The position numbers and the translations under genes were made by a program. Source: Acidobacteriota bacterium (GTDB lineage Bacteria; Acidobacteriota; Vicinamibacteria; Vicinamibacterales; 2-12-FULL-66-21). From it: a stretch of 58,845 nucleotides of DNA. Location: positions 1 to 58,845 of the forward strand of contig JBKPTT010000149.1 of the NCBI GenBank assembly GCA_046735635.1. Reading direction: 5' to 3'. Position 1 is the first letter of the stretch, and each line of letters begins with the position of its first letter. The notes under the pieces were generated by a model that saw nothing but the letters and a program-made list of their open reading frames with translations, did not search any database and was not told the origin of the DNA. Below, piece after piece: positions 1 to 58,845 of this stretch.

Positions 1-815
1 GCGGCCGCGACGCGTTCGCTGAAGAGCGTCGCCGCGATCGGCACGCCCGCGCCGAGCGCCTTGCCGATCGTCATCAGGTCGGGCTGCAGCCCGAGCGCCG
101 TCGAGCAGAACGCCCGGCCTGTCCTGCCGAGACCGCACTGCACTTCATCTGCAATGAGCAGCGCGCCCGTGCGCTTGCACGCGGTCGAAATGGCCGAGGC
201 CATCTCCATGCCGATCGGCCGGACGCCGCCTTCGCCCTGTATCGGCTCGACGATGACCGCGGCCGTATTTTCTGTGACCGCGTCGTCCAGGGCTGCGACG
301 TCCCCGGCGGCAACGAACGTCACCGGTCCGAGGAGCGGCTGGAACGGTGCGCGGTAATGGTCGTCCCACGTGACCGACAGCGCGCCCATCGTCCGGCCGT
401 GAAACGAATGCTCGAACGCGACGAAGGCGGCGCGCGGCTGGGCCTGCGCGTGCCAGTAGCGGCGTGCGAATTTCAGGCTCGCCTCGACTGCTTCGGCTCC
501 GCTGTTGCAAAAGAACGCTCGTGGCAGCCCCGAGAGCTCGGCGAGTCGCGATGCGAGCTCCCCCTGAAGAGGGTGAAAGAAGAGGTTCGAGGTGTGCAGG
601 AGCTGCTGCGCCTGATCCGCGATTGCCGCGGCAAGCCGGGGATGCGCATGTCCGAGTGCGGCGACGCCGATCCCTGACAGCAGGTCCAGATAACTGCGGC
701 CGTCCGCGTCGAACAGACGGCACCCGCGGCCACGCTCGAACACGATGGAGCTGCGCCGGTACACCTGGAGGAGGTGTTCTTTCTCAATGGAGATGACGTC
801 GGTCGCTGTTGTCAT
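1..815 (-). CDS. argD: acetylornithine aminotransferase (class-III PLP aminotransferase), C-terminal part cut by window edge
   Basis: Absent from the ORF track because it runs off the window. Manual reverse translation from ATG (815-813) gives MTTATDVISIEKEHLLQVYRR...SFHGRTMGALS...IVEPIQGEGG...ADEVQCGLGRTG...MTIGKALGAG, the typical ArgD motifs. Lies directly downstream of argC-argB. Confidence 0.85.
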   Translation of the reverse strand, partial: MTTATDVISIEKEHLLQVYRRSSIVFERGRGCRLFDADGRSYLDLLSGIGVAALGHAHPRLAAAIADQAQQLLHTSNLFFHPLQGELASRLAELSGLPRAFFCNSGAEAVEASLKFARRYWHAQAQPRAAFVAFEHSFHGRTMGALSVTWDDHYRAPFQPLLGPVTFVAAGDVAALDDAVTENTAAVIVEPIQGEGGVRPIGMEMASAISTACKRTGALLIADEVQCGLGRTGRAFCSTALGLQPDLMTIGKALGAGVPIAATLFSERVAA

Positions 816-830
816 GTCTGGCTCTCGCAT

Positions 831-856
831 GCGGGGCTAAAGCCCCGCCCTACAGG
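831..856 (-). repeat. REP-like GTAG hairpin, type A (minus strand: TGTAGG-GCGGGGC-TTTA-GCCCCGC)
   Basis: Stem 831-837 / 842-848, loop TAAA, then CCTACA. Supplies the last codons and TAG stop of argB. Differs from the 17045 copy by a compensatory G:C to C:G swap in the stem. Confidence 0.75.
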
Positions 857-1634
857 TGGCCGCGATTCGCGTCCCAGGTGCCGTCCCGAACTCGGTGACG
901 GCGCGCCCCGATACGATCGCCACCTCTTTGACGCCGCCGTCGAGCGCCCGCCGGCACGCTGCGAGCTTCGCGATCATTCCGGAATGCGCCGTGCCCGACG
1001 CAATCATCGCGTCCATGTCTGCTGCGGTCAGCTCCTCAATCGTCCGTCCATCAGCGTCAAGCACGCCGGCGGTGTTTCCGGCAATAGTCAGCCGGTCCGC
1101 ACCAAGCGCCGCCGCGAGATGTCCGGCGAGCGTATCGGCATTGACGTTGAGCAGCTCACCCGCCGCAGTGATGCCAATGCTGGCGACCACCGGGATGTAT
1201 CCAAGCCGCGTCAAGTCGTTCAGCAGGGACACGTCGATGTCGTCGGGCTGCCCGACAAGCCCGAGATCCACCTTGTCCCCGGCGACAGTCGCGAACAGGC
1301 CGGCGCGGGTCGATTTCCCGATAAATGCGTCCGCTCCCGTGAGCCCGACGGCGCGTCCCCCCGCTGCGCAGATCGCGGCAACCAGCGCGGTGTTGTTTCG
1401 GCCGGCGAGCACGACCACAGCCGCGTCGAGCGCGGCGGCATCTGTGACCCGCAGCCCGTCGACGAACCGCGGTTCACCGCCTCGCGCGCGCAACTCGGCA
1501 TCGATCGCGCGTCCTCCGCCGTGCACCACGACGACCGGCCGACTCGATGCGGCATGCACGATGGCCTCTGCGCCGCGGCACACGTCTGCCGGATTCTCGA
1601 GCAGCTCTCCGCCAAACTTCAGCACGTCAACCAT
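837..1634 (-). CDS. argB: acetylglutamate kinase
   Basis: In-frame part of ORF 837..1763. MVDVLKFGGELL...VVVHGGG...GLRVTD...LNVNADT matches the amino-acid kinase family. ATG at 1634 overlaps the argC TGA (TGATG), so the longer 5' extension is rejected. Confidence 0.9.
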   Translation of the reverse strand: MVDVLKFGGELLENPADVCRGAEAIVHAASSRPVVVVHGGGRAIDAELRARGGEPRFVDGLRVTDAAALDAAVVVLAGRNNTALVAAICAAGGRAVGLTGADAFIGKSTRAGLFATVAGDKVDLGLVGQPDDIDVSLLNDLTRLGYIPVVASIGITAAGELLNVNADTLAGHLAAALGADRLTIAGNTAGVLDADGRTIEELTAADMDAMIASGTAHSGMIAKLAACRRALDGGVKEVAIVSGRAVTEFGTAPGTRIAATCRAGL

Positions 1635-2620
1635 CAGTCGAGCCCTGTCGCTTCGTCGAATCCGAACACCACGTTGAAGTTCTGAATCGCCTGTCCTGCG
1701 GCTCCCTTTACGAGGTTGTCGATGCACGCGACCATCACCAGTTGTGAATCGCGCACTCTCCAACCGATGTCGCAGAAATTCGTGTGCGCGACGTGCTTGA
1801 TTTCGGGCAGATCGCCGCCCGTGAGCCGCACGAATGGCGACGAGGCGTAGGCCGAAGTGAGGGCCTTTTCCACGGCATCGACCTCAATGCCTGGCCGCAG
1901 ACGCGCGTAAATGGTCTCGAGAATGCCGCGATCCAGCGGCACCAGGTGCGGCACGAAGGTCACGTCGGTGCCAAGCTCCTGCTCGATCTCCGCGGCATGC
2001 CTGTGTGCGAAAACGCCGTACGCAGAGATGCTGCCGTGGCACTCCGAAAAATGGGTTCGCTCGGTCGGCGTCTTGCCCGCGCCCGACACGCCGGACTTCG
2101 CGTCGATCACGATGCCAGGCTCGAGCAACCCGGCGCACACCAGCGGTTGAAGCGACAGAACCGCTGCCGTCGGATAACAGCCCGGACACGCGATCAGCTT
2201 CGAATCGGCGAGCTCGCGCCGCCTCCGCTCGGTCAGTCCGTACACAGCCGGCGTTGCAGTCGGCGTATGCGGATACCAGCGCCGGCGCTGCTCTGGATCG
2301 CGCAGCCGGAATGCGCCCGACAGGTCGAACACCCGCGGTCCGCGCTCCGACAGCGAAGGAGCAATCTCGGCCGCAAGGGCGTCGGGCAGCGCGAGGAACA
2401 CCGCATCCGTGCCGGACGCGAGTTTCTCGACATCGAGCGGCTCGACCGGCGCATCCCATATCCGCGCGAGCGCCGGCAGTCGCTTCGATTCGGACGCGCT
2501 CGAAGCCATTGCGAAGCGCAGCTCGACGTGCGGATGCCGCGCCATCCGGCGCAGCAGCTCCAGGCCGGCGTACCCGGTCGCTCCGGCGACCCCCACACGG
2601 ACTGGAGAATACTTATGCAT
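1634..2620 (-). CDS. argC: N-acetyl-gamma-glutamyl-phosphate reductase
   Basis: 328 aa. VGVAGATGYAGLELLRRMARHP N-terminal NAD fold, catalytic-Cys context IACPGCYPTA, C-terminal DNLVKGAAGQAIQNFN. Confidence 0.92.
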   Translation of the reverse strand: MHKYSPVRVGVAGATGYAGLELLRRMARHPHVELRFAMASSASESKRLPALARIWDAPVEPLDVEKLASGTDAVFLALPDALAAEIAPSLSERGPRVFDLSGAFRLRDPEQRRRWYPHTPTATPAVYGLTERRRRELADSKLIACPGCYPTAAVLSLQPLVCAGLLEPGIVIDAKSGVSGAGKTPTERTHFSECHGSISAYGVFAHRHAAEIEQELGTDVTFVPHLVPLDRGILETIYARLRPGIEVDAVEKALTSAYASSPFVRLTGGDLPEIKHVAHTNFCDIGWRVRDSQLVMVACIDNLVKGAAGQAIQNFNVVFGFDEATGLD

Positions 2621-2722
2621 CAGAACGTTTAGTTATACAAGCTTTGAGCCAGTGGATCAAGCGGTAAGTCACTGAATTTTGGCGTGGCGCCGCCGTATAA
2701 CACTGTATACTTACGTGTTGGC

Positions 2723-2740
2723 TCTGCATAAATATGAAAT
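2723..2740. promoter_or_regulatory. ARG-box-like sequence in the AT-rich divergent argC/argR intergenic region
   Basis: tctgcataaatatgaaat resembles the TNTGAATWWWWATTCANW ARG-box consensus with about 3 mismatches and overlaps the argR start codon. The intergenic region 2621-2733 is much more AT-rich than its surroundings. Confidence 0.3.
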
Positions 2741-3183
2741 CCTATCGGCAGTCAGCCATTCTCGAAATCGTGGATCGCGAAGCGATTACGAGTCAGGAAC
2801 AGCTCCGCGAGCGGCTTCGCGGCCAGGGGATCGATGCCACACAGGCGACCCTGTCGCGCGACATTCGCGACCTCGGCTTGATCAAACGCGCGGCTGATGG
2901 GGCATACCGACGCGCAGCGTCTGCCTCGTCGTCGGTCGATCCGGAAGAGGAGTGTCGTTCGGCAGTGGACGACTACCTCCGCCGCTACGACGTGGTCGAT
3001 CAGCTGGTGGTGCTGAAGACGGATGCCGGTCAGGCGCAGCCGCTCGCGGTCGCGATCGATCGCGCCGGCCTCACCGAGGTCGTCGGCACGATCGCGGGAG
3101 ACGACACGATTCTTGTCATCTGCCGGAGCGCACCCGACGCAGCCGTGCTCTCGCGTCGGCTTGATCAATGGCGAACGGCCTAA
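2734..3183 (+). CDS. argR: arginine repressor
   Basis: 149 aa. N-terminal winged helix RQSAILEIV...ITSQEQLRERL...GIDATQATLSRDIRDLGL and C-terminal oligomerisation/arginine-binding GTIAGDDTILVI. Confidence 0.9.
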   Translation: MKSYRQSAILEIVDREAITSQEQLRERLRGQGIDATQATLSRDIRDLGLIKRAADGAYRRAASASSSVDPEEECRSAVDDYLRRYDVVDQLVVLKTDAGQAQPLAVAIDRAGLTEVVGTIAGDDTILVICRSAPDAAVLSRRLDQWRTA

Positions 3184-3185
3184 CC

Positions 3186-3225
3186 GGGTTCTACAGGGTT
3201 CGACGGGGTTCTACGAGGTTCCGAG
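3186..3225 (+). repeat. four direct repeats phased at exactly 10 bp (GGGTTCTACA / GGGTTCGACG / GGGTTCTACG / AGGTTCCGAG)
   Basis: (G/A)GGTTC begins at 3186, 3196, 3206 and 3216. Fills the argR-argG spacer right up to the argG start. Confidence 0.8.
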
Positions 3226-4440
3226 GTGGACATGCGAATCGTGCTGGCGTATTCGGGCGGGCTCGACACGACGGTGGCGATCCGGTGGCTCGCGGAGAAG
3301 TACAACGCCGAGATCATTACCGTGACGCTCGACCTCGGGCAGGCAGAGGAGCTGACGAATGTCCGCGAGAGGGCGCTCGCGATTGGCGCGCTGCGCGCAC
3401 ACGTCATCGATGCACGCGAGGAGTTTGCGCGCGACTACGTGCTTCCCGCGCTGCAGGCACGGGCGATGTACGAGGAACGCTATCCGCTCGCGTCCGCGCT
3501 CGGCCGTCCGCTCATTGCGAAACACCTCGTCGCGGTGGCGCGCATGGAAGGGGCAGATGCCGTCGCCCACGGCTGTACAGGAAAAGACAACGACCAGATA
3601 GGACTTGACGTGTCGATTCACGCGGTCGATCCCGACATGCGGCTGATTGCGCCGGCCCGCGAGTGGAACATGAGCCGCAGCGACGAGATTGAATACGCGC
3701 GTGTCAGGAACATTTCCGTTCCCGTGACGACGGCGAGCCCGTACAGCATCGATTCGAATCTCTGGGGCCGCTCGATCGAGTGTGGCGTGCTGGAGGATCC
3801 CTGGATCGAACCGCCGGAGGAGATCTATACCCTCACCCGCGCCGCCAAAGACTGCCCGGACGATCCGGCGTATGTGGAAATCGATTTCGAGCGAGGCATC
3901 CCGTTGCGCGCCAACGGGATCGACATGCCGCTGCTGGAGCTGATTGAGAGCCTCGAGACCATAGCCGGCGCCCACGGTGTCGGCCGGATCGACATGGTCG
4001 AGAACCGTCTGATGGGGATCAAGTCGCGCGAAGTCTACGAGGCGCCCGCCGCGGTCGTGCTCCACATGGCGCACGCCGAGCTCGAAAAGCTGGTGATCGC
4101 GCGCGACCTGGAGCGTCTGAAGCAGGAGATGGGACGTACGTATGCGGACGCGGTGTACAACGGCCTCTGGTTCTCGCAGACGCGTGAGGCCGTCGACGCC
4201 TTCGTCGCCGCCGTCCAGCCGCGTGTGACCGGTACCGTGCGGCTCAAGCTGTTCAAAGGCGATTGCCGCGTCGTGGGCCGCCGTTCGGATTTCGCGTTGT
4301 ACGACCGCGAGCTCGCGACATACCATGCCGGCGACAGCTTCGATCATCGGGCCGCCGAGGGTTTCATCAAGATTTGGGGGCTGCCAACAGCCATCGCCAC
4401 GCGCACCGCGATGAAGCGCACCCAGACGGTGGAGCGTTAA
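3226..4440 (+). CDS. argG: argininosuccinate synthase
   Basis: 404 aa. VLAYSGGLDTTVAI ATP-binding motif and AHGCTGKDNDQ. Track start is GTG 3226; ATG 3232 (MRIVLAYSGG) is an equally plausible start. Confidence 0.93.
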   Translation: MDMRIVLAYSGGLDTTVAIRWLAEKYNAEIITVTLDLGQAEELTNVRERALAIGALRAHVIDAREEFARDYVLPALQARAMYEERYPLASALGRPLIAKHLVAVARMEGADAVAHGCTGKDNDQIGLDVSIHAVDPDMRLIAPAREWNMSRSDEIEYARVRNISVPVTTASPYSIDSNLWGRSIECGVLEDPWIEPPEEIYTLTRAAKDCPDDPAYVEIDFERGIPLRANGIDMPLLELIESLETIAGAHGVGRIDMVENRLMGIKSREVYEAPAAVVLHMAHAELEKLVIARDLERLKQEMGRTYADAVYNGLWFSQTREAVDAFVAAVQPRVTGTVRLKLFKGDCRVVGRRSDFALYDRELATYHAGDSFDHRAAEGFIKIWGLPTAIATRTAMKRTQTVER

Positions 4441-4443
4441 GCG

Positions 4444-5844
4444 ATGGCGCATCTCTGGTCGGGCCGGTTCGCCGGCGACCCCGACGCGGCGCTCTTCGAG
4501 TTCGGCGCCTCGTTCGGATTCGATCGCCGGTTGTTCGCCGACGACGTGACCGGCAGCCTGGCGTGGGCCGAGGCGTTGAGCGACGCCGGCGTGCTGTCTC
4601 GCGCCGATGCCGCGTCAATTTGCACGGCGCTGCGGGAGATCGGCTCCAGGGCAAGCGATCCTGCGTTCTTCGCGTCTCCCGACGCGGCGCAGGACGAAGA
4701 TGTCCATTCCTTCGTTGAACGCGAGCTGGTCGCGCGCGTTGGCGAGGCGGGAAGGCGCCTGCACACGGGCCGCTCCCGCAACGAGCAGGTCTCGCTCGAC
4801 CTCCGCCTCTATTTGAAGCGCCGCATTCCCGAAGTCCAGCGTGGAGTCGTCGACGCGATCGCGGAGCTCGTCGCGCAGGCGGAGCGCTGCGGCTCCGCGC
4901 TCATGCCGTCCTACACCCATCTGCGCCGTGCGCAGCCCGTGCTCGTGGCGCATTTTTTCCTCGCGCACGCATCGGCGCTGCGACGGGACCACGTTCGACT
5001 CTCGGGCGTCCTCGACGAAGTCGACGAGCTGCCGCTCGGATCGGGAGCGATCGCCGGAACCAGCTACCCGGTCGACGTCGGTGCACTCGCCGCGCGCCTG
5101 GGCTTTTCGCGCGTGGTGGCCAATAGCATCGACGCGACCGGCGACCGGGACTTCGTCGCGTCGTTCATGCATTCGTGCGCCCTGACGATGGTGCACCTGA
5201 GCCGCATTGCCGAGGACTTGATTCTGTTCACGTCCGAGGAGTTCGGCTTCTTCGAGCTCGCGGATACGGCGGCGACGGGGAGCAGTCTCATGCCGCAAAA
5301 AAAGAATCCCGACCCACTCGAGTTGGTGCGCGGTAAATCGGGACGCGTAATCGGCCGCCTTGCTGGCTGGCTGACGACGATGAAGGGTTTGCCAATCGGG
5401 TACTCGAAGGATCTGCAGGAGGACAAGGAAGGGCTGTTCGAAGCGGAAGACACGGTGTGCGGCTGTCTGAAGGCAACCGGCCGCGTCATCGCCGCGCTCT
5501 CGTTGAATCCTGTGCGAACGCAGGCAGCCGCATCGGGTCTGCTGCTCGCCACCGACGTCGCAGATTATCTCGTCGGCCGCGGCATGCCGTTTCGCGAAGC
5601 GCACGAAGTGGTCGGCGCGCTCGTGCGACGTCTTGTCGCGGAGGGCCGTTCGTTCGAGGATCTCACCCTCGATCAATGGCGCGCCCACTCGCCCTTGTTT
5701 GACGCGGACGTCACGCAGGCGATTACGCCTGCGGCGTCCGTCGCGAAAAAACGAACGCCGCAGTCCACCAGTCCGTCGGCCGTCGCCGAGTCGCTGCGTG
5801 CGATGTCGCAGTGGCTCGCCGAAGTTCGCGACGTCAGAACTTGA
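4444..5844 (+). CDS. argH: argininosuccinate lyase
   Basis: 466 aa. LWSGRF..., SYTHLRRAQP, fumarate-lyase signature GSSLMPQKKNPD. Confidence 0.93.
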   Translation: MAHLWSGRFAGDPDAALFEFGASFGFDRRLFADDVTGSLAWAEALSDAGVLSRADAASICTALREIGSRASDPAFFASPDAAQDEDVHSFVERELVARVGEAGRRLHTGRSRNEQVSLDLRLYLKRRIPEVQRGVVDAIAELVAQAERCGSALMPSYTHLRRAQPVLVAHFFLAHASALRRDHVRLSGVLDEVDELPLGSGAIAGTSYPVDVGALAARLGFSRVVANSIDATGDRDFVASFMHSCALTMVHLSRIAEDLILFTSEEFGFFELADTAATGSSLMPQKKNPDPLELVRGKSGRVIGRLAGWLTTMKGLPIGYSKDLQEDKEGLFEAEDTVCGCLKATGRVIAALSLNPVRTQAAASGLLLATDVADYLVGRGMPFREAHEVVGALVRRLVAEGRSFEDLTLDQWRAHSPLFDADVTQAITPAASVAKKRTPQSTSPSAVAESLRAMSQWLAEVRDVRT

Positions 5845-6442
5845 ACGTCACGCCGACCGTTCCGCGCCAGAAGCGGAAGCTCCCGAGCGAAAAGTCGACC
5901 GCGCTCGAGCTGTTGTCCTCGAAGGATCGGAAGTACCTGAAGTCCCCTCGAACACCGACGGTGTGGCTGAAGAACGCGTCGATGCCGGCTCCGATGTCCA
6001 TTCCGAAATCGGACGTCGAGGGTTGTGTGAAGAACTGTCCGGGATCGTCCACCTTCGAACGGATCAGACCGACCCCGCCGACGGCGTAGGGACGAATGGG
6101 GCCTGCAGGCACGGCCAGCCGCAGGTTGCCCGTCAGCGTCGTGACGTTGCCGTCGCCGAGGAAATTCAGACCATTGACGTCGGACGCGTTCTTGAAGAAG
6201 TTCGGCGAGTAGCCAAAGTCGACCTCGAAGCCCACGACTTTGCCGCCGCTCAGCGAGGCGCCCCAATTCAACTGATGCTCGAAGTCGTTCTTGGTGGTTG
6301 GCAGACCACCGACGTTGGCGCTTCCACCGAACGTAGACCCGATGAATGGCGTGAAAAGCCAATCGGCCGCAGCGGGACGCGGTACGGCCGCGGTGATGAT
6401 AAAGACCGTTCCAAGAGCGATAAGTGACTTGCGCAGTGACAT
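5834..6442 (-). CDS. outer-membrane beta-barrel protein (OmpW/OmpA-like small porin family)
   Basis: Signal peptide MSLRKSLIALGTVFIITAAVPRPAAA starting at ATG 6442 with a GAGAGGA SD. Alternating beta-strand pattern and C-terminal ...VGVTFKF. The 3' end overlaps the argH 3' end convergently by 11 nt. Confidence 0.75.
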   Translation of the reverse strand: MSLRKSLIALGTVFIITAAVPRPAAADWLFTPFIGSTFGGSANVGGLPTTKNDFEHQLNWGASLSGGKVVGFEVDFGYSPNFFKNASDVNGLNFLGDGNVTTLTGNLRLAVPAGPIRPYAVGGVGLIRSKVDDPGQFFTQPSTSDFGMDIGAGIDAFFSHTVGVRGDFRYFRSFEDNSSSAVDFSLGSFRFWRGTVGVTFKF

Positions 6443-6508
6443 GACAATCCTCTCTCGTCGCGCGACTGTCCGCGCACGTAACGCGCCGAATGGCTGCAAG
6501 CCGGGTGC

Positions 6509-7969
6509 CTATTGCACGTTTGTCAGCTGAGCTGCGCGGTCCTGGAGAAGCTGCCATGCACGCATGACGTGAGCTTCGGTCGTGCGCAGGTTCCCAATCG
6601 CAAGCCGAAGCGTGTATCGACCGCCGAGTCGTGTGTGTGAAATGAACATCTCGCCCGTCTGGTTCACCGACTCGAGCAGCCGCTCGTTGAGTGCGTCGAG
6701 ATCGCGCTCGGACACGCCACGCGGCCGGGCGCGAAAGCAGACGACGCTGAACGGGGTGGGCGCGAGCCGCTCGAAGTCAGGCGATGCGTCAACCTGTTCG
6801 GCGAAGACGCGGGCAAGGCGCATGTGCTCGGCGAGGCGCGCTCGGAGCCCGTTTGCGCCGAAGTGACGCATCACCATCCAGAGCTTCAACGCGCGAAATC
6901 GACGGCCGAGTTGAATCCCCGTGTCCATCAGGTTCTTGACAGGAGCTGCTTCGACCGTCCTCAAATACTCCGGCGTCAACGCGAATGCCGCACGGACGAG
7001 GTTCATGTGCCGCGTGTAGAACGCCGACAAATCAAATGGCGTGAACAGCCACTTGTGCGGATTGACGACGATTGAGTCGGCATCGGCGGCGCCGTCGAGC
7101 ACCCACTCGTATCCGGGAACCATTGCGGCGACGCCCGCATACGCCGCATCCACGTGCAGCCAGATGCCTTCGGTGCGGCAGAGTGCGCCGATCGCCTTCA
7201 CCGGATCGACACTGGTCGATGATGTGGTGCCCACGGTTGCGACCACCGCGACGGGCAGCCAGCCGGCAGCGCGGTCCGACGCGATTGCGCGCACCAGCGC
7301 ATCCGGTTTCATTCGGAACTCTTCGTCGCTCTCGATTTTGCGCAGCGACTCCTGCCCGAGACCGAGCGTGATGACCGCTTTGTCGATCGAGGAGTGCGTT
7401 TGATCGGAACAGTAGATCCGCATCCGGGGAAGGTCATCGCGGCCCGCAAGGCCTCGCGTGCGCACCGCCGGCGCATAACGTTCGCGAGCCGCTGCGAGCG
7501 CGTGCAGCGTCGACATCGACGCCGTATCGTAGATGACGCCTTCGAAGGTATCCGGCAGACCGATCAGCGTTCGAAGCCATGAGAGTGTCACGTGCTCGAG
7601 CTCGGTCGCCGATGGCGACGTCCGCCACAACATAGCCTGCACGTTGAGAGCGGCGGATAGCATCTCGGCGAGGACGCCGGCGGCGCTGCCGGTTATCGCG
7701 AAGTACGCGAAGAAGCCGGGATGGTTCCAATGGGTGATTCCGGGGAGGAGGATGCGCTCGAAGTCCTCGATGATTGCGTCGAATGGCTCGCCTTCTGCCG
7801 GTGCCTCCGATGGCAGAGCGGCGGAGATCTCGCCCGGCCGCACTCGCGACAGTACGGGATATCGATCGGGCCGCGCGAGGTAGTCGGCGATCCAATCGAC
7901 CAACCGGTGTGCCGCGCGCCGAAACTCTTCTGGATCTGTGTCGCCGGGATGAATTGCCATAATTGCCAA
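6509..7969 (-). CDS. group-II pyridoxal-dependent decarboxylase (aromatic-L-amino-acid/DDC-like)
   Basis: 486 aa. HWNHPGFFAYF, SGSAAGVLAEMLSAALN, ...NPHKWL (PLP lysine context). The N-terminus MAIMAI is encoded by the ATGGCAATT repeat, so the start could be 7960. Confidence 0.85.
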   Translation of the reverse strand: MAIMAIHPGDTDPEEFRRAAHRLVDWIADYLARPDRYPVLSRVRPGEISAALPSEAPAEGEPFDAIIEDFERILLPGITHWNHPGFFAYFAITGSAAGVLAEMLSAALNVQAMLWRTSPSATELEHVTLSWLRTLIGLPDTFEGVIYDTASMSTLHALAAARERYAPAVRTRGLAGRDDLPRMRIYCSDQTHSSIDKAVITLGLGQESLRKIESDEEFRMKPDALVRAIASDRAAGWLPVAVVATVGTTSSTSVDPVKAIGALCRTEGIWLHVDAAYAGVAAMVPGYEWVLDGAADADSIVVNPHKWLFTPFDLSAFYTRHMNLVRAAFALTPEYLRTVEAAPVKNLMDTGIQLGRRFRALKLWMVMRHFGANGLRARLAEHMRLARVFAEQVDASPDFERLAPTPFSVVCFRARPRGVSERDLDALNERLLESVNQTGEMFISHTRLGGRYTLRLAIGNLRTTEAHVMRAWQLLQDRAAQLTNVQ

Positions 7970-8032
7970 AATTGCAGAATCGCCGTAATTGAAAAATCAA
8001 TTCTGGCAATTCCGGCGATTTTGGCAATTCGT
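7949..8032. repeat. AT-shifted imperfect tandem array of about 9-bp period (GAATTGCCA-like units)
   Basis: Minus strand reads GAATTGCCA AAATCGCCG GAATTGCCA GAATTGATT TTTCAATTA CGGCGATTC TGCAATTTT GGCAATTAT GGCAATTCAT. Spans the promoter region and first codons of the decarboxylase gene. Confidence 0.7.
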
Positions 8033-9075
8033 TACTGCTCGCGCCTTTCGACTTCGACGGTGGCAGGAGCGGAGAGACGGGCGGTCACGACGGTACCGGC
8101 GGGCAGCGTTGCGGCGTTGCGATCACCTGCCATCACCGCTGCCGTTCCGCCGCCTGCACCAATTGCGGCGCCGGTCGCTGCGCCTTTCCCTCCGCCGAGG
8201 ATCGCTCCGAGAATCGCGCCGCCCACCGCCGCGCCACCGATCTTCCGCGCGCTTTCTCCGGTCGGCGAATCGCCTTCGCGGTAAATCGTCTCGGTACGGA
8301 GTGGCACTTCGCGCCCGTCGGCGAGCACGAGGGTATGGAACCGCACACCGAGACGCGCGCGCTCCTTGACCTTGCCGCCGCGCTCGACGGTCGTCACCGA
8401 TCCGATGATCCGGGCTCCGGCAGGGATCGCGACGTGGCCATCGACCATTACATCCCGAGTGACCCGTGCGTCCACGCGATCTTCGACACGCGCGCGTTCG
8501 CTCGACAACGTTGTGTTCACCTGGAGTCCGATCACAGATGCGGTCGGAAGGACGATTTCTTCGAACTGCGGCACCGCCGGTGTGGGCGGTTCGGGAGCGC
8601 GCGGCGCCTCTGCAGCCGGCTCGGGCTGTTGCGCACTGACAGGGGACTGCGTGCTTGCCTGCGTAGCGCTTGTCGTCGGCGGCGGCGCGGCGGTCGGCTG
8701 TGCGGCGGCCACCGGCGGTTCCTTTCGGGGAGCGGGGGCTGGCGGAGCGGACTCGCGGTGCGCGGGGGTTGTCGTCTGTCGCGGCGTTTCGGTGCGCGCA
8801 GGGGCTGGCGCCGCGGCCGGGTGGGCTGCAGCGGGTGACGTATCAGCCGTTTGCGGGTGCGCTGCCGGCTGGGTCTGGGGCGCGGGGCTCACCACCGCTT
8901 CCGTTTCCGACACCGGATGCGTCGCGGGGTCGGCGGCTGCGGGTGACGGGTCGGTCGCGGGCATGGACGGGGCGGCGCTGGCGGCCGCATTCTGGCGCAC
9001 GGCAACATACGCGCCGCTGCCCGCGGCCGTCAGGCACCCCGCTACGAGCAAACCGACCAGCACTCTCGAACTCAT
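8032..9075 (-). CDS. membrane-anchored protein with Pro/Ala/Thr-rich linker and C-terminal glycine-zipper segment
   Basis: 347 aa. N-terminal TM MSSRVLVGLLVAGCLTAAGSG, about 170 aa low-complexity P/A/T/Q region, then a beta-rich domain and GGAAVGGAILGAILGGGKGAATGAAIGAGGG. Confidence 0.6.
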   Translation of the reverse strand: MSSRVLVGLLVAGCLTAAGSGAYVAVRQNAAASAAPSMPATDPSPAAADPATHPVSETEAVVSPAPQTQPAAHPQTADTSPAAAHPAAAPAPARTETPRQTTTPAHRESAPPAPAPRKEPPVAAAQPTAAPPPTTSATQASTQSPVSAQQPEPAAEAPRAPEPPTPAVPQFEEIVLPTASVIGLQVNTTLSSERARVEDRVDARVTRDVMVDGHVAIPAGARIIGSVTTVERGGKVKERARLGVRFHTLVLADGREVPLRTETIYREGDSPTGESARKIGGAAVGGAILGAILGGGKGAATGAAIGAGGGTAAVMAGDRNAATLPAGTVVTARLSAPATVEVERREQ

Positions 9076-9317
9076 GGATTTACTCCTGGACAGTTAATCC
9101 ACAGCAATAGGCGTACCCCTCGAAATTCGCGGAAATGCTCGAAAACCACCGCAGAATAGCCCGAAATCTGCTGCGGCACCGTCTCGCGGTTCCCCGGGGT
9201 GACAGTGGCTGTCCTCGGCTCAGGACCGAAACGATCTCCGTCAACACGCCCTTCTTATAAACTAAATCTCGGCCGCGGGGGCATCGCAGTTGCAGTACGC
9301 GGCTTGGGAGTCCCACC

Positions 9318-9929
9318 ATGCGACGACTCGTCCTGCTCATCATTCCGCTTGTCACGTTGATTCCGACCTCTGCCCATGCGATGACGCTGCGTGACGTCAT
9401 CGAGCTCACGCGTGCGGGGCTCGGCGAGGAGATCATCCTGACGCTGATCGAGGTCGACCCGTCGGTATTTCCGATAGATACCGCGACGCTGAAAACGCTG
9501 AAGGACGCCGGAGTCAGCCAGCGCGTCATCGTCGCCATGGTGCGCAGCGGCCGTACGCAGGCTCCGTCGGACCCGGCGCCGCCGATGGTGGTGGAAGAAA
9601 CTCGTGCGCCGGAACCGCAAGTTGTCGTGATCGATCACCGTGACGCGGTGCAGGTGCAGCAGGTGCCAGTCGCGGTGCCGGTCTACGTGCCCGTGCCGGT
9701 AACGAATCGGCGCGTACACGTCAGCGAGCACGTGGGGAACGAGCGCTTGGCGAACGTGCCTGATCCGTACGATGCGGCGCGCCGGGCGTCGGTGCGTCAG
9801 GATTTGCCGCTGGACGATCCCCGCGTCAGCGGCGGTCACGCGCGCGAATCGCAGCCGGTGTACTGGGGCAACGGAGGCAAGCTGCGTCCCGACGCCTGGC
9901 AGCCCACCCCTGTCAGAAACGACCGCTGA
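9318..9929 (+). CDS. secreted hypothetical protein
   Basis: 203 aa. Signal peptide MRRLVLLIIPLVTLIPTSAHA. No recognisable catalytic motif. Confidence 0.55.
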   Translation: MRRLVLLIIPLVTLIPTSAHAMTLRDVIELTRAGLGEEIILTLIEVDPSVFPIDTATLKTLKDAGVSQRVIVAMVRSGRTQAPSDPAPPMVVEETRAPEPQVVVIDHRDAVQVQQVPVAVPVYVPVPVTNRRVHVSEHVGNERLANVPDPYDAARRASVRQDLPLDDPRVSGGHARESQPVYWGNGGKLRPDAWQPTPVRNDR

Positions 9930-9936
9930 CCGTCGA

Positions 9937-11061
9937 TCACGCCGCGTCGGCGTCGTCGGTCCGGTCGGTCACGGTATCACGGATCTCTTTTGCGATCTTC
10001 ACAGCCGCAGGCGCGAGAACGGCGGCACCGATAATCAAATCGCTCGCCCGTACGCCCGTCTGCGGTTTTGGCTCGACGCGATCGAGATCGCAGTTCATGT
10101 CGTCGGGAATCGGTGATTTCGGCAGTTCGCCCCTTGCCTTCCGCTCCTCGTACTCGCGTGCGGCGACAATGCCGATTTTCTTCTTCTCGCCGGGGACTTT
10201 TTCGCCGACGGCCTTTCCGTAGGGCGAGGCATGCTCGATTTCGGCGTTGAATTCCGCGCCGAAGAGGATGGCAATACCGGTCAGGTAAAACCACATCAGC
10301 AGCACGATCACGCCGCCGATCGTTCCGTAGGTCTCGTTGTAGTTGCCGAAGTACGTGATGTAAAGCTTCAGGCCCAGCGATACGAGTACCCAGCTCACCG
10401 TCGCCACGATGGATCCCGGAGTAATCCACACCCACTCCTGCTCGGCGTCGGGCGCGAAGTAGTACATGATTCCGATACCGGTCGCGACGACCGCGAACAC
10501 CACCGGCCACTGCAGTACCAGCCACAGCATCTTGAAGGCGCCGCCGAGATGAAGCGTCCCGGCCAGATGATCGGCCAGTCCCGGCCCCACCAGAATCAAG
10601 CCAATCGACGTCAGGATGAACGCGGCAATTCCGAGCGTGAGCGACACCGCCGTGACACGCACTTTCCACCACGGACGCCCTTCGGTGATGTCGTACGCCG
10701 CATTCAACGTCGTGATGATCGAGACCATCGCGCCGGAGCTGCTCCACAGCGTCAGGAGAAAGGCGAACGTCAGGATGCCGCCGTGATTGCTCTGGGAGAT
10801 CTTCGTGATCTGCTCCTGCACGATTTTGAGCACGTCTGGCGGGGCAAACCGTGCGAGCAGGCCGGTGACCTCGGTGGTGGCGTCGCCAATCGGAAAGAAG
10901 CTGGCGATGGAAATAAAAGTAAGGAGCGCAGGAAACAGAGCGAAGAAAAAGTAATAGGCCTGCTGGGCCGCGAGGTTCAAGACGTCGTCTGCAATCGCCT
11001 CATTGACTGCGCGTTTCGCGAGATCGGTCCAGCTCAACGGTACCTTGAGGTTCGCCAACAT
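9937..11061 (-). CDS. YihY/BrkB-family inner-membrane protein
   Basis: MLANLKVPLSWTDLAKRAVNEAIADDVLNLAAQQAYYFFFALFPALL plus six TM segments. ATG 11061 is preferred over the track start 11112. Confidence 0.75.
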   Translation of the reverse strand: MLANLKVPLSWTDLAKRAVNEAIADDVLNLAAQQAYYFFFALFPALLTFISIASFFPIGDATTEVTGLLARFAPPDVLKIVQEQITKISQSNHGGILTFAFLLTLWSSSGAMVSIITTLNAAYDITEGRPWWKVRVTAVSLTLGIAAFILTSIGLILVGPGLADHLAGTLHLGGAFKMLWLVLQWPVVFAVVATGIGIMYYFAPDAEQEWVWITPGSIVATVSWVLVSLGLKLYITYFGNYNETYGTIGGVIVLLMWFYLTGIAILFGAEFNAEIEHASPYGKAVGEKVPGEKKKIGIVAAREYEERKARGELPKSPIPDDMNCDLDRVEPKPQTGVRASDLIIGAAVLAPAAVKIAKEIRDTVTDRTDDADAA

Positions 11062-11153
11062 GCTCCCCAGCAAAGCAAGCGGATTGCCACGGCATCCGGA
11101 GCAGCACCGCATTGACGTCGGCCGAAGTTATGATCGTCGGATGAGCAGAGCTC

Positions 11154-12203
11154 ATGGCGCGTGAGTACGACGTCATCATCGTCGGTGCAGGGATTATCGG
11201 GTGTGCGATCGGCCGCGAACTGGCAGGAGTCGGCATCCGGACGTGCATACTCGAGGCGAGAGACGCAGGCGCTGGCGCCACTCGGGCGTCGGCTGGGATG
11301 CTCGTTCCCTACATCGAAGCGCCAGACGACGGAGGCTTGCACGACCTCGCCGTGAGGAGCTTCGAGCTCTACGACGACTTCATTTCCGAGTTGCGCGGGG
11401 AGGGAGCCGAAGTGGAGTACCGCCGGTGCGGCACGCTTCAGGTGGCCGAAAGCGAGGCTGCCGCCGCGGAGTTGTCCGCGCAGGCGTCGTGGATTCATTC
11501 GCAAGGGCTTGAAGCTCGGTGGCTCGAAGCGGACGAGGTAATGGCGGTCGAGCGCGCCGTCCACGCGCCGCACGGTGGGTTGCTGGTTCCCGCGCACGCG
11601 TACGTCCGCGCGGAGCAACTGACGTCGGTCCTTCTGGAGTCTGCCCGGCGACACGGCGCGGAGTTCTATCCCCACCAGCACGTTCAGCAGATCGCACACG
11701 ACGGAGAGCGACTCAGCGTGACCGCGGGGGAGGCCACCTACCGTGCCTCCACAATCGTGATTGCGGCGGGAAGCTGGTCAGGCCTCGTCGTTCACGAGGG
11801 ACCTGCCGTCAGGCCGGTGCGCGGTCAGCTCGTTCGGCTGCGATGGCGGGGCGCTCCGATCGGTCACGTGCTGTGGCGCGGCCACAGTTACATCGTGCCG
11901 TGGCTCGACGGAACGCTGCTCGTCGGCGCCACGATGGAAGAAGTCGGGTTCGACGAGCGCGCAACGGTGTCGGGTGTTGCGCTGCTGCTCGAGGCTGCGC
12001 GCGCCATCCTGCCAGACGCCGGCGCCGCCACGTTCATCGAGGCGCGAGCAGGGCTTCGGCCGTCGACGCCGAGCGGCTTGCCGATCATCGCGCGTGACCC
12101 TGAGCACCCGTCCGTCATTTACGCGACGGGTCATTACCGGAACGGCATTCTGCTGGCGCCTCTGACGGCGAAGCTCGTCGCCGAAATGGTGACGAGCGGC
12201 TGA
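11154..12203 (+). CDS. thiO: glycine oxidase / FAD-dependent DAO-family oxidoreductase
   Basis: 349 aa. YDVIIVGAGIIGCAIGRELA dinucleotide fold and C-terminal GHYRNGILLAP, typical of ThiO. Confidence 0.65.
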   Translation: MAREYDVIIVGAGIIGCAIGRELAGVGIRTCILEARDAGAGATRASAGMLVPYIEAPDDGGLHDLAVRSFELYDDFISELRGEGAEVEYRRCGTLQVAESEAAAAELSAQASWIHSQGLEARWLEADEVMAVERAVHAPHGGLLVPAHAYVRAEQLTSVLLESARRHGAEFYPHQHVQQIAHDGERLSVTAGEATYRASTIVIAAGSWSGLVVHEGPAVRPVRGQLVRLRWRGAPIGHVLWRGHSYIVPWLDGTLLVGATMEEVGFDERATVSGVALLLEAARAILPDAGAATFIEARAGLRPSTPSGLPIIARDPEHPSVIYATGHYRNGILLAPLTAKLVAEMVTSG

Positions 12204-12204
12204 C

Positions 12205-12228
12205 CGCGGTGCCGTTCGGAGCACCGCG
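12205..12228. terminator. hairpin between convergent thiO and the RND gene
   Basis: CGCGGTGC (12205-12212) pairs with GCACCGCG (12221-12228) around an 8-nt loop. No clear U-tract. Confidence 0.4.
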
Positions 12229-12260
12229 ACCGTGGTCGGAGGCCGTTCGTGCCGCGCCGG

Positions 12261-15200
12261 TCAGCGACTCGCGGCGGCAGCGGACGCCGCGACGCTCCCC
12301 GCCGTGCCGGCGCGCTGCACCGTCTCGAAGGCGACGGCCGCGAGCTGGTAGGCGAGGTTGGCCTGCAGCTCGTTGTTGCGCGCGACAGCCAGGTCGCGCT
12401 GCGCCTGGATCACGAGGAAGCTCGTCGACATGCCGACTTCGAACCGCTTCTGTTCCGCGTCGAGACGCTGCTCGGCGAGTTCCCGTCCGAGCTGCGCCGT
12501 CTCGATCCGTTGGCGGTTCTGCTCGAGTCTCAGCGCGGCGTCGCGCACTTCGCGGACGGCCCCGAGCTCCACATCACGCAGCCGCGTGTCGGCCTGCTCC
12601 CGTTCGAGCCGCGCTCGCGCGAGGTTCGCCTCCTCGACGCTCTTCCCGATCGGATACGACAAGGTGAAGCCGAGCGTCCACGTCGGAAAGTCCGACGAGA
12701 ACACCTGCCCGAGAACGTTTCCCCATGACGAACTGTCACTGCCGACGATCGTGCCGGGAAATCCGCCGCTGCGAATCAGGCGTGAACCGCCGAGCCCGTT
12801 CGTGAGATACGTGGCCTGCAGCCGCAGATCGGGTAGCGTTTGATTCTTCGACAGCATGACGTTCGTGTCGCCGATCTCGATCTGCTTGCGCGCTTCGGCG
12901 ATGTCGGGTCTGTCGGCGAGCGCGCGGCGGACGGCGGCGTCGACGTCGGGGGGCGCCCCCGGCGGCGGCACGGCGTCGGCAGGATCGAGATGCACCGTCC
13001 ACAGGTCGGCGCGACGCGGATCGAATATCATCGTCCGCAGCGCATCTTCTGCCTCCAGCGCGAGCGTGCGTGCGACGATCAGGTTCTCGCGGCGCTGCGC
13101 CACCTCGGCGCGTGCGGTGACGAGATCGAGCGGCGGCGACTGACCGACGTCGACCCGCGCGCGGTTCGTCCGCTCGAGCTCCATCGCGAGATCGAGCGAA
13201 CGCTGCTGCACGTCGACCGACGCGCGGGCCTGGACGAGCAGCCAATACGCGCTCTCGGCGTCGGCCTGCGTCCGGGCGATTGTTTCCTGCAGCCGCAGGT
13301 CTGAAATCTCGCGATTACGCTCGCTCACCTGCACCTGCGCCCTCGACGCGTCGACTTTGAAGTCGCGCAGCAGTGGCTGCGAGAACACCGCCTGCGCCGA
13401 CGACGTGATCGATGGCGTGAACGTCGTGAGCGGATTGGTCGTCGTGGTCCGCGCGGAATTGAAAGAAACGTCGTAGCTCGCTCCGCCCCATCGCAGCAGC
13501 TGTGACAGTCCTGCATTCCCCGCCCAGTACCGCGTATCCAGCGACGAGTCGCCGGAAAAGATATTGCTCGACGGCGTCGACTGGCTGTTACGCTGCAGCC
13601 CGCTCGAGAGCGTCGGGGCGAACACGCTGCGAGCCGCGGCAACCCGCTCGGCGCTGATAGCCGGATCGAGTTTTATCGTTGCGAGCGCGGAGTTGTTTTC
13701 CAGCGCGAGCCGCACCGCTTCGTCCCGGCTCAGGCGAATAGTCTCGGCCGGCGCCTGCACCGCCGCGGAAGGGGCTTGCGGCGGCGGGGCTGGAGTTTGC
13801 GGTGCGAGGACCTGCGCCGACGGTGCCTGCGCGGGCGCCGGCGTCTGGCTTTGCGCCTCCGCTCTGGAGGCGGGGAGGGCGAATGCTGCAAGCAGCACCG
13901 TCGCCGTCACCGCCGCGGGCCGCGCCGCGCGCCTCCAGCGGAACAAGCGAATCCGCGACGCATCGTCGAACAGCGAGTATGCAACGGGGGTAACGACGAG
14001 TGTGAGAAGCAGGACCAACGATTGACCTCCCATGATCACGAATCCAATTGCTCGATTGGTGGCCGCGCCGACGCCGCTCGACAGCACCAGCGGAATCATC
14101 CCCGCGACAAACGCGAACGTCGTCATCAGAATCGGCCGGAGCCGGTCGCGGCTCGCCTGAACGATCGCAGCCTCACGCTCCATGCCGCGCTCCCGCAGCT
14201 GGTTGGCGTGGTCGATCTGCAGGATCGAATTCTTTTTCACGACGCCGAACAGCACGAGCAGGCCGAGCGCCGAGAAGATATTGAGCGACTGCCGGGTGAT
14301 GATGATCGACAGTAGCGCGAACGGCAGCGTCAGCGGCAAGGACAGCAAAATCGTGATGGGGTGCAGCCACGATTCGAACTGCGCCGCCAGGATCAGATAC
14401 ATGAACACGAGCGAAAGCGCAAACGCGACCAGGAAGTTCTGTGCGGCGCGCCCGAGCTCGCGCGATCGGCCCGCGAACCGCGTGCTGTAGCCCGGGCCCA
14501 TCTCGAGCGAGTCGGCCGCGCGTGTGATGGCGTCCATCGCCGGCGTCTGCGAGTAGCCGGGCAACAATCCGGCGAACACGGTGACCTGACGTTGGCGGTT
14601 GAGGCGATTGATCTCCGTGGGCGCGCTTCCGTGTGCGAAGCGGGCGATGTTCTCGAGCGGGACGCTTCCGAGCTTTGCCGACGGCACCGTCAGCTGGCCA
14701 ATGCCTGCGACGGTCTGACGGTCCCCCTCTCCGGCGCGCACGTGCACCTCGTACTGCTCGCCGCCTTCGTTGAACGTCGTGACCTGATCGCCGCCGACGA
14801 GCAACCGCAGCGCTTCCGCCGCGTCGGAGACCTGGACCCCGAGATCCGCCGCCTTCAGCCGATCGAGATCCACCGTCAGCTCGGGCTTGCCGACGTTCAT
14901 CGACGTGTCAACGTCGACGACTCCGGGCTGCTTCCTTGCCGCGTCCGCGACGCCGTTTCCGTACCGCTCGAGCGCTTTCAGATCGGGACCGTTGATCGTG
15001 AATTGGATCTCGGCGCTCTGATTGCCGCCTCCGCCAATGGTTGCGACCTGACGCACGCCCGTCCTCAGCTCACGTCCGGCGACCTGCGGAAGCGCGTTCG
15101 CGCGGACCTCGTTCATGATGGTGAACTGATCTCGCTCGCGCTGGCCGAGCGGCTTCAGGCGCACATACACGGTGCCGGAATTCTGCGTCTGCGCGGGATC

Positions 15201-17024
15201 GTCGGCCACGGTGACCAGCGTGAACCCGACCTCCGGAACCTGCCGGATTCTGGCGGCGATTCGATTGGCGATTATCTCCGTCGCCTCGAGGCTCGTGCCC
15301 TCCGGCGCGCGCAGCCCGACTTCGAAATCCGACGTGTCGTCGTTCGGCAGGAAGTTCTTGTTCGCGACCATCCCGAGCGGAACGCTGCTGAGCAGCACCA
15401 GGCCGGCCGTGCCCGCAATGATCCAGCGATGCGAGAGCGACCACCGCAGGATTGCCGTGTAGGCGTGGTCGAGCGGCCGGAAGAACCGCGCTTGTTTGGA
15501 ATCGTGATCGTGGAGCTCGCGCCCTTCCGAATCCTCACGGCGCACCGGCATCTTGATCCAGCGCGCCGCGAGCATGGGCGTCAACGTGAAGCTGACAAGC
15601 AGCGACACCATGATCGCGAACGACATCGTGAAGCCGAAGCTGGTCATGAACCGGCCGACAATGCCGCCCATGAACCCGACCGGCACGAAGATCGCGATCA
15701 GCGACAGCGTTGTCGCGAGCACGGCAAGGCCGATCTCGCGCGTTGCCTCGATTGCCGCCTGGAACGGTGGACGGCCTTTCTCCTCGACGAAACGGTAGAT
15801 GTTCTCCAGCACCACGATCGCGTCGTCGATGACGATGCCGACCGACAGCGTCAGCGCGAGCATCGTCATCGAATTGAGCGTGAAGCCTTCGTACCAAATC
15901 AAGCCGAAGGTGGCGATGATCGACGTCGGAATCGCGATGGCGGCGATGATCGTGGAACGCCAGTTCCAGAGAAAGATGAGGACCACCGCAGCCGCGAGAA
16001 TGGACCCGACCACGAGATGCTCGTCGACACTGCGGATGGATGCGCGAATGAACTCCGACTGGTCGCGCACGATCCGAATCTCGTAGCCGGCGGGCACCAG
16101 AGAGGCAAGATCGGCGAGCCTCTCCTTGACGGCATCGACGACTTGAACCGTGTTGGTGCCGGACTGTCGACGAATCGTGAGCAGCACCGTCGGCTCGCCG
16201 TCGAGGTTCGCGACGGTCGTGGCGTCAGCCATCCCGTCTTCGACCGTGGCGACGTCGGCCAATTTGATCGGGTACGAATCGCGCTGGCGCACCACGATGT
16301 CGCCGAATTCGGGCACCGACTGCACGCGTCCGCGCGTACGAAGCGTCAGCGCTGCGGCGCCTTGCTCGACGCGACCGCCGGGAATCTCTGCGTTCTGCGT
16401 CTGCAGGGCTCGCGCGACGTCGTTGACGGTCAGGTTGTAAGCCCGCAGCCGCGCGGCGTCCAGCGCGACGTTCACCTGCCGAGCCCGGCCGCCAACGACG
16501 ACGACCTGACCCACGCCATTGACGCTTTCCAGCTGGCGTCGAAGCACCTTGTCGGCATATTCGGTGATGTCGCGAATCGGTTTCTTGGCCGACACGGCCA
16601 GCGTCAGGACGGGCGCCGCATCCGGATCGAACTTCTCAACGGTGGGCTGCTGAATCGTCTTCGGAAGCAGCGGGAGCACCCGGTTGACGCGATCGCGAAC
16701 CTCCTGCGCGGCAATGTCCGCGTCTTTCTCGAGCAGGAACGACACGACCACAAGCGAGACGCCTTCGGAGGAGGTCGACCGGAGCTCGTCGATGGCGCTG
16801 ATCGTGTTGACCGCCTCCTCGATCTTGTCGGTGATCTCCGTCTCGACTTCCTCAGGCGCGGCGCCAGGCAGGCGCGTCGTCACCACGACGGTCGGGAAGT
16901 CGACCTTTGGAAACCGATCGAGCCCGAGCCTGGTGAACGCAAAGGCGCCGACGACGGTCAGCGATAGGATGAGAACGCTCGCGAAAACAGGACGTTTGAC
17001 GGATATGGATGCAAGCCACTGCAT
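12261..17024 (-). CDS. RND efflux permease (AcrB-like) read in frame into a TolC-like outer-membrane factor (fusion ORF, 1587 aa)
   Basis: aa 1 to about 1030: [22 protein letters not shown]... with 12-TM AcrB architecture. aa about 1027-1057: Sec-signal-like [34 protein letters not shown] linker. aa about 1095-1587: OMF repeats ([19 protein letters not shown]..., [17 protein letters not shown]..., [19 protein letters not shown]). No stop codon anywhere between the two parts. Confidence 0.85.
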
Positions 17025-17044
17025 GGTGAAATCTCTGAGAATCC

Positions 17045-17070
17045 GGCGGGCCTAAAGGCCCGCCCTACAA
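17045..17070 (-). repeat. REP-like GTAG hairpin, type A (minus strand: TTGTAGG-GCGGGCC-TTTA-GGCCCGC-C)
   Basis: Perfect 8-bp stem 17045-17052 / 17057-17064, loop TAAA, flanking CTACAA. Lies in the 80-nt spacer between the MFP and RND genes. Second copy at 831-856. Confidence 0.75.
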
Positions 17071-17104
17071 AGACCAAACTAAAAAGACAAAGAATCGGTC
17101 AGGT

Positions 17105-18301
17105 TCAGCGGACCTGGACGGCGGCACCATCGGTAAGCCGCCCTTTCGGCGCGGCAGCGACGACGTCACCGGCCGAAAGGCCGCTCGTGATCTCGACCTG
17201 CCGGCCTACGGTTTCTCCCGTGGTAACGATTCGCTCTTCCACCTTGTCGCCCTTGACGCGATACACGCGGCTGGTTCCCGAAACGGTCTCGACGGCCGTC
17301 GCGGGCACGAGCAGTGCCGGCGCGGAAGGCGGCTGCTGGATCGCAGCTGTCGCGAAGAGACCTGGCTTCAACCGGCCGTCCGGATTTGGCGCAATGGCTT
17401 CGACGGTCAACGCGCGCTGGTCGGCACGCAGCGCAGGCGAGATGAACCGCACTTTCGCCGCGAACGTCGCGCCCGGGTAGGCATCAACGGTGAGCCGCAC
17501 GGATTGTCCTTCTTTGATCAGCGAGATCGCCTGCTCGGGTACTGTCAACTCGATCCGCATCGGATCGACGCGGACGACCGTTGCGACGCGGGCGCCGCGT
17601 GTCACGAAGTCGCCGACGCTGACGACCCGTTCGGCCACGAGCCCGGAAAACGGCGCGCGGATTGACGTGTCGGCCTGGGCTTTGCGGGCGAGCGCGACGC
17701 GGGCCCGGGCCGCCTCGAGCGACCGGTACGACTGTTGTGCCCCGTTCTGCGCCATCTGGTATTGCTGGCGCGCCGCGTCGACCTGCGCGCGCCGCTGGTC
17801 GTACTCGCTTTGCGAGACGACCTTCTGGTCGAGCAACGCCTTGATGCGATTGAACTCCGCCTCTGCGAGATCGAGCGACGCCTTCGCGTTCATCACTTCC
17901 GGAACGCGCATCGGATCGAACGCCTGTCCGGACGCGAGCCCGAGACGTGCTTCGATTTGCGAGGCGTTTGCTTCCGCTTCTGCAAGCTGCGCGGATGTCT
18001 CCTCGGGCGCGATCCGTGCGAGCACCGTGCCCTGAGCCACGCGCATGCCGCGCTCGACCGGAGTCGCGACGACGCGGCCGGCGCTTTCGGCGCTGACCTC
18101 CGCCTGTTCGTCTGCGTTGAGCGAACCGGTTACGCGAAGGTATCGTTCGATCGGCCGCTCGTCGACTTTGGCAACTTCAACCGACAGCGGCTCGGGTCTG
18201 GCTTGCGCCTCGACGGTCGTGTTCCGGCCGCCGCACGCTGCGGGGCCGGCCGCAACCGCGGCAAGCAGAATTGCTGATAGCCACTGTGTCCGACGTTTCA
18301 T
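17105..18301 (-). CDS. efflux RND periplasmic adaptor (membrane-fusion protein, HlyD family), lipoprotein
   Basis: Start set at ATG 18301: MKRRTQWLSAILLAAVAAGPAACGG (lipobox). Coiled-coil hairpin and beta-barrel regions typical of MFPs. The 97-aa Arg-rich 5' extension in the track is rejected. Confidence 0.85.
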   Translation of the reverse strand: MKRRTQWLSAILLAAVAAGPAACGGRNTTVEAQARPEPLSVEVAKVDERPIERYLRVTGSLNADEQAEVSAESAGRVVATPVERGMRVAQGTVLARIAPEETSAQLAEAEANASQIEARLGLASGQAFDPMRVPEVMNAKASLDLAEAEFNRIKALLDQKVVSQSEYDQRRAQVDAARQQYQMAQNGAQQSYRSLEAARARVALARKAQADTSIRAPFSGLVAERVVSVGDFVTRGARVATVVRVDPMRIELTVPEQAISLIKEGQSVRLTVDAYPGATFAAKVRFISPALRADQRALTVEAIAPNPDGRLKPGLFATAAIQQPPSAPALLVPATAVETVSGTSRVYRVKGDKVEERIVTTGETVGRQVEITSGLSAGDVVAAAPKGRLTDGAAVQVR

Positions 18302-18318
18302 GATGACGTGCTCCGGCA

Positions 18319-18954
18319 TTAACTGCATTTCGATTGGTATGTCTGAGGTATCCCCGTGCGAAGCCCGGTCAACGCTGCCTCCAGCGTGTCGCGCGCGAGC
18401 GCATCGGCGTCGTCGTTGGGTGCGAGGCGGTCGCACAGCGTGAGCGTGGCCACTCCGTGAACCGTCGCCATCAGAATTCGAAACACGGTCGGTGGCGTCG
18501 TGCCGGCGGGGAAACGGCCGGCGTCGATCGCCTCCTGAATGCGCGCGTTGATCCGCTGCTTCATTTCGCCGACGAACCCGAAACGCTCCCACGCCTGGCT
18601 GATGCGCGGCACGGATCGATCGAGGAACATCAGCGCGAAGTATTCGGGGTGCTCGCGGCTGAATTCGTACAGGCGCAGGAACCCTGCCCGGATGTCGTCG
18701 ATTGGATCCGCAAGCTTCCGATCGCCCGCATGAGCGAACAGCATTCGAAAACCCTCTTCGGCGAGCGCCAGGAAGATGTCGTCTTTGCTCGGGAAGTAGC
18801 TGTAAATCGCGGCGGGGCTGTACTCGATCTTCTCCGCAATCTTACGGATCGAGACGTTTCGGTACCCCTCAGCCACGAACAGCTCGCGCGCGGCATCGAG
18901 AATGGCGCGGGAGACGGCCTCGCGCTCACGTTCCTGTCGTTCTTTGACTCCCAA
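18319..18954 (-). CDS. TetR/AcrR-family transcriptional regulator
   Basis: 211 aa. HTH AILDAARELFVAEGYRNVSIRKIAEKIEYSPAAIYSYFPSKDDIF. First gene of the tetR-MFP-RND/OMF operon. Confidence 0.88.
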   Translation of the reverse strand: MGVKERQEREREAVSRAILDAARELFVAEGYRNVSIRKIAEKIEYSPAAIYSYFPSKDDIFLALAEEGFRMLFAHAGDRKLADPIDDIRAGFLRLYEFSREHPEYFALMFLDRSVPRISQAWERFGFVGEMKQRINARIQEAIDAGRFPAGTTPPTVFRILMATVHGVATLTLCDRLAPNDDADALARDTLEAALTGLRTGIPQTYQSKCS

Positions 18955-19028
18955 GGGACCCTTTGTTCAGGAAAATCTGAGGTTTACCGGGCGGTACGCG
19001 GCGGCAACAGCTCAGCGATCGGTTGCGC

Positions 19029-19060
19029 TAAACAGTGTTCACTAGTCTAACAGCGTTAGA
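19029..19060. promoter_or_regulatory. candidate TetR operator (direct repeat of CTAAACAGTGTT / CTAACAGCGTT; second copy forms palindrome TCTAAC-AGC-GTTAGA)
   Basis: Inverted repeat at 19046-19060, in the divergent region upstream of tetR (start 18954) and the pterin dehydratase gene. Confidence 0.35.
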
Positions 19061-19090
19061 CGCACGGTCAGCGCGGACGGTTCCAGGCTT

Positions 19091-19402
19091 ATGCTGACTG
19101 GTATGGAGAAACGGATTGCGAACGATGATGCGCAACGCCGAGTCCGCGAACTGCCGGGCTGGGAGCTGCAGACCGACGCCATTACCCGGGAGTTCACCTT
19201 TGCGGGTTTTCCCGAGGCTGTCGCGTTTGTCGTGCGGCTCGCGTTTGCGGCCGAAGCGGTGGATCACCATCCGGATCTGCTGATCAACTACAAGCGCGTC
19301 AGGGTGACGTACAGCACCCACAGCGCGGGTGGGCTCACCGAAAAGGACTTCACGGGCGCCGCGGCGGCGACGCCGATTGCGGATTTGCTCGGCGGCAAAT
19401 GA
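19091..19402 (+). CDS. 4a-hydroxytetrahydrobiopterin (pterin-4-alpha-carbinolamine) dehydratase
   Basis: 103 aa. ...LPGWELQTDAITREFTFAGFPEAVAFVVRLAFAAEAVDHHPDLLINYKRVRVTYSTH matches the PCD family. Confidence 0.85.
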   Translation: MLTGMEKRIANDDAQRRVRELPGWELQTDAITREFTFAGFPEAVAFVVRLAFAAEAVDHHPDLLINYKRVRVTYSTHSAGGLTEKDFTGAAAATPIADLLGGK

Positions 19403-19433
19403 TGTCGGGCCATGCGGCGGGAGTCTTCGGCGA

Positions 19434-19922
19434 ATGGAGCTGAAGAACACGTACAGCGCGCGGGAGGTCGCGGCGCTGACCGGGTTGTCGGCGCGCCAGC
19501 TTCAATGGTGGGATTCACGCCGCCTGTTTACGCCGGCAGTCGCATCGCGTCGGACGGCGGCGGGTGGTTTCACGGAGCGGCGCTACACACCGGTCGATCT
19601 GCTGGAACTGATGGTGCTTGCGGATCTTCGCCGTCAGGGCCTGTCGCTCGCACGGCTGCGGCTGCTGCTGGAGACACTTCGCCACAGGTTCCGCATCCGG
19701 CTCTTCGATGCCGTCGGGGGCACCGGCTCGATCACGTTGCTCACCGATGGAACCGAGGTCTACGCTCGCCTGCCTGGCGGAGAGTTCGTGAACGTACTGC
19801 GGGCGCCGGATCAGCCGTTGCTGGTCGTCGGCGAAGGTCTGCCGCTTCGTCAGCTCACCGCGCACACGAAACCCCGGAAGCGCAGAAAGCCTGGAAACAG
19901 GAAGAAGAAGGAACGCGATTAG
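19434..19922 (+). CDS. MerR-family transcriptional regulator with basic C-terminal tail
   Basis: [40 protein letters not shown] 19434 chosen; the longer track ORF overlaps the upstream gene. Confidence 0.7.
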
Positions 19923-20206
19923 CCGATTGGAAAGATCTTGTCGAGACCTTCCGCGGGCCGCGGAATCACATGGACGCCGACGAGCTCGCCGACGCGCCGC
20001 GCTGCCGCCGCGCCCGCGTCGGTTGCCGCTTTCACGGACGCCACGTCGCCGCGAACGATCGCGGTGACGAGCCCTGCGTCGACCTTCTGCCAGCCGACGA
20101 ACGCGACGTTCGCCGCCTTCACCATCGCGTCGGCCGCTTCGATCATCCCGACAAGCCCGCGGGTTTCCACGAGGCCAAGCGCTTCGCCGGGAATCTCCTT
20201 CGCCAT
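19919..20206 (-). CDS. bacterial microcompartment shell protein, BMC-H (Pfam00936, PduA/EutM/CcmK type)
   Basis: 95 aa. Aligns along its full length with PduA: [30 protein letters not shown]....[29 protein letters not shown]....HVIPRP. GAGGGA SD upstream. Confidence 0.9.
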
Positions 20207-20250
20207 GTGAATCCCTCGAATCCGCCTTCGCTGAAGCTCCGGCGGACAAG

Positions 20251-20292
<42 letters not shown>

Positions 20293-20296
20293 TGTA

Positions 20297-21418
20297 CTAT
20301 GTAATGCGCCCGCGGGCAGAAATATCCATCCGTTCGATCACTCGATCGCCATCGACTATCCATGCACGATCCACCAGGTTGGAAACGACGCACGAATGGT
20401 TCGGTACGATGCGGACGAGATCGCCGGGACGAAGCTTCGAAGGACTCGACGCGCGGACAGTCGCGTGTTCTTCTGAAAGGCGTTCGATGATGAGCGTGTC
20501 GTCGGGATCGTCCGAATCGAGCGCCGACAGCACGGCGCCGTAACCGGCCGGATTCGTGCGGCCGCGCGCCAGGTCGTTCGTAAGCGTCTTGCTTCCGGAA
20601 TCGAAAATGAGTCGGTCAGGTGGATGCGCCGTCACCACGCGCGCGAGCACCGTCAGCGCGCAATCGTGCCAGGTTGCCGCGCCGAGCGCCACCTGCATGC
20701 GGTCGTAGTAAATGTAGTTCCCCGGCCGCAGCTCCGTGATGCCTTCCTCGCGGGCGCTGAAGCGCGCCGTTGGCGTCGCGCCCACGCTGATCTCTTCAAC
20801 CGGCACTCCGGCGCCGCGAACACGGGAGGCGAGCTGATTCAGCATCTCCGCTTCGGCATGCGCGATCGCGGCAGTCTCGTCGTCCGACATCGCACCATAG
20901 GCATGTCCCGCGTGGCTCAACAGACCTCGGAAGCGCAAACCAGGAAGACGGGCAACGGTCGCGACGAACTCCGCCGCGCCGGGGGCGGACGGATCGATTC
21001 CGCACCGGTGGAAACCGACGTCGACTTTGACGAGAACGTCGATTTCCCGGCCGGCTGCCTGCATCGCTTTGGACCAGCCGCGCGCCACTTCCATGTGATC
21101 GACGATGAAGGACAGGCGGCTGAGGTCGGCGAGCGCGAGGACCCGCGCAGCGTTCACGGGGTTCAAGGGATACGGAAGGCGGATGTCCTGAATGCCGGCG
21201 TGCGCGAACACCTCTGCCTCGCCCAACTTTGCGCAGCAGATGCCGACCGCGCCTCGATCGAGCTGCAGGCGGGCAAACGCCGGCGTTTTGTGCGTTTTGG
21301 CGTGAGGACGCAGCCGCAGGCCGCGCGCATCCGCGGCGGCCTGCATGCGTTCCACGTTGGCCTCCACGCGCGCCCGATCCACGAGCACGCAGGGGGTCGG
21401 CAGATCCCGAAGGTGCAC
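20297..21418 (-). CDS. D-threonine aldolase / DSD1-like PLP enzyme (alanine-racemase N-terminal fold)
   Basis: 373 aa. LPTPCVLVDRARVEANVERMQ...RLRPHAKTHKTP (PLP lysine) ...SHAGHAY... with the C-terminal beta domain. Confidence 0.8.
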   Translation of the reverse strand: MHLRDLPTPCVLVDRARVEANVERMQAAADARGLRLRPHAKTHKTPAFARLQLDRGAVGICCAKLGEAEVFAHAGIQDIRLPYPLNPVNAARVLALADLSRLSFIVDHMEVARGWSKAMQAAGREIDVLVKVDVGFHRCGIDPSAPGAAEFVATVARLPGLRFRGLLSHAGHAYGAMSDDETAAIAHAEAEMLNQLASRVRGAGVPVEEISVGATPTARFSAREEGITELRPGNYIYYDRMQVALGAATWHDCALTVLARVVTAHPPDRLIFDSGSKTLTNDLARGRTNPAGYGAVLSALDSDDPDDTLIIERLSEEHATVRASSPSKLRPGDLVRIVPNHSCVVSNLVDRAWIVDGDRVIERMDISARGRIT

Positions 21419-21427
21419 GCCGTGAGT

Positions 21428-22660
21428 CTACAGGAATCCCAGCGTCGCGTTCGTCGTGAATCCTGGAAACACAGGCCGCGTGTCCTGGAGACCGAGATGG
21501 CCGCACACCACTTCCGCGAACACGGCGCGGAAATCGGTGGTGACCGAAAGGTCGCGTCCTTCGTAGCGCTGCTCGGGCGCCAGCCCGGGCCACCGTCCGT
21601 AGACTTTGCCGCCGCGCACGGGACCGCCAATGATCATCATCGCATTCCCGTGGCCGTGGTCGGTCCCGCGGTTTCCGTTCTCCGCTACCGCACGCCCGAA
21701 TTCCGACATCGTCAGCACGACGACGTCCTGCATGCGGTCGCCGAGGTCGCGAACGAGCGCTGCGATCCCGCGCGAGAGGTCGTCGAGGCGCGCGGCGAGC
21801 TGTCCTGTCGCGGCTCCCTCGTTGACGTGATGATCCCAGTTGCCGGACTCGGCGAACGCCACCTCGAGGCCGACGTCTGCCTTGACGAGCTGGGCGATCT
21901 GCCTCAGTGCCTCGCCAAAAGCTGACCGCGGATACTCGGCGCCGTTCTCGGGGTTGTACTGCGCCGGATTCGCGGTCTTGAGCATCCGCACCGCGTCGAA
22001 CGCCTCCCGCCCCGTCGATTGCAGCACGCTCGCCGCGGCGGCCGCGTACTCGGATTCGAATGACGACTGCACCATATCGGCCGACTGTCCGCCGCGGATT
22101 CCAAACTGGCTGATCTGGCCGATCGCGAGGGCCGGCTCGGTTCCCTGCAGCGCCCGCGGAAGTTGGGGCGCGAGCGCGACGGCCCGGAATGGTGTTGCCG
22201 CCTGGTGTTCGCGCGCATGGAGGTACCGGTTCAACCAGCCGTCCTGGGTGCTCTTGACGCCGGGCGTCGCGGTCTCCATGTAGTCTTGCGCGTCGAAGTG
22301 CGATCGCGTTCCGTCAGGCGAACCGCACGCGTGCACGATGGCCATCTGATGTGCGTCGTACAGCGGCTTGAGGGGCGCGAGGCGCGGGTGCAGACCGAAG
22401 AACCCGTCGAGATCGACTACGGTATCGGGAGCCGAGCCGGGTCGAGGAATCGCGAGCGTCGGGCGGGCGGTGTAGTAATCGCGCTCGCCGAACGGCACGA
22501 TCATATTCAACCCGTCCACCGCCCCGCGCTGAAAGATCGTAATCAGCACGCGCCGCCGCGAGTCGGCCGCCGCGACCGTGCGCGCGAGAAACGCCGGCGC
22601 GAATCCGAGGCTGACGAGCGCGAGCCCGCCATTCTTCATGAATACTCGTCGGGAGATCAT
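21428..22660 (-). CDS. DUF1501 domain protein (sulfatase-like fold), Tat-exported
   Basis: 410 aa. Twin-arginine leader MISRRVFMKNGGLALVSLGFAPAFLA and ...GTDHGHGN motif. Confidence 0.8.
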   Translation of the reverse strand: MISRRVFMKNGGLALVSLGFAPAFLARTVAAADSRRRVLITIFQRGAVDGLNMIVPFGERDYYTARPTLAIPRPGSAPDTVVDLDGFFGLHPRLAPLKPLYDAHQMAIVHACGSPDGTRSHFDAQDYMETATPGVKSTQDGWLNRYLHAREHQAATPFRAVALAPQLPRALQGTEPALAIGQISQFGIRGGQSADMVQSSFESEYAAAAASVLQSTGREAFDAVRMLKTANPAQYNPENGAEYPRSAFGEALRQIAQLVKADVGLEVAFAESGNWDHHVNEGAATGQLAARLDDLSRGIAALVRDLGDRMQDVVVLTMSEFGRAVAENGNRGTDHGHGNAMMIIGGPVRGGKVYGRWPGLAPEQRYEGRDLSVTTDFRAVFAEVVCGHLGLQDTRPVFPGFTTNATLGFL

Positions 22661-22666
22661 GTCGGC

Positions 22667-24376
22667 CTACCTTTTCTGAAACTCGGGCGAGCCGAGCAGC
22701 AGTGCCATTGCCTGCGGCGCCGTCGCCGCCTTTGCCACCGTGGCCCGCGTGGATTCCGAGAGATCGCCCGCGAGCACCTGATCCGAGAGGGTCGTCCTCG
22801 CCGCGTCGGCCGAGGAGGTGGGCGTCAGCGCGGTCGTTCTCAGCACCCGCATGCGGCCGTCGGTCAGCGCGACCGCGAAATTCATACGGTTCAGCAGAGA
22901 GCCGGTATTGACCCAGGCATCGGCGCGGTCGACATAACCCGTGGGCGGCTGGCACTGATACGGCGGCATGCCCAGATCTCGCATCGCCTGCACGAGCGGC
23001 ATCGCATTGGTGGCGTCCACTCCCGAGGCGCGTACAGCGCTCGCGACGAACTCGAAAGGCGTTTTGACTTTCGCGCGATACGCAGCGGGTGCAAAGAACT
23101 CAGGCGAGGTGATGATCGTTCGCACAACCTCGCGGATATCGCCGTTCGTTTCGCGGAACCGTGCCGCCGCCCTGTCGACGAGCGAAGCCGGCGGCTCGTC
23201 GGACACGAACCTGCGCACCAGCTTGGTCGAAATGAACTTCGCGGTTGAAGGATGAGCGGCCAGGATGTCGAGGACTTCCTCTGCGTCGTGCTGCCCGCCT
23301 CCTGCCTTGATGCGATGTCCGAGGACCACCTTCTCACCATCGTCGTGCATGCGCGGTTCGAACCGGAACCCGCCGCCCTGCCGCGGATTGGCGATTGTCC
23401 AGCCTGTGAACGCACGCGCGACTTCCTGAACGTCTTTCTGTGTATATCCGCCGTCGACGCCGAGCGTGTGCAGCTCCATGAGCTCGCGCGCATAATTCTC
23501 GTTCAGCCCTCGAGGGCGGCGGTTCTGCGCGCCGGACGGGAGATCGGCAATCGTTCGTGGCTGCAATCCTCCACGACCGCGACCTCGACCGCCGCCCGGG
23601 CCGAAAGCAGCCCTTCGCATGGGCTCGCTCGTCGACGCACCTTCGGGCGCCGCGCTCTGCCAGTTGTCCAGATAGAACAGCATTGCGGGGCTGTGAGCGG
23701 TTGCTCCGAGAAGGTCGCGGAAGTGCCCGAACACGTTCGGCCGAATCACGTCACGCTCGTACTCTGTCAGGTATTCGCGGACCTGTCCCTTCCCCGCGAA
23801 GACGTTGAAATGGTTGAACCAGAAATCGACCATCACTTCGTCGAGCTGGCGTTCGCTGTAGGCGGCCCGCAGGATCTTCTGTTGCGCGAGATCGGTGAAG
23901 ACGCGACGCTCCGATTGCATCAGTTGCATCTGCTCGGGCGTCCGCATCTGCTTTCGATCGGCGGATGGGTCGGCCGGCTGCTGAGCATTGGGCTGCTGTC
24001 CACTCGCCTGCTGCCCGTTCTGCTGCTGCGCACGACGGCGCTCCATCTGCGCGGGCACGAAAAAGTCTTCTGCCAACTCGCGGCTGCTCTTTGCGAGCGT
24101 GTCGAGCGGCGCCAGCCGCGCCGCCATTCCTTCGTCGGCGATTCGTTCCGGATGAAGCTGCAGGTCGATGTATTTCTCGAGGCCGAGATTCCTCACCCGG
24201 TCGATGTCCCCAGGGGCCGGCCCGAATCCGATCCTGTTGAGCACGTGCACGATGGTCTTGTCGTCAGGTTGCTTGGGGACCGCGCTCTTCGGTCCGGCTG
24301 CGGTTCGGGCTGACGGTGCGGATATAAGCAGAAACGCCGCAAGGGCAGGCAGGAGCGCGAGTTGGCGCGTTTTCAT
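22667..24376 (-). CDS. DUF1800 domain protein, secreted
   Basis: 569 aa. Signal peptide MKTRQLALLPALAAFLLISAPSA, HVLNRIGFGP..., FWFNHFNVF, LMELHTLGVDGGYTQKDV. Usual partner of DUF1501. Confidence 0.8.
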   Translation of the reverse strand: MKTRQLALLPALAAFLLISAPSARTAAGPKSAVPKQPDDKTIVHVLNRIGFGPAPGDIDRVRNLGLEKYIDLQLHPERIADEGMAARLAPLDTLAKSSRELAEDFFVPAQMERRRAQQQNGQQASGQQPNAQQPADPSADRKQMRTPEQMQLMQSERRVFTDLAQQKILRAAYSERQLDEVMVDFWFNHFNVFAGKGQVREYLTEYERDVIRPNVFGHFRDLLGATAHSPAMLFYLDNWQSAAPEGASTSEPMRRAAFGPGGGRGRGRGGLQPRTIADLPSGAQNRRPRGLNENYARELMELHTLGVDGGYTQKDVQEVARAFTGWTIANPRQGGGFRFEPRMHDDGEKVVLGHRIKAGGGQHDAEEVLDILAAHPSTAKFISTKLVRRFVSDEPPASLVDRAAARFRETNGDIREVVRTIITSPEFFAPAAYRAKVKTPFEFVASAVRASGVDATNAMPLVQAMRDLGMPPYQCQPPTGYVDRADAWVNTGSLLNRMNFAVALTDGRMRVLRTTALTPTSSADAARTTLSDQVLAGDLSESTRATVAKAATAPQAMALLLGSPEFQKR

Positions 24377-24416
24377 ATGACCTCGGAAATCTTAGACAGC
24401 CTCGGCCGTCGTCGCG

Positions 24417-25919
24417 TTACATCCGCCGGACATCCTTGAGCAGTTCGCGCGCAGCATTCCGGCCGGAAGCCCCCGCCGCGACCCCGCCGGGGTGTGTGCC
24501 GGCCCCCGCCAGATAAAGGCCGCGAACCGGCCCCTGGTATGCGGCCGATCCGAGAAACGGTCGCGTCGTGAACAGCTGGTCGAGCGCCTGCTCGCCGTGA
24601 AAAATGTGACCGCCGGTCAACCCATAGATGCGCTCGAGATCGACTGGTGTCAACACCTCCCGGTCCTCGATCAACGATGCTGTGCCTGGCATGTGCTGCT
24701 CGAGCAGCGCCACTACGCGCTCGAACAGTGCGTCGCGTCCCGCCTCCCATGATGCCGGGGCCCTCAATGTATACGGGACGAACTGCACGTGCACGCTGAG
24801 CACGTATTTGCTCGACGCGGACGCCGAGGTGACCTCGAGGTACGGCTCCGCGGGCATCTCGCCATATTTCGAAGGATCGAACGCACGTTCCAGGTAGTCG
24901 ATCGACGGCCCGATATGAATGCGGTGCGGGATATCGCCGTTCGGAAAACGCGGCGGCGCTCCGAGTGACAACCGCACCTTGGCAACGCTCCCGGTGCTGC
25001 GATAGTTCCGCGCCCGCGCGAGAAACGTCGGATCGAGATCGAGCGGATCCATCAAGGAGAGAAACGTGCGCCGCGGATCGAGGGTCGATACGACGATCGA
25101 GGCGGGAACCTCGTCGCCGCCTTCGAGGGCAACGCTCGTGACCTGGCCTTGCTGCGTGCGAATCGCGGTCGCTCGAGCGCCGATTCGGAATTCAGCGCCC
25201 GCGTGCCGCGCTGCGTCGCGGATCGCGTCGGCAAGCGTCTGAACGCCACCGCTCACGGTGACGGTGCTCCCCCCGGGCACGGCATCGTGAGAGGCGGCAG
25301 CGAGCAGGATGGCTGTGGTCCCCGCCGACCAGGGGCCTTGCGACATGCCGAAGATTCCCCGCGCCGCAACGGCGGCCTGAAGAAGATCGGTCTCGAACCA
25401 CTCGGCCGCGAAGTCGCCGGCCGCCATCGGCCCCCAGCGCAGGAGCCGGAATGCGTCCTTCTTTCCGAGCGCGCGGAAGTGCCGCCCGGCGACGAGAACA
25501 TTCCAGATGTCGCGGCGCGCTGGTGCATCGATCGACGGCGGCGTGATCTCCGATAGCCGCGACATCAAAGGACTGAACCGCTCCAACGTGGCGCAGAGCT
25601 CCCTGTATTTCTCGGCATCCCGTGGCGAGTGCCGGCGGATCTCGTCGCACGTGCGCGCCGTATCCGCGTAGAACGTCAATCGCGGCCCGTCGGGCTGCAG
25701 TGCGACGAGGCGAGGCTCGGGGCGAACGAACTCGACGCGCCGCGTGAGCTCCATGTCGCGCACGAGTGATCGTGGCAGCGGCGAGAGGACATGCGAAAGC
25801 TCCGCGGCGCCGCCCACCTTGTCACGTGCTTCGAGCACGACGGGTCGCATCCCGGCGCGCGCCAGGTAAAACGCGACGGTCAGACCGTTGATGCCGGCGC
25901 CGATGATGACTGGGCGCAT
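24417..25919 (-). CDS. FAD/NAD(P)-dependent oxidoreductase, phytoene-desaturase (CrtI)-like family
   Basis: MRPVIIGAGINGLTVAFYLARAG from ATG 25919, 1 nt after the upstream stop. C-terminal LYLAGAGTHPGGVAAGASGRNAA. Confidence 0.8.
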   Translation of the reverse strand: MRPVIIGAGINGLTVAFYLARAGMRPVVLEARDKVGGAAELSHVLSPLPRSLVRDMELTRRVEFVRPEPRLVALQPDGPRLTFYADTARTCDEIRRHSPRDAEKYRELCATLERFSPLMSRLSEITPPSIDAPARRDIWNVLVAGRHFRALGKKDAFRLLRWGPMAAGDFAAEWFETDLLQAAVAARGIFGMSQGPWSAGTTAILLAAASHDAVPGGSTVTVSGGVQTLADAIRDAARHAGAEFRIGARATAIRTQQGQVTSVALEGGDEVPASIVVSTLDPRRTFLSLMDPLDLDPTFLARARNYRSTGSVAKVRLSLGAPPRFPNGDIPHRIHIGPSIDYLERAFDPSKYGEMPAEPYLEVTSASASSKYVLSVHVQFVPYTLRAPASWEAGRDALFERVVALLEQHMPGTASLIEDREVLTPVDLERIYGLTGGHIFHGEQALDQLFTTRPFLGSAAYQGPVRGLYLAGAGTHPGGVAAGASGRNAARELLKDVRRM

Positions 25920-25920
25920 G

Positions 25921-27492
25921 TCAGTGATCGCGAAGGATGCGCCTCGCGGCGTTTCTCCCAGGTGCGCCCATGATTCCGCCGCCAGGGTGCGTTGCCGATC
26001 CACACATATAGAGGTTGCGAATCGGCGTGCGGTATTGCGCCCAGCCGGGCGCAGGCCGGAGGAAGAACAGCTGCTCGAGCGTCAGCTCTCCTTGAAAGAT
26101 GTTTCCCTCTGTCAGTCCGAATTCACGCTCGAGATCGAGCGGCGTCAAGACCTGCCGGTGCAGGATGACGTTCCGGATGTTCGGCGCATATTCGGCCAGC
26201 GTGTCGATCACGGTGTCGCCGAACGCCTCGCGCTGATCGTCCCACGTCCCTTCCTTCAGGTGATATGGCGCGTATTGAACGAAGCACGACATCACGTGTT
26301 TGCCCGCGGGTGCCACGGAAGGATCGGTGAGCGACGGGATTACGATGTCGATGTACGGCTTGCGCGAGAAGCGGCCGTACTTGGCGTCGTCGTAGGCGCG
26401 CTCCATGTAGTCGACGGCGGGTGAAATGGAAATGGCACCGCGAAGGTGATGTCCGGGTCCGGGCCGCGCACTGAACTCCGGCAGCGCATCCAACGCGAGG
26501 TTCACCTTGCCGGATGAACCGCGGAATTTGTATCGCCGCACATCGTCGACGAAATCGTCCGGCAGCGCGGCCGTACCGACCATTTTCAGGAAGGTGAGGT
26601 GCGGATCGACGCTCGACACGATCGTAGATGCACGAAGCTCGTCGCCATTCTCGAGCGCGACCCCCACAGCGCGGCCGTTCTTCACCGCAATCCGGAGCAC
26701 CGGAGCTTCGGTGCGGATCTCGACTCCGCTCTCGCGCGCCGCGGCGGCAATTGCATTGGAGATCGCTCCCGTTCCGCCTCGAGAGAGACCCCACGACCGG
26801 AACGCGCCGTCGATCTCTCCCATGTAGTGGTGCAGGAGGACGTACGCAGTGCCGGGGGACCGCACGCCGAGAAACGTCCCGATGATGCCCGACGCGGCCA
26901 TCGTCGCTTTGAGCACGTCGGTCTCGAACCATTGATCGAGAAAATCGACCGCGCTCATCGTCATGAGCTGAAGCTGGTTGTATTGGTCCGCGCCGCTGAG
27001 GGCACGGAAGCGCCGTGCGATCGAGAGGAGGTCGGCGAGGCCGCGCGGATCGAGCGACGTCGGGTCGGGCGGCGTCATCGTCAGCAAGGGTTTGACGAAG
27101 CGGCCCATGTCAACCATGGCCTTGCCGTATTCCTCGTAGGCCTCGGCGTCCAGCCGCGAGTGTCGCGCGATCTCGCGTCGCGTACGCCCGTGGTCGTTGA
27201 CACGCCATAGATAGTCGCCGTCGGGCATCGGGGTGAACGTGCCGTCCAGCGGCAGGATCTCCATGCCGTGGCGAGGAAGGTCGAGCTCGCGGATGATCTC
27301 TGGTCGCAGCAGCGAGACGGCGTACGAACAGACCGAATACTTGAAACCTGGGTAGAGCTCTTCGGTCACCGCGGCGCCGCCGAGGACGTGCCGGCGTTCG
27401 AGCACGAGGACTTTGCGGCCGCCGCGCGCCAGATAGGCCGCGCAGACGAGCCCGTTGTGTCCGCCACCGATGACGATGACGTCGTAAGACAT
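25921..27492 (-). CDS. FAD/NAD(P)-dependent oxidoreductase, CrtI / PYROXD2-like
   Basis: 523 aa. MSYDVIVIGGGHNGLVCAAYLARGGRKVLVLERRHVLGGAA..., C-terminal LYMCGSATHPGGGIMGAPGRNAA. Paralogue of the adjacent gene. Confidence 0.82.
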   Translation of the reverse strand: MSYDVIVIGGGHNGLVCAAYLARGGRKVLVLERRHVLGGAAVTEELYPGFKYSVCSYAVSLLRPEIIRELDLPRHGMEILPLDGTFTPMPDGDYLWRVNDHGRTRREIARHSRLDAEAYEEYGKAMVDMGRFVKPLLTMTPPDPTSLDPRGLADLLSIARRFRALSGADQYNQLQLMTMSAVDFLDQWFETDVLKATMAASGIIGTFLGVRSPGTAYVLLHHYMGEIDGAFRSWGLSRGGTGAISNAIAAAARESGVEIRTEAPVLRIAVKNGRAVGVALENGDELRASTIVSSVDPHLTFLKMVGTAALPDDFVDDVRRYKFRGSSGKVNLALDALPEFSARPGPGHHLRGAISISPAVDYMERAYDDAKYGRFSRKPYIDIVIPSLTDPSVAPAGKHVMSCFVQYAPYHLKEGTWDDQREAFGDTVIDTLAEYAPNIRNVILHRQVLTPLDLEREFGLTEGNIFQGELTLEQLFFLRPAPGWAQYRTPIRNLYMCGSATHPGGGIMGAPGRNAARRILRDH

Positions 27493-27499
27493 ATCTGAT

Positions 27500-27533
27500 C
27501 CGAGGGGCTTCGCCCCTCGGACTCCCCTACACG
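27500..27533 (-). repeat. REP-like GTAG hairpin, type B (minus strand: GCGTGTAGGGGAGT-CCGAGGGGC-GAA-GCCCCTCGG)
   Basis: Perfect 9-bp stem 27500-27508 / 27512-27520. Near-identical copy at 42380-42412. Weaker homology continues to about 27680. Confidence 0.8.
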
Positions 27534-27554
27534 CTCACTCGCGTCTTTCTTCGC

Positions 27555-28928
27555 ATGGCCTCGCCTCGCCGTAGCAACCGTGTGATTCGCCGGTTGCGAA
27601 GGCGGGTCGCTCCGTTCTCGTGGCTCGCTTCGCTGTCGGTCGCTCACGCACAGTGTTGCCGCGCCAGGGTGACGGCGATTCGCGCGGCGCAAAGGCGGGC
27701 CGCGGGGCCGATTATAATTGGCGACGCCGTGCCTATCGGTACGCCGCTACACGATCGCACGTTGCCGCTCTGCGAGAGCTTGAACTACCGCGAGTGGTCT
27801 GGCTACTACGCCGTCAGCGCCTACGAATCCCACCACGAGCACGAATACAACGCGATCCGGAATGCCGCGGCCATCATCGACGTGTCGCCGCTGTTCAAAT
27901 ACTTCGTGCGCGGACGCGATGCACGCGCGCTGGTTGATCGCATCATCACGCGCGATGCGACGAAACTCGCCGTCGGGCAGGTGTACTACACGCCGTGGTG
28001 CGACGAGCGCGGCCGTGTAATAGATGACGGCACCGTGAGCTGCCTTGCCGACGATCTGTTCCGGTGGACGGCGGCGGACCCGAGCCTGCGATGGTTCACG
28101 CAGAACGCCGGTGGCCTGGACGTCGCGATCGAGGATGTTTCAGAGCAGCTTGCCGCAATCGCGCTCCAGGGTCCGACGTCTGCGAAGCTGCTGCGCGCCG
28201 CGGCCACAGCAGACATCGACGCGCTGAGATACTTTCGCCTGGCCCGCGGCACCGTCGACGGCGTCGCGGTCGACATCTCGCGGACCGGCTACACCGGCGA
28301 CCTTGGATACGAGATCTGGATGAACGCACACGACGCCGTACGCGTGTGGGATGCGTTGATCGAAGCGGGTCGGCCATTCGACATCAAGCCGGCCGGCATG
28401 CTCGCGCTCGACGTCGCTCGGATCGAAGCGGGACTGCTCCTCATCGACGTCGATTTTTTCAGCAGCCGGAAAGCCCTCGTGCCGTCACAGACTTACTCTC
28501 CCTTCGAAATGGGTCTGGGCCGCCTCGTCTCGCTCGACAAGGATAGGTTCGTCGGCCAAAAGGCACTCAGAGACGAGCGCGCGCGCGGGCACGCGAAGCA
28601 GGTCGTCGGACTAGAGATCAGTTGGCCGGACGTCGAGCGCCTCTATGAAGCTGCCGGCCTGCCACCAGTCGCCCCAGCCATCGCATCGCGAACGGCGGTA
28701 CCGGTTTACGTCGCCGGCCGGCAGATCGGGAAAGCCACCTCCACGACGTGGTCGCCCGTTCTCAAGAAGTTGTTCGCGCTCGCAACCGTCGAACGTCCGC
28801 ACTACAGCGAAGGTGCCTCGATGGAGGTTGAGGTGACCATCGAAGCGATCCATCATCGCGTTCCAGCGACCGTCGTCCGCACACCGTTCTTCAATCCGTC
28901 CCGCAAAACGAGCACTCCACCGGCGTGA
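27555..28928 (+). CDS. aminomethyltransferase-family (GcvT-like, folate-binding) protein
   Basis: NAIRNAAAIIDVSPLFKY..., SRTGYTGDLGYEIW, the GcvT fold, and a C-terminal barrel. The track start 27555 translates repeat-element DNA. In-frame GTG 27729, preceded by attataat, is the more likely start. Confidence 0.75.
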   Translation: MASPRRSNRVIRRLRRRVAPFSWLASLSVAHAQCCRARVTAIRAAQRRAAGPIIIGDAVPIGTPLHDRTLPLCESLNYREWSGYYAVSAYESHHEHEYNAIRNAAAIIDVSPLFKYFVRGRDARALVDRIITRDATKLAVGQVYYTPWCDERGRVIDDGTVSCLADDLFRWTAADPSLRWFTQNAGGLDVAIEDVSEQLAAIALQGPTSAKLLRAAATADIDALRYFRLARGTVDGVAVDISRTGYTGDLGYEIWMNAHDAVRVWDALIEAGRPFDIKPAGMLALDVARIEAGLLLIDVDFFSSRKALVPSQTYSPFEMGLGRLVSLDKDRFVGQKALRDERARGHAKQVVGLEISWPDVERLYEAAGLPPVAPAIASRTAVPVYVAGRQIGKATSTTWSPVLKKLFALATVERPHYSEGASMEVEVTIEAIHHRVPATVVRTPFFNPSRKTSTPPA

Positions 28929-28966
28929 GCACGTAAGTCCCTCCGATTTCGGGGCATGAACTACCC

Positions 28967-28982
28967 AAAACCGTACGGTTTT
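28967..28982. promoter_or_regulatory. perfect 16-bp palindrome AAAACCGTACGGTTTT
   Basis: Read directly from the sequence. Lies between the GcvT-like stop (28928) and the ECF sigma gene. Confidence 0.5.
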
Positions 28983-29724
28983 GCATCGCGAACCGTTCTC
29001 TCTTGTGATGAACGGATTTGGTCCCAGCGCAGCGACCGTCGAATGGTGCGTCCCCGCGAGCGCGGTGAGTACCTGGTACGAGTATCATCAAGCCGGCCCC
29101 GAGCGAGCGCCCTCGTCGGGCGAGCCGAAGGGCCGACGGACGCTGGTGGAACCAGGTACTCCCAAACCTCTCGAAACGACGGTCGAGTTGCTCGACCGCA
29201 TGCGCCGCGGAGATCGCGACGCGATCGATCGGCTCTTCGAACGCTGCTTGCCGGCGCTGCGGCGCTGGGCGCGCGGCCGTGTTCCTGCGGCCGCGCGCGG
29301 CGCTCTCGACACTCAGGATCTCGTTCAGGACACGGTGCTCAGCTCGCTGCGGCACCTGAACCAGTTCGAGTCGCGTCATGAGGGGGCGCTCCAGGCGTAC
29401 CTGCGTCAGGCCGTTCTCAATCGGATCCGCGACGAGGCGCGGAAGTACTCGCGCCGTCCCGCAGCGGCGGAGCTGACCGACTCTCAGCCTGCGGACTCGG
29501 CGTCGCCTCTGGACATCGCGATCGGGCGTCAGGGAGTGGAGCGCTACGAGGCCGCGCTCCAGAAGCTGCGGCCCGGCGACCGTGAAGCCATCGTGGGCCG
29601 GCTCGAGCTTCAGTACGACTACAAGGAGCTTGCCGAGCTCCTTGGCAAACCCAACGCAAATGCCGCCCGCGTCGCCGTTACACGTGCGCTTGCCAGGCTG
29701 ATGGAGCACCTCGATGAAGCCTGA
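28981..29724 (+). CDS. ECF-type RNA polymerase sigma factor (sigma-70 family)
   Basis: Region 2 (DAIDRLFERCLPALRRWARGRV...DLVQDTVLSSL) and region 4 (LRPGDREAIVGRLELQYDYKELAELLGKPNANAARVAVTRALARL). True start is probably downstream (for example GTG 29146), because the track start is a TTG inside the palindrome. Confidence 0.8.
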   Translation: MHREPFSLVMNGFGPSAATVEWCVPASAVSTWYEYHQAGPERAPSSGEPKGRRTLVEPGTPKPLETTVELLDRMRRGDRDAIDRLFERCLPALRRWARGRVPAAARGALDTQDLVQDTVLSSLRHLNQFESRHEGALQAYLRQAVLNRIRDEARKYSRRPAAAELTDSQPADSASPLDIAIGRQGVERYEAALQKLRPGDREAIVGRLELQYDYKELAELLGKPNANAARVAVTRALARLMEHLDEA

Positions 29725-32257
29725 GCGCAACGATTATCAGGCTGCGCTCGAGTCGCTTGCCGACGGTACGAACGTCGATTGGGCGGCGCTCGAGTCATCG
29801 GCGGCAACGACAGCGGAGCGGCGGCGCTATCGGAACCTCCGGCTCGTCGCGCGCGTCGCGGAGCTGCACCGCACGCTGCCGCTCGAAGGCGACGGGCCAT
29901 CGCGCTGGAGCGCCCGCGAGGATGTCGCCATCGGCGCTCCCGCGACGTGGGGACATCTCGAGATCCGCAATCGTCTTGCGAGCGGCGCGTATGGCGAGAT
30001 CTACGTCGCTCACGATCCGCGGCTCAACATCGATGTCGCGCTGAAGCTGCTGCGTCTTCCCGCGACGGGAGCGCCAGTCGATCACCTTCTCAGCGAGGCA
30101 CGCACGCTTGCGAAGGTGCGTCATCCCAACGTCGTCACGATTCACGGAGCCGACGTCCGCGACGGCCGTGCGGGGTTGTGGATGGATCTGGTCCATGGCC
30201 AGACGCTCGAGACGTGGCTGCAGGCGCACGGGACGATGGGCGCCACGGAGGCAAGCGCAATCGGCGTTGAAGTGTGCCGTGCGCTCGCGGCGGTGCACGC
30301 GGCGGGGCTCGTTCACGGAGACGTCAAAGCGCAGAACGTCATGCGCGAGGCCGCCGGCCGGACCGTCCTCACCGACTTCGGCGCCGGTCGCACGCAAGGC
30401 GCCGAACCTGTCGGCGTGGCCGGAACGCCGATGTACCTGGCGCCGGAGGTGCTTGCCGGAGAGCCGCCGACCGCGCGAAGCGACATCTACAGCGTCGGTG
30501 TACTCCTCTTCCATCTCCTCGCAGGCTCGTATCCGTTCGCCGCCGCCAGTCTCGAAGAGCTGCGCGCGAGGCACGCGGATGGCGAACGCCGTCGGCTTCG
30601 CTATCTGCGGCCGTATCTACCCGATAGCCTGATGGGTGCGGTCGAGCGCGCGCTCCACGCCGATCCTGCCAGGCGCTTCGCAACCGCTGGCGAGATGGAG
30701 CAGGCGCTCGTCGCTCAGCCCCGACAAATCGACGTCTCGGCCCCAACGCGCGCGCCCGTGCTCGCATTTGCAGCGGCCGCAGCCGTTTTGCTGGCGGTCG
30801 TCGCTACGCTGGTCATATGGTCCCGGATGCCCGGGTCGCGGCGCGGCGTCGTGCTCGCGGAAGTGCGGACGATCGGCGTGCTTCCGATGAAAGATCTGAC
30901 CGACTCCGCCGTACCCGAGCATTTCGCCGAGGGTCTGACCGACGAGCTGATCGCGACGCTTGGTGAGGTGAAAGGCCTTACGGTCAAGCCCGCAGCCCTT
31001 ACCGGGAAAGACAGGGGATCGCTTCAGAACCTCGCGAGGGCTCTCGACGTTGATGCACTCCTCGAGACGACACTGCTGCGAGGCGAGGCGACTAACGTTG
31101 CACCGCGTTTACGCGTCCGGGCGAAGCTCATAGCGGCCGGATCGCAGACCATGGTCTGGACGCAGGTATTCGAGCGCTCGCGAGGCGCCACGCTGGAGTT
31201 GCCTCGCGTGTTGGCTGGTGCGATCGCCGAGGCGGTGCACGCTGCGGTACCGGTAGCCGAATCCACGCGGTTTGCCGCGGCAAACCAGACCAGTCCGGCT
31301 ACCGAAGAGAAGTATCTCGAGGGCGTCGCGCTCCTCAATGAATACGGGAGCAACAGCGCGCGCCTCGCGCTGGAGGCGTTCCAACGAGCCTTGCAGTCCG
31401 ATCCGCGGCACGCAGGCGCCCACTCTGGAGCCGCCCGCGCATACGTCGTTCTGGGGCTGAGCGGCGCGATTCCGAACACCCAGGCGCGTGCGGAGGCCTC
31501 GAAGGAGCTGCGGCGTGCCATCGATGTCGATCCCGACCTCGCCGAGGCACACACCACCCTCGGATACCTGAATTTCGTCTATGACTGGGATTGGACGGCG
31601 GCCGAGCGCGAGTTCGTTCACGCTCTCGAATTGAACGAAAACTCAGCGTATGGAAGAACGTACTATGCTGAGTTTCTTGCGGCGCGCCGCAGGTTCGAGG
31701 AGGCGGTGAAGACGGCGCAGACCGCGAAAACCCTGGACCCGCAGTCCGGGCATGCGGCTCGAAGCTGTGCGCTCGTTCTGTATTACGCGCACGATTTTTC
31801 GGAAGCCGAGCGCGCCCTTGACGACGCGCGGGCCATCGAACCGAACTCCGCGGCGTTGCCGGTCCTTGAATCCCGTTTCGCGGAGGTGCGAGGCCGGTTC
31901 GATGATGCGCTCAAGGCTATCACCAACGCGCTGGATCGGTCGGGCGGTGAAAATGTTGGCTTGCGCGTGCAGCACGTGCGACAGCTGGCCATTTCCGGCC
32001 GCCGGGCCGAGGCACTGGCGGGTCTGGCGGAACTGCGCCGCGACGGGAGCGCTGCTCACCTGAGCCCTCGCGATCTCGCCTACATCCAGCTCGCCCTCGG
32101 GAACCAGGATGCCGCGATCGAGCTCTTCTCGCAGGCAGTCGCCTTACAAGAACCGACCGTCGTCTGGCTCGCCGTCGATCCGCGGCTGGACGTGCTACAG
32201 CATAATCCCGGCTTCCGGAAAGTACTTTTGTCGATCGGACTTCCGCTCCTCCCTTGA
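29714..32257 (+). CDS. transmembrane Ser/Thr protein kinase with periplasmic TolB-N-like and TPR domains
   Basis: 847 aa. Kinase subdomains GAYGEIYVA, VALKLL, HGDVKAQNV, DFG, GTPMYLAPE. TM VLAFAAAAAVLLAVVATLVIW. C-terminal TPR-like repeats. Overlaps the sigma gene by 11 nt. Confidence 0.85.
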   Translation: MKPERNDYQAALESLADGTNVDWAALESSAATTAERRRYRNLRLVARVAELHRTLPLEGDGPSRWSAREDVAIGAPATWGHLEIRNRLASGAYGEIYVAHDPRLNIDVALKLLRLPATGAPVDHLLSEARTLAKVRHPNVVTIHGADVRDGRAGLWMDLVHGQTLETWLQAHGTMGATEASAIGVEVCRALAAVHAAGLVHGDVKAQNVMREAAGRTVLTDFGAGRTQGAEPVGVAGTPMYLAPEVLAGEPPTARSDIYSVGVLLFHLLAGSYPFAAASLEELRARHADGERRRLRYLRPYLPDSLMGAVERALHADPARRFATAGEMEQALVAQPRQIDVSAPTRAPVLAFAAAAAVLLAVVATLVIWSRMPGSRRGVVLAEVRTIGVLPMKDLTDSAVPEHFAEGLTDELIATLGEVKGLTVKPAALTGKDRGSLQNLARALDVDALLETTLLRGEATNVAPRLRVRAKLIAAGSQTMVWTQVFERSRGATLELPRVLAGAIAEAVHAAVPVAESTRFAAANQTSPATEEKYLEGVALLNEYGSNSARLALEAFQRALQSDPRHAGAHSGAARAYVVLGLSGAIPNTQARAEASKELRRAIDVDPDLAEAHTTLGYLNFVYDWDWTAAEREFVHALELNENSAYGRTYYAEFLAARRRFEEAVKTAQTAKTLDPQSGHAARSCALVLYYAHDFSEAERALDDARAIEPNSAALPVLESRFAEVRGRFDDALKAITNALDRSGGENVGLRVQHVRQLAISGRRAEALAGLAELRRDGSAAHLSPRDLAYIQLALGNQDAAIELFSQAVALQEPTVVWLAVDPRLDVLQHNPGFRKVLLSIGLPLLP

Positions 32258-32310
32258 CGCGCAGTTAACGCTGACCTAGACTCCCGCTCACATTTTCAAA
32301 GGAGTTCGCA

Positions 32311-32628
32311 GTGGCCAAGAAGAAGAAGGCAGCGCGTCCAGCATCCAAGCGCCCACGCGCCGCACGGAAAGCGGTCAAGCGATCCAAGTCAGCAGCCTCC
32401 CGGCGTGCCGGCGTTCAGGCGGTGCACCGCGGGCTCAAAGACCCCATGAAGGTCAATTTGAAGTTTCTCAAGAACGACATTCGGGATCACATCTCGGCGC
32501 TCAGGGCGCTTCCGCAGACAGACCAAGTGCGCGCTGCCGTCGAGGTTCTCGATCAAGCACAGGCCAGGATCTCTAATCCATGCTCGCCGACGATGATTTT
32601 CGATCAAGCCGGCAACGTCACTGAGTGA
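32311..32628 (+). CDS. small protein with Lys/Arg/Ala-rich (histone-H1-like) N-terminus, function unknown
   Basis: 105 aa. GTG start preceded by a strong AAGGAG SD. MAKKKKAARPASKRPRAARKAVKRSKSAASRR... Ends 4 nt before the SagB-like gene. Confidence 0.6.
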   Translation: MAKKKKAARPASKRPRAARKAVKRSKSAASRRAGVQAVHRGLKDPMKVNLKFLKNDIRDHISALRALPQTDQVRAAVEVLDQAQARISNPCSPTMIFDQAGNVTE

Positions 32629-32632
32629 CCGC

Positions 32633-33781
32633 ATGGCGTCGGGACGGCGAACTCCGATGAAATACCGGCGTTCGCCGCACCTGGTTGCCTACTGGCACGA
32701 CGGCACCCTCCAAATCGTCAACTACGCGGCACGAAGCAGGTCGTCGGCGAACGGCTTGGTCTGCGGCATTCTCGATTACTGCGGGACGTGGCGAACGCCC
32801 GCCCAGATTGCCGGCGCGCTCCCCGCAGCGCAGTCTCCCGTACTGTCCCACCTTCTCGACCGCCTGGTCGAACGCTCATTGCTCGTGCGTTCGACAGATT
32901 CCCCGGATCCGCGGGTTGCGGCAATGCACGCGCTGGACAAATGGAATCCGGAGGCCGGCTTTTTTCACGCCGCAACGAAAGATGTCAAATTTCTATCGCC
33001 GGCCCGGGCTCGTGCTCACGCGCGGCGGCAGGTCCAGAAGACTCGGATGCCGCCCGTCGTAAAGCGCTATCGCCTGGCGCCAAAAATCGTATTGCCGGCA
33101 CCCAGCGCGAATCCGCCGTTGACTGACGTGCTGCTTGCCCGCCGGACCTCACGCCGGTACTCGTCAGTCCCGGTTACAGTGGCGGACCTTTCGTCGATTC
33201 TCGGTTTTGCGGCTGGCGTCCACCAATGGGCGCCTACGCCCACGGGCGATGTGGCGCTGAAGACGTCCCCCTCAGGCGGCGCACGACACTCTATCGAGTG
33301 CTATCTCGTCGTGCGCGCCGTCGCTGGCCTGCGCCCTGGGGTGTATCACTACCGTCCGGATCGTCACTTGCTTGAGCGCATCGGCGGGGCCGTGCCGATT
33401 GCCCGTATGCGCGCATACGTGCCCGGCAGTGGTTACTTCGCGTCCGCCTCCGTCATGGTGTTCTTCACGTCGATGTTCGAACGCGAGATCTGGAGATACC
33501 CGGACGCCCGCGCGTATCGGGCGACGATCGCGGAAGCGGGTCACGTATGCCAGACGCTGCTGCTGATGGCGACTTCCCTCGGCCTGGCGTCGTACTGTGT
33601 GATGGGACTCGCCGACAGCCTCATCGAGGCGGATCTCGGGATCGATGGAATCACCGAGTCCGTCCTCTACTGCGCCGGGATCGCGCGAACACCTAGAGGG
33701 AAAGGTCCCGCGACGTTGCCGAAAGGATCGATCGCGATGCGGCCGAACAGGTATCTGCATCCAGTGCGGAGCGCATCATGA
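32633..33781 (+). CDS. SagB/ThcOx-type dehydrogenase (nitroreductase superfamily) with N-terminal winged-helix-like extension
   Basis: 382 aa. ARRTSRRYSS...TSPSGGARHSIECYLVV...GVYHY...AGHVCQTLLLMATSLGLASYCVMG. The N-terminal 100 aa resemble the peptide-binding region seen in SagB proteins. Confidence 0.8.
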   Translation: MASGRRTPMKYRRSPHLVAYWHDGTLQIVNYAARSRSSANGLVCGILDYCGTWRTPAQIAGALPAAQSPVLSHLLDRLVERSLLVRSTDSPDPRVAAMHALDKWNPEAGFFHAATKDVKFLSPARARAHARRQVQKTRMPPVVKRYRLAPKIVLPAPSANPPLTDVLLARRTSRRYSSVPVTVADLSSILGFAAGVHQWAPTPTGDVALKTSPSGGARHSIECYLVVRAVAGLRPGVYHYRPDRHLLERIGGAVPIARMRAYVPGSGYFASASVMVFFTSMFEREIWRYPDARAYRATIAEAGHVCQTLLLMATSLGLASYCVMGLADSLIEADLGIDGITESVLYCAGIARTPRGKGPATLPKGSIAMRPNRYLHPVRSAS

Positions 33782-36163
33782 CGTCCGGAGCACTTCCACA
33801 ATCTGCACCGAGCGAGCCCGACGCGCCGGGCCTATCAATGCCGCGGCAGCGCTGAGCACCAGCAGAAGCACGCTGCCTGCATACACCACAGGATCGTACG
33901 GATCAGCCGTGATGCCGTAGACGACGCCGATCGCGAAGCGCGACAGGAGTGCCCCCGCGGCAGCGCCCACGACGACGCCGGGCACGACCGTCATGAATCC
34001 GTCCACCAGAATCATCCTGGCGATGTCGCGTGGCGAAGCGCCGAGCGCAAGCCGCAGTGCGAAGTCGCGCCGGCGATGCCCCACGAAGCACGAAAACACG
34101 CCGTACAGTCCCATTGCCGCGAGCAGCGCGGATACAGTGGCCAGCACCCCGAACTCGCCAAACATGGCAAAGTCGCCCGATTGCCGAACCCAGATCCACT
34201 CTTTGAAGGTCCTCAACTGGTACGGTGCAACGTCGGCATCGACTTCCGCCAGCGCGCGTCGGATCGGCTCGAGACTGTAGCCCTCCGGCACTCGAGCAAC
34301 GAGGAACATGTTCCGCTGCGGCTCCTGGGTATGAGGCACGTACACAAAGGGTGGCACGTCGGCGCCCGTGAGATTCCTGATATTCCCCGCGATCCCGACG
34401 ATCTCGCGGAGCCGCGTTTCTCCCCGGATGCTCAGCCGGCGTCCTACGAGATTCTCCGGATTGTTTCCATACCGACGCGCGAACTGCCGGCTGACGATCG
34501 CCACGAGAGGCGTATCGGCGGTGTCGTGCGGCGTGAAATCGCGGCCGGACAGAATCTCGAGACCGATCGTTTCGAACAAGCGCGGTGTCGCAACGGCAAG
34601 CTGCGCGGATTCCTCGTCGTCTGTGTTGAGCGGTTCGGAATCCAGTCTGGCGGCAACCGAAGTGCCTCCCGTCAAGGCGGGATTGACGCTGCTGGCTGCG
34701 GCGGCGGAGACCCCCGGCAATCGCGAAACGTGATCGACGAAAGCGTCGAACCGTGTTGAAAGCGTCTGCCGGCCGGGGTACTTCCAGGCTGGTAGTGCCA
34801 GGCTTACCGTCGTAACCGGTGTCGTATCAAATCCGACATCGATCCGCACCGCTGCGACCAGAGACCGGAGAATGATCGTCGAGACGATGAGAACGATAAG
34901 CGCTGCTCCGAGCTGAGTCGTCGCGAGCGTGCGCTGTATCCGGTGTCCCTTTTGCCCTGATTGCGATTCCGTCAAGCCTCCCGTGGTCAGGGGAATTCGC
35001 CCACGCAGGAGCTGAATCGTGGGAACAATTCCGAAGACGAAGGGTGTAAGCAGCGACACGCACGCGGCAAAGCCCAGCATCTGTCGATCGATGAGCACGC
35101 GCTTGTAGTAAGGATCTGCTGACATGCGCAGCATGTCCACGCCGATGACCGTGAGCCCGAAACCGATCAACAGTGCGGGCACCGCAATCAGCAGACCTTC
35201 GAGTACCTGCTGGCGGACGATGCGGAGCCAAGTCGCGCCGACGGCCAGCCGAATCCCGAACTCCTTCTGGCGCGCAATGCCTTGCGACATCAGCAGTAGC
35301 GCGACGTTGACGCACCCATTGAGCAGCACGAGGCCGGCGGCGATGGACTCCAGCGCGAGGTTGTAATACGTCTGCGGGCCCGTCCGGCCCGTATGTGTGT
35401 CGACCGCGCGTGCGTCCCAGCCGTGGTTCGTGTCTGGATGTTCGCCCGCGAGCTGCAGCGCGATGTTGTGCACCTCATCGTGAGCCTGTGCGACGGTGAT
35501 GCCGGGCTTCAAGATGCCAACCACCGTCAATGACCGCAGTTCGCGCGGACCCGTTCGTGCCGCCACGAGATCGAAGGGCACCCACACGTCAGCTGATTGG
35601 AACACCGAATCCAGACGGGGATCGAACACTCCGACGATGGTACGAGCGACTCCGTCCAGAGTGATGGCGCTGCCGATGACGGCCGGATCCGCTCCCAGGG
35701 CCGTTTGCCACAGCCGGTTGCTGATGACTACGACTTTCGGACGTTCCGGCAGATCCTCTCCGTCACGGAATCGTCTGCCCTGCGCGACGGGCAAGCCCCA
35801 GATATCGAGAAGATTGGCTGTGACGAGCCACGCACCGAGCCGGGTGGCCTGGCCGCGGCCGGTGAGCGTCAGGGTGCCTCCCGTCCGTGCGCCAAGCGAC
35901 GCGAATGCGTGGCTGCGATCCCGGATATCGAGAAAATCGGGGAGCGAGACACCGGCCCTGTCGTTCGCATGACGGGTATCGACGCTGAAGATCCATCCGA
36001 GGCGTTCCGGACGCTCAATCCATGTGTTGATGAACGCGACCGCGTTGGTGCCGAACGCGAGTGTGGTCGCCCCGATGCCGAGCGCGAGAATAGCGCACGC
36101 GAGCGCCGACAATTTGGCGTGGCGTACTACGCTGCGAAACGCCTCGCGGAGGTCGAAAAGCAT
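33776..36163 (-). CDS. duplicated FtsX/MacB-type ABC permease (ADOP family: acidobacterial duplicated orphan permease)
   Basis: 795 aa. Two MacB_PCD + FtsX 4-TM modules. N-terminus MLFDLREAFRSVVRHAKLSALACAILALGIGATT is typical of ADOP. No adjacent ATPase gene. Confidence 0.85.
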   Translation of the reverse strand: MLFDLREAFRSVVRHAKLSALACAILALGIGATTLAFGTNAVAFINTWIERPERLGWIFSVDTRHANDRAGVSLPDFLDIRDRSHAFASLGARTGGTLTLTGRGQATRLGAWLVTANLLDIWGLPVAQGRRFRDGEDLPERPKVVVISNRLWQTALGADPAVIGSAITLDGVARTIVGVFDPRLDSVFQSADVWVPFDLVAARTGPRELRSLTVVGILKPGITVAQAHDEVHNIALQLAGEHPDTNHGWDARAVDTHTGRTGPQTYYNLALESIAAGLVLLNGCVNVALLLMSQGIARQKEFGIRLAVGATWLRIVRQQVLEGLLIAVPALLIGFGLTVIGVDMLRMSADPYYKRVLIDRQMLGFAACVSLLTPFVFGIVPTIQLLRGRIPLTTGGLTESQSGQKGHRIQRTLATTQLGAALIVLIVSTIILRSLVAAVRIDVGFDTTPVTTVSLALPAWKYPGRQTLSTRFDAFVDHVSRLPGVSAAAASSVNPALTGGTSVAARLDSEPLNTDDEESAQLAVATPRLFETIGLEILSGRDFTPHDTADTPLVAIVSRQFARRYGNNPENLVGRRLSIRGETRLREIVGIAGNIRNLTGADVPPFVYVPHTQEPQRNMFLVARVPEGYSLEPIRRALAEVDADVAPYQLRTFKEWIWVRQSGDFAMFGEFGVLATVSALLAAMGLYGVFSCFVGHRRRDFALRLALGASPRDIARMILVDGFMTVVPGVVVGAAAGALLSRFAIGVVYGITADPYDPVVYAGSVLLLVLSAAAALIGPARRARSVQIVEVLRTS

Positions 36164-36305
36164 GATCCGTAACCGTTTGGCTGCAGAGTGCGTCCAGTTG
36201 CCTGGCTAAGGCCTCTGCACGTTAGGTCAGGGCGTGGTATGTGTCAAAGCAAAATGCTGGCAGATTGGTACTTAGGTCCTCCGGATTTCGCCCTCCGGGT
36301 ATCCG

Positions 36306-36953
36306 GTGCCCAAGCGCAGGGATCAAAACTGTACGCTCTTCTCTGCCGCAGCGTTGACTTCCATAGAGGCCACGTCGTCGGAGGGAGACGTCATGGAACA
36401 CACTCACGGGGTCAGGCTGGACGTGTTGTTGCGGCGCGGTCCGCTCGAGTGCACGGAGGTGGCGCGGCTTGGCGCCGAGCTCGCCCGTGGACTCGCGGCC
36501 GCGCACGCGGCGGGGGTCGTCCATGGTGATATCACACCTGCCAAGTTGAAGATCACGTCCGACGGCGAATTGAAAATCCTGGATTTCCCTGCCCGTGCCA
36601 ATACAGGAGAGGACGCCGGCGACGCCCGTACGGCGGACATCTTTGCCGCCGGTGCGGTGCTGTACCAGATGGCGTGCGGCCGGGCGCCGTTCAGCGCCTC
36701 GAATCCGGAAGCCGCGGTCAGGGCAATCCTGAACGGGAAGGTGCCGCTTCCGTCGCAGGTCCACCGCGGCGTTCACCGTGCGTTGGAGCGGATTATCATC
36801 CGCGCGCTCGAGCCGATTCCTGCGCGCCGTTACGCCTCCGCGAACGATCTCGCGCGGGCGCTCGAGGCCTTGGAGATGACGCGAGGTTGCCGGGAATCCG
36901 CGCACGCTGAGCCATCCCATAACCTCGCGATTCCTGATTCGTCGATTCGCTGA
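36306..36953 (+). pseudogene. N-terminally truncated Ser/Thr kinase-like ORF (C-lobe only; pseudokinase or gene remnant)
   Basis: Retains the hinge and C-lobe (VMEHTHGVRLDVLL, AHAAGVVHGDITPAKL, ILDFP in place of DFG, ADIFAAGAVLYQM, RRYASANDLARALE). Lacks the Gly-loop, VAIK lysine and APE loop. Likely ATG is 36393. Confidence 0.55.
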
Positions 36954-37032
36954 TTCGGTGGATTCAGCGGTTCACGGATCCAGGCGAGGATTGGCGATTC
37001 GTGATTCGCGATGAGGGATCAGGGATTTCCGG
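36928..37032. repeat. imperfect 7-9 bp tandem array with GATTC core (about 13 units)
   Basis: gcgattc ctgattc gtcgattc gctgattc ggtggattc agcggttc acggatc ... gcgattc gtgattc gcgatga gggatca gggattt. Spans the 3' ends of two convergent genes. Confidence 0.75.
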
Positions 37033-38158
37033 AGTGAAGCCTCTCGATCATCCGATCGAACGCGTAGAGCAGATCCTCACGGTTCGAGTACGGTCCCGGT
37101 GTGTACGCCCGCGATGAAATGCCGGCCTGCGAGAGCTCGCAGACATGCCAGTCCTGCCGGTTCGTCATGTCCCAGAACTCGATGGCGTCGGACGCGTCGA
37201 ATGCCGGCGACGCCATCGCGCCGGGATGAAAATGCCATTCGCAGACGTTGATGGTGCGGTCCGGCGCAAGCGGCCACAGCGTGTGCACCATCATGTAGTC
37301 GGGGTGAAGGCTGAGGAGCATGTTCGGAAAGATCGCGTAGTAGTACACGCGGCGGACGTCGTGCGCCGACAGGCCGGGCAGGAAGGCGCGCGGACACTTC
37401 CCATCTCTCGACAGCGTCTCGACCCCGGGCCTCAAATCCATACGCCCACCCATGTACGTCGCGCGCAACGGCTCGTTCTCGCCGCTCAAGTAATGAGACA
37501 ACTTGTTGAGCGCGGGATGCAGGTTCGGGCAGTGCAGACACTCGTTGTAGTTCTGGATCACGAGCTTCCAGTTGGCGCGCACGTCATAGGTAATCCGGTG
37601 CCCGAGCCGCAGCTCTTGCATCCGCCACGGTTGAAACTTTTCGGGCAGATCCGCGAGCTGCTCCGAGAGCGGCTTCCCGTCGCGCGCGAGCGTGATGAAG
37701 ATGTGTCCGTCCCACGTGTCCGCACCGACTCGGTGAAGAGGGTAGTCCTCCTTGCGGAAGTGCGGCACGTCGTCCATGTGAGGCGCGCCGATCAGCTTCC
37801 CGTCCAGGTCATAAGTCCAGGCGTGATACGGGCACTGAATGCTGCCGCCGAACGCGCCCTGGTTCTCCGCGCAAAGACGCGTGCCGCGATGCCGGCAGAC
37901 GTTATGGAACGCCCGCACGGCGCCGGACGCGGTACGCGTGACGATGAGGCTTTCCCCCGAGATCTCGCGGATGAAGAACTGGCCGGGCCGCTCGATCTGC
38001 TGCTCGCGTCCCGCGCAGATCCACATGCCGCAGAACAGAGCGTCCATCTCGCGCTCGAAGTACGCACGGCTCGTGTAATACTCCGCAGGCAGCGTGAAGG
38101 CCTGCGGCGGCATCACCTCGCGCGGCTTGACGACGACATCAGATGGATACGGCTTCAT
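37019..38158 (-). CDS. Rieske [2Fe-2S] aromatic-ring-hydroxylating oxygenase alpha subunit
   Basis: 379 aa. Rieske motif CRHRGTRLC...CPYHAWTY and mononuclear-iron region NYNECLHCPNLHP. Confidence 0.85.
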   Translation of the reverse strand: MKPYPSDVVVKPREVMPPQAFTLPAEYYTSRAYFEREMDALFCGMWICAGREQQIERPGQFFIREISGESLIVTRTASGAVRAFHNVCRHRGTRLCAENQGAFGGSIQCPYHAWTYDLDGKLIGAPHMDDVPHFRKEDYPLHRVGADTWDGHIFITLARDGKPLSEQLADLPEKFQPWRMQELRLGHRITYDVRANWKLVIQNYNECLHCPNLHPALNKLSHYLSGENEPLRATYMGGRMDLRPGVETLSRDGKCPRAFLPGLSAHDVRRVYYYAIFPNMLLSLHPDYMMVHTLWPLAPDRTINVCEWHFHPGAMASPAFDASDAIEFWDMTNRQDWHVCELSQAGISSRAYTPGPYSNREDLLYAFDRMIERLHSGNP

Positions 38159-39465
38159 CGGTGGCCACGCCCACTATAGGCCTGAAACGGGACCTCGGGA
38201 AATGGGACCTGACGGCGATTGGCGTGAACCAGGTGATCGGCGGTGCGGTGTTCGCCGCCCCGGCCGCGCTCGTGGCGAACGCCGGCGGCTGGAGCCCGTG
38301 GATGATCGTGGCGGTCGGTGTGGCCTCGATGCTGATCGCGCTGTCGTTCGCAGAGGTCGCCAGCCGGTTCGACGCCACCGGCGGTCCGTATCTGTACGCG
38401 CGCGCCGCGTTCGGACAGTTTCTGTCGTTCGAAGTCGGCTGGATGATGTGGGTGACCCGCGTGGCGAGCTGGGCGGCGGTGATCAACGTGCTCGTCTCGT
38501 CGCTCGGGTTCTACTGGCCGTCCATCACCCGCGGTGCGACACGCGCATTTCTCATCACCGCGATCATCGCATCGCTCGCCGCGATCAATATCCGTGGCAT
38601 TCGCCAGAGCAGCTTCGTCGTGAACCTGCTGACGCTCGGAAAGCTGGTGCCGCTCGCGGTGTTCATCGTCGCGGGCATCTTCTGGATCGACTGGGCCCGC
38701 CTGCGTCCGGGCGCGCCGCTGTCGTTTGCACAGCTCTCCTCCACCGGGCTCGTGCTCATTTACGTGTTCGGGGGGTACGAAGTTGTCCCGGTACCGGCGG
38801 GAGAAACGCGAAATCCGCGCCGTGATGTCCCTTTTGCTCTGATAACGACGATTGCGATCGTGACGCTGGTGACGCTGCTCCTGCAGGTGGTCGCGATGGG
38901 CACGTTGCCTGGATTGTCCGAATCGAAGACGCCGCTCGCCGACGCGGCCGCGGTCTGCCTCGGCGCGTCGGGCGCCGCGATGGTGACCCTTGCCGCCGTG
39001 CTCTCGACGTCCGGCAACAATATGGGGCAGGCGCTGTCCGGCTCTCGGAATCTGTTTGCGCTCGCGGAACAGGGAGACGTTCCGCGCTTGTTCGGACGAA
39101 TTCATCCGCGCTTCCGCACGCCCGTAAACGCGATCATTGCGACGGCGGCGGTCTCTCTGGCGCTCGCGTTATCGGGAACGTTTCAGTCGATGGCCCAGGC
39201 AAGCGCGATCAGCCGGCTGCTCGTCTATCTGGCGACTTGTGCGTCCATGCTGCGACTTCGCGGGAGCTCGTTCAGGACAGTGGTGAAGCCCGCCGAATTT
39301 CATGTGCCGTTTGGGCCGGCGATTCCCGTCGCTGCGATCCTCATCGCATTGACGATCCTTGCCGGTGCGACGCCGGTGCAGCTCCGAAACGGGCTGATGG
39401 CGCTCGCGGCAGGAGCGGTCCTTTACGGCATCGCGGCGGCCGCGCGCAGGCGTCGGCCGGCCTAA
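38143..39465 (+). CDS. APC-family amino acid permease
   Basis: 440 aa, about 12 TM. LKRDLGKWDLTAIGVNQVIGGAVF signature. Start could be GTG 38161, which would avoid the divergent overlap with the Rieske gene. Confidence 0.82.
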   Translation: MDTASSVATPTIGLKRDLGKWDLTAIGVNQVIGGAVFAAPAALVANAGGWSPWMIVAVGVASMLIALSFAEVASRFDATGGPYLYARAAFGQFLSFEVGWMMWVTRVASWAAVINVLVSSLGFYWPSITRGATRAFLITAIIASLAAINIRGIRQSSFVVNLLTLGKLVPLAVFIVAGIFWIDWARLRPGAPLSFAQLSSTGLVLIYVFGGYEVVPVPAGETRNPRRDVPFALITTIAIVTLVTLLLQVVAMGTLPGLSESKTPLADAAAVCLGASGAAMVTLAAVLSTSGNNMGQALSGSRNLFALAEQGDVPRLFGRIHPRFRTPVNAIIATAAVSLALALSGTFQSMAQASAISRLLVYLATCASMLRLRGSSFRTVVKPAEFHVPFGPAIPVAAILIALTILAGATPVQLRNGLMALAAGAVLYGIAAAARRRRPA

Positions 39466-40250
39466 GGGCTCGCGCTCCCGAGATCGACCGCATCGATGGG
39501 CACGTCGAGCAATCCATACCTCCACACCGCGGCAGCGTACGCGCTGGGCGTCAATAGCCCAAACGCCCAGATGGCAACCGTGAGGATCGACTGCAGCATC
39601 CCGTTGGGCGCAACGACCGCGAGGACGGGCGCGAAGAGAACCGCCAGCGTCCCGCCCGCAACCTGACTGACGAGGATCCATTCGATCGGGCGCTTCAATC
39701 GGCTCAGCCCCGCCTGCTGGATTTCGCGGTGGCTTCGGAGGAGCGAGACGATCGCGGCAACCGGCAGCACGAGGCCTAGCAGTACGAGTAACGGAAAGCC
39801 GAAGATGAGGAACACGAGCACGTAGGATGTCCGCAGCTGCCCCACCGAGTCCGGCGCGAACATAACGAGCGTCGCAATCGTGATCGGCGCCAGCACGTAC
39901 GCAACTCCCATCTGAATTCCTGACGACTGAACCCAGGGGCGGCGCCGCGGAAACACCTGTGTGAAATGAAAGAGGAGCAGCGCTCCCACACCGAGCGCCG
40001 ACATGACGGCCGCAGTCGCAGCAGAGGGAAGCTTGGTCGGATCGGTGATCCCTCGCAGCCACCAGAACGTCGGAATGCCGAACACGACGACGTTCGCGAG
40101 CGCGAATGCAAGGAACACGCGCGTGCGGATGTCCCGCGGCGCACGGATCCACCCGCCGAGGCCGACGGCGAGATAGACGACCGCCGCGGCGGCCTGCGTG
40201 ATGCCGTCGACTGCGGTGAAAACCGGTGCGGGGAGATTAGCGAGATCCAG
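39462..40250 (-). CDS. polytopic (about 7-TM) membrane protein of unknown function
   Basis: The hydrophobic C-terminal about 260 aa of ORF 39462..40640. The Arg-rich 5' part overlaps the amidohydrolase gene and is rejected. Start unresolved: CTG 40250 or GTG 40118. Confidence 0.5.
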   Translation of the reverse strand: MDLANLPAPVFTAVDGITQAAAAVVYLAVGLGGWIRAPRDIRTRVFLAFALANVVVFGIPTFWWLRGITDPTKLPSAATAAVMSALGVGALLLFHFTQVFPRRRPWVQSSGIQMGVAYVLAPITIATLVMFAPDSVGQLRTSYVLVFLIFGFPLLVLLGLVLPVAAIVSLLRSHREIQQAGLSRLKRPIEWILVSQVAGGTLAVLFAPVLAVVAPNGMLQSILTVAIWAFGLLTPSAYAAAVWRYGLLDVPIDAVDLGSASP

Positions 40251-40258
40251 GGCTCGTG

Positions 40259-41989
40259 TCAGTTGGTCGCGCGCGTGTCGCGGCGATACACGACTCGACC
40301 GTCGAAGATCGTAACGGCCACCACCGCACGTGCCACTTCGGCTTCGGAAGCCTGAAAGACATCCGTCGACAGCACGACGATGTCGGCGAGCATTCCCTTC
40401 TTCAGAGAGCCCTTGCGATGTTCGTCGAACGAGGCCAGCGCCGGCACGGACGTGAAGGCCTCCACGGCGCGCCGGAGCGTCACGCGCTCGGCCGGCGACC
40501 AGCCGCCCTCGGGGACTCCATCGAGAGTGGTGCGGGAGACGGCCGTGTGGATCGCGGCAATCGGGTTCAACGGGGCGTCGGGCCAGCCGGTGGTGAGGAG
40601 CAGCCGTGCCCGGGCCGACGCGAGACTTCCCGCCGGCCACGCGCGCGAGGCGCGCTCGGCTCCCGCGAGCCGCGCCCAGGTTTCGACGACCTCGTCGCTT
40701 GGCGCCTCGGGCGACAAAACGGTGAGCGCGCCCAATTTGCTGAAACGCGGCAGGTCCCCGGCTTCGATCAGTTCTGCTCCATCAATCCGATGGCGGCGGC
40801 CGCGCTCGGGAACCGGGTTCGATCGCGTCGCATGCTCGAGCGCGTCGAGCGCCATGTGGACGGCGCGATCGCCAGACGCTGCCAGCGTGACCTGCCAACC
40901 ACGTGCGTCGAGAAGCCTGACCAGCTTGTTCAACTGGTCCGCGTCGACGTCGTTCGGACCGTTGTCGTCGAGACTTCCTTCGTACGGCAGGAGAAGCGCC
41001 GCGTGCGACGACTCGAGCGGTCCATCGAGCGTCGTCCGCGCTCCGCCGAACTTGAACAGCGGATCGTCAGGATACTTGCTCGACAACGCTTCCAGCGCGT
41101 TGAACGCTTCGTCCTGCGCCATTCCGCTCACATCGAGTGGCGCGTACACGCGAACGTTCAGCTCGCCCGCGGCGCGGGCATCGTCATACAGCCGGAAATC
41201 GTCGGACGTTCCCGCCGTATCGTGGACGCTCGTGATTCCCTGCCGGTGCGCTTCCGCGATGGCAGCCTGCAGAGCGTGGGCGCGCGCGTCGCGCGTCGGC
41301 CGGGGAACGAGTCGTGACGCCAACGCCATGGCGGCATCCCGGAGGACGCCCGTCGGCTCTCCGCGGCGTGGGTCCTTGACGATCACCCCGCCAGTCGGCG
41401 CCGTGGTGGCGCGCGTGATGCGCGCGAGCCGCATCGCCTTGCTGTTGATCCAGGCAGCACGCCCGTCTGCCGACACCAGGTATGCGGGGCGATCCGCAGC
41501 CACGGCGTCGAGCGCCTGGCGGATGGGGCCGTTCCCCGGAAACGCGTCTGACGACCAACCGCGACCGACAATCCACGGTCGACCGGGGTTGGCAGCGGCC
41601 CACGCGCGTACGCGAGCCGTGATCTCATCCAGCGTATCGGCGCCGGACAGGTCCACTTCGTCGAGGCGCAGCCCGCCGTCGATGAAACGAACGCCTGCAT
41701 CGTTGAAGCCGGGAAGCACGGTTCCCCCTCGCGCGTCGATGGCGATCGTCTGAGGCCGGCGAAGACGAGTGATCTCACGGGTGCTGCCGACGCGCAAAAT
41801 CTGGTTGCCGCGGACGGCAACCGCCTCGGCTGTGGACCCGGATCCGTCGGCGGTGTAGACCTTTCCGTTGTAAACGATCAAATCAACGGGGCCGCTGCTA
41901 TCGTCGCGCTGCGCGCCGACGATCAACCCGGCAATGAGAGTCGCGGCGACAATTCCTACGACAACGTAAGTGGTGAGGCGGGCGGCCAT
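40259..41989 (-). CDS. amidohydrolase-3 family metal-dependent hydrolase (YtcJ-like), membrane-anchored or secreted
   Basis: Start at ATG 41989: MAARLTTYVVVGIVAATLIAGLIVG. ...DARGGTVLPGFNDAGVRF..., AVHMALDA, internal insertion typical of Amidohydro_3. The track 5' extension translates the heptamer repeats. Confidence 0.8.
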   Translation of the reverse strand: MAARLTTYVVVGIVAATLIAGLIVGAQRDDSSGPVDLIVYNGKVYTADGSGSTAEAVAVRGNQILRVGSTREITRLRRPQTIAIDARGGTVLPGFNDAGVRFIDGGLRLDEVDLSGADTLDEITARVRAWAAANPGRPWIVGRGWSSDAFPGNGPIRQALDAVAADRPAYLVSADGRAAWINSKAMRLARITRATTAPTGGVIVKDPRRGEPTGVLRDAAMALASRLVPRPTRDARAHALQAAIAEAHRQGITSVHDTAGTSDDFRLYDDARAAGELNVRVYAPLDVSGMAQDEAFNALEALSSKYPDDPLFKFGGARTTLDGPLESSHAALLLPYEGSLDDNGPNDVDADQLNKLVRLLDARGWQVTLAASGDRAVHMALDALEHATRSNPVPERGRRHRIDGAELIEAGDLPRFSKLGALTVLSPEAPSDEVVETWARLAGAERASRAWPAGSLASARARLLLTTGWPDAPLNPIAAIHTAVSRTTLDGVPEGGWSPAERVTLRRAVEAFTSVPALASFDEHRKGSLKKGMLADIVVLSTDVFQASEAEVARAVVAVTIFDGRVVYRRDTRATN

Positions 41990-42061
41990 GCAGTGTCCCG
42001 GGCGCGGCGGGTCGGGCCCGCCCGGCGCTCGGCCAGGCGGGCATTCTAGCACACAGGAGAA

Positions 42062-42318
42062 ATGCTGATTTGAGATTGCTGATTGCTGATTTATTGATGA
42101 TTTACGATTGCAGAATCCCGAGGTGTTATTGTCCGGACGTTGCAAGCCACGACGCGAGATTGAGATTGCTGATTGCTGATTGCTGATTGCTGATTGCTGA
42201 TTGCTGATTGCTGATTGATTGATGATTTACGCTTGCGGATCGACACTAAGTCGGAGAATCAGCAAACAGAATCGCCCGGTGTTCGCCATTGCCCGGACGG
42301 TGCAAGCGACGACGCGAG
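42062..42318. repeat. tandem segmental duplication (about 96-bp copy A + about 161-bp copy B), each carrying a GATTGCT microsatellite
   Basis: Both copies share ...TGAGATTGCTGATTGCT..TTGATGATTTACG.TTGC.GA...CCGG.GTT...CCGGACG.TGCAAGC.ACGACGCGAG. Lies in the 430-bp divergent intergenic region. Confidence 0.8.
42164..42226. repeat. heptanucleotide tandem repeat (GATTGCT)x7 followed by two degenerate units
   Basis: Perfect units from 42164 to 42212, then GATTGAT TGATGAT. Copy A has only two units (42075-42088). Confidence 0.95.
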
Positions 42319-42379
42319 CAAGCGGAGCGCAGCGAGCCACGCGACCGGAGCGAGCCGGCGCAGCGGGGAGCGAGGGCGC

Positions 42380-42412
42380 GTGTAGGGGAGTCCGAGGGGC
42401 TCAGCCCCTCGG
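42380..42412 (+). repeat. REP-like GTAG hairpin, type B (GTGTAGGGGAGT-CCGAGGGGC-TCA-GCCCCTCGG)
   Basis: Perfect 9-bp stem 42392-42400 / 42404-42412. Ends 7 nt before the panE ATG. Flanking AGCGAGCCACG..CGGAGCGA block is shared with the 27500-27680 copy. Confidence 0.8.
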
Positions 42413-42419
42413 TTAAGAA

Positions 42420-43373
42420 ATGAAAGTTGCGATTCTCGGTTCTGGAGCCGTCGGGGGGTATTACGGGGCGAAGCTTGCGCGGGCGGGACACGACGTGACG
42501 TTCATCGCGCGCGGCGCACACCTGCAGGCGATTCGCGAACGGGGGCTGCACGTCAAGAGCCCGGCCGTCGGGAGTTTCACCGTTCATGCGCCAGCCGAGG
42601 ACGACACGAGCCGCGTCGGTCCGGTGGATGTCGTCATCGTTTCCGTGAAGACCTACGACAACCCGACCGCGTTGCCGATGATCGCGCCGATGATGGGGTC
42701 CGATACCGCGGTTCTTACGGTCCAGAACGGTGTGGACAGTGCCGTAGAGGCAGCTGCGATCGTCGGTGAGCAGGCGGTGATCGGCGGCACGACCTACATC
42801 GCGACGGCGCTCACTGCGCCCGGCATGATCGAGCAGACGGGCACGCACCGGCGCGTTGTATTCGGCGAAGTCTTCGGCGACCTTCCCCGGCTGACCGCGC
42901 GAGTACGTGCGATCCACGACGCGCTCGCAAGCGCCGACATTCAGTCGGAAGCGGTCGACGACGGACGTGTGCCGATTTGGGAGAAGTTCATCTTCCTCGT
43001 TGCGCTTGCCGGATTCACTGGAGCGTCGCGGCTGTCGATCGGCCCTCTCTGGACCGACGCGGTCATCCGCGGGCAGTTTCTCGAGGGCTGCCGCGAGGTG
43101 GAACGCCTCGCAAGAGCCGAAGGTGTCGCGATTGCACCAGATGTCGTCGAGCGCATCGACGCGTACGTTCGCGGGATTCCGGGCACGATGCGATCATCGC
43201 TGCTCATCGACCTATCGCAGAACAAACGGATCGAAGTCGAAGCGCTGCACGGAGCGGTCGTCAGACGCGCCGAACGCGCAGGTCTACCCGCTCCGATTAT
43301 GGCGACGCTGTATGCGGTGCTCAAGCCCTACGCAGACGGCACGCCAAATCCGCCCGTTGTAACGCAGGCGTGA
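42420..43373 (+). CDS. panE: 2-dehydropantoate 2-reductase (ketopantoate reductase)
   Basis: 317 aa. MKVAILGSGAVGGYYGAKLARAGHDVTFIARG Rossmann fold, ApbA C-terminal domain with SSLLIDL...KRIEVEALHG. Confidence 0.85.
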   Translation: MKVAILGSGAVGGYYGAKLARAGHDVTFIARGAHLQAIRERGLHVKSPAVGSFTVHAPAEDDTSRVGPVDVVIVSVKTYDNPTALPMIAPMMGSDTAVLTVQNGVDSAVEAAAIVGEQAVIGGTTYIATALTAPGMIEQTGTHRRVVFGEVFGDLPRLTARVRAIHDALASADIQSEAVDDGRVPIWEKFIFLVALAGFTGASRLSIGPLWTDAVIRGQFLEGCREVERLARAEGVAIAPDVVERIDAYVRGIPGTMRSSLLIDLSQNKRIEVEALHGAVVRRAERAGLPAPIMATLYAVLKPYADGTPNPPVVTQA

Positions 43374-43390
43374 GTTGCTGATCGGGCGAC

Positions 43391-44764
43391 TCAGGCGCGG
43401 TTCACGAGTGCCGCGCGGTACGCGGCCATCCCGCCGCGCACGTTGGCAACCGCGGGAAACCCTTCGCGTGCGAGGAGACTGGCAGCCAGCGACGATCGGT
43501 AACCGCCCTCACAGATAGTTACCAGCAGCACGTCGCGCGGAAGCTCGTGAGCGCGCGCAGGAATGTCCCCGACTGGCAGATGGATCGAGCCTTCGATGTG
43601 GCCGAGCCGCCATTCGTGAGGTGTTCGGACGTCGACGATTCTGAGTCGTTCTCCCGTGGCGACACGTTTCTGAAGGTCCTCCAGGGACATCTCGGGAGTG
43701 CTCTTCGCGGGCAGTCCGGCCGCGATCCAACCGTCGAATCCGCCCTCGACGAGTCCCACGACGTCATCGAGCCCGACGCGCAGCAGCTGCCTCGCGACTT
43801 CTGCAGCCTCATGATCGTTCCCGCCCATCAACAGAATCGGCGCGTTTGCTTCGAGGATCCAGGCGGCCCAGTAGCCGATCGACGGTCCCATGGCGATATT
43901 GAGCGCTCCGGGCGGATGCGCGGTACTGAAAGCCCGGTCGGACCGCAGGTCGATCATGGCCGCGCCCTCGCGCAGTGCGCGGTACGCAGCATCGGCCGGA
44001 ATCGACGCGAGTGGAGGCACCGCCTCTCCGAGATGCAGAAGCGGGGGACCCTGCTGATTCATCCGCTTCATGCGCCTGAAGTACGGAGGCGTTTCGGGCA
44101 GGTCGCCGAGAACCGCCTCGACGAACTCCTCACGCGTCCGGTCCTTCAGCATCGGGTTCGATATCCGCTCGCGTCCGATTGTCGAACGAGGATCTGCGGC
44201 AATTCCGGTCCCGCACAGCGAGCCAGCTCCGTGCCCCGGATGGATTTCCACCGCGTCGTCGAGCGCGAGCAGCACGTTGAACAGCGAATCGAACAAGTGC
44301 TCCGCAAGCGCGTGCGTCACTGAGTCTCCGAGGAGATCCGGGCGTCCGACCGCGGCCACGAACAACGTGTCGCCGGTGAAGACGCGGTCCGGTTCGCCAG
44401 GGGCGCGCGTGACGATCGAGATGTGCTCGGGCGTATGTCCAGGGGTATGGAGGAACTGCAGCGACAGGTCCCCGAACTGCATGGCGTCTTGGTGCTGGAC
44501 CGCGTGGGCCGGGTAGGCGAGCGACGATCCCGGGCCGGCAACGACGCGCACGCCAAGCGCCGCCAACTCACGCGCGCCGGATACGAAATCAGCGTGAATG
44601 TGCGTCTCGATCGCTGCGGCGATCTGCAGCTGTTGCTGCCGAGCGGCCGCGACGTACACGTCGATATCGCGCCGCGGATCGATGATAACGGCCTGTCGCG
44701 TGCGCGCGCACGCGAGGAGATACGACGCCTGCGCCAGCCCCGCATCGAAATACCGCTGGAACAT
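43391..44764 (-). CDS. MBL-fold hydrolase (persulfide-dioxygenase-like) fused to two rhodanese domains
   Basis: 457 aa. ETHIHADFVSG metal motif, HTPGHTPEH, then rhodanese modules with the active-site loop CEGGYRS. Confidence 0.8.
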   Translation of the reverse strand: MFQRYFDAGLAQASYLLACARTRQAVIIDPRRDIDVYVAAARQQQLQIAAAIETHIHADFVSGARELAALGVRVVAGPGSSLAYPAHAVQHQDAMQFGDLSLQFLHTPGHTPEHISIVTRAPGEPDRVFTGDTLFVAAVGRPDLLGDSVTHALAEHLFDSLFNVLLALDDAVEIHPGHGAGSLCGTGIAADPRSTIGRERISNPMLKDRTREEFVEAVLGDLPETPPYFRRMKRMNQQGPPLLHLGEAVPPLASIPADAAYRALREGAAMIDLRSDRAFSTAHPPGALNIAMGPSIGYWAAWILEANAPILLMGGNDHEAAEVARQLLRVGLDDVVGLVEGGFDGWIAAGLPAKSTPEMSLEDLQKRVATGERLRIVDVRTPHEWRLGHIEGSIHLPVGDIPARAHELPRDVLLVTICEGGYRSSLAASLLAREGFPAVANVRGGMAAYRAALVNRA

Positions 44765-44834
44765 CAGATAAGATTCCTGTTGGAGTGCTCTCGGATCATA
44801 GCACCGTCACCGCGGATGGACGGCTGTCGCTCAC

Positions 44835-45662
44835 GTGACGATTACGTCCGCGATGATCGGGATCGTGATGGCGTGCGGAGCCGCGGCTGGCGCTCTCGGC
44901 GCGCTCCTCGGCATCGGCGGCGGCGTATTCCTCGTTCCCTTCCTCAACGCCTGGTTCGGCATCGAATTCAAGACGGCGGCGGCAATCAGCCTCGTCACGG
45001 TGATCGCGACGTCGAGCGCGGTCTCGGCAGGCACGACCGGCCGAAATCTGATCAATCTCCGTCTCGGGATGCTCCTCGAGGTCGCGTCCGCCGCCGGCGG
45101 AGTCGCCGCGGGCCTGACGATCGCGTACATCTCGGACATTGCCCTGGAGCGCGGGTTCGCCGTCGCGACGGCGCTCATCGCGCTGCTGATGCTGACTCGC
45201 CTCGAACGCCGCAACGTGATCCTCGATCCCGGGGCGGACCCTGGCGCGCTCGGCGGACGGTTTCACGATGAGGAGAGCGGCGGAGAAGTCGTCTACCGCG
45301 TTCGCCGCCTCCCCGCCGCGCTCGGGATTTCTTTCCTCGCAGGGAATGTCTCCGCTGCTTTCGGCATCGGCGGCGGAATTCTGAAGGTGCCCGTGCTCAC
45401 CGCGTGGTGTGGCGTGCCGATGCGCGCGGCGGCCGCAACGAGCTCCTTGATGATCGGCGTCACTGCCGTTGCATCGGTTCCGATTCAGTATGCGCATGGG
45501 TACGTGAAGCCCCCGCTCGCAGCGGCCGCAGTGCTGGGCGTGCTTCTCGGATCGCGGGCCGGTCTATGGTTCGGCGGACGCGCGCGCGCGAAGTCGCTCA
45601 AGGGACTGATGGCGGCAGTTCTGCTGCTCGTGAGCCTGATTTACTTCCGGAGAAGCCTGTGA
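44835..45662 (+). CDS. TauE/SafE (TSUP) family sulfite/anion exporter
   Basis: 275 aa, 7-8 TM. GALLGIGGGVFLVPFL and repeated AAFGIGGGILKVPVL motifs. Confidence 0.85.
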   Translation: MTITSAMIGIVMACGAAAGALGALLGIGGGVFLVPFLNAWFGIEFKTAAAISLVTVIATSSAVSAGTTGRNLINLRLGMLLEVASAAGGVAAGLTIAYISDIALERGFAVATALIALLMLTRLERRNVILDPGADPGALGGRFHDEESGGEVVYRVRRLPAALGISFLAGNVSAAFGIGGGILKVPVLTAWCGVPMRAAAATSSLMIGVTAVASVPIQYAHGYVKPPLAAAAVLGVLLGSRAGLWFGGRARAKSLKGLMAAVLLLVSLIYFRRSL

Positions 45663-45973
45663 CGACCGATCAGCTCGCGCCGCTCGAACACAAGCTTGGT
45701 CGCTTGCTCGTGGCCGGGGTATTCGCGAGCGCGGCGTTTTTGGTCGCTGGGCTGTTGCTCTGGCTACGCGATTCCACCGGATCGGCAGCGGCATGGTTGC
45801 TCAACGCGGGGCTCGTGACGCTCATGGCGACGCCCATTCTGCGCGTCGTCGTCTCGGTCACGGAATATGTGAGGCTTCGTCAGTGGTTTTTCGTGGCCGT
45901 CACGATCGTCGTCCTGGCGGAATTGACGGTCACGGTCTGGGCCGCGCTCTACAGGATTTCGCGCTCACCGTAA
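45659..45973 (+). CDS. DUF1634 membrane protein
   Basis: GTG 45659 overlaps the TauE TGA (GTGA). VTTDQLAPLEHKLGRLLVAGVFASAAFLVAGLLLW... with 3 TM. Usual partner of TauE. Confidence 0.7.
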   Translation: MTTDQLAPLEHKLGRLLVAGVFASAAFLVAGLLLWLRDSTGSAAAWLLNAGLVTLMATPILRVVVSVTEYVRLRQWFFVAVTIVVLAELTVTVWAALYRISRSP

Positions 45974-46998
45974 GCTTCGGGACTGGACGGAATCGCTCCC
46001 TCCTTCATCTCGGCGGTGACTTCTTTGAGCCGCTCGTCGGTCACCGCACGCATTTTCTGGAGCAGATCGGCGATCCGCTGGGCCTGAAAAACGACGGTGG
46101 CGAGGTCGCGGTGCAGGTTTGGATCCGGATAGCCGTGCTCAATGAGATCGCAGTGTCCCACGATCGTCTGAAGCGCGCCGTTGATCTCGGAGGCGATCGA
46201 TAAAGTCACCTCGGTCATCGTCTCCATCGAACGGTGTTTGCCCACCGCAATCTGCAGCTGCTGTGCGACGTACGCAATCGCAAAAATCTCGGCGATTGGC
46301 GTCAGCGCGTCGATGTGCTGCTGCTGAAACGCGTGCTTTCGCCGTGAAGCGACGTTCAACGTACCGACAACGCGTCCCTTCGCGACGAGTGGGAGGAGCA
46401 AGGCAGACAACAATCCGGAACTGTGCAGCACGTTGACGTCGAGCAGGTCAGGGGCACTCTCGCCGGTGTCGGCCAGGTTCAGCGGCTCGCGAGAGCGCAC
46501 GACGATGCCGAGAGCGGTGCGTTCTGTTTTGAAAACGACGTCGGGCCGGGGACGTGTGCGGCGCTCCTCCTCATCGGCCCGTGCCGTGTAGGTCTGAAAC
46601 TCCCGGCCATTGTCCGAGAGCAGTGCGAGCCCAACGCGGTCGCAAGGCACAACTCGGACGATGCGCTGCGCCAGTGCCTGGAACGCAAGCGGCACGTCGA
46701 CCGAGCGCGTGATGATTTCGAGAATGGCGTTCCACGTCTCGAGCTGCTCCACCTGGCTGACAGCCTCCGACCGGATGTGCTCCTCGCGGGAAAGCGTGCG
46801 CGCGAGTCCGCCAATCCGACGCGTGGAAACGACCGCAAGGATAATCGTCACGGCCCATGCCGCCACGACCTGCACGAGCACCAGTGGCCGGCGCGGCATT
46901 CCCCCCGCCATGGTCCAGGCGACAGCCTCGACGACGGCGAAGAGGGCGACGAGACCCCAGATGCCCAGAACTGCCGCGCGCGGGTGCCGCAACTTCAT
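45949..46998 (-). CDS. membrane-anchored GAF-domain protein with a degenerate HisKA/DHp-like helix and no ATPase domain
   Basis: 349 aa. 2 TM (AAVLGIWGLVALFAVVEAV; LVLVQVVAAWAVTIILAVV), a GAF-like core, then LSIASEINGALQTIVGHCDL where HisKA has (A/S)HE(I/L)xxPL: Ser replaces the phospho-His. The ORF ends without a HATPase_c domain. Its ATG overlaps the methylase TGA (ATGA at 46995-46998). Confidence 0.7.
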   Translation of the reverse strand: MKLRHPRAAVLGIWGLVALFAVVEAVAWTMAGGMPRRPLVLVQVVAAWAVTIILAVVSTRRIGGLARTLSREEHIRSEAVSQVEQLETWNAILEIITRSVDVPLAFQALAQRIVRVVPCDRVGLALLSDNGREFQTYTARADEEERRTRPRPDVVFKTERTALGIVVRSREPLNLADTGESAPDLLDVNVLHSSGLLSALLLPLVAKGRVVGTLNVASRRKHAFQQQHIDALTPIAEIFAIAYVAQQLQIAVGKHRSMETMTEVTLSIASEINGALQTIVGHCDLIEHGYPDPNLHRDLATVVFQAQRIADLLQKMRAVTDERLKEVTAEMKEGAIPSSPEAYGEREIL

Positions 46999-49900
46999 CG
47001 CAGAAGGCCAGTATATGGCGGATGAGACCCTTGAATTCCGACGAGCGCATCGAGCGCGTGGTCGCGTTCCGCTGCTGGTACGAGCGGAAATGAATCGAGG
47101 ATGTGGCGGAACTCGTCGGTCGAGCAGCCGTAGAGCCAGGCGACGAGTGCCTGTAGACGTGCTTCATCGTCGTCGTTGCGCGTTTCTGAGAGCGCGCGGC
47201 TCAGCTCTACGATCGCGGCATACGGCTGCGAGTCGCGCGGCGGGCGTGGAACCGGCAGCCGCTGGATGATCGCGACCGTCACGTGAGTGTTCACGCGCAG
47301 CCGAACCAGGTAGTTGGCGACGAAACTGTTGAACACGCCGCACAGAAAGTACTGGACGTCCAGATCGACTGGAGATTTGAGGCAGAACACGGTGTGTGTC
47401 GACACCGTGCCCGCCGGAAGAATTGCGGCAATGAGCGTGAGGCGATTGGACGCCGACGCCACATCGCGATACGCGAGCCGCGGCCGTTTGAACCTCATTC
47501 CTAACAGCCGTTCCGCCGTGGCCCGGCGGATTGAGTGAGTGCTTGCCGCCAGATCCACGGCAAAGGGCGAGATCTGCTTGCCTTCAACTACTGGGCACGT
47601 GTTTGCGCGTCGGGAACCAGCAACGAAGTGGCGGCGATCGTCGGTGGCGTTGAGCTCGCGACCGAATGTGACGTTCCACCCCCGCTCGCTCGTCACGGCA
47701 GACACCGACTCGACGATCCGCGAGAGGATTGCGAGATCTGTCCGCGTCCGCAGCTCCGGGATCGCATTCTGATCGCCCGAGAACTCGCGTAAGAGGCCGC
47801 GCGGAATTGGAACGACCCCGGCGTCGTCGCCATCCGGCAGTCGTTCCAGTTCCACCGGGGTGCGAATGCCGGCCCGCGCCGGAACCGCCCTGGTGCTCAT
47901 CCCGCGGGTGGCCGTGAGCAGCACGAATTTCAGTCCTCGATGGACCGGAAACAGACCATCGTGGTTCGCGACCGTCACGAACGTGTCGATTCCCGTCGAG
48001 TCGAGAAACGCACCGCGCAGCAGAGCGCATCCATGATCGATCGCGAAGCCTGACGGCAGAATCAGGCCGACGCGGCCGCCAATCTTCAGAAGCGCGAGGG
48101 CGCGCTCGGCGAACAACTGAAACAGGTTGGCGTGGCCGCGGCCCTGAAACCGGTACACGCCTGATTCACGGGCAAATGCCGTCAACCTTCCGGCATCGCT
48201 CGATTCGCCGCGATCGCCGCGCAGCATCTCCCATGGGGGATTGCCCAGGACCGCGTCGAAGCCGGGCGAGCCAAGTGAACGCCCATCGGGGTCAAAGAAG
48301 ACCTCGGGAAATTCCAGCGGCCAATGAAAGAAACGTTCGCGGTGGGACACGCTTGCGCATTCATCGAGAAACGACTTCGCGGTCCCGGCGGGAAGGCGCG
48401 GCCCGGCTCGCCCCAGCACGCCATCGAGGAGCGCGCCAAACATACCTGACGTCAGAGGACGACCGTCGCGGAACCACTCCGCACACCACAGGTCTGAGAT
48501 GGTTTTCCACGCCGCGAGTCGAGGCTCGGCGTGAAGCGTCCGTAACAGATCTTCTTTCGCGCGGACCTGCGCGACAGTGTCGCCCGGATCCATTGCCAAC
48601 GACACACGCCCGGCGACGACCGATTGCATGATCCGATCGAGCATCTCGACATCGAATAACGGCAAAGTGGCTTGCGGCCGGCGGCCGCGCATCGGAGGCT
48701 GCCGAGCGATGTCGGTCGGCGAAGCTCCGGCGATGCTGTTGCCGGCGAGCAGGTGGTGATCGAGAAAGGTGAGCGGGCGATCCGCGGCAAGAGTCGCAAG
48801 CCATAGCGACAGGCGCCCGAGCTGCACGGCCATGGGGTTGACATCCACACCATACAGGCACCGCTGCGCGATGAGGCGCCTGAAGCCCGCGCGATCCGAC
48901 TCGAGCACGTCAAAGCTCGAAATGGCGTCCTCGCGAAGCAGCGCTGCTTCATACGCAGAAGCCAGATACCGGCACGCCGCGACCAGGAAGGCACCGCTGC
49001 CCATGGCAGGGTCGACAATCCGAAGCGACAGGATTTCGGTCGGCGTCGCGCGAGCAACGAGGGGAGCGAGCGTCCTCCGAACGAGGAAATCGGTGAGCGT
49101 CCGGGGCGTGTAGAACGTTCCGGTCGCCTTCCGGCGTCCGGAGCGGACGAGCGTCAGCGTCCCGCGGTCTCCCTCAACAGCCGCAGGAGCGTAGTCGAGG
49201 ATGCGTTCGTACACTCCGCCGAGTTGTTCCACGCCGAGGTCCGCGTACGCAATGGGGAGCCGTCCGTGTGCACTGGTTCGCGTGGTCAGCGCGAGCATCG
49301 CCTCCCTGACCGCTGCGTCATCGAGCCGCACCGATTCTGCGAGCGGCGCGCCCAGCGGCGAAAACAACCGCCCATTGAACGCAGGAACGCGAAGCGTACC
49401 CGCGTGGCAGCCGTCGTGTGCGAGGCGCGCGATGGCCTGAAGCGCCTCCCACAGCCCCAGTGGCCGTCCCGATCGTGTCAGTGGTTCGCGAAGCGACTCG
49501 ATCGTGTAGCTCTCGCGAAACACCGGGTGCCAGGTCGGCACCAGTCCGCGTGCTTCGGCGAAGAGAAGGAACAGCATGCGGTAGATGACGACCAGCGACT
49601 CTTCCAGCAGCACGGCGGGCCGCGTCGTTCGGGGCCGCCCTAGCCGAGCGGTCGCGAATGCCGAGAGTAGAGCCTGTAGTGCCTCGAGCACTCCGTCCTG
49701 GAGGCACGCGCGCACCTCGGCTCTGAAGCGTTCCGATGCGAGCACGGCACGATCCAGCGCGGGGACCGGTGTCGCTGAGAGACGCTCCGACGCGAGCAGC
49801 CCCCGCAGCGCCGCTCCGGTCGAGGGCTCTCGACGAGCGATGTCCAAATCGAACTGAACGTATCGCCGCGAATACGTGCGAAGCGCATCGACGACGCGCA

Positions 49901-50276
49901 GCAGCGGCCCTGTGATGCAGAAGCACCACCGAATGCCACAGGCAATCCCAAGCCGCACGCTGTCATTCCAGACGGCCGCGGGGTCCCATCCCCAGGGCGT
50001 GACGACCAGAACACCACACGTGTGGCCGTCCGCCACCAATTGCGCGTGGATGGCACCGACATCTTCTCCCAATGGGATTACCGTATGCCCCAGGCTCTCC
50101 AGGAGTGGAACGGCCAGCCGATCGAATACAGCGCGCGCGCTGCTCGCGGGCCCAAGCTCCGACTCCAATCTCGACCGCCATCCAGCGGCTCCTCGCGAAA
50201 GCGTGCCGCGATCGCTGAGGAATTCCGCGGCGACGACGTCATGCGACAACAGCGATCCCGTGAGGCCCGGGATCAC
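46995..50276 (-). CDS. PglX/MmeI-like gamma-class N6-adenine DNA methyltransferase with C-terminal TRD-like region (about 1093 aa)
   Basis: FAEARGLVP...AFNGRLF helical region, GTFYTPR, motif I DPAMGSGAF (48993-49013), FHWPLEFPEVF, motif IV NPPW (48231-48242), TaqI-C-like tail. Start set at GTG 50276, which overlaps the helicase TGA. Confidence 0.85.
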   Translation of the reverse strand: MIPGLTGSLLSHDVVAAEFLSDRGTLSRGAAGWRSRLESELGPASSARAVFDRLAVPLLESLGHTVIPLGEDVGAIHAQLVADGHTCGVLVVTPWGWDPAAVWNDSVRLGIACGIRWCFCITGPLLRVVDALRTYSRRYVQFDLDIARREPSTGAALRGLLASERLSATPVPALDRAVLASERFRAEVRACLQDGVLEALQALLSAFATARLGRPRTTRPAVLLEESLVVIYRMLFLLFAEARGLVPTWHPVFRESYTIESLREPLTRSGRPLGLWEALQAIARLAHDGCHAGTLRVPAFNGRLFSPLGAPLAESVRLDDAAVREAMLALTTRTSAHGRLPIAYADLGVEQLGGVYERILDYAPAAVEGDRGTLTLVRSGRRKATGTFYTPRTLTDFLVRRTLAPLVARATPTEILSLRIVDPAMGSGAFLVAACRYLASAYEAALLREDAISSFDVLESDRAGFRRLIAQRCLYGVDVNPMAVQLGRLSLWLATLAADRPLTFLDHHLLAGNSIAGASPTDIARQPPMRGRRPQATLPLFDVEMLDRIMQSVVAGRVSLAMDPGDTVAQVRAKEDLLRTLHAEPRLAAWKTISDLWCAEWFRDGRPLTSGMFGALLDGVLGRAGPRLPAGTAKSFLDECASVSHRERFFHWPLEFPEVFFDPDGRSLGSPGFDAVLGNPPWEMLRGDRGESSDAGRLTAFARESGVYRFQGRGHANLFQLFAERALALLKIGGRVGLILPSGFAIDHGCALLRGAFLDSTGIDTFVTVANHDGLFPVHRGLKFVLLTATRGMSTRAVPARAGIRTPVELERLPDGDDAGVVPIPRGLLREFSGDQNAIPELRTRTDLAILSRIVESVSAVTSERGWNVTFGRELNATDDRRHFVAGSRRANTCPVVEGKQISPFAVDLAASTHSIRRATAERLLGMRFKRPRLAYRDVASASNRLTLIAAILPAGTVSTHTVFCLKSPVDLDVQYFLCGVFNSFVANYLVRLRVNTHVTVAIIQRLPVPRPPRDSQPYAAIVELSRALSETRNDDDEARLQALVAWLYGCSTDEFRHILDSFPLVPAAERDHALDALVGIQGSHPPYTGLLR

Positions 50277-52744
50277 TCGGTGTTCTCCGCGTGCGCGACG
50301 AGAACCGCGCACAAACGAGCGGACGGTTGCAAGTGAGCCGACGACGAGAGCCTCTTGAGGTAGTTGTTCGCGTCGTTGAGCAGCAACGTCGCGACGCGCT
50401 TGCGCGCCGACAAGGTCCGGACCGTCCGCTGATCGAAAAGCCCGGGCTGCACGAGCTGTCGGGCGGCAGAGGGCAGCGCACGAAGGATCGCCTGTTCGCG
50501 TCCGGCGAGCCGTTCCGCTGCCTGCCGGTACCGCATGGCAATCTCGGAGAGCTGTGCGCCGCAATGCTGCAACAGCACTCCGCGAATGTGCTCGTCTATG
50601 GCAGTTGGAAGGGTGCTGAGTAATCTGACGGGATGCTGCGCCTGCCCACCGTGGGCCTCTGCATCGATCGCGCAGCGTGCCACCGCAATCTCGCGATGCG
50701 GGCGATTGCCGTCCGGCGTCTCGAGCGAGATCTCGTACACGGCGAATACGCCAGGATCGACGTGTCGTGACCTTTCAATAAACGTCACGACGACAGAGGT
50801 GGGGCTCCTGGAGATCGCGTGCCGGCGCAGCTCCATCAGGCGCTCCGCCTCGCGCGCCGCTTCTTCACGGAGGCCGGGCGGCGGGTCGGAGAAGCCCGCA
50901 GCCACCGTTTCTGGTGCCATCGCGCGGACCGGCTGTCGGTCAAGCACCGCTGCCGCGACCTGGGACTCGGTGACCGCATCCACCAGAAAGGCGTTGTCTC
51001 CGAGCAACGACTGGGAACGCGTCATGCGCTCGACCAGTGGCGCGAGCACGAGCCGTTCAGCCGTGTCGCGAGCGACTAGTAACAACTCGTGGACGCGAGT
51101 AGCCTGTCCGATTCGATCCACCCGGCCGGCACGTTGCTCCAACCGTGCCGGGCTCCACGGCAACTCGAAATGGATCACTATGCGGCATCGCTCGTGCAGA
51201 TTGAGGCCTTCGGCGGCGGCATCGGTCGCGAGCAGGAGCGAGGAGCGGGTGTTGAACGCTTCTTGCGCGCATGCCCGCTCTCGGAGGTCCATCCCTCCGT
51301 GAAGGACCAGCAGGTTCGGCTGTACCGCGGACAACTCGCGGCGGAGCCGCTCCAACGTGTCCCGGTATTCGGTGAAGACGATTGCCGGCTCGCGCAGCCG
51401 CCCAAGCAGCCGTCGTAAGAACCGCGTCTTCGATTCGCAAAGCCGCGCGCGCCGCGCCGCCCGCAAGATCTTGCCGAGCACTCTGCGCTCCTCGCGCGGG
51501 TTGGCAAGCCCGGGTGTTCGGAGAACCGACCCGGGTTCGGCGTCCGCGAGCGCGTCTTCGTCTTCGAGCGGAAGCGAGGGTTGAAATTGAAAGGCTTCGC
51601 CGCTGTCGGCGCGGCCCGCGAGCAGCTCGAGGCGCCGCAGGATCGACGATGCCAAAGAGCCAGCACTCGACAGCGCACGTTTTCTGAGAACTACGGCTAC
51701 CAGCCTCACGTGCTGGTCACTCCTCGCGTGTGCTTCGCGGCACAAGCGTGCCGTGTAATCTTCGAGCCGGCGGTGCATGCAGCGTTCGGCCGGCGTCAGC
51801 CTGACAGCGGCAACACGCCTTCGCCGTGTCAGGTGCGGCATCACCTCGGACCGGCGACGCCGGAACATGACGATCTGCGGCGCGTCGGAGTCGGTCGCGC
51901 CCAACCTGCACATCGCGTTGAACTGTTCGGCGTCGCCGGCGTGCGGGGTGGCGGTCAACAGGATGACTCGGCGAGCGCGCGATGCGACTGCGTGAACCGC
52001 GGCACGCCGTGCGGTTCCGAGCGCCGCCTGGTGCGCTTCGTCCACGACGACCGCATCCCAGGTGACCTCTTCCAGCGGCCGGAGAACCTCTGGGCGTTTG
52101 ATCAAATCGCACGACGCAACATAAATGCCGGGGAGCGCCCACGGATTCACGTCAATCGGGAGCTCCGACGCTGCGCGCGCCAGCCAACGTGAGCCGGCGT
52201 CGATCGACGGGAGACGAAAATGAGTGGCGAGCTGCCGGACCCACTGATCGCGAAGACCTGCCGGCACGATGACGAGGGCACGAATCTCGGAATGCTCCGA
52301 CGCGAGCTCGTTCAGGAGCAGGCTGGCCTGTATCGTCTTCCCGAGCCCTACGCCGTCGGCGATCATCACGCGCGTCACACCGTCGCGGCGCATCAGCAGC
52401 GCCGGCTCGAGCTGGTACGGCAGGATCGTCACGCGGCTGTCCCCGGCCGCAGTGAATCCGCCGGCCGGGGTCAACGCTGCAGCGAAGCCGCGGATTACTC
52501 GAATCCATGTGCCGGGAGGGACCACTCGAAACTCGCCACCGCGCGGCAAGGGTTTCGGCCGATCAAACGGCAGCAGGATGGTGCGGCACCCGCGGTTTCG
52601 TACGCTTTCCGGGCGCAGCCGCAGCGATTCACAATCGATGTAGCTGCAGCGTTCGACGAGGCTCCAGACGTGGCCGCGTACGAGCACGCGGCTGCCAGCA
52701 TGCCAGATGCGAGGTGTGTGCCCCATGCCTGGACGGCATGGCAA
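50273..52744 (-). CDS. SNF2/RapA-like SF2 ATPase (helicase-like translocase)
   Basis: 823 aa. ADGVGLGKT (52334-52360), DEAH (52031-52042), LLTATPH, helicase-C block LLATDAAAEGLNLH...ELPWSPARLEQRAGRVDRIGQ, and a C-terminal region of about 220 aa without a recognisable motif. Confidence 0.85.
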   Translation of the reverse strand: MPCRPGMGHTPRIWHAGSRVLVRGHVWSLVERCSYIDCESLRLRPESVRNRGCRTILLPFDRPKPLPRGGEFRVVPPGTWIRVIRGFAAALTPAGGFTAAGDSRVTILPYQLEPALLMRRDGVTRVMIADGVGLGKTIQASLLLNELASEHSEIRALVIVPAGLRDQWVRQLATHFRLPSIDAGSRWLARAASELPIDVNPWALPGIYVASCDLIKRPEVLRPLEEVTWDAVVVDEAHQAALGTARRAAVHAVASRARRVILLTATPHAGDAEQFNAMCRLGATDSDAPQIVMFRRRRSEVMPHLTRRRRVAAVRLTPAERCMHRRLEDYTARLCREAHARSDQHVRLVAVVLRKRALSSAGSLASSILRRLELLAGRADSGEAFQFQPSLPLEDEDALADAEPGSVLRTPGLANPREERRVLGKILRAARRARLCESKTRFLRRLLGRLREPAIVFTEYRDTLERLRRELSAVQPNLLVLHGGMDLRERACAQEAFNTRSSLLLATDAAAEGLNLHERCRIVIHFELPWSPARLEQRAGRVDRIGQATRVHELLLVARDTAERLVLAPLVERMTRSQSLLGDNAFLVDAVTESQVAAAVLDRQPVRAMAPETVAAGFSDPPPGLREEAAREAERLMELRRHAISRSPTSVVVTFIERSRHVDPGVFAVYEISLETPDGNRPHREIAVARCAIDAEAHGGQAQHPVRLLSTLPTAIDEHIRGVLLQHCGAQLSEIAMRYRQAAERLAGREQAILRALPSAARQLVQPGLFDQRTVRTLSARKRVATLLLNDANNYLKRLSSSAHLQPSARLCAVLVAHAENTE

Positions 52745-52882
52745 CGCGGGTGCCGTGTTGCGTCCGTGCGAGCGTACGGTGGCTGAAGTCGTGCGTGCAG
52801 AACGAACTGCGGACGGACGAGCGCTTCGGTCGTGTTCCCGTCGATAACCTGCGCGGCGGGCTTCCTTTCAGAATCTGCGCGT

Positions 52883-54841
52883 TCAGGCCCCCGACTGTTG
52901 ATCGTTTCTTGCGTCCTCGAGCGCCCGCTTCGAGAGAATCACTGGATGGGACATGCGGCTGCGCCCCGGCTGCCGCGGTGCCGGCACGCGCACCCGTCGA
53001 ATACGGCAGCCGCGCGCGTACGCGACGCCGGCGACATTGGCCGGGATTGATAGACCGGCTATCAGATCGCGAAACTCGTCGCCCTTTGACGCTGCCGCGG
53101 AGTGGCGCTTGCCGGAATCGGGCCGCGCCCATGCGCTCACGGGCATCAGTTTCAGGAGCGGACTGTCGGTTCCTTCTTCAACCCGGAAGTCCGAGAACGG
53201 ATCGTGATCGAGGTCAATCTCGATTTCGAGCTCCGCCGCCTGACGCGCGCGCTCCTCCGCCTCGCGACGAAGGCGTTCCTGTTCCGCGGCTGCTTCCGCC
53301 GCGACGCGTTCGGCTTCTTCCCTCGCCTTTCGCTTGGCCTCTTCCTTCGCCTTGCGGTCGGCTTCCTCTTTGGCGCGCCGTTCCTCTTCTTCCTTGGCGC
53401 GGCGTGCGGCTTCTTCGTTCGCCCGTCGTTCGGCTTCTTCTTTGGCGCGCCGTTCGGCTTCTTCGTTCGCCCTGCGTGCGGCTTCTTCCTTTGCCCGTCG
53501 CGCAGCTTCCTCTTTCGCCCGGCGCTCCGCTTCTTCCTTGGCGCGGCGTGCGGCTTCTTCCTTCGCCCGTCGTTCGGCTTCTTCTTTGGCCCGGCGTGCG
53601 GCTTCTTCCTTTGCCCGGCGCTCGGCTTCTTCCATTGCCCGTCGCGCAGCTTCCTCTTTCGCCCGTCGCTCCGCTTCTTCCTTCGCGCGGCGTGCCGCTT
53701 CTTCCTTGGCGCGACGCTCGGCCTCTTCCTTTGCCCGTCGCTCGGCCTCTTCTTTTGCCCGACGTGCGGCCTCTTCTTTGGCTCGGCGGTCGGCTTCTTC
53801 GTTCGCCCGTCGCTCCGCTTCTTCCTTCGCGCGGTGTGCCGCTTCTTCCTTGGCGCGGCGCTCGGCTTCTTCCTTTGCCCGTCGCTCAGCCTCCTGCTTC
53901 GCCCGCCGTTCCGCTTCTTCCTTGGCCTGGCGCTCCGCCTCGTGCTTCGCCTGGCGCTTTGCCTCGTCTTGCGCCCGACGCTCCGCCTCCACCGTTTCGC
54001 GTTCGAGTCGCTCGGCTTCTTCTTTGGCGCGCCGCTCTTCTTCCCTCGCTCGGCGTTCGGTATCTTGTCTGGCCCGTCGCTCCGCGTCTTCTCTGGCGTC
54101 CCGCTCCGTGTCTTCTCTCGCCCGCCGCTCCTCTTCCAGGCGCCTTGTTTCCTCTTCTTCGGCTACCACCGCGAGCGGCGCATTCGTGACGAGCGGTTTG
54201 CGCGGCGCCGTCTCCTTCTTCTTCTGGCCAGCCGGGTCCGACCGCCGCCACTCGAACGGGGACGCCCAGGAGGATCCGCTGTCCACCGCGGGCTCCTCCG
54301 CCGTCGCGTCGGCCGCGTGCGCTGCCGAATGCGTATCCCGTGCTACAGGCTCATGCGGCGCGGCATCGTCGCGCCGCGACCGCTCGATGACCGGTGGCGG
54401 CGCCAGCGCGACATGCGCCTTCATCTCCGCCGCGCGCGCGATGAACGTGCTGACTTCGTCCGCGAACGCTGTGGGATCGCACCCCGGTATTGCGTCCGCG
54501 CTCTTCTTGCGCCGGAGCTTCCCGAACAGTCCGCCGCCCTCCTGCCCACCGTCGCCGTCGTGCGAAGACGACGCCAGCTGCGGAATCGTGTGCGTCTGGA
54601 CGTGCTCGGCGCCGGACAAGTCGCGCAGGTGCGCGATGAGCTCCTGCTCGTCGCGCGGCGAGAGCAGCGCGGTCAGCAGAATGACGTCGGGAATGCGCGA
54701 CGAGGTGGCGGCGATGGCAGCGTCGCGTGAATCAACGACCATCAGCTCGGCGTGCACTCGATCCCGGATGACGCGCTTGAGCACCGATGCTTGCCGGTGA
54801 TCGGGCTCGAGCGCCAGAACGAACGGGGCGTGACTATGCAA
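52883..54841 (-). CDS. pseudo-receiver (CheY-like, acceptor Asp replaced) protein with an ER/K single-alpha-helix-type repeat region of about 310 aa
   Basis: 652 aa. N-terminus FVLALEPDHRQASVLKRVI...IPDVILLTALLSPRDEQELIAHLRD has the CheY fold pattern with Thr at the D57 position. aa 228-540 are (KEEAxRRA)n. Unique C-terminal domain of about 110 aa. Confidence 0.75.
   Translation of the reverse strand: MHSHAPFVLALEPDHRQASVLKRVIRDRVHAELMVVDSRDAAIAATSSRIPDVILLTALLSPRDEQELIAHLRDLSGAEHVQTHTIPQLASSSHDGDGGQEGGGLFGKLRRKKSADAIPGCDPTAFADEVSTFIARAAEMKAHVALAPPPVIERSRRDDAAPHEPVARDTHSAAHAADATAEEPAVDSGSSWASPFEWRRSDPAGQKKKETAPRKPLVTNAPLAVVAEEEETRRLEEERRAREDTERDAREDAERRARQDTERRAREEERRAKEEAERLERETVEAERRAQDEAKRQAKHEAERQAKEEAERRAKQEAERRAKEEAERRAKEEAAHRAKEEAERRANEEADRRAKEEAARRAKEEAERRAKEEAERRAKEEAARRAKEEAERRAKEEAARRAMEEAERRAKEEAARRAKEEAERRAKEEAARRAKEEAERRAKEEAARRAKEEAARRANEEAERRAKEEAERRANEEAARRAKEEEERRAKEEADRKAKEEAKRKAREEAERVAAEAAAEQERLRREAEERARQAAELEIEIDLDHDPFSDFRVEEGTDSPLLKLMPVSAWARPDSGKRHSAAASKGDEFRDLIAGLSIPANVAGVAYARGCRIRRVRVPAPRQPGRSRMSHPVILSKRALEDARNDQQSGA
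53222..54160 (-). repeat. coding tandem repeat, 24-bp period (AAG GAA GAA GCS GMR CGC CGC GCS), within the ER/K protein gene
   Basis: Dozens of near-identical 8-codon units are visible in the DNA. They generate long shadow ORFs in other frames on both strands. Confidence 0.85.
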
Positions 54842-54863
54842 GGTTCCCAGGCTCCGCGAATGG

Positions 54864-55136
54864 TTACGTTTTCAACATGAAGACGACGAGCACTGCGCCG
54901 ACCGCCGCGAACACGAGCAGCGGCGCGTTTTCGATGCTCTGATGCCTGGCCGCCGACACGACTGCGTTGCCCAGATCCGTGGCGCGATCGCCCCACGGCG
55001 TCAAGCTGCCGCCGGCCCCGCCGTGAACGAAATCGTTGAACGCGTCGTGCACGCGATCGTCGACCGACACGAGCACCAACAGCACCGCGACGAACACCGC
55101 CGCCGAAGCGATTGCCTGCTTGATCCCCAGCTTCAT
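54864..55136 (-). CDS. small two-TM membrane protein, unknown function
   Basis: 90 aa. IASAAVFVAVLLVLVSV and LLVFAAVGAVLVVFML. Ends 22 nt upstream of the pseudo-receiver gene. Confidence 0.5.
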   Translation of the reverse strand: MKLGIKQAIASAAVFVAVLLVLVSVDDRVHDAFNDFVHGGAGGSLTPWGDRATDLGNAVVSAARHQSIENAPLLVFAAVGAVLVVFMLKT

Positions 55137-55595
55137 TGGCGAAAGACCCCTTGTGAATTGCCGTTCGTCGTGCCGTACGAACGGGTGCAGACGCCGTCAA
55201 CGCAAGCGATGTGCCGAGGCCCGAAGCGGGTGCGAAATTCCGTGCAACCCGCTCGAAAGACAAGTGAAAGGAGAGGAAACGCGCCCGCGCGCGATCGTCT
55301 TCATGCGCGCCGGTTTCAGCGCCATGCACGAATTTGACGAGGCCACTTACGAAAGTGACGAGCGAAGGCGTGTGCGCGCCGGGCGCACGCGGCTCGTCAC
55401 GCGCGAGTACCGGGCCCGGCAATCGGTTCTCGGTGAACCACTTGCGCCCTGCCAGGCGGTTGCGCGCGCGTGCCGTGGCACAGCCGTTGCGATTAGGGGC
55501 CCCGTGGCGCGGCGCGTCGCCGCGCATTTACCAAAATACGCGGCCGCGCCGCTCAATCGCACCGCCCCAGCGGTGCACGGGCCAGGGAGGCTCTC

Positions 55596-55775
55596 ATGAT
55601 GCTTCACGAAATCGTCAAGAAGTTCGCGAACCAGGAAGACGGGCAGGACCTGCTCGAGTACGCGCTGCTCGTGGCGCTGATCGCGCTCGTCGCGATCGGT
55701 GCAGTCGGCCTGGCCGGCGGTGCGGTGAACACGATCTTCACCAACATCGCGAACGCGCTCACCGCGGCGGCGTAG
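55596..55775 (+). CDS. flp: Flp-family type IVb pilin
   Basis: Below the track length cut-off; found manually. GGGAGG SD, MMLHEIVKKFANQEDGQDLLEYALLVALIALVAIGAVGLAGGAVNTIFTNIANALTAAA with the G/xxxxEY processing motif. Confidence 0.85.
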   Translation: MMLHEIVKKFANQEDGQDLLEYALLVALIALVAIGAVGLAGGAVNTIFTNIANALTAAA

Positions 55776-55820
55776 TAACTGCGGTTCGTCAACCCGAACG
55801 GAGCTGAAGGAGCTCACACA

Positions 55821-55994
55821 ATGATCAACTACATCAAGTCGTTCGTGCGCGAGGAAGACGGGCAGGACCTGCTCGAGTATGCGCTGCTCGTAGCGTTGAT
55901 CGCGCTCATCGCGATCGGTGCGGTCGGGCTCGCGGGCGGTGCGGTGAACACGATCTTCACCAATATCGCCAACGCGCTCACGGCGGCGGCGTAG
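55821..55994 (+). CDS. flp: Flp-family type IVb pilin (tandem paralogue)
   Basis: Found manually. MINYIKSFVREEDGQDLLEYALLVALIALIAIGAVGLAGGAVNTIFTNIANALTAAA. Confidence 0.85.
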   Translation: MINYIKSFVREEDGQDLLEYALLVALIALIAIGAVGLAGGAVNTIFTNIANALTAAA

Positions 55995-56077
55995 TCACGT
56001 CACTTGCTGGTGCACGGTCCCAGACCGTGCACCAGCGTTCGTTTCGGTTCGGCAACTTTTATTCTGGGAGGAGCGCG

Positions 56078-56272
56078 ATGCAGTCCCCAGCCGCGGTTGC
56101 GACGTTCAGACAGCTCGCCGAGGAGCGGTTCGGCCGTGAAGAAGGCCAGGACCTCCTCGAGTACGGGTTGCTCGTCGCGCTGATCGCGATGGTCGCGCTC
56201 GGCGCCGTGACGACGCTCGGGAACACGATTACGAACGTGTTCTGGAACGCGATTGCTGCCGCAAGCCTCTAA
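56078..56272 (+). CDS. flp: Flp-family type IVb pilin (divergent third copy)
   Basis: ATG 56078 after a GGGAGG SD: MQSPAAVATFRQLAEERFGREEGQDLLEYGLLVALIAMVALGAV... The longer track start 56027 is rejected. Confidence 0.8.
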   Translation: MQSPAAVATFRQLAEERFGREEGQDLLEYGLLVALIAMVALGAVTTLGNTITNVFWNAIAAASL

Positions 56273-56765
56273 CCCCGCGTTCATCGCGCTCGCGGCGGGC
56301 GCGCTGACTGCAACGGTGATCGACCTCCGCACGCGGCGCATTCCGAACGTGCTGACGGGGTCGCTGGCGGCGGTGGGAATCGGGCTCGCGGCCGCCGGGG
56401 TGAGCGGCGTATCCGTGGGCGCATCGCTCGCGGGACTCGTGCTGGGCCTGGTGCTGATGCTTCCCGGTCACATGATCGGGGCCACCGGAGCCGGCGACGT
56501 GAAGCTGATGGCGGCGGTCGGAGCGGTCATCGGAGTTCACGTGATCGTGAAAGCGTTTCTGTTTACCGCGCTCGTCGGCGGGGTGCTGGCAATCGCGGTG
56601 GCGCTCAGAAGGCGCCGACTCGGCGCGACGCTCTCCGGCACGACGCGCCTGATTGCCTCCCCAGCCGGCGCGCGACAGGAAATCCAAGGCGCCACGAAAG
56701 CGAGCCGGTTCGCCTACGGGCCGGCCATCGCGCTCGGGAGCCTTATGGCAGCCCTGATCGGATGA
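56253..56765 (+). CDS. cpaA: A24-family prepilin peptidase
   Basis: 170 aa. TATVIDLRTRRIPN and GAGDVKLMAAVG catalytic Asp motifs. TTG start is uncertain. Confidence 0.8.
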   Translation: MLPQASNPAFIALAAGALTATVIDLRTRRIPNVLTGSLAAVGIGLAAAGVSGVSVGASLAGLVLGLVLMLPGHMIGATGAGDVKLMAAVGAVIGVHVIVKAFLFTALVGGVLAIAVALRRRRLGATLSGTTRLIASPAGARQEIQGATKASRFAYGPAIALGSLMAALIG

Positions 56766-57205
56766 CAGACGAGGTCGATATGCGCATGAGACTTCGCAAC
56801 CAACGCGGGAACGCTCTGATCGAAACGGCCATCACCGTGCCGATCGTGCTCTTGATTGCCGTCGCCATCTTCGAGTTCGGCCGCGCGTATCAGACGCAGC
56901 AGGTACTGACCAACGCTGCCCGCGAAGGCGCGCGCCAGGCGATCCTCGAAGGCATCACCGATGCTCAAGTCCAGACGACGGTGCGCAATTACCTGACGGG
57001 AGGCGGTCTGACGGGGGTCACTCCCACGATCAACCGGACCGTTTCGTTGAATCCGGCGGGTGGGTGTCCGTGCGGGACGCGCGTCACCATCACGTATCCG
57101 TTCAGCTTTATCGTCCTCCAACCGGTGGCTCAGTTGGTGGTTCGCAGTTCGACCGTGGGAAGAGCGATCACCATGCAGGCGTCCGCGATGATGCGGAACG
57201 AATAA
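56762..57205 (+). CDS. tadE: TadE-like pilus assembly (pseudopilin) protein
   Basis: 147 aa. RGNALIETAITVPIVLLIAVAIFEFGRAY TadE N-terminal motif. Confidence 0.8.
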   Translation: MTDEVDMRMRLRNQRGNALIETAITVPIVLLIAVAIFEFGRAYQTQQVLTNAAREGARQAILEGITDAQVQTTVRNYLTGGGLTGVTPTINRTVSLNPAGGCPCGTRVTITYPFSFIVLQPVAQLVVRSSTVGRAITMQASAMMRNE

Positions 57206-57219
57206 CCGAGGGAACCGTC

Positions 57220-58083
57220 ATGCGAAACCGAATCTTTGCCGTCCTCGCTCTCGCCGTGCTCGCCGGCGGCGGATTGGCGTACGGCACATACAACTTCATC
57301 AACAACCAGCCGGTGAAGTCGGCCAACACGCCGACGCAGCCGGTGGTCGTCGCGGCCGCGGACCTGCAGCTGGGCGCCGAGCTCAAGAAAGAAGATTTGC
57401 TCGTCGTGCAGTTCCCCACCGGCAAGGCGCCGGACGGCACGTTCGCGAAGCCTGATGAAGTCATCGGCCGCGGACTGATCGTCCCGATCGTCAAGAACGA
57501 GCCGATCCTCCGCGCCAAGCTCGCGTCCAAGGAGGCTGGCTCGGGGCTGCCGCCGGTGATTCCCGAGGGCATGCGCGCCGTGTCAGTCCGCGTGAACGAG
57601 GTCGTCGGCGTCGCGGGCTACGTGCTGCCCGGCAACCGAGTCGACGTGCTCGCCACCGCGAGTCCGACCGATCAGCACTCGGATACCACGACGAAGGTCA
57701 TTCTCTCGAACGTGCAGGTCGTGACGGCCGGCACCCGCATGGAGCAGGACCAGGAGAAAGACAAGCCCGTGCAGGTGACCGTCGTGACGCTGCTGGTGAG
57801 CCCCGAGCAGTCCGAACGTCTGGCCCTGGCGAGCACCGAGGGCAAGATTCAGCTGGCGCTGCGCAACCCGCTCGACCTCGGCGCCCCGGAGACGCCCGGC
57901 ATCAAGACCGCGGGTCTTCTGGGCAATGTGAAAACGCCGGGCCCCGTCCGACAGGTCGCTTCGTCGTCGCGCCCGCGCGCGGCGGCGCAGCCGGTGACAC
58001 AACTGGCGCCGCCTCCCCCGCCGCCGATGCCCACGGTTGAAATCATTCGCGGCGATAAGCGCGCGACGGAAGTGATCAAGTAG
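57220..58083 (+). CDS. cpaB: Flp pilus assembly protein CpaB/RcpC
   Basis: ATG 57220: MRNRIFAVLALAVLAGGGLAYG, a SAF-like domain (VVVAAADLQLGAELKKEDL) and an RcpC beta domain. The track 5' extension overlaps tadE. Confidence 0.82.
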   Translation: MRNRIFAVLALAVLAGGGLAYGTYNFINNQPVKSANTPTQPVVVAAADLQLGAELKKEDLLVVQFPTGKAPDGTFAKPDEVIGRGLIVPIVKNEPILRAKLASKEAGSGLPPVIPEGMRAVSVRVNEVVGVAGYVLPGNRVDVLATASPTDQHSDTTTKVILSNVQVVTAGTRMEQDQEKDKPVQVTVVTLLVSPEQSERLALASTEGKIQLALRNPLDLGAPETPGIKTAGLLGNVKTPGPVRQVASSSRPRAAAQPVTQLAPPPPPPMPTVEIIRGDKRATEVIK

Positions 58084-58125
58084 CTGTCACCCGACAGCTC
58101 ATATCTGACGGTTTTGGAGGACCCC

Positions 58126-58845
58126 ATGAATCCGGCTTGCACGGCAGAGTCTCGCGGCAGGCACCGCTCGTTCGTCGCGGCGCTCGTCGTGTTCATCATC
58201 GTGATCCTCGTCGCGGCGCCGCAGGCGGCGCAGCAACAGCAGCAGCCGCCCGCGTCCTTTGCGACCAACGGCGGACTCACGGCCCCGGCGCCGCCGGCCG
58301 CGGAGATCAATGCGACCTCCATCGACCTGCTGGTCGGCCGCTCGACGATCCTGAACGTCGGCGCCACGGTCACGCGCGTGTCGCTGACCGTGCCGGACAT
58401 CGCCGACGCGCTGGTGACGACGCCGACGCAGCTGCTGATTCACGGCAAGCAGCCGGGGATCATCTCGATGTTCGTGTGGGACAAGAGCGGCGCGATTCGC
58501 ACCTACGAGGTGAACGTGCGCCGCGATCTCAGCGCGCTGAAAGAGCAGGTGAAGCAGCTGTTCCCCGGCGAGGGGATCACGGTGACGGGCAGCGGCAAGG
58601 ACGTCGTGCTCTCCGGCGTCGTGTCGGGCCAGTACGTGATCGACAAGGCCGGCGATGTAGCCACCGGATTCGTCGAGAAGAAGGAGAACGTCGTCAACCT
58701 GCTGAAGCAGCGTGAGGGAGTCGCCTCCAACCAGGTGCTGCTGCGCGTCCGGTTCGCGGAAGTCAGCCGCAACGCGCTGCAGGAGCTTGGCGTCTCGCTC
58801 TTCTCAGACGGCAATAACAACTATTTCGGTCGGACCTCGACCCAG
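58126..58845 (+). CDS. cpaC: CpaC/RcpA secretin, N-terminal part (runs off the window)
   Basis: Not in the track (no stop). GGAGGA SD, MNPACTAE...FVAALVVFIIVILVAAPQAA signal, BON/pilus-formation N domain (VTRVSLTVPDIADALVTTPTQLLIHGKQPGIISMFVWD) and secretin start LLRVRFAEVSRNALQELG. Confidence 0.8.
   Translation, partial: MNPACTAESRGRHRSFVAALVVFIIVILVAAPQAAQQQQQPPASFATNGGLTAPAPPAAEINATSIDLLVGRSTILNVGATVTRVSLTVPDIADALVTTPTQLLIHGKQPGIISMFVWDKSGAIRTYEVNVRRDLSALKEQVKQLFPGEGITVTGSGKDVVLSGVVSGQYVIDKAGDVATGFVEKKENVVNLLKQREGVASNQVLLRVRFAEVSRNALQELGVSLFSDGNNNYFGRTSTQ

Follow-up and report, generated by a model that had tools for sequence, protein, structure and literature searches.

An RND permease fused in frame to a TolC-family outer-membrane factor in Acidobacteriota: a probable polyprotein with a retained internal signal peptide

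Introduction

Diderm bacteria owe their intrinsic drug efflux mainly to tripartite RND pumps, and the mechanism by which pump subunits of two membranes are matched and brought together is still debated. Here, we analyze a 58,845-nucleotide stretch of Acidobacteriota DNA (the window) in which such a pump's inner-membrane permease and its outer-membrane factor (OMF) are encoded by one uninterrupted reading frame. How can one polypeptide supply subunits to two membranes? The OMF might stay tethered to the permease, it might be made separately from an internal start codon, the fusion might be an artefact, or the precursor might be cut in two. We find that the last of these accounts best for the features of the junction, its linker and its evolutionary distribution.

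Results

The fused reading frame and its gene cluster

The fusion lies in a cluster of three genes, all transcribed in the same direction:

18319..18954, minus strand: TetR-family regulator gene, the first of the cluster (Pfam TetR_N, E 3e-18, and TetR_C_33)
17105..18301, minus strand: periplasmic adaptor (MFP), 398 aa, counted from the likely start MKRRTQW (Pfam HlyD_D23, E 5e-30; NCBIfam RND_mfp, E 7e-70)
12261..17024, minus strand: RND permease plus OMF precursor, 1587 aa, 171.7 kDa, with an ATG start and its stop codon at 12261-12263

The adaptor, which carries a possible lipoprotein signal (...GPAAC), is encoded directly upstream of the permease, an arrangement seen in 39 fused and 21 unfused related loci. 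The TetR gene lies upstream of fused and unfused loci alike, as well as in one Capsulimonadales and one metagenome locus, and the order TetR-MFP-RND(-OMF) is identical in the two states. Scans of the whole window for tRNAs and Rfam families gave no matches.

The original prediction described a single 1587-aa ORF holding a complete permease and a complete OMF with no stop between them. The translation has no internal stop and both parts have full-length Pfam matches, as described. Read from its N-terminus, the ORF encodes the permease with a basic tail, then 22 residues that resemble a signal peptide and end in A-E-A↓Q, and finally a Pro/Ala/Gln linker and the OMF. Its two main domains are as follows:

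13965..17024, minus strand: RND (HAE1-type) permease, aa 1-1020, 12 TM segments (ACR_tran, hydropathy, motifs)
12264..13739, minus strand: TolC-family OMF core, aa 1096-1587 (two Pfam OEP matches, profile search, AlphaFold2 model, Foldseek)

The fused protein matches both NCBIfam RND_permease_2 (E 9e-271, with a score nevertheless under that subfamily's strict naming cut-off) and the TolC family (E 3e-23); at the E-values obtained, chance matches are of no concern for the domain assignments. Pfam ACR_tran (PF00873) covers aa 5-1019, corresponding to model positions 2-1020 of 1021 (E 6e-286). Hydropathy follows the expected course of TM1, a loop, TM2-6, TM7, a loop and TM8-12, and then shows one extra segment at aa 1037-1055. 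The proton-relay residues are present in the translation, within stretches of 20 and 11 residues: an Asp-Asp pair in TM4, Lys in TM10 and Arg in TM11, which we take, by motif position and without structural alignment, to be the equivalents of AcrB D407, D408, K940 and R971. In AcrB both termini of the permease are cytoplasmic; given this established topology and the 12 TM segments, the C-terminus of the permease part should be cytoplasmic as well. Its dN/dS is 0.125.

The OMF part contains two Pfam OEP (PF02321) repeats reaching aa 1567 (E 5e-49). A single-sequence search against PDB sequences gave no match at E <= 0.001, and a profile was needed to relate this part to solved structures, namely TolC (E 8e-14), CmeC and OprM. 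An AlphaFold2 model of aa 1021-1587 as a monomer shows a full TolC-like protomer from about aa 1096, built of two strand-plus-long-helix repeats. Compared with 1ek9 by Foldseek, the model gives E 1e-17 and a TM-score of 0.74 (normalised to TolC) over about 480 aligned columns; TolC-family matches reach E 7e-20, with TM-scores to the target of 0.62-0.76. The dN/dS of the OMF part is about 0.28, indicating that purifying selection acts on it.

The junction resembles a signal peptide

Between the two domains lie three short elements:

13920..13964, minus strand: basic tail of the permease, aa 1021-1035 (15 residues), predicted to be cytoplasmic and to double as the n-region of an internal signal peptide
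13854..13919, minus strand: h- and c-regions of the putative internal signal peptide, aa 1036-1057 (22 residues; hydropathy, alignment)
13740..13853, minus strand: Pro/Ala/Gln-rich linker, aa 1058-1095 (38 aa), predicted to be a flexible N-terminal extension of the mature OMF

The junction reads as first reported, with 39 residues followed by QSQTPAP and the A↓Q boundary at 13854/13853; the predicted signal peptidase I site thus falls after A1057, between bases 13854 and 13853. Across 121 homologs the tail has a net charge of +3 to +6, consistent with the positive-inside rule, and in an alignment of 120 homologs its RLWRWxR columns are 80-90% conserved. The segment at aa 1037-1055 forms the 13th and weakest hydropathy peak of the protein (1.51). 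At the predicted cleavage motif, conservation of the A and Q columns in that alignment is 90% or more; of the 121 homologs, 86 have A at position -3 and about 112 have a small or aliphatic residue there. Each homolog's site was found by searching for A, G or S followed by Q, which makes the finding of Q at +1 in 121/121 circular; the alignment columns provide independent support. The internal segment looks like a signal peptide and not a membrane anchor: the hydrophobic core is short, none of the other 12 segments has so low a hydropathy, a Pro precedes the c-region, and the A and Q columns are conserved.

Where might this segment have come from? Stand-alone OMFs align to it from their own residues 3-20. 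In unfused orthologs, the RND tail is followed by a stop and then by M-R-R/K-T...A-x-A↓Q-T-P...LRLTVDEAV, and several sister-clade fusions retain the ancestral OMF Met and n-region in frame. Judged by these alignments, the n/h/c segment preceding the OMF is homologous to the N-terminal signal peptides of unfused orthologous OMFs, differing in that it is internal; cleavage is predicted here too. What had been a guess, that the segment is the ancestral OMF signal peptide, is thereby borne out.

In the window's clade, conservation of the tail and of the hydrophobic segment's first half (RLWRWxR...AAATAT) equals that of the OMF itself (dN/dS 0.29). A simple signal peptide is not usually so conserved, a hint that this stretch does something more.

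Two other export types were considered. The tail's RR suggested Tat export, which was rejected for two reasons: this pair is not conserved, with KR and GR common in its place, and outer-membrane barrel proteins cross the inner membrane unfolded, via Sec. A lipoprotein-type OMF was also rejected, there being no Cys at the cleavage site; in having no lipobox Cys, the OMF is TolC-like rather than OprM-like.

The fusion is widespread and recurrent

More than 120 protein clusters (90% identity), drawn from NCBI, ENA, JGI and Logan, contain this fusion, as do about 45 of 80 species-level genomes. A comparison of orthologous loci had been proposed as a check: the junction is fused in every member of the window's clade, and in a sister clade fused and two-gene states alternate. 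Further fusions are seen in Bryobacterales, in one Armatimonadota MAG and in one "Deltaproteobacteria" MAG, and the basic stretch, hydrophobic segment and small-x-small site are present in these distant proteins as well. On the RND tree, fused states are intermingled with unfused ones, implying that the two are functionally equivalent.

These data bear on whether the fusion is real. An error could have removed a stop or shifted the frame, or the OMF could be a non-functional remnant in a cell that uses another OMF. Some related MAG loci are indeed frameshifted, though inside the RND or OMF bodies and not at the junction, and one relative (L009) carries a stand-alone OMF 71% identical to the window's OMF domain. 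Against this, the same in-frame junction recurs throughout the clusters and clade described above, and the OMF is a complete TolC fold with the low dN/dS given above. The number of independent sources excludes a sequencing error that removed a stop, and artefact or decay as a whole is hardly credible. A genuine fusion, the option favored originally, is supported by conservation, by recurrence and by the in-frame indels described next.

Most linkers are too short for a tether

In the window's clade and close homologs the linker measures 8-46 aa, with a median of 17. Sister-clade fusions, whose linkers were read by eye, have only 5-10 aa, which matches unfused orthologs, and distant fusions have about 5-10 aa as well. 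Linkers across the family are mostly 5-20 residues, and the window's own, at 38 aa, lies at the long extreme. The linker is the least conserved segment of the fusion in the 120-homolog alignment, with a dN/dS of about 0.46 and a pLDDT below 50 in the AlphaFold2 model; all of its indels preserve the frame.

These lengths can be set against pump geometry. In the profile search, the start of the OMF core aligns with the first residues of mature TolC. In the TolC and OprM structures those residues belong to the equatorial domain; were the OMF docked directly on the permease, they would still be some 120 Å or more away from the inner membrane. The maximum span of a 17-residue linker is about 65 Å, and that of 38 aa about 140 Å. 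The usual linker, at 5-20 residues, does not have the length to anchor an outer-membrane channel in the inner membrane.

This weighs against an uncleaved fusion, in which the hydrophobic segment would be a permanent 13th TM helix and the OMF, with its barrel in the outer membrane, would remain covalently tethered to the permease. Such a topology is formally compatible with the sequence, the window's own linker is long, Pro-rich and therefore extended, and the hydrophobic segment is unusually conserved in the window's clade. Yet linkers of 8-20 aa, found in most of the family, and of 5-10 aa, found in sister-clade and distant fusions, fall far short of the OMF N-terminus, even 38 aa is at best borderline in an assembled pump, the segment is the weakest of the 13 and keeps a signal-peptidase-type A↓Q site, and fused and unfused states interchange freely in evolution. 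We consider a permanent tether very unlikely. Of the two forms of genuine fusion originally proposed, cleavage after export is thus favored over an uncleaved 13th-helix tether by linkers of mostly 5-20 residues, which are no longer in fused than in unfused orthologs.

Internal start codons are not conserved

Could the OMF be translated on its own? If the RND stop had simply been lost, the OMF might still be made from an internal start, such as the TTG at 13944-13946, and the 172-kDa product might be a tolerated by-product. The TTG is located exactly where the original prediction placed it, at 13946-13944 within the basic tail, and the window also has GTG codons within the h-region. In addition, the ancestral start survives as an in-frame Met in several fusions of the sister clade and of distant groups. 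In the window's clade, however, the TTG column is not conserved: it encodes L in 84, F in 21, V in 6, W in 6, I in 3 and A in 1 of the 121 homologs. Moreover, in 14 of the 26 clade genomes the sequence ahead of the hydrophobic segment lacks ATG, GTG and TTG altogether, and ATG is found in only 1 of the 26. The OMF is under purifying selection nonetheless, and linker indels keep the frame. Strong Shine-Dalgarno motifs are not evident, even at the real ATG of the fusion, so their absence at the junction is uninformative. Stop loss with internal initiation is therefore not supported as the general route to the OMF in the window's clade, and we regard the fusion as quite unlikely to be a read-through relic. 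Some initiation from the tail TTG in the window's own organism is conceivable.

Discussion

The gene probably specifies a polyprotein, exported by Sec and cut by signal peptidase I, from which two subunits of a TetR-regulated and otherwise canonical tripartite RND pump are made. The RND part would insert with its usual 12 helices, leaving the basic tail in the cytoplasm. Together with a hydrophobic core of about 14 residues and the A-x-A↓Q motif, the tail would then act as an internal Sec signal peptide, formerly the N-terminal one of the OMF, and take the OMF part of about 530 residues across the inner membrane. Cleavage after A1057 would yield a 114.5-kDa permease that retains the signal-peptide remnant as a C-terminal 13th helix, and would free a 57-kDa OMF (aa 1058-1587, predicted 57.2 kDa) into the periplasm for the usual insertion into the outer membrane and assembly with the separately encoded adaptor. 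Synthesis of RND and OMF would thereby be equimolar and co-localised. We infer Sec export, cleavage and any selective benefit of the fusion. It is also possible, though unlikely, that in the window's clade the role of the fusion goes further. The conserved tail and AAATAT half may form a functional 13th RND helix, and obligatory synthesis of the OMF in cis may couple its export and delivery to its own pump in space or time. The gene would then have an assembly route for a trans-envelope machine built into it, perhaps one that passes through a short-lived tethered stage.

A TetR-type regulator gene lies upstream of the pump, whose three components and adaptor-RND-OMF order are the same as those of canonical operons such as MexAB-OprM of Pseudomonas aeruginosa and AcrAB-TolC and MdtABC of E. 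coli. Like canonical systems, it pairs an HAE1-type permease bearing proton-relay motifs with an OMF of the TolC fold, and unfused orthologs in related Acidobacteriota represent the canonical operon form of the same locus. It departs from that form in that RND and OMF make up one reading frame without a stop, the OMF in the window's clade lacks a separate start codon and carries an internal signal peptide, and the permease is predicted to keep an extra C-terminal helix. No report of a natural RND-OMF fusion was found in the literature searched, in which subscription journals were largely outside coverage.

A parallel exists in the cytochrome b-c1 fusion FbcH, whose precursor is split into two subunits at an internal signal peptide. 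FbcH is recorded for Bradyrhizobiaceae in the passage of PMC4986455 that cites Thöny-Meyer 1997. In both cases the upstream part of the fusion is a polytopic inner-membrane protein and the downstream part an exported subunit belonging to the same complex. A similar logic would apply here, as the basic stretch, internal hydrophobic segment and conserved small-x-small site are all present and separation is predicted. FbcH differs in that it belongs to a respiratory complex and its released part stays anchored in the inner membrane, and the proteins show no homology to ours. Engineered AcrA-AcrB fusions have been used for cryo-EM, and a natural fusion within an export machine is known in SecDF of Thermus (PMC8277102). 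As in these, subunits of one envelope machine share one polypeptide and their stoichiometry is fixed. The AcrA-AcrB and SecDF fusions stay joined, with both parts in one membrane, whereas RND and OMF would have to separate because they belong to different membranes.

Most likely, then, this is an ordinary three-part pump made in an unusual way, by cutting at a retained internal export signal. If cleavage does occur, the interest lies less in the pump itself than in its biogenesis and evolution: an inner-membrane pump has been fused repeatedly to an outer-membrane channel, and the fusion has long been kept in one order of soil Acidobacteria. A Sec signal peptide that works after 12 TM helices, as the proposed export would entail, is a rare bacterial polyprotein logic. 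The family also offers a natural 1:1 RND:OMF system, with fused and unfused orthologs open to direct comparison. Finally, these proteins are labelled "efflux RND transporter permease subunit", and their OMF is consequently invisible in gene inventories.

Fusion ORF, domains and neighboring genes

One reading frame in the window encodes both an RND permease and a TolC-family outer-membrane factor (OMF). The locus is organized as follows:

12261..17024, minus strand: RND-OMF fusion ORF, 1587 aa, ATG start, 0 internal stops
17105-18301, minus strand: periplasmic adaptor gene, upstream of the fusion gene on the same strand
18319-18954, minus strand: TetR regulator gene, upstream of the fusion gene on the same strand
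Downstream of the fusion gene, convergent: FAD oxidoreductase gene

Both partners are complete and no stop separates them, in line with the original prediction. In Pfam, aa 5-1019 match an AcrB-type RND domain over its full length (E 6e-286, covering model positions 2-1020 of 1021), and two OEP repeats extend to aa 1567 (E 5e-49); NCBIfam agrees (RND_permease_2, E 9e-271; TolC family, E 3e-23). The translated RND part carries the motifs Asp-Asp in TM4, Lys in TM10 and Arg in TM11. A 19-residue hydropathy scan finds 12 RND transmembrane segments and, at the junction, a 13th (aa 1037-1055), which is the least hydrophobic of all (1.51 vs 1.9-2.4). The junction reads as first described, with the A|Q boundary between 13854 and 13853 and an in-frame TTG at 13946-13944. 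Based on the RND proton motifs, the TolC fold of the OMF and the adjacent adaptor gene, the locus is a functionally canonical HAE1-type tripartite pump.

Three further features deserve mention. The mechanical ORF of the adaptor (17105-18592, minus strand) opens with a GTG far upstream; translation plausibly starts at the ATG at 18301 (MKRRTQWLSAILLAAVAAGPAACGG), and the resulting protein may have a lipoprotein box, though not a typical one. Between the adaptor and fusion genes lies an 80-nt spacer with a GC-rich hairpin (17045-17065, minus strand; GGGCGGGCC-TTTA-GGCCCGCC). The hairpin is followed by no T-run and might serve in mRNA processing or stability, or as an attenuator. Finally, an 868-aa ORF antisense to the RND gene (14361-16967, plus strand) is a shadow ORF of the kind common in high-GC DNA, and no gene.

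Conservation of the fusion

We searched a collection of 5.8 billion proteins and took the best 120 matches. These are 1526-1593 aa long, contain both Pfam domains in 120/120 cases, and share 74-100% identity with the window protein. Their sources are NCBI, ENA, JGI and Logan assemblies, and some carry the name Vicinamibacterales. Scanning a single genome for each species yielded 80 loci, nearly all from Acidobacteriota, for which the RND and OMF parts were mapped by tblastn, the reading frame was traced, and a neighbor-joining tree was built on the RND domain. In this tree, the window's clade comprises ~25 species-level genomes (RND identity 78-90%), and the junction is fused in every member. 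The linker that follows the internal segment varies from 8 to 46 residues across the clade, with many indels, and the frame is kept in all. In pairwise comparisons with 18 clade members, dN/dS comes to 0.125 for the RND part and 0.28 for the OMF; the tail and hydrophobic segment together give 0.29, and the linker about 0.46 (a noisy value). The conserved fusion, frame-preserving indels and dN/dS values therefore exclude both a decaying remnant and the sequencing error that had initially been considered.

One or more frameshifts are seen in each of five loci of related genomes (L012, L048, L052, L057, L058), four of them within the window's clade. All lie within the RND or OMF bodies, leaving the junction in frame. 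Because all five loci belong to one MAG series (MFD...), these are likely assembly indels or pseudogenes.

Nature of the internal segment

When aa 801-1587 were searched exhaustively against 1.84 billion cluster representatives, stand-alone OMFs were recovered that are 520-590 aa long and 35-51% identical. In these OMFs the alignment opens at residues 3-20, opposite query positions of about 240-250; hence, by alignment, their N-terminal signal peptides fall onto the internal segment of the window protein. In unfused orthologs, the RND ends ...FDD-xxK-x-R-x-F-G-R-R-R...PASAS-stop, followed by a short spacer or overlap and an OMF that begins M-R-(R/K)-T, a hydrophobic run, A-x-A|Q-T-P and ...LRLTVDEAV. 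The ancestral Met and n-region remain in frame in several fused relatives (L023/L055, junction ...FSGVMMRRTALL...SAQ; L026/L031, junction ...GAAMGRT...; L029; L057). The window's clade has lost this Met, and the basic juxtamembrane tail of the RND (RLWRWKR) provides the positive n-region.

Across the window and its 120 close homologs (121 sequences), the net charge of the tail is +3 to +6, the h- and c-regions together form an uncharged stretch of 17-26 residues, and conservation in the A and Q columns of the A|Q site reaches 90% or more. Ala occupies position -3 in 86/121, and small or aliphatic residues do so in about 112/121; no lipobox Cys occurs at the site in this set. The RLWRWxR tail motif and AAATAT, the first half of the hydrophobic segment (window 13890-13950), are 80-90% conserved in the 120 homologs, equal to the OMF itself within the window's clade. 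This exceeds what a signal peptide normally needs, which suggests that the retained helix may have taken on a function in the RND, or that the unusual context of export imposes constraint.

Might the OMF instead be made by internal initiation, from a start codon in the tail such as the window's TTG? In the same 121 sequences, the column of this TTG is L84/F21/V6/W6/I3/A1. No ATG, GTG or TTG lies between TM12 and the hydrophobic run in 14 of 26 clade genomes, and only one of the 26 has an ATG there. The OMF is under purifying selection despite these missing start codons, so it must be translated within the long protein, and this alternative in the original prediction is not supported for the clade.

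Interchange of fused and unfused genes

Fused and two-gene loci are interleaved on the RND tree within the sister clade (RND identity about 66-72%):

Fused loci include: L023, L026, L028, L029, L031, L037, L039 (Luteitalea), L041, L044, L055
Separate-gene loci include: L030, L032, L033, L038, L040, L042, L043, L045, L046
Further separate-gene loci: L051, L053, L059, L060

Since junction sequences are unlike one another between groups, several independent fusion or fission events are needed. A Bryobacterales clade (L064, L074, L077-L079) is all fused, and its Blastocatellia sister is unfused. The RND-OMF polyprotein has a wide distribution and a long history in Vicinamibacterales, and elsewhere it arose repeatedly. 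The order TetR-adaptor-RND(-OMF) is common to fused and unfused loci and to two non-acidobacterial fusions.

Separately, the unfused Blastocatellia RND genes (L067, L068, L071, L073, L075) encode a conserved, partly hydrophobic C-terminal tail, ...W(A/G)RRKAA(A/S)ATS(M/S)F(L/F)GLF(R/K)-stop.

Uncleaved tether or cleaved polyprotein

A further possibility is that the OMF stays covalently attached to the RND via the linker. In established structures, TolC consists of a 40 Å barrel and a 100 Å helical tunnel, with its N-terminus at the equatorial domain, and the periplasmic part of AcrB measures about 70 Å. Even with direct RND-OMF docking, the OMF N-terminus would lie at least about 120 Å from the inner membrane, and farther still in an adaptor-bridged pump. 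The start of the OMF core corresponds to the first residues of mature TolC; in an AlphaFold2 model, the 73 residues ahead of it are unstructured and the remainder forms a complete TolC-like protomer. Sister-clade fusions have linkers of 5-10 residues, no different from those of their unfused orthologs; distant fusions have about 5-10, and the median in the window's clade is 17. Linkers of 5-17 residues span at most about 20-65 Å; the window's own, with 38 residues and a reach of at most about 140 Å, is the exception. Also against a tether, the internal segment has a short, weak hydrophobic core followed by Pro, retains its A-x-A|Q site, and belongs to a family in which fused and unfused states interchange freely over evolution.

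With internal initiation and a tether both argued against, what remains is a polyprotein probably exported via Sec and cut by signal peptidase I, the reading that fits all observations. The OMF part would be exported via Sec, and signal peptidase I would cut at A1057|Q1058, giving an RND of 114.5 kDa that keeps a 13th helix, and an OMF of 57.2 kDa beginning at Q1058. Of the forms of genuine fusion first envisaged, linker lengths, segment features and fused/unfused interchange thus favor the one cleaved after export.

Full-text literature searches, whose coverage is incomplete, found no description of a natural RND-OMF fusion, and none appears in a 2021 Chemical Reviews monograph on tripartite pumps or in a survey of outer-membrane porin fusions. 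Such a polyprotein system is apparently undescribed so far, and the proteins are already public in databases, labeled with generic RND names. Conceptually, the closest precedent is the cytochrome b-c1 fusion of Bradyrhizobiaceae, which is cleaved at an internal signal peptide. The end product here is likely an ordinary pump; it is the biogenesis logic, the evolutionary recurrence and the natural fused/unfused pairs that make the system useful.

Distant fusions and a stand-alone relative

Distant fusions, at 33-35% identity over the C-terminal query, include the cluster representatives P0130, P0137, P0138, P0152, P0205, P0221 and P0261, among others. Among the named ones are Capsulimonadales (Armatimonadota), Bryobacteraceae and a "Deltaproteobacteria bacterium". 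All the representatives contain a hydrophobic segment and, after it, a small-x-small site; most have a basic tail ahead of the segment. P0221 (L082:3091-7668; 1525 aa, 18-member cluster) is the exception as to the tail: it has an acidic EEEEDVAAD, then a 25-residue hydrophobic run ending AAAAA|EEPG. From this charge pattern, unlike that of the window type, its segment may be a true anchor or differently oriented.

Lastly, a Vicinamibacterales MAG encodes a stand-alone OMF (L009:5944-7557) with 71% identity to the window's OMF domain. There is no RND gene within 6 kb. This OMF has its own Met and signal peptide, and may represent a fission or duplicate of the OMF part of a fused gene.

Follow-up and report, generated by a model that had tools for sequence, protein, structure and literature searches.

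The window, i.e. the whole stretch of 58,845 nucleotides that was analysed, carries on its minus strand a SNF2-family helicase gene, an N6-adenine methyltransferase (MTase) gene, and a gene for a membrane-bound GAF protein, P0001 (the GAF gene). The features of the locus are as follows.

43391..44764, minus strand: metallo-beta-lactamase-fold (MBL) and rhodanese fusion (Pfam Lactamase_B + Rhodanese)
44835..45662, plus strand: TauE/SafE-family exporter gene, convergent with the GAF gene (Pfam PF01925, E 1.7e-39)
45404..45973, plus strand: DUF1634 ORF (Pfam PF07843, E 6.3e-11, residues 132-177)
45949..46998, minus strand: GAF gene (P0001), 349-aa TM-TM-GAF-degenerate DHp protein (ORF, translation, homologues)
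45976..45993, minus strand: C-terminal tail motif IPSSPE, residues 336-341 (28-sequence conservation)
46003..46251, minus strand: DHp-like helical hairpin, residues ~250-332 (AF2; HisKA profile)
46189..46191, minus strand: Ser270 codon at the phospho-acceptor His position (opposite the H-box His in P0202 and P0267)
46273..46686, minus strand: GAF domain, residues 105-242 (Pfam, PDB profile match, Foldseek, invariant columns)
46705..46824, minus strand: long linker helix from TM2 to GAF, residues 59-98 (AF2)
46825..46890, minus strand: TM helix 2, residues ~37-58 (hydropathy windows, AF2 helix from 37)
46909..46983, minus strand: TM helix 1, residues ~6-30 (hydropathy windows, AF2 helix 6-30)
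46995..46998, minus strand: ATGA stop/start overlap of MTase and GAF gene (sequence; an independent run's contig spans it)
46995..50276, minus strand: upstream N6-adenine MTase, 1093 aa, with Eco57I/N6_Mtase domains, DrmMI/type IIG-like below curated cut-offs (Pfam, PADLOC, NCBIfam)
50273..52744, minus strand: SNF2-family helicase, DrmD-like below cut-off, GTGA-coupled to the MTase (Pfam, PADLOC, NCBIfam, junction)

The first-pass annotation had described an uninterrupted, overlap-coupled string of genes, and both overlaps were found in the sequence. The MTase TGA (46997-46995) was overlapped by the P0001 ATG (46998-46996), where the minus strand reads ...ctgcgATGAagttg..., and the SNF2 TGA (50275-50273) was overlapped by the MTase GTG (50276-50274). 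The MTase alignments of relatives started at residue 1-2 of this GTG-start reading. The ATG start of P0001 was upheld against a start further downstream, the sole alternative in-frame start in the vicinity being a TTG two codons 3′; the N-terminus (M-x-x-R...) was conserved, with M1 and R4 invariant in 15/15 close homologues. Run X5, which belongs to a different study, yielded a contig that spans the MTase-GAF junction (46821-47268, 6 differing letters), and the junction is therefore no assembly artefact. Among overlapping genes of bacterial operons, the four-base ATGA type is the most frequent, which makes the overlap alone unremarkable. The one metatranscriptome contig, X20, fell within the MTase (47358-47600, 7 differences) and stopped short of the junction, which makes it uninformative on MTase-GAF co-transcription.

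Two N-terminal TM helices, as proposed earlier, were evident in P0001 from the 19-aa hydropathy windows of at least 1.6, which started at residues 5-16 and 36-44. The loop between them was short (AGGMPRRP), and the protein therefore lacks an external sensor domain. In the AF2 model, the helix from 37 to 98 was continuous, with pLDDT of only about 61-68. The GAF-like core was recovered by Pfam PF01590 at 54.9 bits (cut-off 22.4), and 28/28 family members had a Pfam GAF match (PF01590/PF13185). A PDB profile search matched GAF domains only (2zmf, E 8e-9) and gave no DHp match, which is uninformative on the hairpin. The best Foldseek matches were the GAF domains of Lcd1, PtsP, and PDE6 (E about 1e-8, target TM 0.73-0.78); the whole P0001 model was used here, and its GAF domain dominated the matches. 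The pLDDT was 77-93 over most of the GAF domain and 58 at the conserved basic loop (residues 141-150), whose E145-R146-R147-x-R149-P150-R151 was invariant in the family. In the 28-sequence alignment, Cys283 was invariant and Cys119 near-invariant.

After the sensor domain, the AF2 model showed the two-helix hairpin typical of HisKA/DHp, formed by helices 226-289 and 293-332 with the turn GYPDP (pLDDT 79-87). HisKA (Pfam PF00512) scored 10.8 bits on P0001 itself (E 0.54, gathering score 26.9); the profile was matched by 28/28 family members at E ≤ 1 (best E 2.1e-7), and PF00512 is precomputed on many close homologues. The H-box with Ser in place of the phosphorylatable His, noticed in the first reading, was confirmed by BLASTP: 'IASEINGALQTIVGHCDL' aligned with 'MAHDLNNVLAAILGQTEL' and 'VAHDFNNMLTAILGYTHL', placing S270 opposite their His. 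These two partners, P0202 and P0267, are long GAF proteins (1617 and 1296 aa) from the representative search, with 23-28% identity to P0001, mostly in the GAF part. Across the family, the Ser270 column held S, A, T, N, or V, and His in 0/28. The E/DxxT/N motif that follows the His is the phosphatase motif of histidine kinases in the available part of PMC12963549; the family has E/D at +1, but +4 was G or S in 28/28. HATPase_c was absent from P0001, with no Pfam match even at E ≤ 1, and the chain ended 17 residues after the second hairpin helix. In the remaining tail, IPSSPE, S339 was invariant and P340 near-invariant (n = 28), at low pLDDT. The claim that P0001 cannot signal by phosphotransfer thus extends to the whole family, which is without the His, the T/N phosphatase residue, and the ATPase domain. 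A search of its own genome with the C-terminal 105 residues matched only the query, so no kinase with a like hairpin emerged as a candidate for heterodimer formation. The P0001 proteins form a discrete family of about 340-360 aa, anchored in the membrane with a cytoplasmic GAF domain and ending in what appears to be a degenerate DHp hairpin of histidine-kinase type.

P0001 is no truncated copy of a kinase, since its relatives are uniformly short and lack the His. Full-length relatives were all 327-363 aa, and among the best matches of a word search there were at least 120 homologues of 339-363 aa with 66-98% identity. None of the proteins above 400 aa listed by an exhaustive search exceeded 31% identity to P0001, and those matched the GAF part. 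The distribution was sampled in 151 genomes spread evenly over the Vicinamibacterales (19 families) and in 230 genomes outside the order. The GAF gene was present in 21/151 genomes of the order, belonging to 3/19 families (f1 11/11, f17 4/4, f6 5/12, all others 0), and in 0/230 of the sampled genomes outside it. The GAF gene is a real and conserved gene of soil bacteria.

Canonical GAF-HisKA-HATPase_c sensor kinases, for which the putative members P0202 and P0267 stand here, resemble P0001 in that the DHp helix directly follows the GAF domain and the H-box aligns residue for residue, but P0001 is without the phospho-acceptor His, T/N at +4, and the ATP-binding domain. Stand-alone GAF proteins of the NreA type modulate a partner kinase of a respiratory/redox regulon by protein-protein contact. 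NreA has neither TM helices nor a DHp hairpin, and the resemblance is one of idea only. Two histidine pseudokinases that retain a kinase-like core are also comparable, both acting by protein contacts in place of phosphotransfer. PsmA of Streptomyces venezuelae has no E/DxxT/N motif (PMC12963549, available part), and DivL of Caulobacter is without the catalytic His (PMC4211667, PMC12963549, available parts). On these partial descriptions, both share with P0001 their derivation from a histidine kinase and the missing catalytic His, and PsmA also the missing E/DxxT/N. They differ in keeping a degenerate CA domain and PAS, whereas the P0001 family has no CA, is membrane-anchored, and carries GAF; the comparison is by description only. 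The P0001 family is a clean natural case of a histidine-kinase scaffold cut down to a sensor and a dimerisation hairpin.

The best PADLOC/NCBIfam matches of the upstream SNF2 and MTase proteins were DrmD and DrmMI, which gives the pair a likeness to class 1 DISARM. The SNF2 protein scored 257 bits against the DrmD model, the curated cut-off being 610; the DrmMI match came from PADLOC only, and the NCBIfam matches of the MTase included no DISARM model. No DrmA/B/C-like gene was recognised beside the pair, the flanking ORFs were without PADLOC match, and the sole DUF1998/MZB (PF09369) match in the genome lay on another contig, C154. The pair is also syntenic and near-universal in the order, which sets it apart from a patchy defence island. 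Class 1 DISARM was rejected as a home for a three-gene module on the DrmD score and the missing DrmA/DrmB/DrmC nearby. BREX was set aside as well, the BREX-1 PglX model giving 45.9 bits against a cut-off of 500.

The first-pass annotation had further suggested that P0001 serves the SNF2-MTase pair as a dedicated sensor, regulating or tethering it within a three-gene DNA-modification module. The ATGA coupling, which arose twice (in the window and in L024), fits this proposal and counts against the reading preferred below. The same is true of the position of the GAF gene, which was downstream of the pair and co-oriented with it wherever the contig allows a look (18/20 loci) and stayed there where the molybdoenzyme (psr) genes described below were lost. 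The proposal is also consistent with a simple scan that found no sigma-70-like promoter in 45300-53300, where the promoter/terminator scan gave nothing usable. However, the MTase was present in 122/151 sampled genomes of the order, 101 of them without a GAF match, and the pair was kept in 20/20 GAF-less loci examined. In 9/20 of these the MTase 3′ end directly abutted DUF1634-TauE, and in the others the slot held psr alone, an XDH-type trio, aminopeptidase P, LigB, ferritin, or M20/MFS genes. In the loci with GAF, psr genes intervened between MTase and GAF gene in 12/20. The MTase was immediately upstream of the GAF gene in the window and in 8/20 loci, which lie dispersed over the MTase tree, and the gaps were −4, +43, −4, +176, −11 (start unsure), +52, +95, +70, and +271 bp; within the window's own genus alone they were −4, +43, +176, and +52 bp. 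P0001 itself had no match in PADLOC. Lack of co-conservation with the MTase had been named in the first-pass annotation as refuting its proposal, and this holds in one direction: the MTase does not need the GAF protein. In the other direction, the GAF gene always followed the pair where the contig reached far enough. The part of the early inference that described a sensor-type TM-GAF protein without phosphotransfer stands, whereas its hard-wiring to the SNF2-MTase pair is not supported, and the dedicated-sensor proposal is very unlikely.

The genes that intervened in the 12/20 loci were two Psr/Phs/Ttr-like molybdoenzyme genes, one for a fused FeS-NrfD (PsrBC-like) subunit and one for the catalytic (PsrA-like) subunit, the latter immediately 5′ of the GAF gene. 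The PsrA-to-GAF distances in eight measured loci were −4, −1, −4, +40, −1, +6, −4, and −4 bp, so that the GAF gene was stop/start-coupled to the catalytic-subunit gene in 6/8 junctions, from three families. All junction distances carry some judgement, because the start codons of relatives were chosen from candidates. Some synteny markers were antisense shadows ('orf223' of the ApbA gene, 'orf233m' of TauE, 'orf316m' of a permease), the DNA being the same. One short locus, L001, which came from a search for related loci in the genome contigs, was left out of the comparison. By eye, the N-termini of the PsrA- and PsrBC-like proteins showed no Tat or signal sequence. On the MTase tree, loci with GAF only and loci with psr and GAF were intermixed, and well-supported branches forced at least 4 changes. 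As this was a quick, midpoint-rooted tree, loss of psr rather than gain is a parsimony argument. A PsrA orthologue was absent from genomes G000, G120, G142, G019, and G086, which had only paralogues of 27-30% identity. Locus and genome counts are not independent, since the genomes are related.

Read from gene order, the locus comparison showed the likely ancestral place of the GAF gene to be that of third, stop/start-coupled gene in the operon of a cytoplasm-facing, quinone-linked Psr/Phs/Ttr-type molybdoenzyme. By the same comparison, this operon appears to fill a slot of variable content, flanked on one side by the order-wide SNF2-MTase pair and on the other by a conserved sulfur-type group of TauE and DUF1634, joined in many loci by the MBL-rhodanese gene. 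In the lineage of the window, the two molybdoenzyme genes would have been lost, leaving the GAF gene ATGA-fused to the MTase 3′ end; it is thus probably co-transcribed with SNF2-MTase, yet is no part of that pair's module. We give a probability of roughly 60% to this reading, in which P0001 is a phospho-inert GAF pseudo-kinase, ancestrally of the molybdoenzyme operon, that became a direct neighbour of the MTase through loss of the molybdoenzyme genes. The GAF-MTase link seems to have come about by chance through this loss, without any designed partnership. Overlap-coupling to the MTase, seen in one genome, failed on comparison with relatives, which is a lesson in itself.

A narrower role is also conceivable, with P0001 serving the Psr-like molybdoenzyme purely as an accessory or regulatory subunit, docked at the membrane next to the NrfD-like subunit, and the window copy as a functionless relic. 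The coupling to the catalytic-subunit gene speaks for it, as does the prediction that GAF protein and enzyme both face the cytoplasm at the membrane. A complex prediction for the PsrBC-like subunit of locus L027 with its GAF protein returned no answer (score 0.00) and is no evidence either way. Against this role, the GAF gene was intact and full-length in all nine psr-less loci including the window, and in the four compared it was more conserved than its neighbours: identities to the window copy were 70, 65, 62, and 59% for GAF, 62, 54, 57, and 52% for MTase, and 50, 43, 47, and 45% for SNF2. These identities point to constraint on the GAF gene in psr-less genomes. Furthermore, psr genes occurred without GAF in f4 and f5, and GAF without psr elsewhere, so neither depends on the other, a point that also counts against the preferred reading above. 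The subunit-only role is unlikely.

The sulfur-type group on the other side of the GAF gene suggests a different partner. P0001 might sense reactive sulfur species and control the sulfide-detoxification-like MBL-rhodanese/TauE/DUF1634 genes, in place of the persulfide-sensing repressors of other bacteria. Most loci of the order had the TauE/SafE gene in synteny, and convergence of the GAF gene with the adjoining TauE-DUF1634 was seen in 14/20 loci; in the window, the 3′ end of the DUF1634 ORF, whose true start is probably near the TauE stop, overlapped that of the GAF gene by 25 bp. The conserved Cys283 and Cys119 would suit such a sensor. A precedent exists in the bigR operon of Xylella and Agrobacterium, whose products, according to the available part of PMC5823870, carry out the oxidation of H2S to sulfite and include the sulfur transferase/dioxygenase Blh. 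Against this, the MBL-rhodanese protein matched the NCBIfam Blh model far below its cut-off (E 3.3e-10, 39.4 bits, cut-off 625), and P0001 has no DNA-binding domain. TauE-DUF1634 were in place in 13/20 GAF-less loci and hence do not need GAF. We regard sulfur sensing of this kind as unlikely.

Returning to the reading as a phospho-inert pseudo-kinase of molybdoenzyme origin, P0001 would act as a dimer with no phosphate transferred. Since the family is phospho-inert yet conserved above its neighbours, its DHp hairpin must have a phosphate-independent output. The GAF domain would read a cytoplasmic ligand or redox signal, perhaps at the invariant Arg-rich loop or at the conserved Cys119 and Cys283. 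The signal might then travel through the continuous helix to the DHp bundle and alter the binding of the bundle to another protein. In psr-less lineages, including that of the window, the orphaned pseudo-kinase could in principle have been captured by the SNF2-MTase operon, gating methylation or remodelling on a cytoplasmic ligand. Such a capture is highly improbable; if true, it would have given rise to a sensor-controlled epigenetic module whose DISARM-like parts belong to the core genes of the order.

Phospho-inert relics of two-component systems have received little study, and literature searches found no paper on the P0001 family or on the psr genes of Vicinamibacterales. The family also provides a connection, open to testing, with a cytoplasm-facing molybdoenzyme in soil Acidobacteriota.

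In the ESM Atlas, clusters of short GAF and GAF+HisKA proteins were seen in other phyla and are taken as leads only.

P0001, the 349-aa translation of the minus-strand GAF gene, combines two TM helices, a GAF domain, and a DHp-like hairpin, and its ORF follows two others on the same strand:

50273–52744 (−): SNF2-family helicase, DrmD-like
46995–50276 (−): N6-adenine methyltransferase (MTase), 1093 aa
45949–46998 (−): GAF gene, encoding P0001

The ATG of the GAF gene (46998–46996) overlapped the TGA of the MTase (46997–46995), and the MTase GTG (50276–50274) overlapped the TGA of the helicase ORF. The sole other in-frame start of P0001 was a TTG two codons downstream, and the N-terminus was kept in close homologues (M1 and R4 invariant in 15/15). 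The MTase–GAF junction is no assembly artefact, since it was spanned by a contig of an independent run on soil metagenome DNA (X5, 46821–47268, 6 differences). The three genes showed GC of 0.63–0.66 and GC3 of 0.73–0.77, in agreement with the window (0.652). At their 3′ ends, the GAF gene (−) and the DUF1634 ORF (+) overlapped convergently by 25 bp (45949–45973).

P0001 is anchored in the membrane and carries a GAF domain on the cytoplasmic side and a DHp-type hairpin, without the His, the phosphatase residue, or the ATPase domain. Hydropathy analysis gave two hydrophobic segments, with 19-aa windows of at least 1.6 beginning at residues 5–16 and 36–44. As only an eight-residue loop lies between them, there is no extracytoplasmic domain. 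The AlphaFold2 model, with a 28-sequence alignment as input, had a mean pLDDT of 75.9 and a pTM of 0.56.

Parts of P0001 in the AlphaFold2 model
6–30, and 37 through to 98: helices
about 102–225: alpha/beta domain
226–289 and 293–332: long helix and second helix, joined by a short turn (GYPDP)
C-terminal tail: low confidence

Residues 105–242 matched the Pfam GAF profile with 54.9 bits (cut-off 22.4), and the top Foldseek matches in the PDB were the GAF domains of PDE6, Lcd1, and PtsP (E about 1e-8). In P0001 itself the C-terminal hairpin matched the HisKA profile weakly (10.8 bits, E 0.54, cut-off 26.9). All 28 family members matched it at E ≤ 1, the best of them at 2.1e-7, and many close homologues carried a precomputed PF00512 label. 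In BLASTP, S270 stood opposite the H-box His of two long GAF proteins (IASEINGALQTIVGHCDL vs MAHDLNNVLAAILGQTEL and VAHDFNNMLTAILGYTHL). An ATPase domain was not detectable in P0001, and the chain leaves no room for one. The elements observed in the first-pass annotation (overlaps, two TM helices, GAF, Ser in the H-box, absent HATPase_c) were all correct.

Homologues that usually carry the His and an ATPase domain would mark P0001 as a truncation. The word-indexed search with P0001 gave 1358 proteins at E ≤ 1e-3, and the best 120 of these were all 339–363 aa long (66–98% identity, 97–100% coverage). An exhaustive search of 1.84 billion representatives gave 65 proteins at E ≤ 1e-30; proteins aligning across both domains measured 287–363 aa, fragments aside. 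Among the matches listed in that search, no protein longer than 400 aa exceeded 31% identity to P0001, and those above 400 aa were multi-GAF giants with similarity in the GAF part. In the 28-sequence alignment (39–84% identity), the His column held S, A, T, N, or V and His in 0/28, and the column at +4 held G or S in 28/28. HisKA kinases have T/N at this +4 position, as the last residue of their E/DxxT/N phosphatase motif (PMC12963549). Judged from these sequences, the missing His and ATPase domain are a trait of the whole family, and P0001 is no truncation. The claim that the protein cannot signal by phosphotransfer is supported by the same two columns and by the lack of an ATPase domain.

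Invariant or near-invariant positions of the family
DHp-like helix 1: N273, Q277, G281, C283
DHp-like helix 2: Q305, R308, L312, M316, R317
GAF domain: C119 and the basic loop E145-R146-R147-x-R149-P150-R151
Tail: motif IPSSPE

Measured against a functional histidine kinase, P0001 failed in the His, the CA domain, and the phosphatase motif, and it passed as a GAF-domain protein. It probably works like the histidine pseudokinases PsmA and DivL, but unlike both it lacks the CA domain wholly. The GAF family is a variant among phospho-inert histidine kinase relics.

The proposed hard-wiring of this protein to a DNA-modification module was not supported by gene distribution. In 151 genomes drawn evenly from the window's order (Vicinamibacterales is the label on two named records, P0112 and L001), the GAF gene occurred in 21, with 11/11 in family f1, 4/4 in f17, 5/12 in f6, and none in sixteen other families; outside the order it was found in 0/230 sampled genomes of the phylum. 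The MTase occurred in 122/151 at E ≤ 1e-30, or in 115 without seven f11 genomes whose partial matches may be paralogues, and in the phylum sample at E ≤ 1e-100 in 15/21 order genomes and 0/230 others. In about a hundred of the genomes sampled, the MTase thus occurs with no GAF gene. SNF2 adjoined the MTase in all 20 GAF-less loci compared, drawn from ten families. In 9/20 the MTase 3′ end directly met the convergent DUF1634–TauE genes, which also flank the window's GAF gene.

Genes 3′ of the MTase in the other GAF-less loci
f5: psr-like (molybdoenzyme) genes alone, co-oriented
f4: psr-like genes alone, inverted
f7: XDH-type molybdenum hydroxylase trio
further loci: aminopeptidase P, LigB, ferritin-like, M20 peptidase, or MFS genes

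Given this assortment, the MTase is followed on its 3′ side by a variable slot within an otherwise syntenic region. The SNF2 (DrmD-like) and MTase (DrmMI/type IIG-like) genes (46995–52744 (−); loci L023–L092 in relatives) were syntenic and near-universal in the order. They resembled DISARM DrmD and DrmMI, yet stayed under curated cut-offs, and no DrmA/B/C-like gene was recognised beside them. The two genes behave as a syntenic core pair of the order, not a mobile defence island. Vertical retention, restriction to the order, and the lack of DrmA/B/C suggest that this "defence-like" pair has a role in housekeeping or epigenetics.

The MTase lay upstream of the GAF gene in 18/20 GAF-bearing loci, and the remaining two contigs stop before it. 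The overlap-coupled three-gene string of the first-pass annotation was not general, as two co-oriented psr genes separated MTase and GAF gene in 12/20 loci and MTase–GAF gaps reached +271 bp.

Intervening psr genes, in order
first: 504–513-aa fusion of a 4Fe-4S dicluster domain and an NrfD-type membrane domain
second: ~880–920-aa molybdopterin oxidoreductase

Their top NCBIfam matches were TtrB/ArrB/DsrO/NrfC and PhsA/DmsA, all under cut-off. The N-termini, read by eye, had no Tat or signal sequence, so the molybdoenzyme should face the cytoplasm, like the GAF and DHp parts. This Psr/Phs/Ttr-like operon lies at 10305–14761 (−) in L027, and also occurs in 11 other GAF loci and L077–L080. With the relatives' GAF starts picked by us among candidate start codons, on which these distances rest, catalytic-subunit stop to GAF start measured −4, −1, −4, +40, −1, +6, −4, and −4 bp in eight loci. 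In loci that carry the psr genes, it is to the catalytic-subunit gene that the GAF gene is coupled, not to the MTase. On the same choice, MTase–GAF gaps between direct neighbours were −4 (window), +43, −4, +176, −11 (start unsure), +52, +95, +70, and +271 bp, and −4, +43, +176, and +52 in the window's own genus.

Loci with the GAF gene only and loci with psr and GAF genes were intermixed in a quick maximum-likelihood tree of 38 MTases, where well-supported branches forced at least four state changes, including opposite-state sister pairs in f17 and f1. As the psr genes were 62–79% identical between loci and always in the same position, repeated loss is simpler than repeated insertion, by parsimony on this midpoint-rooted tree. 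In the psr-less genomes tested (G000, G120, G142, G019, and G086), no psr orthologue was found elsewhere, only 27–30% identical paralogues. The PsrA-like gene matched as two pieces in two f17 loci, L032 (10469–12625) and L035 (6482–9221), possibly through frameshifts, gene decay, or errors of assembly; L036, a sister genome in f17, has lost the psr genes.

The window's GAF gene is intact. Compared with the window, the psr-less loci L023, L024, L025, and L030 showed identities of 70, 65, 62, and 59% for GAF, 62, 54, 57, and 52% for the MTase, and 50, 43, 47, and 45% for SNF2. An intact gene better conserved than its neighbours indicates purifying selection without the molybdoenzyme, and by this comparison the GAF protein has its own role in psr-less genomes. 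That these lineages co-opted the GAF pseudo-kinase for the SNF2–MTase pair is very improbable.

P0001 would dimerise through its hairpin, and its GAF domain would sense a cytoplasmic signal that shifts the hairpin surface or register and thereby its contact with another protein. The loop of invariant Arg residues hints at an anionic GAF ligand, and the two conserved cysteines at chemistry of a redox or persulfide kind. With a Psr/Phs/Ttr-like enzyme on the upstream side and TauE, DUF1634, and an MBL-rhodanese protein on the downstream side, the genomic neighbourhood points towards sulfur metabolism or respiratory redox metabolism. As a comparison, H2S is converted to sulfite via Blh in the bigR operon, according to PMC5823870. 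No kinase or response-regulator gene was seen as partner in 31 further window ORFs scanned, and no hairpin paralogue was found in the window's own genome.

Other ORFs of the window
12261–17024 (−): single 1587-aa ORF, full AcrB-type RND transporter (residues 5–1019) and outer-membrane-factor OEP domain (1362–1567)
29714–32257 (+): full Ser/Thr kinase with TPR repeats
36306–36953 (+): 215-aa ORF, match limited to a central piece of the protein kinase domain (profile positions 76–142)
38155–39105 (−): antisense shadow ORF opposite amino-acid permease 38143–39465 (+)
42246–42917 (−): antisense shadow ORF opposite ApbA/PanE-like gene 42420–43373 (+)
44796–45497 (−): antisense shadow ORF opposite TauE 44835–45662 (+)

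The 1587-aa ORF is either an apparent fusion of pump and outer-membrane channel or a missed stop, and the 215-aa ORF could be part of a broken gene or a wrongly called frame. The long shadow ORFs yielded tblastn matches in relatives and are probably not genes, a trap in a GC-rich genome.

What the first reader, a model, noticed from the sequence alone, without database searches (positions are those of the whole stretch)
46995..52744. Translationally coupled SNF2 ATPase + PglX/MmeI-like N6-adenine methyltransferase with none of the known partner genes: candidate minimal defence/epigenetic system
Seen in sequence:
- An 823-aa SNF2/RapA-type ATPase carries GLGKT, DEAH, LLTATP and QRAGRVDRIGQ.
- Its TGA (50273-50275) overlaps a GTG (50274-50276) that opens a methyltransferase of about 1093 aa, giving a GTGA overlap.
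- The methyltransferase has FAEARGLVP...FNGRLF, YTP, DPAMGSGAF, FHWPLEFPEVF, NPPW and a long TRD-like tail.

Established knowledge:
- This MTase architecture is that of MmeI-type IIL enzymes and BREX PglX.
- SNF2 + N6-MTase pairs occur in DISARM (DrmD + DrmMI, with DrmA/B/C).
- Type ISP enzymes fuse nuclease, ATPase and MTase in one chain.

No PglZ, BrxC, BrxL, DUF1998, PLD or Mrr-like gene exists on either side here. Both flanks are fully inside the window.

The MTase N-terminal region of about 220 aa has a nuclease-like strand pattern (LLESLGH...GEDV...GVLVVTPWG), but T-P-W sits where an E-x-K would be expected.

Inference: either a two-gene ATPase + MTase module acting as a new restriction, exclusion or epigenetic system, or a split and possibly nuclease-dead Type ISP/IIL derivative. 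By eye there is no compositional break and no mobile-element gene, so it looks resident rather than recently acquired.
Basis: partly seen in the sequence, partly recalled or inferred. Interest (0 to 1): 0.85.

Follow-up and report, generated by a model that had tools for sequence, protein, structure and literature searches.

The report
Effector-less SNF2 helicase–adenine methylase pair
Two overlapping genes for a RapA-like SNF2 motor and a nuclease-dead MmeI/PglX-type adenine methyltransferase are the "helicase + methylase" module of the ARMADA/DISARM phage-defence systems. Here the module has no nuclease partner and is inherited vertically as a resident chromosomal operon across the soil-bacterial order Vicinamibacterales.

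Summary
Both genes lie on the minus strand: a SNF2 ATPase at 50273-52726/52744 and a 1093-aa N6-adenine MTase at 46995-50276, joined by a GTGA overlap.

The pair is not a new kind of module. It is the ArmA/ArmB (= DrmD/DrmMI, BrxHII/PglX-like) pair of ARMADA, class 1 DISARM and BREX-3. Its nearest outgroup relatives (33-41% identity) sit in canonical ARMADA operons, with a 1600-1680-aa YprA/DUF1998/Vsr helicase-nuclease (ArmC), inside defence islands.

What is unusual is the context.
- All 76 genome loci with upstream DNA keep the pair. At least 594 GTDB contigs encode a relative, and the best 80 all appear to be Acidobacteriota/Vicinamibacterales.
- The pair stands alone at one housekeeping locus.
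- It co-diverges with its neighbours.
- It is under purifying selection in every domain, including the specificity domain (dN/dS 0.10-0.22).
- No ArmC, PLD, PglZ or BrxC occurs in 1.78 Mb of related loci.

The MTase N-terminus has a restriction-endonuclease fold without catalytic residues, and this is ancestral to ArmB-like proteins. The helicase C-terminal domain is RapA-like.

Best reading: a domesticated, methylation-only module. This is a new variant of a known kind, of moderate interest.

The parts
50273..52726 (-). RapA-like Swi2/Snf2 ATPase (ArmA/DrmD/BrxHII-like), 817 aa from the ATG at 52726. The ORF is open to a TTG at 52744, which would give 823 aa.
   Evidence: Pfam SNF2-rel_dom 7.6e-15 and Helicase_C 3.2e-19. 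PADLOC DrmD 2e-69 and BrxHII 1.7e-61. PDB profile search: RapA 1.6e-43. P0121 is identical and 817 aa.
52460..52726 (-). Helicase N-terminal domain (about 90 aa, conserved PFDRP motif). Fold not determined.
   Evidence: Conservation profile. It lies N-terminal of the region that matches RapA and DrmD models.
50960..52459 (-). SNF2 ATPase core: Walker A GLGKT 52334-52348, DEAH 52031-52042, TATP 51944-51955, motif VI QRAGRVDRIGQ 51104-51136.
   Evidence: These residues are invariant in 33 homologues.
50276..50959 (-). RapA-type C-terminal domain of the helicase. It is a separate ORF in about 12 related species.
   Evidence: AF2 pLDDT 80.4. The only Foldseek hits of note are RapA 6bog/8t0l/8so8, prob 0.97-0.57. 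Split ORF at L029 7390-7998.
50432..50452 (-). Invariant V-Q-x-G-L-F-D loop motif in the C-terminal domain (VQPGLFD here).
   Evidence: V, Q, L and F are invariant in 22 divergent sequences. The loop lies between helices at pLDDT about 70. Distant ArmA-like helicases carry QLSLF, QLTLF, QPLLF or QASLF in their C-terminal regions.
50273..50276 (-). GTGA stop/start overlap between the helicase and the MTase.
   Evidence: The same 4-nt overlap occurs in 31 of 76 related loci, and most others have gaps of 30 nt or less.
46995..50276 (-). Gamma-class N6-adenine DNA methyltransferase of MmeI/PglX/ArmB architecture, 1093 aa.
   Evidence: Pfam Eco57I 3.8e-19, N6_Mtase, MmeI_Mtase. PADLOC DrmMI 8.8e-107. 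120 or more full-length homologues at 56-70% identity.
49827..50159 (-). N-terminal restriction-endonuclease-like (PD-(D/E)xK fold) domain without catalytic residues. T-P-W occupies the place of E-x-K.
   Evidence: AF2 pLDDT 87.6 with alpha-beta-beta-beta-alpha-beta topology. Foldseek top hits: DrdV 7lo5 prob 0.98, EcoT38I prob 0.99, HsdR EcoR124I. No conserved D...ExK in 47 sequences. ArmB-like outgroups show the same.
49167..49826 (-). Helical region containing the FAEARGLVP and FNGRLF motifs.
   Evidence: Highly conserved, with identity to the query of 0.56-0.79 per 40-residue block.
47937..49166 (-). Methyltransferase catalytic core: FYTP 49104-49115, SAM motif DPAMGSGAF 48987-49013, catalytic NPPW 48231-48242.
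   Evidence: (invariant columns). PDB hits CamA, BsaXI, BseCI and TaqI cover this core only.
46998..47936 (-). Target-recognition domain and C-terminal helical tail (RLAYRDVA...NRLTLIAA, HTVFC, NSFVANYLVR).
   Evidence: NCBIfam TIGR02987 (Alw26I/Eco31I/Esp3I MTase family) matches residues 673-1075, E 8.6e-27. TRD dN/dS is 0.10-0.22.
45949..46998 (-). Neighbour, probably co-transcribed here but not a conserved part: a membrane-anchored GAF protein with a DHp-like helix and no ATPase domain. Its ATG overlaps the MTase stop (ATGA).
   Evidence: Pfam GAF 1.7e-14. Junction. In relatives the gap is 80-140 nt, or the gene is separated by inserted genes or absent.

Best explanation
The locus encodes an effector-less ArmA/ArmB-type module. 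This is the SNF2 + methyltransferase half of ARMADA / class 1 DISARM defence systems. In the order Vicinamibacterales it has lost, or never had, the YprA-type helicase-nuclease and has become a resident, vertically inherited operon.

Proposed mechanism:
- The two proteins are made in fixed proportion through translational coupling and work as a complex.
- The MTase reads a short, probably asymmetric site with its C-terminal recognition domain and transfers a methyl group to N6 of one adenine (SAM motif DPAMGSGAF, catalytic NPPW).
- The RapA-like SNF2 motor uses ATP to translocate on duplex DNA or to clear bound proteins, so that sites are found and modified efficiently.
- No active nuclease is present in either protein or nearby, so the only output is methylation of the cell's own chromosome. 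The mark then serves a resident purpose: an epigenetic or replication-linked mark, or a self-mark read by something unlinked.

Shown here: domain identities, intact catalytic motifs, coupling, absence of nuclease residues and of partner genes, strict synteny, co-divergence and purifying selection.

Inferred: complex formation, the actual methylation activity and its site, the role of the motor, and the biological use of the mark.
For: Identity of the module:
- PADLOC best hits are DrmD (2e-69) and DrmMI (8.8e-107).
- RapA is by far the closest solved structure, and the C-terminal domain has a RapA fold.
- The nearest outgroup MTases (33-41% identity) lie in SNF2 -> MTase -> ArmC (DEAD + Helicase_C + MZB/DUF1998 + DUF559/MTES_1575) operons in defence islands.
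- Published ARMADA work describes ArmA as a BrxHII/RapA-like helicase and ArmB as a PglX-like MTase.

No effector:
- Pfam scans of the window find none.
- Three ArmC, two PLD and the Thermus large helicase give 0 tblastn hits in 1.78 Mb (154 related loci plus the whole window). ArmA controls hit 87 loci.
- No third gene family is conserved with the pair.

Dead nuclease domain.

Resident and vertical:
- At least 594 GTDB contigs encode a relative. The best 80 all appear to be Acidobacteriota/Vicinamibacterales; most titles say so and 4 carry other names.
- The helicase is directly upstream in all 76 genome loci with upstream DNA.
- Identity of the MTase tracks that of flanking PanE, TauE and GAF (Spearman 0.62-0.76).
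- In a scan anchored on TauE, 15 of 17 metagenome contigs with at least 2.5 kb of DNA on the MTase side carry the MTase.
- Among 2.9 million viral contigs there are only 8 distant, partial hits.
- GC content is typical of the window.

Selection:
- dN/dS is 0.12-0.19 for the MTase, 0.10-0.22 for its TRD and 0.20-0.27 for the helicase.
- Frame breaks occur in only 9 of 84 loci, mostly in MFD-labelled MAGs; if those are long-read assemblies, as I believe, sequencing error could account for the breaks.
- Catalytic motifs are invariant.

Precedent: B. subtilis DnmA (YeeA), a nuclease-less MmeI-like MTase with a neighbouring helicase, acts as an orphan regulator, gives no phage defence and concentrates near the replisome.
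Against: - No methylome or experiment exists, so activity, target site and function are all inferred.
- In ARMADA the homologous pair is essential for defence. A defence role without a nuclease, as in BREX, is therefore not excluded.
- Only about 8-10 kb of flanks (58.8 kb here) were examined per genome. An unlinked ArmC-like or other reader could exist elsewhere.
- The denominator is unknown: I could not count how many Vicinamibacterales species lack the pair.
- The helicase C-terminal domain evolves fast (dN/dS 0.28-0.57) and is a separate ORF in some lineages. A few loci have broken genes, so the constraint is not absolute.
Confidence: 0.5

Rival explanations
1. It is still a defence system. 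Either the two proteins exclude unmethylated incoming DNA without cutting it, in a BREX-like way (motor plus site reader blocking replication). Or they act as the sensor/modification half of an ARMADA-like system whose nuclease effector is encoded elsewhere in the genome.
For: The homologous ArmA/ArmB and DrmD/DrmMI pairs work only in defence systems, and ArmA Walker and ArmB NPPW mutants lose protection. All enzymatic motifs are intact. The operon structure is the same as in ARMADA. BREX shows that an MTase-centred system can defend without a dedicated nuclease (established knowledge).
Against: Defence systems are normally patchy, mobile and diversifying. Here the pair sits at one housekeeping locus in every related genome locus examined with upstream DNA, co-diverges with metabolic neighbours and has a TRD under purifying selection. 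In E. coli, by contrast, armB is the most variable gene of its island. There is no ArmC or PLD in 1.78 Mb of related loci. In ARMADA, deletion of ArmC abolishes defence. No defence-island neighbours were found.
Confidence: 0.3
2. It is a split, nuclease-dead Type ISP or Type IIL restriction-modification enzyme. In this view a former single-chain nuclease-motor-methylase was broken into two genes.
For: The MTase has the Type IIL layout (REase-fold N-domain, helical region, gamma-class MTase, TRD), and its N-domain is closest to that of the Type IIL enzyme DrdV. PADLOC also gives Type IIG hits.
Against: The motor is RapA-type SNF2 with a RapA-like C-terminal domain, not the HsdR-type motor of Type I/ISP enzymes. 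There is no Mrr domain or coupler. No helicase-MTase fusion of about 1900 aa appears among the best 150 representative clusters. The catalytic D...ExK is already missing in ArmB-like outgroups, so the dead domain is not a recent loss in a Type IIL enzyme.
Confidence: 0.07
3. It is a functionless relic of a decayed defence system that merely persists.
For: It lacks the effector. A few loci show frame breaks. In some species the helicase C-terminal domain is a separate ORF.
Against: Full-length intact genes persist across species that have diverged to 44% identity. dN/dS is 0.1-0.3 in all domains, the catalytic motifs are invariant and the gene overlap is conserved. The split C-terminal ORFs keep the conserved motif, and the frame breaks are concentrated in MFD-labelled MAGs.
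Confidence: 0.03
4. The helicase is a RapA-type RNA-polymerase recycling factor, and the MTase is an unrelated orphan that happens to be adjacent.
For: RapA is the closest solved structure and the C-terminal domain fold is shared.
Against: The NCBIfam RapA score is 124 bits against a cut-off of 576. The pair is adjacent in all 76 genome loci with upstream DNA, usually with overlapping codons. Adjacency also holds in distant ARMADA relatives.
Confidence: 0.05

Closest known systems
ARMADA (DISARM-related antiviral defence array) ArmA + ArmB
   Same: Same two proteins in the same order with overlapping codons: a RapA/BrxHII-like SNF2 helicase followed by a PglX/YeeA-like N6-adenine MTase. The MTase has a dead REase-fold N-domain. 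The nearest outgroup homologues (33-41% identity) are in ARMADA operons.
   Different: There is no ArmC (YprA/DUF1998 helicase with Vsr-type nuclease) and no ArmD. Both proteins are shorter (817 vs 874-1017 aa; 1093 vs 1240-1500 aa). The locus is a housekeeping one rather than a defence island or mobile element. The MTase is the more conserved partner rather than the variable one.
Class 1 DISARM DrmD + DrmMI
   Same: These are the best PADLOC matches for both proteins, and it is the same SNF2 + adenine MTase pairing.
   Different: The DISARM core DrmA/DrmB/DrmC is absent. The NCBIfam DrmD score is 257 bits against a cut-off of 610. The DrmMI model matches mainly the catalytic core, its best stretch covering residues 371-739.
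B. subtilis DnmA (YeeA)-YeeB-YeeC
   Same: It is a nuclease-less MmeI-like MTase next to an SF2 helicase. It behaves as an orphan, regulatory MTase and gives no phage protection. It is the best functional precedent.
   Different: The gene order is reversed (MTase first). A third gene (T5orf172/GIY-YIG YeeC) is present. That locus is a horizontally acquired low-GC island, whereas this pair is vertically inherited. No sequence comparison with YeeA/YeeB was run here.
Type IIL restriction-modification enzymes (MmeI, DrdV)
   Same: Same MTase chain layout: REase-fold N-domain, helical region, gamma-class MTase, TRD. The N-domain is structurally closest to that of DrdV.
   Different: The catalytic D...ExK is missing, so cleavage is not expected. 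A dedicated SNF2 partner is present, which Type IIL enzymes do not have.
Type ISP enzymes (LlaGI, LlaBIII)
   Same: They also combine an ATP motor with an adenine MTase and TRD.
   Different: Type ISP enzymes are a single polypeptide with an Mrr nuclease and an HsdR-type motor. Here there are two genes, a RapA-type motor and no active nuclease.
E. coli RapA
   Same: It has the closest solved structure for the ATPase core and the C-terminal domain.
   Different: The helicase is not a RapA orthologue (124 bits against a cut-off of 576), is shorter, and is always coupled to a DNA methyltransferase.

Membership tests
ARMADA | YprA-family helicase ArmC (DEAD + Helicase_C + DUF1998/MZB, C-terminal Vsr-type nuclease) in the operon | tested here: not met
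   Pfam of window ORFs finds none. tblastn with three ArmC proteins gives 0 hits in the window and 153 related loci. Outgroup operons do have ArmC.
ARMADA | BrxHII/RapA-like SNF2 helicase immediately followed by a PglX-like adenine MTase | tested here: met
   ArmA queries from ARMADA operons hit the helicase at 30-38% identity in 87 loci.
DISARM class 1 | Core triad DrmA (helicase), DrmB (DUF1998) and DrmC (PLD) | tested here: not met
   No such domains in the window or in relatives' called genes. PLD queries give 0 hits.
DISARM class 1 | DrmD equivalog-level match | tested here: not met
   NCBIfam NF038317 scores 257 bits against a cut-off of 610. PADLOC DrmD at 2e-69 shows family-level similarity only.
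BREX (any type) | PglZ phosphatase and BrxC ATPase alongside PglX | tested here: not met
   No PglZ or BrxC among the window ORFs scanned. PglX models match weakly, at 46 bits or less against cut-offs of 400 or more.
Type IIL (MmeI family) | N-terminal PD-(D/E)xK nuclease with catalytic D...ExK in the same chain as the MTase and TRD | tested here: not met
   The fold is present, but no conserved acidic or lysine residues lie on strands 2-3 in 47 homologues. T93, W95 and G96 are conserved instead.
Type ISP | Single polypeptide with Mrr nuclease, HsdR-type motor, coupler, MTase and TRD | tested here: not met
   There are two genes. The motor is RapA-type. There is no Mrr hit. There are no fused relatives in the top 150 clusters.
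RapA (RNA polymerase recycling factor) | Equivalog-level match to RapA | tested here: not met
   NCBIfam PRK04914 scores 124 bits against a cut-off of 576.
Gamma-class N6-adenine DNA methyltransferase | SAM-binding motif I (xDPxxGxGxF) N-terminal of catalytic motif IV (NPPW/Y) | tested here: met
   DPAMGSGAF lies at residues 422-430 and NPPW at 679-682. Both are invariant in 33 homologues.
Gamma-class N6-adenine DNA methyltransferase | Actual m6A formation at a defined site | not testable with these tools
   This needs a methylome or an enzyme assay.
DnmA-YeeB-YeeC | MTase -> helicase -> T5orf172/GIY-YIG gene order | tested here: not met
   The order here is helicase -> MTase, and the next gene is a GAF protein.

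The most novel reading that the evidence does not exclude
A phage-defence module has been domesticated into a bacterial 'remodeller + DNA methyltransferase' machine that maintains a chromosome-wide m6A mark. In this reading the RapA-like motor clears or tracks along DNA for the MTase. It is tethered to the replisome through the invariant Q-x-G-L-F motif in its C-terminal domain, which resembles the beta-clamp-binding pentapeptide. That would make it a prokaryotic analogue of DDM1/LSH-assisted, PCNA-coupled maintenance methylation. It would also imply that ArmA-type helicases in ARMADA/DISARM (QLSLF, QLTLF) find replicating phage DNA through the clamp.
Probability: 0.1. Interest if true: 0.85.

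Novelty: new variant of a known kind. Interest (0 to 1): 0.55.

Why it matters
ARMADA, class 1 DISARM and BREX-3 all contain a SNF2 helicase paired with a PglX-like methyltransferase. What this pair does on its own, and why a methylase needs a motor, is unknown.

The Vicinamibacterales version is a natural separation-of-function case. It is the pair without any nuclease effector, kept under selection for a long time in a very abundant group of soil bacteria. It offers a simple two-gene system for testing motor-dependent methylation.

If it is methylation-only, it would be a clear example of a defence module turned into a resident epigenetic system across a whole order, comparable to the origin of Dam, CcrM or DnmA. 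It also warns annotation pipelines that DrmD/DrmMI-type hits without DrmABC/ArmC are not necessarily broken defence systems.

Tried and rejected
1. NCBIfam gave a weak hit to 'pilus expression-regulating Snf2 helicase' (48 bits), and the pair lies next to Flp/Tad pilus genes. Two literature searches found nothing. In deeper clades the pilus genes are not adjacent. I dropped this as synteny by descent.

2. GAF protein and the REC-like/ER-K coiled-coil protein as system components. Both are conserved only in the sub-clade of the window, can be separated from the pair by inserted genes, and are replaced by QueF/HU/Smr or PanE elsewhere. They are not part of the invariant unit.

3. The + strand ORF 53102-54730 (GC3 0.80, no Pfam hit) is a shadow of the minus-strand ER/K repeat gene.

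I repeated it with substrings of database proteins.

5. Sequence-only PDB search of the MTase found only catalytic-core relatives, so the N-domain needed fold comparison.

6. Phage origin: only 8 distant, partial hits in viral contigs.

7. Helicase-MTase fusions as evidence of interaction: none in the top 150 representative clusters.

8. A published methylome for Luteitalea pratensis: none found.

Full report
**Observation**

The finding is accurate. Both genes are on the minus strand.

The upstream ORF 50273..52744 translates to an 823-aa protein from a TTG. An identical database protein of 817 aa begins at the ATG at 52726, so that start is more likely. It carries GLGKT, DEAH, TATP and QRAGRVDRIGQ.

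The downstream ORF reads through from 50564, but a GTG at 50276 overlaps the helicase TGA (ACC GAG TGA / GTG ATC). That start gives a 1093-aa protein containing FAEARGLVP, FNGRLF, FYTP, DPAMGSGAF, FHWPLEFPEVF and NPPW.

Pfam assigns SNF2-rel_dom + Helicase_C to the first protein and Eco57I + N6_Mtase + MmeI_Mtase to the second. GC content across the pair (0.63-0.67) is that of the whole window.

The flanks are ordinary:
- Downstream: a GAF protein, TauE, an MBL-rhodanese protein, PanE and an amidohydrolase.
- Upstream: a protein with a receiver-like N-terminus and about 300 aa of EEAERRAK repeats, then Flp/Tad pilus genes.

The rest of the window holds efflux, amine oxidase, kinase and transport genes. 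No PglZ, BrxC, DUF1998, PLD or Mrr domain was found.

**What the two proteins are**

PADLOC's best models are DrmD (2e-69, then BrxHII) for the helicase and DrmMI (8.8e-107, then Type IIG enzymes) for the MTase. NCBIfam's DISARM DrmD, RapA, DpdE and BREX PglX models all score far below their cut-offs. The proteins are therefore relatives of these families, not members.

A profile of 33 helicase homologues hits E. coli RapA at 1.6e-43. The next solved SNF2 protein is at 1e-21.

An AF2 model of the helicase C-terminal 228 aa (pLDDT 80.4) matches only RapA chains in the PDB (prob 0.97, 0.87, 0.57). The motor is therefore RapA-type throughout.

An AF2 model of MTase residues 1-225 (pLDDT 87.6) has alpha-beta-beta-beta-alpha-beta topology. 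Its best PDB matches are the Type IIL enzyme DrdV (prob 0.98), the endonuclease EcoT38I (prob 0.99) and the nuclease domain of HsdR. The E-values are marginal (5e-3 at best), but the hits agree on a PD-(D/E)xK fold.

In 47 homologues down to 34% identity there is no conserved D...ExK. T93, W95 and G96 occupy the third strand.

**The pair is a known module**

Papers on ARMADA describe ArmA as a BrxHII/RapA-like Swi2/Snf2 helicase and ArmB as a PglX-like, YeeA-related MTase. This pair is shared with class 1 DISARM (DrmD/DrmMI). It is followed by ArmC, a YprA-family helicase with DUF1998 and a Vsr-type nuclease. All the genes are needed for defence.

I tested this link directly. In a search of 1.84 billion cluster representatives, the family of the window forms about 50 full-length clusters (41-52% identity, 1080-1160 aa). 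Next come proteins of 1230-1500 aa at 33-41% identity.

Three of those outgroup proteins were located on contigs. Each sits in the same arrangement:
- SNF2 -> MTase, overlapping in two of the three loci (7-8 nt) and 61 nt apart in the third.
- An optional small gene.
- A 1600-1680-aa protein with DEAD + Helicase_C + MZB (DUF1998) +/- DUF559/MTES_1575.
- A PLD protein in one locus (a faint PLDc_2 hit in a second).
- Neighbours that I take to be typical of defence islands (pPIWI_RE, SLFN/AlbA, NACHT).

Relatives on Thermus and Deinococcus plasmids (25-32% identity) show the same layout. The Thermus 1838-aa helicase is an ArmC homologue (28% over 1800 aa, E 2e-119).

All these ArmB-like proteins share the N-terminal REase-fold domain and also lack the catalytic residues. 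The dead nuclease domain is therefore ancestral to the family, not a recent loss.

**What is unusual: the context**

The best 80 carry full-length matches in nearly every case at 44-58% identity and appear to be Vicinamibacterales/Acidobacteriota MAGs; most titles say so, 4 carry other names.

- In every genome locus with upstream DNA (76 of 76) the SNF2 gene is directly upstream on the same strand.
- The 4-nt ATGA/GTGA overlap is kept in 31 loci, and most others have gaps of 30 nt or less.
- The flanks are housekeeping genes that change slowly with divergence. The window's clade has Flp pilus genes, the ER/K protein, GAF, TauE and PanE. Deeper clades have QueF, HU and Smr upstream and PanE, TauE or NrfD downstream.
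- No third gene family travels with the pair.
- Identity of the MTase to the query correlates with that of PanE, TauE and GAF in the same loci (Spearman 0.62-0.76), as expected for vertical descent.
- Starting from an independent anchor (TauE) in metagenome contigs, 15 of 17 contigs with at least 2.5 kb on the relevant side carry the MTase. The other two show no MTase hit in the 1.6-2.5 kb they extend beyond GAF, which is inconclusive because in some lineages inserted genes separate GAF from the MTase.
- Queries with three ArmC proteins, two PLD proteins and the Thermus large helicase gave no hit in 1.78 Mb of these loci plus the whole window. ArmA controls hit 87 loci.
- Only 8 distant, partial relatives exist among 2.9 million viral contigs.

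**Selection**

I computed Nei-Gojobori dN/dS on seven MTase pairs and four helicase pairs.

| Region | dN/dS |
|---|---|
| MTase, whole | 0.12-0.19 |
| MTase catalytic core | 0.08-0.19 |
| MTase recognition domain (TRD) | 0.10-0.22 |
| MTase dead REase-like domain | 0.12-0.32 |
| Helicase, whole | 0.20-0.27 |
| Helicase C-terminal domain | 0.28-0.57 |

The MTase is more conserved than the helicase (56-70% against 46-58% among the closest 120 homologues). This is the reverse of E. coli ARMADA islands, where armB is the variable gene.

Frame breaks occur in 9 of 84 loci, mostly in MFD-labelled MAGs; if those are long-read assemblies, as I believe, sequencing error could account for the breaks. 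Walker A, DEAH, motif VI, DPxMGSGAF and NPPW are invariant.

This pattern does not fit a decaying relic. It also does not fit the patchy, diversifying behaviour usual for defence genes.

**Mechanism proposed**

The two proteins are made together and probably form a complex. The MTase recognises a short, probably asymmetric site and makes m6A. The RapA-like motor spends ATP to move on DNA or clear obstacles so that sites are modified.

With no nuclease in either chain or nearby, the output is methylation of the host chromosome. The mark then serves a resident role. I give this reading a confidence of 0.5.

B. subtilis DnmA (YeeA) is the best functional precedent. It is a nuclease-less MmeI-like MTase next to a helicase, shown to be an orphan regulator with no anti-phage activity and enriched at the replisome.

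Rivals:
- Non-nucleolytic or trans-effector defence (0.3). This cannot be excluded because only flanks were examined and ArmA/ArmB are defence proteins elsewhere.
- A split Type ISP/IIL enzyme (0.07). This is contradicted by the RapA-type motor, the lack of fusions and the ancestral loss of catalytic residues.
- RapA plus an unrelated MTase (0.05).
- A functionless relic (0.03).

**An unexplained detail**

The fast-evolving C-terminal domain of the helicase has an invariant V-Q-x-G-L-F-D (window 50432-50452). It lies in a loop of lower model confidence between two helices.

In about 12 species this C-terminal domain is a separate ORF of about 200 aa that keeps the motif. Distant ArmA-like helicases carry QLSLF, QLTLF, QPLLF or QASLF in their C-terminal regions; in two of them it likewise precedes a last predicted helix and a terminal strand.

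From memory, this matches the beta-clamp-binding pentapeptide QL[SD]LF. It could equally be a structural staple or the docking site for the MTase. I treat clamp tethering as the most novel reading not excluded (probability about 0.1).

**Verdict**

This is a new variant of a known kind: the ArmA/ArmB (DrmD/DrmMI) module without its effector, fixed as a core operon in Vicinamibacterales. Interest is moderate (0.55). It is not a new type of system, but it is an unusually clean natural case for asking what the SNF2-methylase pair of ARMADA/DISARM/BREX-3 does by itself, and a likely example of a defence module converted to a resident epigenetic function.

Noticed in passing
window 52883-54841 (-): A 652-aa protein with a receiver-like N-terminus (no Pfam hit) followed by about 300 aa of near-perfect EEAERRAKEEAARRAK repeats (an ER/K-type helix) and a short C-terminal domain. 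The repeats cause the extreme AT skew (-0.67) and a long shadow ORF on the + strand (53102-54730). The gene is conserved upstream of the helicase in about 30 related loci and lies next to the Flp/Tad pilus genes.
   Followed up: partly
window 45949-46998 (-): A GAF protein with what look like two N-terminal membrane helices and a DHp/HisKA-like helix, but no ATPase domain. Its ATG overlaps the MTase stop (ATGA), so helicase, MTase and GAF are all translationally coupled in this genome. In relatives the gap is 80-140 nt, or other genes intervene.
   Followed up: partly
window 12261-17024 (-): A single 1587-aa ORF joins a complete AcrB-type RND pump (residues 5-1019) to an outer-membrane efflux protein (OEP/TolC-like) domain (residues 1362-1567). 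I do not recall seeing this fusion before.
   Followed up: no
L029 7390-7998 (also L020, L021, L023, L034, L041, L042, L052, L059, L071): In one sub-clade the RapA-type C-terminal domain of the helicase is encoded as a separate ORF of about 200 aa between the SNF2 core gene and the MTase. It still carries the QPGLFD motif.
   Followed up: partly
window 50432-50452; L159 and L162 helicase C-termini; L084-L086: A Q-x-x-L-F motif (VQPGLFD here; QLSLF, QLTLF, QPLLF, QASLF in distant ArmA-like helicases) recurs in the C-terminal region across the family, although its offset from the ATPase core differs (about 60 aa after the core in Thermus/Deinococcus, about 190 aa here). It resembles the beta-clamp-binding pentapeptide.
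   Followed up: partly
L035 4072-5229, L050 3942-4529, L082 427-1161: In deeper Vicinamibacterales clades the genes just upstream of the pair are QueF (preQ0 reductase), an HU-type DNA-binding protein and an Smr-domain protein. All look like housekeeping genes and none is a defence gene.
   Followed up: partly
L001 7331-10004: In one MAG with a 0.7-Mb contig the helicase is broken into three or four ORFs while the MTase is intact. This is either sequencing or assembly frameshifts, or a real case of helicase loss with MTase retention.
   Followed up: no
L084/L087 (Thermus aquaticus pTA78): A 28%-identical SNF2 + MTase pair lies directly after parA/parB on a 78.7-kb plasmid. A second helicase of 1024 aa lies about 2 kb beyond the MTase, just across the record origin, with Abi, HicB and VapC genes nearby.
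   Followed up: partly
window 55000-58845: Start of a Tad/Flp pilus cluster (prepilin peptidase CpaA at 56253-56765, RcpC/CpaB at 57064-58083). Relatives have two Flp pilin genes and a secretin at the same place.
   Followed up: no
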